Below, piece by piece: positions 1 through 32,383 of a stretch of 32,383 nucleotides of DNA. The notes below the pieces were generated by a model, which was not told where the DNA came from, did no database searches, and saw only the letters and a list, made by a program, of their open reading frames with translations. This DNA comes from a virus. Lineage: Duplodnaviria; Caudoviricetes. Position 1 is the first letter of the stretch, and each line of letters begins with the position of its first letter. Made by a program: the position numbers and the translations under genes. The stretch is taken from positions 1 to 32,383 of the IMG/VR virus record IMGVR_UViG_3300036985_001355; one strand, written 5' to 3'.

Positions 1-2
1 AG

Positions 3-968
3 CTTCTCTCTCAGACCAACGAGATCCTGACCGACGCCGTGTTCAAGGAAGGCAACCTTCCTACCGGTGACCGTGTCGTGATCCGCACTGGTCTTCCCAC
101 CGTCTACTGGCGTGCCTTGAACAAGGGTATCCCGTCCAGCAAGAGCACGACCGCTCAGGTCGATGAGGCTTGCGGCATCCTGGAGGCGCGCTCGGAGATC
201 GACGTTGACCTCGCGATGCTGAACGGCAACACGGATGCGTTCCGTCTGTCGGAGGATGTCGCGTTCCTGGAAGCCATGAACCAGACGATGGCGACCACGA
301 TGTTCTACGGCAACCCGGCAACGGACCCGTTGCAGCCGCTGGGGCTGTCCAGCCGCTACTCGCTGACCTCGGCTGGCAACGGGCAGAACATCCTTCTCGG
401 CGGCAACGCCATCGCGATCACCAGCGCGTCGATCTGGCTCGTCTGCTGGGGCGACAACACCGTCTACTGCCCGTTCCCGAAGGGCAGCAAGGCTGGTCTC
501 CTGCACGAGAACCTTGGAACCGAGACGGTCTACACCCCGGCATCGGCTGGCAGCGCGAACGCTTCGTCCACCGAGCGTATGCGCGCTCTCGTCACGCGCT
601 ACCAGTGGAAGACTGGTCTCGTGGTCAAGGACTGGCGCTACTGCGTCCGCATCCCGAACATCAAGGTGTCGGAGTTCACGGCGCTGAACGCGGGCGATCA
701 ACAGCCCGCGGTCTTCACCAACGTCATCCACAAGATGGCGCAGGCTGTCTACCGAATCCCCAACCTCGCGATGGGTCGCCCTGTGTTCTACATGAACCGC
801 ACGGTTCACAGTGGTCTGACGCGCCTCGCGATGGAGAAGTCGAGCAGCGTGCTCGCCATCAACCAAGGTCTGAACCAGTTCGGCGGCCCGATGTCGTGGC
901 TGTCGTTCATGGGTGTTCCGATCCGCTGCTGTGACGCCCTCGTCAACACCGAAGCCCTGGTCGCCTGA
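3..968 (+). CDS. Major capsid protein, BPP-1 Bbp17-like (HK97 fold); 5'-truncated by the window edge
   Basis: The frame is open from base 3 (LLSQTNEILTDAVFKEGNLPTG...). RTGLP..WR.LN.G..SKSTTAQV...CG.LEARSE.D, W..GL.V.DWRY.VRI.NI and terminal F.GVPIR..DAL.NTEA.V match Bbp17-type capsids. Cement-like genes follow. Confidence 0.9.
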   Translation, partial: LLSQTNEILTDAVFKEGNLPTGDRVVIRTGLPTVYWRALNKGIPSSKSTTAQVDEACGILEARSEIDVDLAMLNGNTDAFRLSEDVAFLEAMNQTMATTMFYGNPATDPLQPLGLSSRYSLTSAGNGQNILLGGNAIAITSASIWLVCWGDNTVYCPFPKGSKAGLLHENLGTETVYTPASAGSANASSTERMRALVTRYQWKTGLVVKDWRYCVRIPNIKVSEFTALNAGDQQPAVFTNVIHKMAQAVYRIPNLAMGRPVFYMNRTVHSGLTRLAMEKSSSVLAINQGLNQFGGPMSWLSFMGVPIRCCDALVNTEALVA

Positions 969-986
969 TCCAAGGAGGATCTCAAC

Positions 987-1739
987 ATGCCCTACCTTGA
1001 CAACAACCTCGTGCTTGATTCGGCTGCTCTCGGCAGCGCGATCACGGCGACGGCTCTCACCACCAACTACATCGACGCGACTACCGCGCTGCGCGATCTT
1101 GCCCGTGGCAAGAACATGTATGCGCTGTTCACCGTCGAGGTCGCGGCAACGGCAACGACCGCTGGACAGCTTGAGCTTCAAGTTGTCTCGCTCCCGGTCA
1201 CGACTCTCGCCGGTCTCACTTCCACGGCTCCGACCATGGAAGAATCTGACGATGTCGTGACTTGGACGGCGCACGGTCTCCCTGCCGGGACGCCTGTGGC
1301 CGTGACGGCGATCACTGGTGGCACTGGTGGCAACCTCACCGCGAGCCGCCCGTACTACGTTGCGGCTGGCGCTACGCTGACCACCAACGGCTTCCGCCTC
1401 GCCACGACCCCAGGTCTGGCTCTCGCAGGAGCCCCTGATGTCACGATCACGGCTGACGCGACGGCCATGACGATCACGGTCATCCCGCAGATCCTTGGGA
1501 CTTCGGGCAACCTGACGCCCTCGATGCTCACGGTCGGGTCACAGATCGCGGTCCGACTGAACCACCCGATGTTGCACAACATCGAATCTCAGCGGCAAAT
1601 CTCGCTCCCGAACTTCCGCTATATGTTCGGGCGCTACGTGGTCACTGGGACCATCGCGGCTGTCGAGTTCCGCGTTGAACTCGTGGAAGGCGAACCGGAC
1701 GGGCTGAAGTTCTACCCGAGCGGCTTCACCATCACCTGA
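987..1739 (+). CDS. Capsid cement/decoration protein (Bbp16-like) with a ~80-100 aa internal beta-domain insertion
   Basis: Strong SD AAGGAGG. N-terminal YLDNNLVLDS..AITATALTTNYID and C-terminal RYM..RY.VTG...YPSGFTIT resemble Bbp16. It lies directly after the capsid gene. The extra length is a WTAHGL...YYV...FRLATT module. Confidence 0.75.
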   Translation: MPYLDNNLVLDSAALGSAITATALTTNYIDATTALRDLARGKNMYALFTVEVAATATTAGQLELQVVSLPVTTLAGLTSTAPTMEESDDVVTWTAHGLPAGTPVAVTAITGGTGGNLTASRPYYVAAGATLTTNGFRLATTPGLALAGAPDVTITADATAMTITVIPQILGTSGNLTPSMLTVGSQIAVRLNHPMLHNIESQRQISLPNFRYMFGRYVVTGTIAAVEFRVELVEGEPDGLKFYPSGFTIT

Positions 1740-1747
1740 GGAGGCAC

Positions 1748-2293
1748 ATGTACTCTGACGCATTCCTCAAGCTGTCTGACAACCAGTCGTTCGCTTCGGC
1801 CCCAGGCGATGTCACTGACAACATCATCGACCTTGGTTCGATCCGCAACATGGGTGTCGGAGAGCCCCTGATCGCTGTCATCAGCATCAGGACTGCGTTC
1901 ACTCCAGATGGCTTAGTTGATCCACTGATCCAGTGGCTTTTCTACGCCAGTGAACTCAGCACGAAGGCAGACTCTACGACCGCCCAAGAGCTTGGCCGGT
2001 CGGCGATCTACTCTGCCAACAGCGTTGTTCTCACTCGGAACCTACGGGCTGGGGCCAAGATTTGCGTCCCGCTTCTCCCTGTCACGACCGTTCGCGGTTC
2101 AGGCACCGACTTTGGTGCCACGACCATCGAGACGAAGGGGCGTAGATACCTCTACGGAGCGATGAATGTCACCGGGAGCGGCGACTTCCTGACCGGCACG
2201 TTCGACATCGACATCTGCACCCAAGCGCAGTTCGGTGGCGGGACGGACTACTCCGATGTCCCGCTCTACGCGACCGGCATCACCATCGCCTGA
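1748..2293 (+). CDS. Second capsid cement/decoration protein (Bbp16-like paralogue)
   Basis: SD GAGGAGG. MYSDAFLKLSDNQ..TDNIIDLG..RNMGVGEPL, LRAGAKI.VPL, RRYLY...VTG..F.TGTF and YATGITIA follow the Bbp16 pattern. Its C-terminus parallels the previous gene. Confidence 0.8.
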   Translation: MYSDAFLKLSDNQSFASAPGDVTDNIIDLGSIRNMGVGEPLIAVISIRTAFTPDGLVDPLIQWLFYASELSTKADSTTAQELGRSAIYSANSVVLTRNLRAGAKICVPLLPVTTVRGSGTDFGATTIETKGRRYLYGAMNVTGSGDFLTGTFDIDICTQAQFGGGTDYSDVPLYATGITIA

Positions 2294-2338
2294 TCTCTCT
2301 GTCGCGCAGCAGTCGCTACCTGCTTCGCGGACCTGTGT

Positions 2339-2377
2339 GCCGCTCGCCTGTTGTTCTCGCGGGCGAGCGGCTTTTTT
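2339..2377 (+). terminator. Rho-independent terminator after the capsid/cement genes
   Basis: 12-bp stem GCCGCTCGCCTG/CGGGCGAGCGGC (one G-U), 9-nt loop, then TTTTTT. A second hairpin (CGCG-C-AGCAG/CTGCT-T-CGCG, 2303-2329) lies just upstream. Confidence 0.85.
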
Positions 2378-2394
2378 CGTAAAGGACGCAAGGC

Positions 2395-4425
2395 ATGAAC
2401 ATCAACGTCGGACTGCGTAGCCGTAACACGAACTTCAACGTCTCGACTGCTGATGTTGACCTGACGGGGCGTGCGTCGAGGTTTGGTGCGTGGACGAGTG
2501 CGTGGATTCACGATCCGCTTGAGACTGATCCAGCCGCTGCGTTTGCTGGCATCACCTACTTGTTTGAATACAAGTGGCCTGAGCGATTCAACGCGATCCA
2601 TATGTCCCTCATCCCGAAGGGACCGAATCGTGGCAAGGTCGTGGTGTGGGACAACGCGCCGGTCATCGCGACTCTCGCGAACGATCCTCTGGTTGCGGCT
2701 AACACGCTGTGGTCGCTGCAAGCGTGGGCGATCGTGGACCCTGCTGATGAACCAGCGGGTGCTAGGTTCCAGAACTTCTTCTTCCCTGTTGGTCCGATCG
2801 AAGGTGACTTTGGAACACCTTCCACCGTTCGCATTCCCAACCTGTTCTGTGCTGGTCACACTTGGACGCAGAACGGCGACTTGATGATCGCTGGCGGCAT
2901 GAGTTGGGATCCCGATGTCAACCAGTATGCGGACAACAAGGTCTACATCTGGGCACCGTCGCTGGATATGTCGTGCTACTCGACCGACGATGCTGGCACG
3001 CCGACGTTCAACTCGGCTCTGACCGGTGGTCACTACACGACCGGCAAGGGCGCGTGGGTTCAAGCCGCAGTGCTCGACTTCGGTCGCTACTACCCATCGG
3101 TGAACCTGAGTCCTTCGTTCGTTCGCACCGGCAACAAGCCTGTGCTGATCGTGGCTGGTGGCAGCAACGACTTGCTTCTTGCCAACCAGGACTACACGCA
3201 CAACCCGACGTGGAACACCTACGAAGCCTACGTCGTGAACGCGGCACCGACCGCTACCGCATCAGGTCTCATCAAGGACGTTGACGGCATCGACGTTTGG
3301 CCCGGCCCTGGCGTCCTGCTTGACAACACGCCGTTTGAAGACTCGCTCTACTTCTACTCGCGCAGCTACTTCAAGACCAACGGGGACTTGTTCATGGCTG
3401 GCATGGTTCACAAGAGCGCGACTCTTGCTGACCATGACGGTGCCCCAGGCGTGTGGACTACGACGCAAGGGCACAGCGAACCTGTCGGTCTGCTGAACGA
3501 GTTCCGCTACTACGGCTCCAGCGTCCAGCTTCAGAACTTTGAGACGCACGCGGATGTCATCTACCGCATGGGTGGCGCGCAGATCCCACCGTTCATCGAA
3601 TGGACTGCTGGCGTAGATCCCGACCGCGAGTTCGACACGAACACCGTCGAGCGCATCAACCTGACCGCTGGCGGCACTGAGCAGTGGGCACCGGCTCCTG
3701 CGATGAACGTTCCCCGCCAGATGCTGAACACCGTTGTGCTTCCTGACGGCAGCATCGTGGCGTTCGGTGGCGTGGACTGGCAACCGACCGACGAGCCGCC
3801 AGTGCCGCACGAGTTCTTGCAGCACGGTGGCTTGCACAACGACAACTTCCTCTACCACACTGCGGTGGAGGTCTTGTTCCCCGGTGCAACCAAGTGGGTC
3901 ATCGCTAGCTGGACGGCATCGCAGTCGCGAAGGGACTACCACCAGACCACGATCCTGCTTCCAGATGGCCGCGTCATCAACGGCGGCGGCGAGTCGCGCG
4001 ACCACGGTGGTCCGCTCGATGGCTACGACTACGAGGTTTGGGAGCCGCACTACCTGCGTCCGCAGGATGACAGTCCGTATCGGCCAACGCGCCCTACGAC
4101 CGTTGTGCTGACAAGCCTTGGTTCGCCAACGCAGGACGCGGAAGGTTGCTACCTGCTCAACTACGCGACTCAGTACGAGATCACTTGCGATGACCTTCCG
4201 CAGTATCGCTACCTGAACCAAGTCAGCATCACCGCTACCGGGTCATGCACGCACCATGCAGACCTGAACAGCAAGATCCGGTTCCTCGTGGTCACGAAGC
4301 CAAACGCGACCACGATTCGGTTCACGACCCCTGCCGACGAGTCCGCGTGGCAGAAGGGGTATCACCTTCTCTGGGTTCTGACCGACCAAGGCGTCCCCGC
4401 CGAGGCTCTGTGGTTCAAGCTGTGA
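2395..4425 (+). CDS. Galactose-oxidase/glyoxal-oxidase-like copper radical oxidase (CAZy AA5-like; Kelch-type propeller plus C-terminal DUF1929-like domain)
   Basis: NLFCAGH (C152), GRYYPS (Y233), RDYHQTTILLPDGRVINGGG (Y515/H516), GSCTHH (H620), WAPAPAMNVPR..LNTVVLPDGSIVAFGG and C-terminal GYHLLWVLTDQGVP correspond in order to galactose oxidase C228, Y272, Y495, H496 and H581. Confidence 0.9.
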   Translation: MNINVGLRSRNTNFNVSTADVDLTGRASRFGAWTSAWIHDPLETDPAAAFAGITYLFEYKWPERFNAIHMSLIPKGPNRGKVVVWDNAPVIATLANDPLVAANTLWSLQAWAIVDPADEPAGARFQNFFFPVGPIEGDFGTPSTVRIPNLFCAGHTWTQNGDLMIAGGMSWDPDVNQYADNKVYIWAPSLDMSCYSTDDAGTPTFNSALTGGHYTTGKGAWVQAAVLDFGRYYPSVNLSPSFVRTGNKPVLIVAGGSNDLLLANQDYTHNPTWNTYEAYVVNAAPTATASGLIKDVDGIDVWPGPGVLLDNTPFEDSLYFYSRSYFKTNGDLFMAGMVHKSATLADHDGAPGVWTTTQGHSEPVGLLNEFRYYGSSVQLQNFETHADVIYRMGGAQIPPFIEWTAGVDPDREFDTNTVERINLTAGGTEQWAPAPAMNVPRQMLNTVVLPDGSIVAFGGVDWQPTDEPPVPHEFLQHGGLHNDNFLYHTAVEVLFPGATKWVIASWTASQSRRDYHQTTILLPDGRVINGGGESRDHGGPLDGYDYEVWEPHYLRPQDDSPYRPTRPTTVVLTSLGSPTQDAEGCYLLNYATQYEITCDDLPQYRYLNQVSITATGSCTHHADLNSKIRFLVVTKPNATTIRFTTPADESAWQKGYHLLWVLTDQGVPAEALWFKL

Positions 4426-4432
4426 GGCACCG

Positions 4433-5425
4433 ATGAACATCATCAATCTCTGCCCGACCGTCATCGACATCTACATCGCGCAGAACGACATCCAGCCGTG
4501 GACGTTCACGATCCGCAACTCGTCGTGGCAAGTCGTAGACATCACTGGCCTCAACTTTGAACTCTACATCTACGCATATCCGCACTCGGCTAGCGGGCAC
4601 ACGCACGATGAGGAAGTGACGCCAGCCGAGCCGCAGATCGTGGTTGGTAACGTGACTGATGCAGCCAACGGCGTGGTGGAGTTCGCCCTGAGCGGCTTGC
4701 AGGCTGCTACCGACCACGGCACCTACTACTACGAACTGCACGAGATTGACGGGCTGGTAACGACCGTCCTGATCAACGGCAACTTCACGTTCCTTGAGGA
4801 TATGTGTGGGTGTATTCCTCAGACCGATGTGGACATCTGCAACATGGCTCTGTCGTTCATCGGCGAGTCGGCGGATGTGCTGTCGGTCGATCCGCCCGAT
4901 CCTTCGCCGCAGGCTCGCCTGTGCCATATGTTCTACCCGATCGCTCTGCAAGCGACGTTGGACTTGCAGCACTGGTCGTTTGCCACGAACACCGAGGTGC
5001 TGACCGTTCACGAGTGCGACCGAGATGCGTGGGACTACTGCTACATGCTCCCGCACGACTTCCAGCGTCCGATCGCGGTGCTTCCCACCGGCAGCACGGA
5101 TGACAGCAAGGACGCGCAAGACTTTGTGATCGAGCAGGACACGGACGGTGTGCTGCGCCTGTTTACGGATCAGGAGGATGCAGTCCTTCGCTACTGCACG
5201 AAGATCCTCTACGCGAGAGACTTCACGCCGCTGTTCAGCCTCGTGCTGTCGTGGCACCTCGCGTCGATGCTTGCCGGTGCAACCATGAAGGGCAAGGAAG
5301 GCGCTGAGGAGTCCAAGCGGTGCTTGCAGATGATGGGCATGTATCTCGGCCAAGCAGGCCAGTCGGACGCGATCAAGCGCAACACGCACCCTGTTCACAC
5401 CCCTGACTGGATGGCGAAGCGGTAA
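4433..5425 (+). CDS. Head-tail adaptor / tail tubular protein A (T7 gp11-like) with an N-terminal BppU_N-like Ig-type domain
   Basis: The C-terminal ~200 aa (TDVDICNMALSFIGE...ARLC..FY......L..H.WSFA...W.Y.Y.LP.D..R...F.IE...LFTD) is the typical podovirus adaptor. The N-terminal ~120 aa (I.I.QND...FTI......VDITG...VTDAANGVVEF.LS...GTYYYEL) resembles BppU N-terminal domains. Confidence 0.8.
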   Translation: MNIINLCPTVIDIYIAQNDIQPWTFTIRNSSWQVVDITGLNFELYIYAYPHSASGHTHDEEVTPAEPQIVVGNVTDAANGVVEFALSGLQAATDHGTYYYELHEIDGLVTTVLINGNFTFLEDMCGCIPQTDVDICNMALSFIGESADVLSVDPPDPSPQARLCHMFYPIALQATLDLQHWSFATNTEVLTVHECDRDAWDYCYMLPHDFQRPIAVLPTGSTDDSKDAQDFVIEQDTDGVLRLFTDQEDAVLRYCTKILYARDFTPLFSLVLSWHLASMLAGATMKGKEGAEESKRCLQMMGMYLGQAGQSDAIKRNTHPVHTPDWMAKR

Positions 5426-5428
5426 GCC

Positions 5429-8377
5429 ATGGCATCGACCAAGACCTTCGTGCGTTCGTTCTCCGGTGGCGAGATCAGCACCGAGATGTTTGGGCGCATC
5501 GACGATGCCAAGTTCCAGACTGGTGCGGAGCGTCTGCGCAACTTCGTGGTGAAGCCGCAGGGTCCTGCTGTGCGGCGTCCCGGCACGCAGTTCGTGCGCG
5601 AGACCAAGGATGGCACGAAGAAGTCGCGGTTGATCCCGTTCGTCTACTCGACAGATCAGACCATGGTCATCGAGTTGGGGGACAGCCACATCCGGTTCCA
5701 CACGGATGGTGGGACGCTGGTTCACAATACGCCGGTTCCGACTGCGTTCATCCCGTCGAACGCAACGATCACGTTCGATGACGCCACTGATGAGGTGGTC
5801 TGGAACAGTCACCCGCTGGTCGCCGACAACGAGGTGTCGTTCACGGTCAGCGGCGGCATCCCTCCGGCAGGCATCAACGTCGGTCAGACCTACTACGCTG
5901 TGATCCAGAGCAGCAACCGCATCAAGCTCGCCGAAACGGCTGGCGCTGGCGGGATCACGTTCACTGGTGCTGGATCGGGCATCCCAACCGGCTACCGCCG
6001 CTACCAGCCAGGGACGCTCATCTCATACCTGACGCACAACTACATCTGTCTAGCCGAGAACGACAGCGACGTTCCGCCTGCGTTCCCGACCGCTGGCGAC
6101 GGATGGTGGTATCTGCAACCAGCCACAGGCGAGCTTGAGCTACCCGCGCCGTGGCTTGAAGCTGAACTGTTCAACCTGACCTACGCGCAGAGCAACGACA
6201 TCCTTACCATCGCTGGCACGACCGGCGGCACGCGCGAACTCAAGCGCCTGAGTGCGACCGAGTGGGTGCTTGAGACTCCGCAGCTTGTGCCTGCGTTGAG
6301 CCATCCAGAGAGCATCGTGCTGACGGCTTCGCGGGGTGAGGCTATCAGTATCAGCACAATCTCTGTCGCAGCCACAGCACTAATCGACACGGACATCGCT
6401 CACCGCTTGTCGGTTGGTGACCCAGTCTACATCGGAGGCATCAACCCTTCGCTTGGCGGGCTAGTTGACGGGTTCTACATCGTCAATACGACTCCGCTGT
6501 TTACACGATTGACTGTCCGTGACTACAGCGGCGGCGGCGTCATCGGAACGACTGGCACCTACACCGCTGCCACCGACTACGTCCAGTTCGGTTCCCGCAC
6601 CGTCGATGTCACCAAATACTACAAGGTGACGGCGGTCTCCGCTGACGGCAACGAGTCCGAGCCATCTGTCGAACAGAGCGTCACCAACAACCTGTTCATC
6701 ACCGGAGCCTACAACACAATCGAGTGGGCCGAGGTCGAAGGCGCAGCCCGCTACAAGGTCTACAAGAAGCAGAGCGGTCTCTACGGCTACATCGGTCAGA
6801 CTGAGACCGAGTCGTTCATTGATGACAACATCGCCCCAGACATGGGCGTCACGCCGCCTATCCGCACGAACGGCGAGTTGATCCTGCCTGACAACTACCC
6901 TGGCGCGGTTGCCTACTTTGAGCAGCGCCGCTGCTTCGCTGGAACGCCAACCGAGCCGCAGAGCCTATTCCTCACGCGCAGCGGCAGCGACTACGACCTC
7001 GCCTACTCGCTCCCGACCATCGACACCGACCGCATCAAGGTCCAGATCGCGGCTCGCGAGTCGAATACGATTCGCCACATCGTCCCGATGTCGGAGCTTC
7101 TGCTGCTGACCAACTCGGCAGAGTGGCGAGTCACTGCGGTCAACAGCGAGGCGCTGACGCCTACGAGCATCAGCATCCGCGCGCAGAGCTACACCGGCGC
7201 GAACCATGCGCAGCCGCAGATCGTGAACAACTCGCTGGTGTTCTGCGCCAACCGTGGCGGTCACGTTCGCGAGCTTGCGTTCAACTGGCAGGCGCAGGGG
7301 TATCAGACTGGCGACCTGTCGCTTCGCGCTGCGCACTTGTTCGACAACTACGAGATTCGCGACATGACCTACGCGAAGTCTCCGATCCCGGTCCTGTGGT
7401 TCACGAGCACGAGCGGGCAACTGCTGTCGCTGACCTACGTGCCAGAGGAGCAGGTTGGCGCATGGTGCTGGCACGCCACGGACGGCGAGTTTGAGTCCGT
7501 ATGCTCGGTGCCAGAAGGTGAGGAGGATTCCGTCTACGTCAGCGTGAAGCGCACGATCGACGGCAGCACGGTGCGCTACATCGAGAAGTTCGCGCCCTAC
7601 GAGTTCGCGGCGCTGGAGGATGCGTTCTACGTGGACAGTGGCCTGACGTTCGACGGCACCAACACTGTCGGCACCGCGCTGATGACTCTGAGCGCGGCAA
7701 CGTGGACGGCAGGATCAACCATCACGATCACGGCAACTGCGCACTCGCCGTTCATCTTCCCGACGCAGAGCGACGTTGGCGATCAAGTCGTGTTCTACGG
7801 ATCGGATGGGACCGAGTATCGAATCACGATCGCGGCAACATCTAGCGCCACAGTTGCGACTGGCACTTGCACCGCCACGATCCCTGCCGAGCTTCGTGCA
7901 GCAGCGACTGCAACGTGGGCTTGGGCGCGCGACACGATGTCGGGTCTTGGGCACCTTGAAGGCGAGTCGTTGTCGATCCTCGCAGACGGGACCGTCCATT
8001 CTGCGCAGACCGTAGACACTGCCGCAATCTCGCTGAATGCCCCATACGTCAAGGTCCATGCTGGGCTCGGCTACACCAGCGACCTCAAGACCTTGCCCAT
8101 GGCGATCCAGATGGAAGGCTTCGCGCAAGGTCGCACGCTCAACGTCAACGCCGCGTGGGTGCGGTTCTACCAAACCGCTGGCGGCGAGATCGGACCTGAT
8201 GAGGACCGACTGATTCCCCTCAACCCTACCGAGACGGGCGATGAAATGCGCAGCGTCATGGTAGATACGTTGCTGCTGAAACGCTGGCAGCAAGGCGGGC
8301 AAGTGTGGATCAGGCAAGATGATCCGCTGCCCATGACTGTTGTGAGTATCACGGCGGAAGTTAGCATCGGAGGCTGA
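5429..8377 (+). CDS. Tail tubular protein B / nozzle (T7 gp12-like), with inserted beta-domains
   Basis: SFSGGEIS.EMFGRID...FQTG...RNF.V.PQG...RRPGT.FV, RLIPF, Y.QSND, NYPGAV.YFEQR..FAG, DLSL.A.HL and L.HLEG...I.ADG...GL.Y are hallmark motifs. It follows the adaptor. Confidence 0.9.
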   Translation: MASTKTFVRSFSGGEISTEMFGRIDDAKFQTGAERLRNFVVKPQGPAVRRPGTQFVRETKDGTKKSRLIPFVYSTDQTMVIELGDSHIRFHTDGGTLVHNTPVPTAFIPSNATITFDDATDEVVWNSHPLVADNEVSFTVSGGIPPAGINVGQTYYAVIQSSNRIKLAETAGAGGITFTGAGSGIPTGYRRYQPGTLISYLTHNYICLAENDSDVPPAFPTAGDGWWYLQPATGELELPAPWLEAELFNLTYAQSNDILTIAGTTGGTRELKRLSATEWVLETPQLVPALSHPESIVLTASRGEAISISTISVAATALIDTDIAHRLSVGDPVYIGGINPSLGGLVDGFYIVNTTPLFTRLTVRDYSGGGVIGTTGTYTAATDYVQFGSRTVDVTKYYKVTAVSADGNESEPSVEQSVTNNLFITGAYNTIEWAEVEGAARYKVYKKQSGLYGYIGQTETESFIDDNIAPDMGVTPPIRTNGELILPDNYPGAVAYFEQRRCFAGTPTEPQSLFLTRSGSDYDLAYSLPTIDTDRIKVQIAARESNTIRHIVPMSELLLLTNSAEWRVTAVNSEALTPTSISIRAQSYTGANHAQPQIVNNSLVFCANRGGHVRELAFNWQAQGYQTGDLSLRAAHLFDNYEIRDMTYAKSPIPVLWFTSTSGQLLSLTYVPEEQVGAWCWHATDGEFESVCSVPEGEEDSVYVSVKRTIDGSTVRYIEKFAPYEFAALEDAFYVDSGLTFDGTNTVGTALMTLSAATWTAGSTITITATAHSPFIFPTQSDVGDQVVFYGSDGTEYRITIAATSSATVATGTCTATIPAELRAAATATWAWARDTMSGLGHLEGESLSILADGTVHSAQTVDTAAISLNAPYVKVHAGLGYTSDLKTLPMAIQMEGFAQGRTLNVNAAWVRFYQTAGGEIGPDEDRLIPLNPTETGDEMRSVMVDTLLLKRWQQGGQVWIRQDDPLPMTVVSITAEVSIGG

Positions 8378-8379
8378 AC

Positions 8380-9069
8380 ATGGCTGGTGGCGGACCTTCT
8401 TACGGATTCTGGGGTGGCGACGGTGCCGGGTCGCTGGGGCAGAACTCTGCCTTCAACATGGGCAGTGACAGCGGCGGGGGCGGTGGCGGCGGTGGCGCTG
8501 GGCTGATGGCCGGTGGACCTGTCGGGATGATCCTTGCCATCGTAGGTGCCGCATCTACCGCGATCGGCTCCTTCTACGAAGCCAAGAGCGCCCAATACAA
8601 GCTCAAGAGCGAAGCCCTGTCGCTGGAGTATCAGCAGTCTGTCAGCAACATGAACGCCCGCGCTGCCGAGGTGCAGGCGCAGCAGATCCTGGAAGCCGGT
8701 CAAAAGCAGATCGGGCAATACACCATGCGCGCTGGTGCCGAGAAGGCATCGCAGGAAGCGAGCCTTGCCGCACGCGGTATCCAAGCCGGTGTTGGCTCTG
8801 CCGCCGAGCATGTTGCCAGCAGCGACATCATCAAGGAGATCGACACGATGACGATCAACGTCAACGCCGTAAGGGCCGCAAACGCCGCCAGGATGCAGGC
8901 TGTCAACTACCGCAACCAAGCAGCTTTCGCAGGCATGAACGCCCGTAACGCGCGATCCTCAGCCCGCACGATCAATCCTGGTGCGTCGGTGATGACTTCC
9001 TTGCTCGGCAGCGCCAGCCAAGTCGCTGGGCAGTGGGCTCCCTACATGGCTAGCCGAGGAGGCTACTGA
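8380..9069 (+). CDS. Internal virion/ejection protein (T7 gp14-like)
   Basis: Gly-rich hydrophobic N-terminus, Ala/Gln-rich helices and Q.ASLAA.GI....GSA motif. Lies after the nozzle gene. Confidence 0.7.
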   Translation: MAGGGPSYGFWGGDGAGSLGQNSAFNMGSDSGGGGGGGGAGLMAGGPVGMILAIVGAASTAIGSFYEAKSAQYKLKSEALSLEYQQSVSNMNARAAEVQAQQILEAGQKQIGQYTMRAGAEKASQEASLAARGIQAGVGSAAEHVASSDIIKEIDTMTINVNAVRAANAARMQAVNYRNQAAFAGMNARNARSSARTINPGASVMTSLLGSASQVAGQWAPYMASRGGY

Positions 9070-11018
9070 TGCCCCGTGTCCCAGGGCTCGGAGGTCATCG
9101 ACCATTCGTCCCGAGCGTAGATCCGCAAGTCGGCGGCATGGTGCCGTTGCAGGCGCAGCAGACGCTCCCGATGCAGAACTTCGCACCGCAGCAGATGCAG
9201 GAAGCCGGTCGCGCTGTCCAGCAGTTGGGCGGCGTGGTCTCCGACTACGCGATGCGGGTGCAGAACGAGGTTGACTCGGCCAACATCAAGCGGCACGACA
9301 ACATCCTCGCCGACGAGATCGAGCGCATCATGCGCGACCCTAAGTCGGGGTATCTGAACCAAGTCGGCAAGGTTGCCGTGGACAACCGGCAGGTTGCGTT
9401 CGACGCCTTGGCGAAGAAGCAGAAGGACATCGAGAAAGGCTTGCAGAACCCACTGCAACGGCAGATTTGGGGCGAGAACGCGCAGAAGCGCATCCGCCAA
9501 GCGACGAGCGATGCGAACGAGCACTACACCAAGCAGGCGAAGGTGTGGGAGATCGGGGAGTCGCAGGTTCGTGCTGGCAACTTCGTGCGGGACATGCAGC
9601 GGACTGCCCTGAGAACCGATTCTGAAGGCATCAAGGAATATGACGATGCCAAAAGGTGGCTGAAGGGTGAAGCCGACCGCATCTCTGAGTTGAGCGGGCA
9701 CCCGATCGGCAGCGCGCAATACAACGAGACCCGTCTGCAAGCGACCACGAACGCCCATTCGTCCATCATCCGTGGCATGGCGGATCAGAACCCGCAGAAG
9801 GCGCAGGAGCATCTGGACGCCGCGTCTGCTGCTGGTGAGATCGCCCCCGAGGTCGCCGCCGACCTGAAGAAGTTGGTTCAAGGCGCGACCGAGGATGACA
9901 TGGCGCAGCAGCTAGCCATGATGCCGCAGATGGCGAAGGCTTCTCTCCAAGAGAAGGTCGAATACATCAACTCGCTCTACTCTGGAAAGCACATCTCTGT
10001 TGGCGTTCGCGACAAGGCGATTCACCGAGTCATCGACGCCAAGCAGATCGAAAACATCGGTCGCGCTGAAGACGAGTCCGCCATGCAGGGCGAGTGGCAG
10101 CAGTGGATGATGAATCACCCACTACAGCACCCAAGGACCGGTCCCGCGCATCTGACCAAGTGGGCGAACGAGACTGGTGGTTGGGACTGGATCATCAACT
10201 TCTCCAAGACCAAGTCTGTGGTCACGGATCAAGAAGTGTTCTCGTCCTTGATGCGGGATTACCAGCGCAATCCAACACAGTTCGCTGCTGGTAGCGACCC
10301 AGTGCTATTGGCAAAACTCCGTACGAGGCTTGAGCCAGATGACCTTAACTACATTATGGCGCTGCGCAGCCAAGTGCGCGGCAATGCGTCACAGAAGGAC
10401 ATCGGCATCTTGACCGAGGCTGAGGTCGTGAACAACGCTGCCAAGGATCTTGGCTACATGGACTACAGCGGCAACATCAAGAGCCAAAGCAGCTTCAACG
10501 ACTACCGCAACCTAAGAATGCAGACGCACGCTGCTGTGGTGGCGAGCGGCGATGGAAGCCTTGCCAGCGTATCGAAGATCGTAAAGACGATCGTCGCAGA
10601 CAAGGTGCATATCTCCGACTACGGCTTCGACTCCGAGATGAGGCTTATCGACGTTCCGGCAGGAACGGACCCGACCACGATCTACGTCCCGACCGAGGTC
10701 GGCGAGATGTATCTGAACCAGATCCCGCCAGAGGAAGTCGCGATGGCTGATGACTTCCTGCAAGGGCGAGGTGAGATCGTCACATCGGCGGCAATCGCCA
10801 ACACCTACGCTGGGCGAGTGAAGATGAACGAGGAGCACATTCGCAAGCACGGCGTCCCGATGCCTGGGTTCTTCCCGATTCTCCCCAAGGACAGCGGGCG
10901 AAGGTTCCCGCTTGGTCCGCCGTCAACCGAGGATCAGATCAACCAGTCGATTCAAGACTCCATCCGAGATGCCATCGCTGATGAGGAGTCGTTCGGCTGG
11001 TACGGGGGCAAGCGATGA
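9069..11018 (+). CDS. Internal virion/ejection protein (gp15-like by position)
   Basis: 649 aa helical protein starting MPRVP with a GYLN.VGK.A motif. Coupled by overlaps between the gp14-like and gp16-like genes. Confidence 0.6.
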   Translation: MPRVPGLGGHRPFVPSVDPQVGGMVPLQAQQTLPMQNFAPQQMQEAGRAVQQLGGVVSDYAMRVQNEVDSANIKRHDNILADEIERIMRDPKSGYLNQVGKVAVDNRQVAFDALAKKQKDIEKGLQNPLQRQIWGENAQKRIRQATSDANEHYTKQAKVWEIGESQVRAGNFVRDMQRTALRTDSEGIKEYDDAKRWLKGEADRISELSGHPIGSAQYNETRLQATTNAHSSIIRGMADQNPQKAQEHLDAASAAGEIAPEVAADLKKLVQGATEDDMAQQLAMMPQMAKASLQEKVEYINSLYSGKHISVGVRDKAIHRVIDAKQIENIGRAEDESAMQGEWQQWMMNHPLQHPRTGPAHLTKWANETGGWDWIINFSKTKSVVTDQEVFSSLMRDYQRNPTQFAAGSDPVLLAKLRTRLEPDDLNYIMALRSQVRGNASQKDIGILTEAEVVNNAAKDLGYMDYSGNIKSQSSFNDYRNLRMQTHAAVVASGDGSLASVSKIVKTIVADKVHISDYGFDSEMRLIDVPAGTDPTTIYVPTEVGEMYLNQIPPEEVAMADDFLQGRGEIVTSAAIANTYAGRVKMNEEHIRKHGVPMPGFFPILPKDSGRRFPLGPPSTEDQINQSIQDSIRDAIADEESFGWYGGKR

Positions 11019-14000
11019 CCGGTCTGGACATCGGCCAAGCAGACGATTCGCTGTTCTTGGTTCCGCAGAACCCGGTTGATCCGCTGGCGGGTCCGAGGAC
11101 GCTCCCGCCAGACTACGATCGGCAGGCTTACAGCGATCAGATGGGCGCTTACCAGGACGGCAAGCGCGAGCAGCAGATGCTCAACACCTTCCGCCTAGCG
11201 GTGAAGAAGGACGCGAACCTCCGCGCGGAAGCCGTGCGTATCGCAGGCGAGATCGGGCAGACGCCAGACTTGGTTGAGAAGAACATCGCGGTCATGCGCG
11301 AATGGGCCAAGCGGCGAAAGGTCGCTGAGATGAACATGACCAGGAGCAACCCGGTGCTCGCTGGCAAGCTCATGGACTTGGAGTTTGCGCGCATCACGCA
11401 TGATGACGTTGCGAACCTGAGCTTTGTTGAAAGCGTCACGCGGAACTTCCAAGCTGGTGCAGTCTCGCAGAAGGCTGGATCGTTGGAATGGAAGAAGGCG
11501 CAAGGCACGGCGACGGCTGGCGATCTTGCCGAACTTGAGTCGCTTCGCACCGCGCAAGAAGACTTGCCGATGACTTCTGGCGGCTTCTTCGGCGGTGCTG
11601 CTCGCTCGCTTGGGCAGATGGGTGCCATCGCCCCAGCAGCTTTCGATCGAGCACTCCAGATCGGCATGGCGTCCGCGACCATGACGAGCATCGCGACTTC
11701 GGCAGGCATTGCCACGTTGCCAGCCGCATTCGCCACCGTCCCCGCATCGTTCTTCACCGGCATGTTCATCGGTGGTTCTGCCGAAATGTTCATGCAGTGG
11801 CAGCACTCCATGTCGGGCGATGCCTTTCGCCAGATGGTGGACGAAGGATACGACGAGGACGCCGCCTACTACGCGAGCTTCGGCGTTGGTGTGATCGGTG
11901 CGTCTCTTGAAAGTGCGTCGATGGGCACCGCCACGTCCTTCCTCGTGAAGCCGCTGGCGAAGCGACTCATCAGCGACACGCTGAGGAAGCGACTGACCAA
12001 GGAAGGTGTCTCGGAAGCCTTCACCCAACTGACCACCCGCAGCGCGCTCAAGACCGGCTTGACGCGATACGCGCAGACGCTCGGCGCAGAAGGCTTGACC
12101 GAAGCCAGCCAGACCGTGGTCGAACACCTTGGCCGCAAGTTCGCGAAGCAGTATTCGCCCGAGGTCTTGCTGCGCGAGTTCGCCGACCCGTCGAAGGCGG
12201 ATGACCTGTCGGACTCGCTTGCCAGCATGTTTGAGGAGACGCTTTACCAAGCCGGTCTCCTGAGTGCTGTTGCTCCCGGTCTCGCGCTCCGCGTGGACTT
12301 GGCGAAGGCAAAGCGTGCCGATGCTGCGTTCCAGACGCTGGGCAATCTGGTGAAGGCGGTAGACGCCACCGCCACGAAGAAGCGCAACCCCGAAGTCGCA
12401 GCGGACACCGTGCAGGACATGGCGGACGCTAGCGGTGCGGGCACGTTCTACGTCGCACCGGACAAGCTGGGCGAGGTGCTGAACGCGATGGGCGAGACGC
12501 CAGAGTCCGCCGACAAGGTGCTCCCTGGGCTGGCTGCAAGGCTGACTGCGGCGCTCCAGAGCGGGGGGCTAGTCGAGATCCCTGCTGGAGACTTCGTGGC
12601 AAGGACGGCCCGCACAGGCTTCCAGGAAGCCATCCTGCCGCACATCAAGACCGCCGTGGACGCGATGTCGCAGTTTGAGGCGAAGGAAGTCATCAGTCAG
12701 TTCCAGCAGAACATCGCCGCTCACGGCGAGATGGCGATGCAGGACAAGGACTTTGCCGAATCCGCAGCCCGCGTTGGCAAGTCGATCTACGAGCAAGTGA
12801 AGGGCAGCGGCGTGTTCGACGCCGATGACAAGGTGCGCGGTGCAACCCTTGCCGCCAAGACTTGGTTCCAGAACTTCGCCGCTCGCGTGAACCAGAGTCC
12901 CGAGGAAGCGCAGGCGCTGTTCGGTAAGACGCGCATCACGCCCGAGGATGTCTACGCCAAGTTCCCGCTCAAGATTGGGGTGGGGGAGATGCAGGTTACG
13001 GGCGAGCAGTTGAATGCGCAGGGTGCGCCGCAGACTCCAGAGTTCCAGTCGTGGTTCGGGGAGTCTAAGGTTGTCGATGGTGACGGCAAGCCGTTGGTTG
13101 TCTACCACGGTACGCATAGCGATTTCACGCAGTTCGATCGGCTCCAGAAATCAAAGGAGCGCAATGCACGCCAGATCGACACTGTAGGACTTTGGTTTAC
13201 GAGTAAGCAGTCATCAGCCGGGGCCTATGGTCCGAAGGTTATGTCTGGCTACATCTCGATGCGTAATCCTCTCCGCTTCACAGGTGACGGTGGACAGGGC
13301 GGGTGGCGGCGCATGTATTCCGCCATCCAAGCAGAAGGAGGAGTTGAGGAGTTTAGAAAGAAAGCGATAGATGAAGGCTACGACGGCATCGTTATCGAAG
13401 GTGACAAAGTAGACAAGTTCGATGGCGACATTTACATCGCCTTTGAATCCAACCAGATCAAGTCCGTCAACAACCAGCGTCCCACCAACGACCCCAACAT
13501 CCTCAAAGCAGGCTCCACCGCCCAATACTCAGTCGGCGAACACAAGATCACGCTGACGAAGTCGGCGAAGTTGCCAGAGTTCATGCACGAACTCTCGCAC
13601 TTCTGGACCGATGTCACGTTGGCGCTGGCTCAAGATCCAAACGCCCCCGCCTTCGCAAAGCAGGACGCGCAGACGTTGCTGGACTTCTTCGGCTTGAAGT
13701 CGATGGACGAATGGAACGCGCTGTCGAAGCCAGAGCGCGTCAAGCGGTATGAGCAGATCGCCTACAACGCCCCGATCTACTGGGCGGAAGGCAAGGCACC
13801 GACCAAGGGATTGGCGAAGCTGTTCAACAACATGCGCCGCTGGATCTTGGATGTCTACAAAGACATCCGTGGCAGCATGAACGAGCAGTATCGCAAGGAG
13901 CTTGCGCAGCAAGGACTGCCGCTGGAGGACTTGCCGATCCTGACGCCAGAGATTCGCCGCTGGTTCGACAACATGCTTGCCAGCGAGCGGATGATTGAGG

Positions 14001-17000
14001 AGGCGTATGCCGCTCGGAAGCTCCAGCCGATGTTTGAGGCGAAGCACGATGGCATGTCGGACGCGCAGTGGAGCGATTTGCAAGAAGTCTCGCAGGCGCA
14101 GTTTGACAAGGCGATGAACACGCTCGACCAGCACTCGCTCGCCACGGTCGGCTACTACAAGCGCAAGGCTGACGAGATCCGCAACAAGATCGACCGGCAG
14201 AAGCAGGAAGTGCGCAAGGCTCTGCGCGAGGAAGTGGCGAAGGAGATCCGTGGTCGCGCGATCTACCAAGTCATCAACTACCTGCTGACCGGCAAGATCC
14301 TCTACACGGACGGGACGCAGAAGGAGTCAAAGCGAGTCCGCGTCATCGCCAACCAGAAGGGCGAAGGCAAGATCGTCACTGGCGTTCACAAGTTGCAGAT
14401 CGACGCCATCGAGTCGATGGTCGGCTTCGGTCAGAACGTCGGCGAACTTGAGCAGCAGCAGATCCCAAAGTCTGTCGAGAGTGCCATCAAGGCGCGCGAC
14501 AAGGCTGTTGAAGACCTTGTGTCTGCGAAGAAGAACCTCGATGAGATCGAGAAGTCGCAGACTGATGAGGATGCGCAGTTCAAGAAGGACATCGCTGCCA
14601 TCAACGAGAAGGAGAAGGCTGCGACCAAGCAAGTGCCGAAGGGGCTCAAGAAGCCCGAGCGCGACAAGGCTCTTGCCGACAACAGGAAGGTTGTCGCCGA
14701 AGCGAAGAAGGAGCGAGAAACCGTCAAGTCGTTCTACTCGACGATGACGGAAGCTAGCGCGAAGAAGAAGGAGCAACTGGAGGCTCGCGTCCCGGTTCTC
14801 CAGCAACGCATCAAGAGCCTGTCCGCCCGCATCGACTTGGGTATGCCCAAGGTCGCGACTCAGGTTCTCGACAAGTTGGAAGGCATGGTCGCTACGGTCG
14901 GTCTCGACCCGCGCGAAGTGGCAGAGTCCTTCGGCTTCAAGGACGCAGCGACCATGATCCGCCAGATCATCGCGTCCCCGTCTATCGAGGAGAAGATCGA
15001 GGAAGTCACCGACCGCCGCATCGAAGCCGAGTTCAGCGAACTGTCTGATCCGCAGAAGGTGGAGGAGACGATCGCGTCTGCGATCCACAACGACCTTCGC
15101 GCTGACATGATCGCGATGGAGTTCCGGGCACTCAGCAAGATGATGATGCCGCTGGGGGTGCTGCGCGATGCTGCGCGTATCGCTGCCATCACGATCCTCA
15201 ACGGCATGAACGTCGGCGACATCGACGTTCGCAAGTTCGACGCCGCTGCTGTTCGCGCTCGCCGCATGGCAGAGAAGGCGATGGGCAAGCCCAACGGCAC
15301 GTTTGAGGCTCTGCAATACAAGCGGCAGGAGTTGCTGCAAACCGAGCTTGCGCGCCTTGCTACGCAGGAGAAGAAGGAGATCGAGAAGCGGATCGCGTCC
15401 ATCAAGAAGATGGGCAAGGTCGGCGACAAGGATCTGGGCAAGGGTCGGCACTACGAGACCGCACTTGCCGCACGCGCACTCGCTGGTCTCTACGAGATCG
15501 CTGGGTCTGCCAAGTTCGTCGATGCCAAGGCCAAGATCGAGAACATCAAGACCTACGACGAGGAAATGCACCGCGAGCTAGCGGAGATCCTCGCTGTTGC
15601 CGCGAACGTCGTGGAAGAAGCCCGCGCACGGCGCAACGTCATCGGCGGCAAGCTGACTCGCTCGCAGAAGCAAGTCTACAAGTCGATCACGCTGGACGAG
15701 TTCAAGAACGCCACGGACGCTATCGAAGCCATCTGGCAAGAAGCGTCGGACATGAAGAAGGTGGAGATCGACGGCAAGCAGATGCTGGTCGATGAAGCCG
15801 CACCGCTGCTGGAGCAGAAGCTGGTAGACCGTGGTGCGCCAGAAGTCGCCGACAACGTGAATGCGCGGCGCACTGAGGCTCGCAAGAGGATGGGCATGTT
15901 CATGGGCCACCGCGCTCATGTAACGCGACTGGAGAACCTGTTCCTCTACTTGGACGGTGGCACTCCAGGTCCGTGGACGAAGATGGTGTGGCGACCGCTG
16001 AACGATGCGTCTGTCGCTTACCGAAAGCAGTGGGCCGAGTTCAACGCCGAGTTCAACGCGATCTTCAAGGCGATTCGCGACACCGGCCAGAAGGACATCG
16101 ACGCGCCACGGCTGAAATACAAGTTCACCGACAAGTGGGAACTGCTGCACGCGATCCTCTACAGCGGCAGCGTCACCGGCAAGGACAAGCTCCTTCGCGC
16201 AGGCACGAGCGACCGCACGCCATGGGGCGCTGTCCGCGATGACGGCACGCTCGATGACAGTGCGTGGCAGGAGACGATCAACGAACTCGTGCTCAACGGC
16301 ACGCTCACGGCAGCGGACTTCAAGGCTGTCGAGAAGTTGTTCGCGCTGTTCGCCAAGTTGCAGAAGCCCTACTTCCAAGCGTGGCGCAAGGTGTTCGGGC
16401 ATCCACCAGAAGCGATCGAGCACTTGGACATCGTGACCCCGATCGGCACGTTCAAGGGCGGCTACATCCCGCTGCGTGCAGACCCAGAGCGCAACGTGGA
16501 CGCAAAGTTCCGCGACCTGAACCAAGAGACCCTGAAGACCCACCGTGTTGCGCTGGCTCGCGTGAAGTCGGGTGCAGGCAAGAAGCGCACGGGTGCTGTC
16601 TACCCGCTGCTGATGGACTTGCGGAAGATCCCGTCAGTGCTGGGCGAGCAGATCCGGTTCATCAACATCCAGCCGAAGCTGGGCGAGGTGATGAAACTGC
16701 TGAAGCACCAGAAGGTGATGGGGGCGCTGGAGCGTTACGACGAGACGCTGTTCACGGACGCCATTGACAAGTGGCTGCAACGCATCGCGTTCCAATCCAC
16801 CAGCACGCCTAGCTCGCACCCCGGCATCGACAAGTGGGCGCGGCACATCAAGCAGTCGGTTGGCTTGACTCGCATGGTCGGCAACTACGGAAACATCATC
16901 GGACAGTCCACGGGGCTTGCCGTTGCTGTTCCCGAAGTCGGTGCCGACCGCATGGCGAAGGCTCTGCACCATGTGATGACCAACTTCGGTGATGTGTTCG

Positions 17001-17965
17001 GCAAGATCGCGGAAGCCGACGAAGGTATGCGCCAGCGGTTTGAGAACCAGATGTTCGACATCTCGGCTGACACCCGCGCCGTGTTTGAGGACCCGAACTG
17101 GATGACCAAGTTGCAGGACTTGGCGGCGACCAAGGGTTACAAGCCGCAAGCGTTCGTGCAGAACATCATCGACGCCACGGTGTGGATGGCTGCATACGAC
17201 AAGGCGATGTCCGATCCATCGGTCGCGGCCATGTCCGAGGAGGATGCGGATGCGGAAGCGGTGGCTAGGGCTGGAAGCACGGTGCGACGGACGCAAGGCG
17301 CGCTCAACCCAGAGTCGATCTCGGCTTACGAGGCTGGCACGGCTCTCCACCAGTGGTTCACGCAGTTCCAGAACTACTTCGTCATGCTCCTCAACAACGG
17401 CTACTGGAAGGGCAAGGGCGACATCGAGCAGTATGGTTGGAAGGTCGGCGGTGCCAAGGCTGCGTACATGTATCTGTGGTCGATGATGATCCCGTTCGCG
17501 GTAGGCACGGCGATCATCTCCTTCGTCAAGGGCACACTGTTCGACGATGACGATGAGGATGGCTACTCGGACATCTGGTTCGACGCCTTGGTTGCGGCAC
17601 CGTTGACGGGCACGGCTGGCACGATCCCCTACGCGGGTCCACTCATGGTCGGCGTCATCAACCGGATGAACGACAAGCCCTACGACGATCGCATCGGCTC
17701 CGCGCCCAGCATCTTCGCGTTGGAACGCGCGGCCACGTTCGTTGGCAACACGCTTACGGGCAAGACCTTCACCGACCCTTCGGGCAAGAGCATCAGCGAT
17801 GCGGCTACCCTCTTTTCGATCATCTTCAAGATCCCGCTCGACTTCGCATCCAAGCCGTTCATCTACTGGACGGGCGTTGCCACAGACCGTGTGAAACCGA
17901 CTGGTTTCGGGGATGCGCTCAGAGGGACCATCACTGGCGCAGCCTCCAAGGACTCCAAGAAGTGA
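11015..17965 (+). CDS. Large internal virion/DNA-ejection polyvalent protein (gp16-like) with an ART-like domain and an HExxH motif
   Basis: 2316 aa and last of three internal protein genes. Hydrophobic Gly/Ala segments near both ends. TPEF..WFG.SKVVD..GKPLVVYHGT...GYDG...AF..NQIKS domain at ~13034-13504. MHELSHF at ~13583-13603. FKGGY.P motif in the C-terminal half. Confidence 0.8.
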   Translation: MTGLDIGQADDSLFLVPQNPVDPLAGPRTLPPDYDRQAYSDQMGAYQDGKREQQMLNTFRLAVKKDANLRAEAVRIAGEIGQTPDLVEKNIAVMREWAKRRKVAEMNMTRSNPVLAGKLMDLEFARITHDDVANLSFVESVTRNFQAGAVSQKAGSLEWKKAQGTATAGDLAELESLRTAQEDLPMTSGGFFGGAARSLGQMGAIAPAAFDRALQIGMASATMTSIATSAGIATLPAAFATVPASFFTGMFIGGSAEMFMQWQHSMSGDAFRQMVDEGYDEDAAYYASFGVGVIGASLESASMGTATSFLVKPLAKRLISDTLRKRLTKEGVSEAFTQLTTRSALKTGLTRYAQTLGAEGLTEASQTVVEHLGRKFAKQYSPEVLLREFADPSKADDLSDSLASMFEETLYQAGLLSAVAPGLALRVDLAKAKRADAAFQTLGNLVKAVDATATKKRNPEVAADTVQDMADASGAGTFYVAPDKLGEVLNAMGETPESADKVLPGLAARLTAALQSGGLVEIPAGDFVARTARTGFQEAILPHIKTAVDAMSQFEAKEVISQFQQNIAAHGEMAMQDKDFAESAARVGKSIYEQVKGSGVFDADDKVRGATLAAKTWFQNFAARVNQSPEEAQALFGKTRITPEDVYAKFPLKIGVGEMQVTGEQLNAQGAPQTPEFQSWFGESKVVDGDGKPLVVYHGTHSDFTQFDRLQKSKERNARQIDTVGLWFTSKQSSAGAYGPKVMSGYISMRNPLRFTGDGGQGGWRRMYSAIQAEGGVEEFRKKAIDEGYDGIVIEGDKVDKFDGDIYIAFESNQIKSVNNQRPTNDPNILKAGSTAQYSVGEHKITLTKSAKLPEFMHELSHFWTDVTLALAQDPNAPAFAKQDAQTLLDFFGLKSMDEWNALSKPERVKRYEQIAYNAPIYWAEGKAPTKGLAKLFNNMRRWILDVYKDIRGSMNEQYRKELAQQGLPLEDLPILTPEIRRWFDNMLASERMIEEAYAARKLQPMFEAKHDGMSDAQWSDLQEVSQAQFDKAMNTLDQHSLATVGYYKRKADEIRNKIDRQKQEVRKALREEVAKEIRGRAIYQVINYLLTGKILYTDGTQKESKRVRVIANQKGEGKIVTGVHKLQIDAIESMVGFGQNVGELEQQQIPKSVESAIKARDKAVEDLVSAKKNLDEIEKSQTDEDAQFKKDIAAINEKEKAATKQVPKGLKKPERDKALADNRKVVAEAKKERETVKSFYSTMTEASAKKKEQLEARVPVLQQRIKSLSARIDLGMPKVATQVLDKLEGMVATVGLDPREVAESFGFKDAATMIRQIIASPSIEEKIEEVTDRRIEAEFSELSDPQKVEETIASAIHNDLRADMIAMEFRALSKMMMPLGVLRDAARIAAITILNGMNVGDIDVRKFDAAAVRARRMAEKAMGKPNGTFEALQYKRQELLQTELARLATQEKKEIEKRIASIKKMGKVGDKDLGKGRHYETALAARALAGLYEIAGSAKFVDAKAKIENIKTYDEEMHRELAEILAVAANVVEEARARRNVIGGKLTRSQKQVYKSITLDEFKNATDAIEAIWQEASDMKKVEIDGKQMLVDEAAPLLEQKLVDRGAPEVADNVNARRTEARKRMGMFMGHRAHVTRLENLFLYLDGGTPGPWTKMVWRPLNDASVAYRKQWAEFNAEFNAIFKAIRDTGQKDIDAPRLKYKFTDKWELLHAILYSGSVTGKDKLLRAGTSDRTPWGAVRDDGTLDDSAWQETINELVLNGTLTAADFKAVEKLFALFAKLQKPYFQAWRKVFGHPPEAIEHLDIVTPIGTFKGGYIPLRADPERNVDAKFRDLNQETLKTHRVALARVKSGAGKKRTGAVYPLLMDLRKIPSVLGEQIRFINIQPKLGEVMKLLKHQKVMGALERYDETLFTDAIDKWLQRIAFQSTSTPSSHPGIDKWARHIKQSVGLTRMVGNYGNIIGQSTGLAVAVPEVGADRMAKALHHVMTNFGDVFGKIAEADEGMRQRFENQMFDISADTRAVFEDPNWMTKLQDLAATKGYKPQAFVQNIIDATVWMAAYDKAMSDPSVAAMSEEDADAEAVARAGSTVRRTQGALNPESISAYEAGTALHQWFTQFQNYFVMLLNNGYWKGKGDIEQYGWKVGGAKAAYMYLWSMMIPFAVGTAIISFVKGTLFDDDDEDGYSDIWFDALVAAPLTGTAGTIPYAGPLMVGVINRMNDKPYDDRIGSAPSIFALERAATFVGNTLTGKTFTDPSGKSISDAATLFSIIFKIPLDFASKPFIYWTGVATDRVKPTGFGDALRGTITGAASKDSKK

Positions 17966-17975
17966 GGGCTACAAC

Positions 17976-18293
17976 GTGACCACTACGACATTACCGTCAA
18001 CCCCCAATCCTATGGCGAAGCCCGACCTTGCAAAGTTCGACGGATGGCTACGTGCCGCGTCCATCCTTTGCACCGCCATCCTGATCCCAGCGGTCGGTTG
18101 GGCATGGGGTATGACCGACAAGATCGCGGTCTTGGGGAACGACATCTCCAGCCTTCGCCAGCAGATCGAAGGCGAGCATCGCGGCAACAACGCCGTGATC
18201 GACGAACTCAAGCTGCTGCGTGCCAGCATGGACGCGCTGAAGTCTGACCTACAGCAACGCCTGACGCGCGTAGAAACGCGCCTGGACAAGTGA
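17976..18293 (+). CDS. Small membrane protein with one N-terminal TM helix and a coiled coil (holin- or i-spanin-like)
   Basis: GTG start with GAGGG upstream (alternative ATG at 18012). TM helix WLRAASILCTAILIPAVGWAW, then a heptad region ending RLTRVETRLDK. Located at the end of the virion module. Confidence 0.5.
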   Translation: MTTTTLPSTPNPMAKPDLAKFDGWLRAASILCTAILIPAVGWAWGMTDKIAVLGNDISSLRQQIEGEHRGNNAVIDELKLLRASMDALKSDLQQRLTRVETRLDK

Positions 18294-18628
18294 TGACCCG
18301 ATTGTCGATCCTGCTCGCGATGTCGCTTCTGGTGGCATCCTGCGGCGTTCTGAGCCCTGAGCAACGGTCGAACGTTGCCGCTCAAGTCGAATCCGAATAC
18401 GCAGCCGGGAACATCACCCGGTCCCAGCGTGATGCGGCCATCGAGGCGCTGGAGAAGGACGAGCCGTTCGACTGGGAACTGCTCGGCGTGGTCGGTCTGA
18501 ACATCGCGCTCGCCCTTGTTGGCGGGCCGATGATCGTGCGCCGCCAGCGCGGTGCGCCGACGCAGAAGGTTGGCTTGCCTGCTGCCCTCGTCCACGAGGA
18601 GCCGCCGATCAAGCGCGGCGTCAGCTAG
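18290..18628 (+). CDS. Lipoprotein with a C-terminal TM helix (spanin candidate)
   Basis: Signal peptide with lipobox LLVAS-C18. A second hydrophobic helix WELLGVVGLNIALALVGGPMIV is followed by RRQR. Confidence 0.6.
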   Translation: MMTRLSILLAMSLLVASCGVLSPEQRSNVAAQVESEYAAGNITRSQRDAAIEALEKDEPFDWELLGVVGLNIALALVGGPMIVRRQRGAPTQKVGLPAALVHEEPPIKRGVS

Positions 18629-18640
18629 CTAGAAAGCGAG

Positions 18641-18661
18641 ACGGGCGATGCCACCGCCCGT
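18641..18661. terminator. Hairpin between convergent operons (possible terminator)
   Basis: ACGGGCG-7nt-CGCCCGT perfect stem with outer GCTAGA/TCTAGC arms. Only a weak U tract on the minus strand. Confidence 0.4.
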
Positions 18662-18692
18662 AGCACCGCCCGCCTCTAGCGACCCAGCCGCC

Positions 18693-18902
18693 TCACTCGG
18701 CGGGATCGTGTTCGGTCTTGATCGTGTGTTCCGCTTCCCACTTCGCGACTTCGGCTAGGTGGTAACGGATGGTCGCACGCCCTCCAGCAGATGTTGGCAT
18801 CCGCATGTAGGGCGGTCCCACTTCGCGCCTACGCCAGTCCTTGAGCGTCCGAGCACTCAAGCCCCAGCGTTGCGCCAGTTCTTCTGTGGTCAGCAGGCTC
18901 AT
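18693..18902 (-). CDS. Excisionase/AlpA-like helix-turn-helix DNA-binding protein
   Basis: MSLLTTEELAQRWGLSARTLKDWR...GPPY.R......IRY.L.EV.KWE is a typical Xis-type HTH pattern. ATG at 18902 overlaps the upstream stop (ATGA). Confidence 0.8.
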   Translation of the reverse strand: MSLLTTEELAQRWGLSARTLKDWRRREVGPPYMRMPTSAGGRATIRYHLAEVAKWEAEHTIKTEHDPAE

Positions 18903-19138
18903 GCGAGGATCTTGACTAGCCTCTCGACCGCTTTCTCGGTCGCGTGCGTGAACCACATCCGGTCGCTAACGCCATCCCAGCCATGCGGCGGCTTGGTCGC
19001 CACCTTCTTGAGCACGTTGAGCCCGTCTTTCACTAGGCTGACGTAGAGGATGAAGTTGGTCACCTCGTCCTTGTCGATGCCGTGCTCGTGCATCGCAACC
19101 ATGGCTTGCTTGATGATCTTGGCGCTAGGTGGCTTCAC
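18899..19138 (-). CDS. Hypothetical protein
   Basis: 79 aa ORF coupled by GTGA/ATGA overlaps on both sides. Confidence 0.65.
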   Translation of the reverse strand: MKPPSAKIIKQAMVAMHEHGIDKDEVTNFILYVSLVKDGLNVLKKVATKPPHGWDGVSDRMWFTHATEKAVERLVKILA

Positions 19139-20010
19139 GTTGGGACCGCCATGGCATCGCCATCGTCATCGTCGTTCTCGTTCCTGACCTTGATCTCAGG
19201 AGCCTGATCCGCAACTTCCACGGTCAGACCCATGCTGGTCTTGAGTCGCGACAGCGGGGCGGTTGCGGAAGCCTTGGGCGCATCCTGCTGCGAGAAGTCC
19301 GTGCTCTCGTTGTCGTGCGCGAACAACTGCTCCAAGTCCGCACTGGACGGGAGCCGCTTGCACAGTCGGCGGATCACGGTCTTCTTAGCCATCTCGTTCC
19401 ACCACTGCGTCCACGGGCCAGAGTTGCGAGCGCGGCTGACGGCGCGCACTTGCTCCACTTCGGTGTAGGACATGACATCGCGGTAGATCGCACCATCGCG
19501 AGTCTTGGCGATGGCGTAGACCGCCACCACGGCACCACGGTCACCGGTCATCAGCGGACGGTGGACGATCTTCTCCTCGTCGCCAAGCTCGTAGACGAAC
19601 TCGTCGTTCTCGTAGGCAACGTGCGCCGCGATCGACGCAAGCTCGCCGCTGTTGCGGAGCTTCTTGAGCAGACCGCCGATCATCGGCATGTACTGAACGA
19701 GCGGACCCGACTTCGTGTTGAAGATCACGAACGCTGACTCGCGCCCATCTGGCAAGAGCCCATCCTGCGCCGCCTTCATCGCGGCACCGAACAGACTACG
19801 CCGGTCAGCGCCCAACAGGTCAGGCTGCATCTGCACGCTGGTCATCACCGTGCGGACGAACTTCTCTGCTGGGATCTGCTTCGGCAGTGCGTCGGCGAAT
19901 CCCGACTTCATCGCGGTCAGGGTCTGACGGAAAAGCTCGATCGGGGCGACTGCTCGCGTCTGGTCGGGCACGGGTTGCGGCGCTGCCGCTGGGATGTTGG
20001 TGTCGGTCAC
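19135..20010 (-). CDS. recT: RecT-family ssDNA-annealing recombinase
   Basis: ALPKQI..EKF.R......P.LL..DR.SL.GA.M.AAQ.GL.PD, Y.LG...I.H.P, VYAIA, GPW...W.EMAKKTVIRRL.K.LP.S. Confidence 0.93.
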   Translation of the reverse strand: MTDTNIPAAAPQPVPDQTRAVAPIELFRQTLTAMKSGFADALPKQIPAEKFVRTVMTSVQMQPDLLGADRRSLFGAAMKAAQDGLLPDGRESAFVIFNTKSGPLVQYMPMIGGLLKKLRNSGELASIAAHVAYENDEFVYELGDEEKIVHRPLMTGDRGAVVAVYAIAKTRDGAIYRDVMSYTEVEQVRAVSRARNSGPWTQWWNEMAKKTVIRRLCKRLPSSADLEQLFAHDNESTDFSQQDAPKASATAPLSRLKTSMGLTVEVADQAPEIKVRNENDDDDGDAMAVPT

Positions 20011-20354
20011 TTGCTGTCCTCCTGTTGGTTGCTGATCTGGTGCATTCGGAAGGCGGACTCGCCTACGTCGATGGCTTCCTTGATGTCGTTGGCCGAGACG
20101 TTCACGGCGCGGACGCCTTCAAGCTGCATCATCACCTTGAAGTCTGCGGGCATCCTCTCGTTCAGCGTTGCGGACTTCGCCTCGCATGAGTTAGGCTTCG
20201 ACCACACGGTCCATGTTGGTGATTGCTGCACTTCGATCTCTTGCGTGCAGGCGAGTTTTGGAAGGAGGTCGATCATGGCTTTGTGAGCCATGTCCTGATT
20301 GGCATAGACCCCATGGATGACATCACACAGGTTTCTAACAACGTAGACCTTCAC
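20007..20354 (-). CDS. Hypothetical protein between the exonuclease and recT
   Basis: 115 aa ORF with GTGA overlaps at both ends. N-terminal MKVYVV...IHGVY.....A motif is common in small phage proteins. Confidence 0.6.
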   Translation of the reverse strand: MKVYVVRNLCDVIHGVYANQDMAHKAMIDLLPKLACTQEIEVQQSPTWTVWSKPNSCEAKSATLNERMPADFKVMMQLEGVRAVNVSANDIKEAIDVGESAFRMHQISNQQEDSK

Positions 20355-21295
20355 GACTTCTCCTTCTTCGGCGTGTAGCGGAACTGCCGGTAGCCTGATC
20401 GCGCCCCGACGTAGGTGCCGACCATCTCCGGAGTGATGAGCGTGCCTTGGCTGTCCTTCGTCATGCCTGCGGACAACGTGCCGAACGGGGACAAGACCTT
20501 GCTGGCGGTGCCGATCTGATCCAGCACCATCGCCTTGATCGCGCTGCGGCGCTCCTCCAGTTCGGAGACTTGCCTGCTGATGCCGCTGTATTCGGCGAGT
20601 AGGCCAGCGATCTCGCTGCCGACTTCCACCGTCTCGCCATCGTTCGCCGCAGCACGCAGTTGCTTCGTGATGAACTCGGCATCGCGTGCGTAGTCGGGCT
20701 TGGGCGCAACGCCACGTTCAACGCTGTCCCAGAAGATCGCAACCCGCTGGCGGATCGCAGTGCCAACGCCACGGTCACGCTTGCGGAAGATCACGCGGGG
20801 TTCGTTGCCGCCGACGAGAACGCCGATCGCTGCCCAGTCGATGTCGGCAACGTCAAGCTGGTGCTGAACCTGCATCTCGATGTGCGGCGGCGCTTCCACG
20901 CTTTCGCCATCTTGCGACCACTGGTCTTTGAAGACCTTCCAGTCCACGTTCTTGATCTCAAGCACGCCGACGTTGTCTACGTCCTTGACCTCGTAGTCGA
21001 AGCTCGCACCCATACGGGTAGCGGTGTCGCGGACGTATTCGTCCTTCTTGCGGATCGTCCAGCCGTGGTCTTCCGCGATGCCAGCGGCGATCACGGGCTC
21101 AAGCCGGTTGCCCCAGCGCACGCGGTTGTTCTCCACGAACGGCGCGACGATGCCGTTGCGCTTCGCGTGCCACAGTTCAAACTCGGTTGAGTATGGCGAG
21201 AGTCCGAACAGCGCCGACACTTCGGTGCTGGTGACATCTTGCGCTCGGTTGGCTAACCACGTTGCGCGGTCGGTGAATGGGATGGTTTGCTTCAC
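20351..21295 (-). CDS. YqaJ-like (lambda-exonuclease family) viral recombination exonuclease
   Basis: WL..R...VTSTE..ALFG.SPY.T..ELW..K, WG..LEP.IA, ASFD, LEIK, QVQHQL. Upstream of recT. Confidence 0.9.
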   Translation of the reverse strand: MKQTIPFTDRATWLANRAQDVTSTEVSALFGLSPYSTEFELWHAKRNGIVAPFVENNRVRWGNRLEPVIAAGIAEDHGWTIRKKDEYVRDTATRMGASFDYEVKDVDNVGVLEIKNVDWKVFKDQWSQDGESVEAPPHIEMQVQHQLDVADIDWAAIGVLVGGNEPRVIFRKRDRGVGTAIRQRVAIFWDSVERGVAPKPDYARDAEFITKQLRAAANDGETVEVGSEIAGLLAEYSGISRQVSELEERRSAIKAMVLDQIGTASKVLSPFGTLSAGMTKDSQGTLITPEMVGTYVGARSGYRQFRYTPKKEKS

Positions 21296-21576
21296 GATTG
21301 TTCTCCTTGTTCCTCTGGTTCAACTGGCATCAGCACAGCAGTGCCGACGTATTCGATCGCGCCCCACTTCGGGCGAAGGAAGGCGCGAGGGGCTGGCTTG
21401 TCCATGTTCTGCGGGATGGTCACGAAGCCCTGCACGCCCCAAGCTCCGACTTCGGTCACGATCATCAGGCACCCGACCATGCACTCCGACGAGGCGTGCT
21501 CGTTGAGTTGCACGACGGAGCCGACCTTGATGCGACGGTCCCTCGTGATCTCGGACAGCGTCTTGCGTAGGCTCAT
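21292..21576 (-). CDS. Hypothetical protein (small beta-barrel-like)
   Basis: ATGA/GTGA-coupled ORF with KVGSVVQL...GCLMIVTEV..WGVQGFV pattern. Confidence 0.65.
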   Translation of the reverse strand: MSLRKTLSEITRDRRIKVGSVVQLNEHASSECMVGCLMIVTEVGAWGVQGFVTIPQNMDKPAPRAFLRPKWGAIEYVGTAVLMPVEPEEQGEQS

Positions 21577-21836
21577 TCGCACGCCCCCGGCACGACGGCG
21601 TCGCTGGTGGCAACCGCCGCATCAGGCGCGGAAGCCGAGTCGCCTTCTTCGCCACGAAGGACTTCGCGCCGCTTCAGGTTGAGCGCAAGGTCGGCGCGGG
21701 TGGGGGCGAACAGCGTCAGGGTGAACTTGTCACCGCGAGTGCTGGTGATGACGATGTCGCGGGCATGATGCCCTGCGAATGGCCCGTCGATGGGGCGGAT
21801 CTCGATGTTGGTGACTGCGTGAACGGTCAGTTGCAT
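21573..21836 (-). CDS. Hypothetical protein, first gene of the leftward operon
   Basis: ATG at 21836 with AAGGAG upstream, just downstream of the leftward promoter. 87 aa. Confidence 0.65.
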   Translation of the reverse strand: MQLTVHAVTNIEIRPIDGPFAGHHARDIVITSTRGDKFTLTLFAPTRADLALNLKRREVLRGEEGDSASAPDAAVATSDAVVPGACE

Positions 21837-21870
21837 GTTCTCTCTGCTCCTTGGTTGAGGTTGGAGCGGC

Positions 21871-21899
21871 AAGGTAGCGATCGGCAGTCTTGGTGTCAA
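21871..21899 (-). promoter_or_regulatory. Leftward sigma70-type promoter
   Basis: TTGACA-17 nt-TACCTT on the minus strand, upstream of the recombination operon. Confidence 0.75.
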
Positions 21900-21935
21900 T
21901 AGGTGAGGCGAAGTGATTTTTGGGGCAGATTCCTG

Positions 21936-21964
21936 TTGACGTAGGGACACGCTGCCGACAAGAT
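21936..21964 (+). promoter_or_regulatory. Rightward sigma70-type promoter
   Basis: TTGACG-17 nt-CAAGAT, ending 8 nt before the ATG at 21973. Confidence 0.55.
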
Positions 21965-21972
21965 CAAGCCCC

Positions 21973-22338
21973 ATGGTCAGCCCGACTCAACGCAGCCTCG
22001 CGATGCTCAGGAAAGACGGCTACACGGCGCAAGTCGTGGAGAAGTGGAACCCGCACGCCATGGTCAGGCAGGACTTGTTCAACGTCATCGACATCGTGGC
22101 GATCCGGTCCATGTCGATCCTTGGCGTCCAAGCGTGCGCGGCTAGTAGTGCCAGCGCCCGCGTCAAGAAGTCGATGGCCGAACCGAAACTGAAAACGTGG
22201 CTCTTGGCTGGCGGCTACTTCGTCGTGCAAGCCTGGGGCAAGAAGGGCGCGCGTGGTGCGCGCAAAACGTGGCAGTGCAGATCCATCTGGATCAAGCTGG
22301 ACTCCGACAACAACCTCACAACGAGCGAGGAGAACTGA
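21973..22338 (+). CDS. PD-(D/E)XK-like nuclease, putative Holliday junction resolvase
   Basis: SPTQRSL..LR..GY...VVE.WN......DLF..IDIVAI....LGVQ resembles Hjc-like phage nucleases. Confidence 0.6.
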   Translation: MVSPTQRSLAMLRKDGYTAQVVEKWNPHAMVRQDLFNVIDIVAIRSMSILGVQACAASSASARVKKSMAEPKLKTWLLAGGYFVVQAWGKKGARGARKTWQCRSIWIKLDSDNNLTTSEEN

Positions 22339-22339
22339 G

Positions 22340-22684
22340 ATGGCTACGAAGAAGGTCTACGACTTGGCGGTGAAGGTGGGCGAATACACCGACCGCGAGG
22401 GCAAGGTGAAGGGCAAGTATCAGACGGTCGGCTGCGTCCTTGAGAAGGACGATGGCGGCAAGTTCTTGATGCTGGAGAAGTGGTTCAACCCGGCTGGCGT
22501 TCCCGATCTCGGCGGCACTGGCGCTGGGCGCAGCAGCATCATCGTCTCGATGTTCCCGCCCAAGGAACGCGATGGCGAAGGCGGCGGTGACGCCCCTCGC
22601 CAGCAACGTGCATCCAGTCCCGTCGCGAAGAAGGCGCAGGAGATGCTTGGCAAGCAGCAGGACTACGGCGACATCCCCTTCTGA
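22340..22684 (+). CDS. Single-stranded DNA-binding-like protein
   Basis: SD GAGGAG. Beta-rich N-terminus (GEYTD.EG..K..Y..VG), flexible linker and C-terminal DIPF tail typical of SSBs. Confidence 0.7.
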   Translation: MATKKVYDLAVKVGEYTDREGKVKGKYQTVGCVLEKDDGGKFLMLEKWFNPAGVPDLGGTGAGRSSIIVSMFPPKERDGEGGGDAPRQQRASSPVAKKAQEMLGKQQDYGDIPF

Positions 22685-22698
22685 GGAGGAACAAGAAC

Positions 22699-23421
22699 AT
22701 GAACAACGAGAACTATTCACCGGACGAGATCCGGCTGCTGGACGAGTTCGCGAACGTGGCTCTACGGTCCCTCGTCACGGATGACAGCCACGATGAGGAC
22801 TGCGCGATATTGGCCTACGGGCAAGCAGAAGCCATGATCGCCGAGCGGCGAAAGCGGGTGCCTGCACAACACATCGAGTCAACCCCGCCTGCCGATGGCG
22901 ATGACCAGTTGTCCGATGACGAGTTGACGGAGAACAATATCAACGGCTGGCGCGAATGCGCAACTGTCGCCCCGGAGCGTGGCGACTCCATTCTTTGCGA
23001 GTGGGAGATCGACCGCGCCGTCGCCCTCATGCGCGAGGGGCTGCGCTATCGGTGCGAGTTGGAGGCACGCCTTCAGTTGCTGAACGCCGAGCGACTGACC
23101 GTTGCGGAGTTGCAGCGCGCCCTCGCCAACGGTGCCGACGATCTGCGGGCGGCGGATGCTGCGACCACGCTGGCAAGGCAGGAGCGCGACGAGGCGAAGG
23201 AGAACTCGCAGTGGATGCAGGATCGCATCACCGAGTTCCGCTCACGCGCCGAGCAGGCAGAGGCTGCAATCGACGCCGCGCAGCCAGTGCTGGATGCGGT
23301 GGTGCAATGCCACAGCGACAAGACGCCGTTTATGAACTCGATCGCTGCCGGGAAACTGCTCGACGCCTACGCCGACCGCCGCCGCAACGAGGAACGCGCG
23401 AAGCAGCAGGGGGGTGCGTGA
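22699..23421 (+). CDS. Hypothetical protein with a coiled coil
   Basis: SD GAGGAG. 240 aa. N-terminal LLDEFA..AL......A..AY..AEAMIAER module seen in phage accessory proteins. Confidence 0.7.
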   Translation: MNNENYSPDEIRLLDEFANVALRSLVTDDSHDEDCAILAYGQAEAMIAERRKRVPAQHIESTPPADGDDQLSDDELTENNINGWRECATVAPERGDSILCEWEIDRAVALMREGLRYRCELEARLQLLNAERLTVAELQRALANGADDLRAADAATTLARQERDEAKENSQWMQDRITEFRSRAEQAEAAIDAAQPVLDAVVQCHSDKTPFMNSIAAGKLLDAYADRRRNEERAKQQGGA

Positions 23422-23606
23422 TGCAACGATTCTATTGGCAATGGATCAAGCTGGAGACCAGACCAAACGGCACCAAGGAGATCCGCATTCGCATGGCGTC
23501 GTTGGACGGCGATGCGGTCGATTCGGTAATGACCATCGAAGAAGCGAAGATGATACACGGGTCGCTTGGGAAGCGGATCGCACAGGCCGAAGGGGGTGCC
23601 TCGTGA
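23421..23606 (+). CDS. Hypothetical protein (61 aa)
   Basis: TGATG overlap with the upstream gene and a G-rich SD. MQRFYWQW... Confidence 0.6.
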   Translation: MQRFYWQWIKLETRPNGTKEIRIRMASLDGDAVDSVMTIEEAKMIHGSLGKRIAQAEGGAS

Positions 23607-23875
23607 CCTCCCCGCTGGAAGGGGCGGCGCTGTTCGGTGCTGTATCGAGGTTGCTCGGCGAGTTGACTCTGAGCCCCGACAAGTTCGACATTCGCTGGCA
23701 ACTCGTCCCCGCCATGCTGGGGTGGCTGGACACGCAGGACCGTGGCCCGACCTTGGAGCGGTGGCGGACCTGCTGGTTAGCCATTAGCGGCGAGCATGAA
23801 TGCGAAGGCCCCGACCTCCCCACCGCCCTCGCGCGGCTGGTGCTGCGGGTCGCGGAGATGGAGGGGAAGGCATGA
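23603..23875 (+). CDS. Hypothetical protein (90 aa)
   Basis: GTGA overlap. MTSPLEGAALF...GPDLPTALARLVL. Confidence 0.6.
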   Translation: MTSPLEGAALFGAVSRLLGELTLSPDKFDIRWQLVPAMLGWLDTQDRGPTLERWRTCWLAISGEHECEGPDLPTALARLVLRVAEMEGKA

Positions 23876-23922
23876 TCCGCCAACCCAAGAAGCGCCGCGT
23901 GCGCAAGGAGAAGCAGAAGTGA
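23872..23922 (+). CDS. 16-aa basic micro-ORF (MIRQPKKRRVRKEKQK)
   Basis: ATGA overlap upstream, GTGA overlap downstream, GGAGGGGAAGG before the start. Confidence 0.45.
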   Translation: MIRQPKKRRVRKEKQK

Positions 23923-24125
23923 GCGATACCCTTTACCTCAGCACTGAAGCCTTGTCAGACCTTGTGTGCTATCAACGCGAGACGATCCGCGACCTCAAGA
24001 GCAAGATCGCCAGAGCGAAGGATCGCGCAGAGATCCTGACGGCACCGAAGCAAGCAATCGGCGGCGAAGAGACCCGAAAGGTGCCGACGCGGTTGCTCAA
24101 CGAGATTCTGGAGGAACTATCGTGA
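23919..24125 (+). CDS. Hypothetical protein (68 aa)
   Basis: GTG start with AAGGAG upstream. Coupled on both sides. Confidence 0.6.
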   Translation: MSDTLYLSTEALSDLVCYQRETIRDLKSKIARAKDRAEILTAPKQAIGGEETRKVPTRLLNEILEELS

Positions 24126-24364
24126 CCAACCCCATCAAGCTGACGGACGCGCTGATCGCCGACATCGAAGCGGCGTTGAACGACTACCACGGGCACGACA
24201 GCCTGATGCCGGAACGATGCGTCACCGCCATCCGCACCCTGCGCGACCGGGCGCGGGCGGTGGTGTTTGACGCCCGTGAGAGCAACTGCATGGAATGCGG
24301 AGGATGCGGCAACGTGAACGTGCGTGAGGTTGCCATCAACGCACTCCGCGAGGTGCTGCCGTGA
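24122..24364 (+). CDS. Hypothetical protein (80 aa), paralogue of 25258-25509, with CxxCxxC
   Basis: GTGA overlaps and SD GGAGG. PIKLT...TAIRTLRDRARAV...LREVLP. Confidence 0.65.
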   Translation: MTNPIKLTDALIADIEAALNDYHGHDSLMPERCVTAIRTLRDRARAVVFDARESNCMECGGCGNVNVREVAINALREVLP

Positions 24365-24612
24365 CGCAGCAACTGCACGACGAACAGGTTGACCCGTGGG
24401 ATTATCCACTCAACGTAAAGTCCGACCTACTCTCCCTCCGCGCAGCCGTGCGGCGGGTGCATGATGCCGAGGATGCGTTGGACAACACGATGGGAGACTG
24501 CATGGTCCCCGAAGATGTCAAGATGGCCTTGAGCCTCGCGTATCGCCGCAACCGCGCAGCCCTCCGCGCCGAGATGGCGGGCATCGACGGCAAGAAGGAG
24601 CAGAAGCCGTGA
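24361..24612 (+). CDS. Hypothetical protein (83 aa)
   Basis: GTGA-coupled ORF with GAGG upstream. Confidence 0.6.
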   Translation: MTQQLHDEQVDPWDYPLNVKSDLLSLRAAVRRVHDAEDALDNTMGDCMVPEDVKMALSLAYRRNRAALRAEMAGIDGKKEQKP

Positions 24613-24716
24613 GCGACATCGAGGGACTGTTCTTCACGATGCTCTGCGGCGCTGGCGGGCTCGTGATAGGGAATCTCCTTGCCGAGTTCCTGTTCCATCG
24701 TCGGAGGCGTGACTGA
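24609..24716 (+). CDS. 35-aa single-pass membrane peptide
   Basis: SD AAGGAG and GTGA overlap. MSDIEGLFFTMLCGAGGLVIGNLLAEFLFHRRRRD is a hydrophobic helix followed by a basic tail. Confidence 0.6.
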   Translation: MSDIEGLFFTMLCGAGGLVIGNLLAEFLFHRRRRD

Positions 24717-24781
24717 TGATCCCAGACGAAGAAGCCATCACCCGCGCCATCGCGTTGATCCGCGAGACGGAGTTGCCATGA
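24716..24781 (+). CDS. 21-aa micro-ORF (MIPDEEAITRAIALIRETELP)
   Basis: SD GGAGG, TGATG overlap upstream, ATGA overlap downstream. Confidence 0.5.
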   Translation: MIPDEEAITRAIALIRETELP

Positions 24782-24945
24782 AACCATCAGACCTACGCAC
24801 CATTCTTGACCACGCAGACCCGCGATGGCATCTGCGCCCGGTGCTGCTTGCGCTGCTTAAGTTGTGGGAGGCGGCGGAGGATGACGATTCACCTCATGCT
24901 GCTGTCACCCATGCTCTGAGCAAACTGGAGAATATCGAACCATGA
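24778..24945 (+). CDS. Hypothetical protein (55 aa)
   Basis: SD GGAG and ATGA overlaps. MKPSDLRTIL... Confidence 0.55.
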   Translation: MKPSDLRTILDHADPRWHLRPVLLALLKLWEAAEDDDSPHAAVTHALSKLENIEP

Positions 24946-25001
24946 CCGAGACGCAGATCACGCTGCACTTCTGGGATGCCATGATGTGGGGGAGCCTGTG
25001 A
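24942..25001 (+). CDS. 19-aa micro-ORF (MTETQITLHFWDAMMWGSL)
   Basis: SD GGAG, ATGA overlap upstream, GTGA overlap downstream. Confidence 0.45.
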   Translation: MTETQITLHFWDAMMWGSL

Positions 25002-25261
25002 CCAAGCGCAAATGGACCGGAGGACACCGCGTCGAGATGAAGTGCGACGAGTGCGGGCAACCGTTCATGGCATCACCCGGTCGCGAGCACAGCATCTGCC
25101 GCCCATGCATTCACAGCCGCGTGTCGCGCGAGCACACGGGCGAGGTCGAGCAGAGCATCGACAGCAACCGAAGGATTCGCCGCATGGAGCGGCAGATCGA
25201 ACAAGAGAACCTGCCGCCGTGGATGCGGCCAAACTTCAAGAGCATGTGGGATAGAGAATGA
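24998..25261 (+). CDS. Small zinc-ribbon protein
   Basis: CDECG...CRPC. GTG start with GGGGAG upstream. Confidence 0.65.
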   Translation: MTKRKWTGGHRVEMKCDECGQPFMASPGREHSICRPCIHSRVSREHTGEVEQSIDSNRRIRRMERQIEQENLPPWMRPNFKSMWDRE

Positions 25262-25509
25262 GTGACGAACCAACCAAGTTGACGAGGGATGACCTCCTCA
25301 CCATTTTCAAGATGCTGTGCTCCGAAGATCGCGTGTCGATCGTCGAAGCGGACCGCATCACTACCGCCATCCGAACGATGCGCCTGAGAGCGGAAGCCGT
25401 ATGCGGTTCCGCCAACCCCAGCACCGCGCTGTCGATGGTCCCCGGCTACGAGGACGAGACGCCGGTATCCACGGCTGCGCTGGCTAGGCTGAAGGAGATC
25501 CTGCCGTGA
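25258..25509 (+). CDS. Hypothetical protein, paralogue of 24122-24364
   Basis: PTKLT...TAIRTMRLRAEAV...LKEILP. Coupled on both sides. Confidence 0.65.
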   Translation: MSDEPTKLTRDDLLTIFKMLCSEDRVSIVEADRITTAIRTMRLRAEAVCGSANPSTALSMVPGYEDETPVSTAALARLKEILP

Positions 25510-25727
25510 CCAAGCCGACTGGTGAGACCGTCATCATCATCACCTACAACATCACCATGTCCGTAGGCTTGGACAAGGCGGAATCGGTCGAGACGTTGGC
25601 TCGCGCTTTCAGTAACGCGGCCAAAGTCGTGGTGGACGTTGGCGGTGTGGAGCACTGGACCGACTCGTGGGATGTTCACAGGCAGCTTGTGCTCCATGCT
25701 CCACCGCTCCCAAAGGTGAAGCCATGA
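25506..25727 (+). CDS. Hypothetical protein (73 aa)
   Basis: SD AAGGAG with GTGA/ATGA overlaps. Confidence 0.6.
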   Translation: MTKPTGETVIIITYNITMSVGLDKAESVETLARAFSNAAKVVVDVGGVEHWTDSWDVHRQLVLHAPPLPKVKP

Positions 25728-25924
25728 AGCCAGACGAGCGAACCGAAGCCGCCAAGCGCGGCGACAAGACCTACGCAGGCGATGCGTGCTCCGCGTGCGG
25801 CACCGTGCGGCGCTACACGCTTACCGACAAGTGCGCTGCGTGTGCGCGTGAGAAGGCGAAGGCGACCTACGCGAGTAAGACCGCGAAGATCAGGGCGCTG
25901 CTGGAGAAGGCGAGGTCGGAATGA
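25724..25924 (+). CDS. Small C4 zinc-finger protein
   Basis: R..A.KRG...YAG..CxxCG...RY.....CxxC. ATGA overlap. Confidence 0.7.
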   Translation: MKPDERTEAAKRGDKTYAGDACSACGTVRRYTLTDKCAACAREKAKATYASKTAKIRALLEKARSE

Positions 25925-26202
25925 ACTCACGCCACCTACGTGCCATCGTCCACCGCATGACGATGAAGGATCGCCGTCGCGAGAAGACGATCCGTCGCAA
26001 CAGACGCATTCGCGAGGAGCGCGAACGGATTCGTGCCGAGTTGGATGCGAAGATCCGCGCGAACCCCGATCGCTACCTGAACAGCATCCGCATGAGCGAA
26101 GCCGACATCAATCTGGTGTTCTACGGCAACGATCCAACGGGTTTGGCACCGCGCTACGTTCCATCTGGTCCCATTCCATACCTTCTCGATGGGCCAATCT
26201 GA
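25921..26202 (+). CDS. Hypothetical Arg-rich protein
   Basis: 93 aa ORF with ATGA overlap and GAGG upstream. Confidence 0.55.
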   Translation: MNSRHLRAIVHRMTMKDRRREKTIRRNRRIREERERIRAELDAKIRANPDRYLNSIRMSEADINLVFYGNDPTGLAPRYVPSGPIPYLLDGPI

Positions 26203-26389
26203 CCTCCGCCGTACCGCCCTAGAACGCGGCGAGCCCGTCTACGCAGGGTCGAAGTGCTACACCTGTGGCTACCGAGTTCGCAACACGAGGACCGCGCGCT
26301 GCGCGACTTGTGAGAGGCGCGAGGATCTATCGCGTCGGCAAGAACTCCACGCTCGGATGGGGCGTGAGAAAAGCGTGATGCGCGGGTGA
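26189..26389 (+). CDS. Small C4 zinc-finger protein, paralogue of 25724-25924
   Basis: R..A.ERG..VYAG..CxxCG...R......CxxC. Confidence 0.65.
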   Translation: MGQSDLRRTALERGEPVYAGSKCYTCGYRVRNTRTARCATCERREDLSRRQELHARMGREKSVMRG

Positions 26390-26400
26390 GATTTTTCTCA

Positions 26401-26444
26401 CATGTCCCTTGATGTCCGGGACATGTCCCGTAATGTCCGGGACA
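26401..26444. repeat. Two 21-bp tandem repeats with a central 14-bp palindrome (putative initiator-binding operator)
   Basis: CATGTCCCTTGATGTCCGGGA / CATGTCCCGTAATGTCCGGGA (2 mismatches). Perfect palindrome CGGGACATGTCCCG at 26417-26430. Confidence 0.85.
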
Positions 26445-27259
26445 CCTTGAGCGAATCCTTCACCAAGCTGTTCAGTAGCATCCTCTGTTCTTCCATCTGG
26501 TCCGAGAGCGACCAGACTCGCATCGTGTGGATCACCATGCTGGCGATGGCCGACCGAGATGGCTACGTCGGCGCGAGCGTCATCGGTCTCGCGCGCCTTG
26601 CCGGTGTGCCGATCGAAGACGCCAAGCGCGCCATCGACAAGTTCCTAGCACCCGACGAGAACAGTCGCAGCAAGGAACACGAAGGTCGGAGAATCGAGGT
26701 TGCTGACCGGGGCTGGAACATCCTTAACTACAGCCGCTTCAGGAACATGCGTGACGAGGAGTCGCGTCGTTCCTACGAACGAGAGCGCAAGCGGATGTCC
26801 CGCGAAATGTCCCGAATGTCCCGGACTGTCCCGGACATTCCACTTTTGTCTGCCCAAGCAGAGGCAGAAGCAAAGAGTAGTACATCCGTTCTCTCAGAGT
26901 CTCCTGTACACGCTAAGGCATCCGACAAGGATACTACCCGCCGCGTCAAGCGCGGCGCTGCTGTTGAGCGGCCAGACGAGGTGGCTGAACAGGTGTGGCA
27001 AGACTTCCTCGCAGTCCGCAAAGCGAAGAAGTCACCGGTCACGGCAACCGCAGTCGCCCGGCTTCGCAAGGAAGCCTCCAAGGCCGGTTGGACCCTGGAG
27101 CGTGTCCTGACCGAGTGCGCCGCTCGCGGCTGGCAGGGCTTCAACGCGGACTGGGTCAAGGACGCCGCCGCCAAGAACGGTCGGATCGAGTTTAGCACCG
27201 ATCCTGACCTCCCGTGTGATGAATGGGGCTTTCCCTTGTCCGTAGGAGGCCGTGGATAG
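26402..27259 (+). CDS. Phage replication initiator (lambda O-like role); true start may be TTG at 26447
   Basis: FTKLFSSIL.SSIW.E....RIVWITMLAMAD..G.V.AS..GLA..A winged-HTH-like N-terminus, a repeat-containing linker and a C-terminal WQDFL..RK.KK...W.GF...W domain. Directly upstream of a DnaC-like gene. Confidence 0.8.
   Translation: MSLDVRDMSRNVRDTLSESFTKLFSSILCSSIWSESDQTRIVWITMLAMADRDGYVGASVIGLARLAGVPIEDAKRAIDKFLAPDENSRSKEHEGRRIEVADRGWNILNYSRFRNMRDEESRRSYERERKRMSREMSRMSRTVPDIPLLSAQAEAEAKSSTSVLSESPVHAKASDKDTTRRVKRGAAVERPDEVAEQVWQDFLAVRKAKKSPVTATAVARLRKEASKAGWTLERVLTECAARGWQGFNADWVKDAAAKNGRIEFSTDPDLPCDEWGFPLSVGGRG
26795..26838. repeat. Iteron cluster, putative replication origin within the initiator gene
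   Basis: Four closely spaced TGTCCCG copies (ATGTCCCGcgaaATGTCCCGaATGTCCCGgacTGTCCCGgaca), followed by a relatively AT-richer tract. Confidence 0.75.
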
Positions 27260-27337
27260 CCCTAGAATCGACGATCTCTGGTCGGTTGACCGTCCAGAGC
27301 CTGGAACCGAGATAACGCAACAGAGAGGCGTATAGCG

Positions 27338-28189
27338 ATGCAAGGGACATTCGAAGTTGTAGCACGCGAGTCGGGAACTTGTCCCGACCACGGGCAGTTC
27401 AGCGCGGACGTTTGGGTCTGCAAGTCCGAGACGGTTGACCGGATCAAGAAGGTCAACCCCACGCACTGGATCTTGAAGCCGCACCGGGCGAACTGCCCGA
27501 AGTGCGATGCCATCTGGCAGGCTGAAGCGGACGAGACGCACGCGCGCGTCCGTGAAGGACGATCGGGCAGGGATCTCGCGATCTCTGCCGCCATCGCGGA
27601 CGCCACCATCCCGGCTCGCTACGTAGAATCCACGTTGTGGAACTGGCAGCACGGGATGGACGCCCAGAACCTCATCTGGAACTGGGCTCGCGACTTCTGC
27701 AACAGCATCGGGGACAACCTGGAACGTGGACGGTCTGCCGTGTTCCTGGGCTCACCCGGTACCGGCAAGACCCACCTTGCGGTCGGCATCCTGCGCCATG
27801 TCTTGGAGAAGGGCGGCACCGGCAAGTACACCACCGCGATCGACCTACTGGCACGGGTGAAGTCCACCTACAACCCGAACGCCACCGAGACCGAGACTGT
27901 CGCGCTCGCCGTGTTCATCCTGCCTGACCTACTCGTGATCGACGAGATGGGCCGCAACTCGGACACCACCTACTCGACGCAGCAGTTGTTCCATGTCTTG
28001 AACTGCCGATACAACGAGTTCAAGTCAACCATCCTGATCAGCAACATGAGCAAGGCCGAGTTTCAGAAACTCATCGGCGCGGCTCTCACAGATCGAATCC
28101 GCGAGAATGGTGGTCGCGCATTTGAGTTCAACTGGGCCAGTCAGCGCAACGCCAAGCGCGAACTCAAGAGAGAGGAGAACGAGGAGTGA
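27338..28189 (+). CDS. DnaC/IstB-like AAA+ helicase loader
   Basis: N-terminal CPDHG...CPKC zinc site, IPARY, Walker A GSPGTGKT, Walker B LLVIDE, TILISN and DRIRE. Confidence 0.92.
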   Translation: MQGTFEVVARESGTCPDHGQFSADVWVCKSETVDRIKKVNPTHWILKPHRANCPKCDAIWQAEADETHARVREGRSGRDLAISAAIADATIPARYVESTLWNWQHGMDAQNLIWNWARDFCNSIGDNLERGRSAVFLGSPGTGKTHLAVGILRHVLEKGGTGKYTTAIDLLARVKSTYNPNATETETVALAVFILPDLLVIDEMGRNSDTTYSTQQLFHVLNCRYNEFKSTILISNMSKAEFQKLIGAALTDRIRENGGRAFEFNWASQRNAKRELKREENEE

Positions 28190-28965
28190 ACTTCAGAGTC
28201 GTTAGCTTTGGAGGTGGCGTCAACAGCGCCGCCTTGGTGATCGGTCTGATGGAGAAGCAAACTCCACCAGACCTTGCGATGTTCGCTGATACCGGCGCAG
28301 AGAAGCCAGAGACATACAAGTTCGTGGATACGTTCCGCGACTGGATGGCGAAGGAACTGCCGTCGTGCGAGTTCAAGGTGGTTACCTACGCTGACACCTC
28401 GCAATACAGCAGCTTGGAGGACATGAGCCTCAAGCGGAAGGAGCTTCCCTCGCTTGCCTACGGGTTCAAGGGCTGCTCCCAGAAGTGGAAGCGATACCCG
28501 ATGGACAAGTTCTGCGCCGCGCACGAGAAGTCGAAGGCGGTGTGGGCAGCAGGCGTCAAGGTCGAGCGGTGCATCGGCATCGACGCGGGTGAGCGGCACC
28601 GTGCCGTGCTGACCGAAGACAAGCGATACCGCTACCGATACCCGCTAGTGGAGTGGAACTGGGATCGCGAGGATTGCGTGGCAGCGATCAAGCGCGTTGG
28701 GCTTCCGCAACCCGGCAAGTCTTCGTGCTTCTTCTGCCCCGCGATGCGCAAGAGCGAGATCTTCGCGTTGGAGCGAGAGCACCCTGATCTGTTCGCTAGG
28801 GCTATCGCACTGGAACGCAACGCGGTTGCACACACGGTTGTTGGCCTTGGTCGCAACTACAAGTGGGAGAACTTGGTGAAAGCCGACAAGGCCCAAGGCA
28901 AACTGTTTCCTGAATCAACACAGATCCCATGCGACTGCATGGATGGAGAGACCGAAGACGCATGA
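28186..28965 (+). CDS. PAPS-reductase-like (PP-loop) protein
   Basis: VVSFGGGVNS PP-loop, FADTGAE.PETY, C..KWK..P, IGID..E..R, YPL.EW...R.DC, KSSCFFCP and C-terminal CDC. Confidence 0.85.
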   Translation: MNFRVVSFGGGVNSAALVIGLMEKQTPPDLAMFADTGAEKPETYKFVDTFRDWMAKELPSCEFKVVTYADTSQYSSLEDMSLKRKELPSLAYGFKGCSQKWKRYPMDKFCAAHEKSKAVWAAGVKVERCIGIDAGERHRAVLTEDKRYRYRYPLVEWNWDREDCVAAIKRVGLPQPGKSSCFFCPAMRKSEIFALEREHPDLFARAIALERNAVAHTVVGLGRNYKWENLVKADKAQGKLFPESTQIPCDCMDGETEDA

Positions 28966-29291
28966 ACTTCCAAGACTACGAAGAAGCAGTGCAGCGCACG
29001 ATGAACATGAAAACAACGTGGCGCGAGCAGATGTGCAACTTCCTCATGGGACTCGCTGGCGAAGTCGGCGAAGTGACCGAGCCGGTGAAGAAGCACCTGT
29101 TCCACGGCAAGCCGCTGGATCTGGACAAGATTAAGGCGGAACTCGGAGATGTGCTGTGGTATCTCACCGCAGTCGCTGACACGATGGGGTTTCACCTAGA
29201 AGACATCGCGCAGCACAACGCGGACAAGCTCGCCAAGCGTTACCCCAATGGGTTTCACGGGCGGCGGCATGAGGAGGGGGATGGGGCATGA
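28962..29291 (+). CDS. mazG: MazG-like nucleoside triphosphate pyrophosphohydrolase
   Basis: GLAGEVGEV...KK...ELGDVLWYL...N..KL.KRYP. ATG at 28962 overlaps the upstream stop. Confidence 0.9.
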   Translation: MNFQDYEEAVQRTMNMKTTWREQMCNFLMGLAGEVGEVTEPVKKHLFHGKPLDLDKIKAELGDVLWYLTAVADTMGFHLEDIAQHNADKLAKRYPNGFHGRRHEEGDGA

Positions 29292-29566
29292 ACGAATACG
29301 AACTCAACAAGCAGGCGGAAGATATAGTCGCCGCCGTCCACGCAAACTGGGTCCATGATCCCAAGACCCTCAAGGATCTCAAGGGCAACATGGATCTCAT
29401 GGACAGGATCGTGGCGTTCAACGGTCTATCGGCCAAGGCGCGCGATGTGAACACGACCGCTTGCATCATCGAGATCCGCGAACGCATCGACACCACACGC
29501 GCACAGATGGCAACCATGCTGTCTAAGATCGAAGAACTGGCGCAAGCCATCTACGGGAGGAACTGA
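29288..29566 (+). CDS. Hypothetical protein
   Basis: 92 aa coupled ORF with a helical C-terminus. Confidence 0.6.
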   Translation: MNEYELNKQAEDIVAAVHANWVHDPKTLKDLKGNMDLMDRIVAFNGLSAKARDVNTTACIIEIRERIDTTRAQMATMLSKIEELAQAIYGRN

Positions 29567-29569
29567 GAG

Positions 29570-29794
29570 ATGACCAAGCACGCAGAAGGGACTTGCGCAA
29601 CGTGCAAGTATTTCCGCAAGGTAGAAACCGTGCAGTTCGGGGGTGAATGCCATCGCTACGCTCCGCGATCCGGGTTCTACCAGACACTACTCGCACAGTG
29701 CGGGACCAGCATCGAGGACAACATGGCTGCCAAGGTCGTGTGGCCCGAGGTCTACGACAACGACGGCTGCGGCGAATGGGAGCGTGAGCGATGA
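29570..29794 (+). CDS. Small Cys-rich protein
   Basis: SD GGAGG. CxxCKYF...GEC.RYAP...WPEV....CGEW pattern. Confidence 0.7.
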   Translation: MTKHAEGTCATCKYFRKVETVQFGGECHRYAPRSGFYQTLLAQCGTSIEDNMAAKVVWPEVYDNDGCGEWERER

Positions 29795-30168
29795 GCGAAC
29801 AAGAAGACCGCTTCCGCTTCATCGAGTGGCTTAAAGACCTCCGCGACCTCGACGGCATGGAGCAGTCCGCATTCGGACTCGCCGTCGAACTTCGCCTCAT
29901 CTGGGGCGAGAAGGAATACGGCGACAAGTCGTTCACGAAGCCGCTCGGTGATCTCGCCTACGAGGTGATGCAGGAGACGTACGACATCCCCGCGTGGATC
30001 TACATCCTGCGCCAGCGGCTTGTTGAACTGGAACCCGATACCGCCAAGCGGGAGCAGATGCTTTGCAAGCTCGACAGCGTGTGCCGCCTAGCTCACCAAG
30101 CGTGGGCGATCCTCGGCGAACTGCATCCGTCGCTCGTTGATATCGACGAGAAGCTCGATGGCGGCTAG
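29791..30168 (+). CDS. Hypothetical protein
   Basis: 125 aa with ATGA overlap and phage-typical codon usage. Confidence 0.65.
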   Translation: MSEQEDRFRFIEWLKDLRDLDGMEQSAFGLAVELRLIWGEKEYGDKSFTKPLGDLAYEVMQETYDIPAWIYILRQRLVELEPDTAKREQMLCKLDSVCRLAHQAWAILGELHPSLVDIDEKLDGG

Positions 30169-30691
30169 CGTCTGCACCCGCTGCACGCGGAAGCCGTGGC
30201 GGCACTGGTCGATCTGCTACTCGTGCATGTTGTCGTGCATTCACGGCAACGTCCGCCGCCGTTGCACTCAACTCGTGCGCGGCGCGGAATACGCATTCGA
30301 TCTGCCTTACTGCTCAAGCAAGGAGTTCCGCGCATGGGCAGCGAAGAACCACCCGCCCGTTGAACTCAAGAAGCCGACGCTAGGACGCAAGGACAACGCG
30401 CTCGGCTACACGACCGACAACCTAGTGTGGATCGACAAGAACCTGTCCGCCCGTCGCATCAAGCTGCCAGCGCATCTGCACCGCTGCGGCAAGTGCAAGC
30501 TCACGCTACCTGCAACCGCCGAGCACTTCGGCACCGGCAAGGGCTGGCGCGGACTAGGCTCGCGATGCCGCAAGTGCCGGTCCGTTGAAAACCACTACTA
30601 CTACGTGCAGGGCAAGAAAGGCGCGCAGCCGACTGCGATGGTTTCGTGCCACGACGGAACGACCGACGTAGCGCAGCCGACCGCGCGCTAG
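30158..30691 (+). CDS. Zinc-finger protein with a degenerate HNH-like motif
   Basis: CxxC...CxxC, then PTLGRKDNALGYTTDNLVWI (compare the SIDRIDN..GY...N..W pattern), then CxxC...F......CxxC. Confidence 0.6.
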   Translation: MAASVCTRCTRKPWRHWSICYSCMLSCIHGNVRRRCTQLVRGAEYAFDLPYCSSKEFRAWAAKNHPPVELKKPTLGRKDNALGYTTDNLVWIDKNLSARRIKLPAHLHRCGKCKLTLPATAEHFGTGKGWRGLGSRCRKCRSVENHYYYVQGKKGAQPTAMVSCHDGTTDVAQPTAR

Positions 30692-30693
30692 GC

Positions 30694-30801
30694 CAAGAAA
30701 AGCCCGCTGCCCCGGTGTTTCATGAGGGGAGAACAACACTGGAGAGAAACCCCGTCGCCGAATCTCTCGGCGCACCATGCCAGGGCAGCGTGCAAGAAAA
30801 G
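30694..30801 (-). ncRNA. Candidate structured RNA or terminator between convergent operons
   Basis: On the minus strand an 11-bp closing stem (CGCUGCCCUGG/CCGGGGCAGCG) encloses CAUGG/UCAUG, CGCCGA/UCGGCG and GGGG/CCCC stems and is followed by UUUUCUU. Confidence 0.45.
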
Positions 30802-30968
30802 TGCTAGCGGAGGCCGGAGAGTTGGAGAACCACGGTGCAACGTGGGCGCGCAAGAGTCAGTCGCGCGCAGGAGACGGCATCCGCTAGCGGTGTGCGGTTA
30901 GAAGCGCGCCCGTTGAACTTGGGCGCGCGAAAGAGCAAGCCAGCGGTCACTGGCTCGCGAACTGTCGC

Positions 30969-31184
30969 CTAGCAGGTAGGGGACTGCAAGGCTTTTTCGG
31001 CTTCTGCGAACGTGCGGCCCAGGTAGTGCGGCGTTCCGTCCGATGCGTAGCGCCACCAACCGTGCCGCCCGTTCGGTGCGTCGGGTAAGAACGCCCAGCC
31101 GTAGCGTATCCAGTGCTCGGAAAAGAGCGGGTGCCGAGTAAGCGCGAGGGTTAGCCTCTGGTGCTTGTTTAGCTTGGGGGTCAT
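30969..31184 (-). CDS. Hypothetical protein (71 aa, Trp-rich)
   Basis: ATGA overlap, AAGGGGG upstream. MTPKLNK...YLGRTFAEA. Confidence 0.6.
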   Translation of the reverse strand: MTPKLNKHQRLTLALTRHPLFSEHWIRYGWAFLPDAPNGRHGWWRYASDGTPHYLGRTFAEAEKALQSPTC

Positions 31185-31423
31185 GCGTCCGCCCCCTTGC
31201 GTTCCAACGCGGGCACGGTGCAGGCGACTTGCGGATGCCGTCCGCCGCCAAGATGCACGACGGACCACGGCGTGTTCCATTCGTCGCCTAGACGTTGCAG
31301 CGAGCGCGCGGCAGACATGGCTTCGCGCTTAGTGTGGAACGCATTCCCGTCCTGCCCGGCGGCGTAGCGGTCCGCTGGATCGGTAACGGGCGCGAGGTAG
31401 TAGCGATGGCGCGAGGCAGTCAT
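31181..31423 (-). CDS. Hypothetical protein (80 aa)
   Basis: SD GGAGG with ATGA overlaps on both sides. Confidence 0.6.
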   Translation of the reverse strand: MTASRHRYYLAPVTDPADRYAAGQDGNAFHTKREAMSAARSLQRLGDEWNTPWSVVHLGGGRHPQVACTVPALERKGADA

Positions 31424-31680
31424 TCTTCGTCCTCCGTTCCTTCCACCTCGCGCATCCACTCCCCGTCGAACTCGGCGAGTAAGGCGGCGCAGCTAGGCGC
31501 GACCATAAGCCGCAACGCGCCGTTGTGCGGGTAGCGTCCGCTACCTCCAGCCGCTTCGTGCGATCCGCGCAGCCATTCCGGTATCCATTCGACGCATACC
31601 ATCTCGGAACGCTGGAGCGTGTAGCCGCAGGAGTCGCCTTGCGCGGTGCCGCACTCGCATTGCATGAAGGTAGTGCTCAT
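31420..31680 (-). CDS. Hypothetical Cys-containing protein (86 aa)
   Basis: ATGA overlap and G-run SD. MSTTFMQCECG...EW.PEWLR.SH.AAG..G.YPHNGA. Confidence 0.65.
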   Translation of the reverse strand: MSTTFMQCECGTAQGDSCGYTLQRSEMVCVEWIPEWLRGSHEAAGGSGRYPHNGALRLMVAPSCAALLAEFDGEWMREVEGTEDEE

Positions 31681-32192
31681 CGCTCGCCCCCCCCATCGCT
31701 TTCGCGCCCGACTTCGTCCATGACTCGCGCCACCTCGCGCGATATGTCGGCTGCGCGGTCCTCCAGAGTGTAGACCGGTGCGCGTGCCGCAACCGGACGC
31801 CAGTGCTCTAGACCGAAGACGGTTTCCAGAACGCAAAGCGCCGTAGCGTCCGCAATGTAGATGCCGCCGTTCTGCACGCAGTGAACTAGCACGTAGCGCG
31901 TAACGCCGTCCGTTTCCGATCCAGCATCGGCATCGTCGATGATGTCGAGCACGATGCCCACCATGGCGCTTTCGTCCGGTGCGCCGTTCGCATACTGGAG
32001 CGGCTGCCGATACCGCGCAGCGCCAACGCACGCGAAGTCGCCAACGCGCAGCATCGGCCAGAAGCGCGTAGGAACGGATTCGTACGCGTAGCAGATATCC
32101 TGCGCCGTCGCGTAGTTCTTCGGCAGAACGCCGTCGCGCCAGTAGGCCCCTACGTGGTCGCCTGCCTTGTTGAGTAGTTCGGTGCCTTCCAT
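31677..32192 (-). CDS. Hypothetical protein (171 aa)
   Basis: ATG at 32192 preceded by AAAGGA. Its stop overlaps the next ATG. Confidence 0.6.
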   Translation of the reverse strand: MEGTELLNKAGDHVGAYWRDGVLPKNYATAQDICYAYESVPTRFWPMLRVGDFACVGAARYRQPLQYANGAPDESAMVGIVLDIIDDADAGSETDGVTRYVLVHCVQNGGIYIADATALCVLETVFGLEHWRPVAARAPVYTLEDRAADISREVARVMDEVGRESDGGGER

Positions 32193-32383
32193 TTTTTCCT
32201 TTCGTGTCGAGCCACCGTCCGCCGAAATGGCGACCGGCATTGACCGCGATACGCTTGCGGGGGCGGTGCTATTGCCTTGGCTTCGATCCGTCCGCACGAT
32301 CCGCGTTCCAATACCTCCCGGCAAGGACCACGATCGTAGCTGGCTGCGCAACGCACTCGGGGTTATGCCCGCGCCTTGCATGG

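Follow-up and report, generated by a model that had tools for sequence, protein, structure and literature searches.

A putative copper radical oxidase encoded beside the tail adaptor of a BPP-1-like podophage

Enzymes on virions and the copper radical oxidases

Phage depolymerases are split into hydrolases and lyases (PMC7916357), and the receptor enzymes covered by reviews are hydrolases, lyases and esterases (PMC7916357, PMC10743462, PMC13123978). The G7C gp63.1 deacetylase and the receptor-binding proteins with SGNH domains are virion enzymes that edit a glycan and leave it uncut (PMC10743462, PMC13123978), and a role of this kind is proposed below for an oxidase. In G7C and Alt63 an esterase and a lyase are interchangeable on one virion, and it is enough for the glycan to be modified and left whole (PMC10743462); many temperate phages have receptor enzymes of SGNH type (PMC13123978). 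These tailspikes are hydrolases on trimeric fibres, whereas the enzyme considered here would be a metal-radical oxidoreductase that needs O2 and is predicted to sit on the tail adaptor.

A possible model for such a mount is LtfC (p132) of phage DT57C, a 12-mer whose beta-sandwiches form a collar and receive two short strands from the N-terminus of the LtfA fibre (PMC10713586). Podophage adaptors are also 12-mers, and they carry fibres (PMC13730344; bioRxiv 10.64898/2026.02.16.706137).

Copper radical oxidases (CROs) of family AA5, such as Fusarium galactose oxidase (1GOF), Streptomyces GlxA (4UNM), Pseudarthrobacter GalOx (9G43) and Colletotrichum AlcOx (5C92), combine a kelch propeller with an E-set domain and carry their site residues in the order Cys, Tyr, Tyr-His, His, all of which they have in common with the phage enzyme. 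The latter differs from them in being only 14-23% identical, in having neither signal peptide nor CBM32, and in possessing a leader, about 200 residues of extra loops and a place in a phage tail module. AA5 enzymes use a Cys-Tyr radical for a two-electron oxidation with release of H2O2 (PMC11611005, PMC4703870); they mature by themselves with Cu and O2, and many require a peroxidase to stay active (PMC11611005). Their substrates are not predictable from sequence, and galactose is hardly turned over by CgrAlcOx or by GlxA (PMC4703870, PMC11611005).

The nearest precedent for a viral copper enzyme comes from insect viruses. There, the fusolin of entomopoxviruses forms spindle crystals and is not a tail part. 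Fusolin is an AA10 LPMO that attacks host polysaccharide oxidatively, a different family with a different chemistry (PMC12767849). Among phages, a 'galactose oxidase', ORF19 of phage D6, is named in one sentence of PMC11139720, and in PMC11058221 galactose oxidase occurs in a reference only. A search of the open-licence literature found no description of a phage CRO or oxidase, and the first-pass annotation of this DNA, made from the sequence alone, had likewise been aware of no characterised phage example.

The oxidase gene and its product

The gene lies in a window of 32,383 nt, the whole stretch of DNA analysed here, which is a partial genome without terminase, portal and scaffold genes; four complete relatives measure 43-46 kb. 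All features given below are on the plus strand. At the left edge, where its 5' end is lost, is a major capsid protein of BPP-1 type (39..968; PF20911, E 4.5e-104; phrog_212), followed by two Bbp16-type cement proteins, the second of them weak (987..1739, PF21190, E 1.3e-11; 1748..2293, PF21190, E 2.8e-4, below the cut-off). Downstream of the oxidase gene come the adaptor, whose core is a T7 gp11-like tail tubular protein (4820..5425; phrog_394, E 5e-35, residues 131-330), a nozzle homologous to Bbp13 of BPP-1 (5429..8377; phrog_376, E 4e-184; 55.7% to BPP-1) and three ejection (internal virion) proteins recognised by Pfam and PHROG scans (8380..17965), the last a polyvalent protein of 2316 aa. 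With a GP7-type capsid and with Bbp16, adaptor, Bbp13 nozzle and three ejection proteins in BPP-1-like order, the predicted gene set places the phage among the BPP-1-like podophages. It is set apart from BPP-1 by two insertions in this virion module, the oxidase gene and an extension of the adaptor.

The oxidase gene (2395..4425; 676 aa) sits between the cement genes and the adaptor, 7 nt from the latter, as the first-pass annotation had observed. A terminator-like hairpin (2339..2377; 13 pairs, 10 of them G-C, with a T6 tail) marks the boundary with the head genes. In 10 more distant relatives the corresponding position showed no clear T-tract, and inspection of these 10 did not confirm a conserved terminator upstream of the gene. 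The earlier impression that the codon style resembles that of the neighbours was borne out: GC3 (0.74) and codon adaptation (0.69) fall inside the range of eight other structural genes (0.72-0.85 and 0.62-0.80), which rules out a recent, non-adapted insertion. A chimeric assembly is ruled out as well, since the CRO-adaptor-nozzle junctions recur in two other assemblies, record L001, which matches window positions 2193-10202 at 96.7%, and, from a different study, a contig of run X2 that covers 2193-6500 with 21 differences.

By fold and by residues the product is an AA5-type CRO. The five site residues that had been read from the sequence are all at the positions claimed: C152 in NLFCAG (codon 2848..2850), the predicted partner in the Cys-Tyr cross-link; Y233 in RYYP (3091..3093), the predicted radical tyrosine; Y515-H516 in RDYHQ (3937..3942), the predicted axial tyrosine and a copper ligand; and H620 in CTHH (4252..4254), a predicted copper ligand contributed by the E-set domain. 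The Cys, Tyr-His and His motifs of galactose oxidase align with C152, Y515/H516 and H620, and RYYP aligns with 'RWYP' of GlxA in a weak stretch of 2.8 bits. The residue after GGS is N258, which may correspond to W290 of galactose oxidase (the Trp290-type second shell). The GO-like E-set family PF09118 was matched at residues 588-675 with E 6e-10, above the Pfam cut-off, though Glyoxal_oxid_N gave no match at E<=0.01. Seventeen PDB sequences match in a sequence search, all of them galactose oxidase, GlxA or Colletotrichum CROs, and a profile search improves the match to the AA5 sequences of the PDB to E 1e-49.

An AlphaFold2 model (pLDDT 85, pTM 0.89) has the AA5 fold that the first-pass annotation had anticipated. 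Ranks 1-27 of a Foldseek search are AA5 CROs, with E from 6e-28 to 1e-20 and the next fold at 1e-11; in comparisons of the model with 25 AA5 entries, VIA Z was 30-34 over 434-469 residues, the next fold reaching 17.7, and overall rmsd to AA5 structures was 2.6-3.3 A. These AA5-only top matches rule out a misannotated kelch protein. Phage rows of BFVD labelled 'galactose oxidase' or kelch (e.g. A0A5C1K815) are beta-propellers of 312-362 aa with TM about 0.3 to the model. Within AA5, the protein belongs neither to the galactose oxidases of Fusarium type (AA5_2) nor to GlxA: residue 27 of the model aligns to residue 155 of 1GOF, no CBM32 was found in it and no CBM match in a domain scan, and it scores 55.6 bits against the GlxA equivalog NF052501, which has a cut-off of 800.

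In the 34-row viral clade described below the C-Y-Y-H-H set is complete in every row, at each of the codons given above, as it is in 72 of 78 rows outside the clade, five of the six exceptions being gaps. By comparison, the four other cysteines of the window's enzyme are kept in only 3-68% of viral clade rows, and 53 of the 676 positions are invariant. Y373 is invariant in the viral clade only (34/34, as against 27/78 elsewhere), a hint of a pocket feature shared by that clade. To judge from substitution rates, these enzymes evolve under purifying selection: dN/dS is 0.05, 0.13 and 0.12 in three pairs of relatives, with similar values for the adaptor (0.04, 0.18 and 0.11), and 0.37 between the window's CRO and that of L002. 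The protein is likely to be active as an oxidase. No peroxidase was seen within the 32,383-nt window.

Origin of the enzyme and its tie to the tail adaptor

A word-index search found 39 homologues of the CRO and a profile search many more. The loci fetched comprise 11 viral, 33 metagenome and 40 genome loci, the viral ones including near-copies (L003/L007 and L004-L006). Planctomycetota is the title of 38 of the 40 genome records, and four genomes so titled contain 2-9 CRO matches each. Queries with the CRO or with its cellular relative P0017 gave no tblastn match among 50,697 phage records. A tree was built from 118 rows out of 225 extracted. It includes every long locus row, those of the proteins P0001-26 and P0052-90 with enough coverage to pass the filter, and six outgroup rows, 15 near-identical rows having been dropped. 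A 34-row clade (FastTree support 100) takes in each of the 12 rows that have phage context and not one of the 30 genome rows, the other 22 members being rows without context. An IQ-TREE mixture model, run as a quick search on 54 rows, recovers the viral clade with SH-aLRT 100, 10 of the 20 'viral' rows in that run having been labelled from the FastTree result. Under the outgroup chosen, the clade falls inside the cellular sequences and adjoins L072 and L019; its members diverge to about 32% identity. This pattern suggests a single capture from secreted CROs of Planctomycetota type.

The absence of a hydrophobic signal peptide, remarked on from the start, is confirmed by the first 45 aa, in which the highest 11-residue hydropathy is 0.37. 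A hydrophobic leader is present at 30 of 30 genome loci and at none of 17 phage loci, by a hydropathy cut-off chosen after an earlier look at the data. In its place the podophage homologues carry a leader of some 25 residues with an alternating hydrophobic pattern and an R-N/D motif (alignment A3). The leader of the window's enzyme (residues 1-27; 2395..2475) has low confidence in the monomer model, where residues 1-20 are unstructured with pLDDT<50. In podophage CROs, then, a strand-like leader is predicted to replace the signal peptide. By eye, other members of the viral clade have extensions of 330-490 residues, or Trp-Lys repeats.

The candidate partner of this leader is the next gene. The adaptor carries an additional N-terminal domain (4433..4801), for which ESM atlas features (0.94-0.95) give a BppU_N/LtfC-like lead; of the members of its atlas neighbours, 11% bear PF23926 and 16% bear PF10651. 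The resemblance to BppU_N and LtfC is one of language-model features, with no Pfam or PHROG match to adaptor residues 1-123, and unlike LtfC this domain belongs to the same polypeptide as a podophage adaptor. A search of the 50,697 phage records for this single extension domain found nothing.

A survey of synteny ties the two genes together. The order capsid-cement-CRO-adaptor-nozzle is kept at all 11 viral loci, including those as distant as 32% identity, and likewise in L012, L014 and L022, and the gap between CRO and adaptor genes is -4 to 7 nt at 11 of 11 viral loci. A wider set of 130 loci was collected through the CRO, the nozzle (the best 80 of 550 nozzle loci) or a PL26-like gene; 107 of them have an adaptor core, and in 98 the region upstream of it is visible. 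A CRO together with the adaptor extension, of 120 residues, occurs at 27 of these 98 loci, and neither occurs at 64, where at most 51 open codons precede the adaptor core. At the remaining loci other cargo is fused to the adaptor, a SASA-type esterase at five and a different, 517-residue cargo at two. When near-copies are merged, the four groups number 10, 24, 4 and 1. The extension is thus present at 27/27 CRO loci and 0/71 others (10/10 and 0/29 for distinct adaptors), neither a CRO without the extension nor an extension without a CRO being found among the 98; as the profile for the domain was built from CRO phages, only its negatives are independent. The pairing requires three changes on the adaptor tree, only one of them forced, and the association may go back to one origin.

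These associations suggest that the CRO leader docks on the adaptor extension, by a strand binding modelled on that of LtfA, and the sequence evidence favours a mount on the tail adaptor over one on the capsid. A complex prediction for adaptor residues 1-128 with CRO residues 1-45 gave no answer (score 0.02) and speaks neither for nor against docking. Related oxidases also occur in other surroundings, in phages whose types are known from 5-22 kb only (as is that of L012): between two tail-fibre genes in L032, and among virion structural genes and a beta-helix protein in L013 and L024.

The position can be filled in other ways. The SASA esterase is found fused to the adaptor N-terminus at five loci, four of them distinct. 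Two reach Pfam E-values of 9e-11 and 2e-8, and a third 0.005. The clearest case of exchange is a pair of phages, L204, which has a CRO 63% identical to the window's, and L205. Over 11,169 bp, as far as the capsid gene, their sequences agree at 99.0%; they then part across the cement genes, the CRO and the adaptor, and similarity resumes in the nozzle at 86%. In place of the CRO, L205 has a 517-aa cargo fused to its adaptor. Near-identity broken by a cassette implies that the CRO unit is an exchangeable allele. The L205 cargo has no Pfam, PHROG, NCBIfam, PDB or profile match, and three beta-helix-like motifs were picked out in it by pattern. By these comparisons the CRO occupies an exchangeable tail slot used by predicted glycan-active domains, an arrangement that recalls G7C-type enzymes, which are interchangeable at one tail position (PMC10743462).

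The first-pass annotation also saw no tail fibre or tailspike gene. None of the 31 window ORFs scanned belongs to a fibre or tailspike family, which says little alone, the window being partial. The relatives bear the claim out in part. Two phages without a CRO, G007 and G009, have pectate-lyase-type tailspikes after the ejection genes, and this tailspike/Mtd_N cassette is missing from all four complete CRO genomes and from the esterase phage G008, in a search that recovered the control, G009. Against the claim, one complete CRO genome, G005, has a 418-aa fibre-like ORF, and an ORF with the same N-terminus is present in G004. A further candidate is a PL26-like protein of 620-670 aa, encoded between portal and scaffold in all CRO phages where the region is visible. 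Its best whole-length fold match is PL26 rhamnogalacturonan lyase (Z 11.6, 482 residues aligned, rmsd 4.3), which is also its atlas lead. Other receptor-binding candidates therefore exist in these phages.

Possible roles on the particle, and the host

We think it probable, with some reserve, that the CRO is mounted on the collar and edits a host surface glycan, as deacetylase tailspikes do but by redox chemistry. The enzyme would have been acquired once, from secreted Planctomycetota CROs, and would be made in the cytoplasm alongside the tail proteins. Its N-terminal strands would dock on the BppU_N/LtfC-like domain of the adaptor ring, at up to 12 sites, by strand addition of the kind through which LtfA strands augment LtfC sheets in T5-like phages. 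After lysis, in O2, the protein would take up copper and form its own Cys152-Tyr233 link. During adsorption it would bind unmodified glycan and convert a primary alcohol (CH2OH) to an aldehyde with production of H2O2, and release of the product would allow the short-tailed particle to ratchet through the glycan layer without cutting it, as has been proposed for processive deacetylase tailspikes (PMC10743462).

The idea of a virion-borne oxidase acting at the cell surface was already put forward in the first-pass annotation. That core has gained from the synteny, the lost signal peptide, the adaptor domain and the esterase exchange; its further proposals of aldehyde tethering and peroxide damage are unsupported, as is galactose or GalNAc as the substrate. 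The sugar substrate need not be galactose. Should the protein be an oxidase, redox chemistry would be added to the phage receptor enzymes, and adsorption would depend on copper and oxygen. The family would also put to a direct test the idea that a podophage can be drawn to the cell by glycan modification of any kind, provided that it is processive. Uncultured Planctomycetota have secreted CROs that are multi-copy and uncharacterised, and the family would give a way into these and into the surface glycans of such bacteria. As biocatalysts, it would supply AA5 enzymes that lack a signal peptide and have new surroundings to the active site.

A more ambitious version, to which we allow a small chance, is that these phages represent a class of redox receptor enzymes: a ring of at most 12 CROs on the collar for which O2 turnover is essential, neutral glycans that are oxidised and then cut by PL26-like elimination, and the same enzyme re-mounted on at least three architectures through different N-terminal modules.

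An active CRO on the particle might instead break or cross-link the glycan layer, either through imine tethers formed by the aldehydes or through chain scission by oxidised sugars and H2O2, perhaps with the PL26-like protein. The virion evidence (the L204/L205 swap and the adaptor domain) serves this reading equally, and the PL26-like gene precedes the CRO in every CRO locus where the region is visible. We nevertheless hold it unlikely: the gene is also found in phages with esterase or other cargo and in unrelated layouts (L195-L202, L205, L214), the Z of 11.6 is middling for a helical toroid, and a dozen enzymes would presumably yield little H2O2.

We give little credence to the view that turnover is unneeded and that the CRO is a lectin-like particle protein binding glycan or copper. 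Seven-bladed propellers are frequent among phage binders, as the kelch-type BFVD rows illustrate, and activation and O2 supply are uncertain on a free particle. Even so, the cysteine and four ligands are kept in 34/34 sequences that have diverged to about 32%, and a protein that only binds would presumably have lost the cross-link cysteine.

We consider equally improbable a CRO that is attached to the capsid by way of the Bbp16-type proteins and whose target is not a receptor but biofilm matrix or small alcohols. The gene does follow the cement genes; several CRO phages have two or three copies of these, and they are exchanged along with the CRO between L204 and L205, which leaves a capsid mount some probability. 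Against it, other cement alleles accompany the same CRO-adaptor pair in L001 and run X2, G002 and G003 have only one cement gene, the adaptor domain and the CRO coincide exactly, and in the window the hairpin parts the head genes from the CRO.

An auxiliary enzyme that works inside the infected cell and is absent from the particle is very improbable: the CRO gene has a fixed place among the tail genes, with translational coupling to the adaptor, the lack of an export signal would leave the protein in the cytoplasm, which holds little free copper, and adaptor-fused cargo replaces it in sister phages. In favour of such a role are the host derivation of the enzyme and K04618, once given as an auxiliary gene in a table row on a lake virome (PMC9611531).

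As to habitat and host, sequencing runs that contain at least half of the window's words are sediment samples, from the possible source study and three others. Oxygen may be scarce in sediment. No RNA run was found among those with window sequence, small-share runs left out, and RNA run X17 yielded nothing. Comparison of window positions 1-20000 with 301 genomes of the donors' class gave no CRISPR link, with short matches in 65 and no array at three places inspected. No CRO-bearing prophage was found in 201 genomes, two of which have an adaptor homologue, both with esterase-like cargo. One of the genomes, G136, has a complete BPP-1-like prophage, with an integrase and an esterase-like adaptor fusion, inside a 7.19-Mb contig; it carries CRO homologues of its own outside the prophage and is of the same class as G012, the genome that holds L072 near the viral clade. 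Since this prophage resides in the donors' class, the host of the window phage is likely to be of that class too. A third phage contig has a plain adaptor.

Cargo domains and histidine-rich inserts of the adaptor

The copper radical oxidase (CRO) is not the only cargo associated with the podophage head-tail adaptor. At four loci, the adaptor and a carbohydrate esterase (SASA) domain form a single protein of 738-1186 aa (L138:4661-6997, L154:3437-6997, L201:15969-18185 and L226:3293-6556). An unassigned 517-aa domain (L205:15024-17192; proteins P0280 and P0281) is joined to the podophage adaptor in L205, a phage near-identical over 11 kb to a CRO phage; other phages have this domain on a head-tail adaptor of the Ad1 type, and it also occurs as a stand-alone protein.

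The window's own adaptor (4433-5425) includes a His-rich insert, GHTHDEE, and longer His-rich stretches are found in homologues L003-L014 (adaptor alignment A2). Similar inserts are present in some CRO loops, and those of both proteins could bind copper.

A PL26-like protein between portal and scaffold

Beyond the window limits, the portal-scaffold interval of related phages encodes a protein of 620-670 aa (L009:3896-5770; L001:274-2202) without any Pfam or PHROG match. Its structure model (pLDDT 95) has PL26 rhamnogalacturonan lyase as the top whole-length fold match, with a Z of 11.6. This PL26-like protein has 85 homologues, and its N-terminus resembles a signal peptide in some phages and lacks such a start in others. 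The gene is carried by 36 viral loci, both with and without a CRO.

Related oxidases in other phages and in cells

CROs of the window's clade also occur in other phage types, on contigs of up to 95 kb, where they bear long N-terminal extensions (L024:8912-12133; L032:922-3390; L013; P0060, P0062, P0067, P0070 and P0078). In two cellular loci, the CRO gene (L017:11884-13506; L019:2649-4280) is directly followed by a gene for an FG-GAP repeat protein, a possible partner of the oxidase in the host.

Other genes and a related prophage

The cement genes (window 987-2293), present in 1-3 copies across these phages, are a swap hot spot, with different alleles in near-identical phages (the window; viral record L001 and sequencing run X2). 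Further downstream, an ejection protein of 2316 aa (11015-17965) contains LPD22 and ART-PolyVal (ADP-ribosyltransferase) domains and has homologues that reach 3400-4300 aa. The window also encodes a RecT and YqaJ recombination pair (19135-21295), and PAPS-reductase-like and MazG genes (28186-29291). A complete BPP-1-like prophage resides in a Planctomycetota-class genome (G136:C1, about 1,863,000-1,911,000; L225-L227), followed by more phage genes on the opposite strand.
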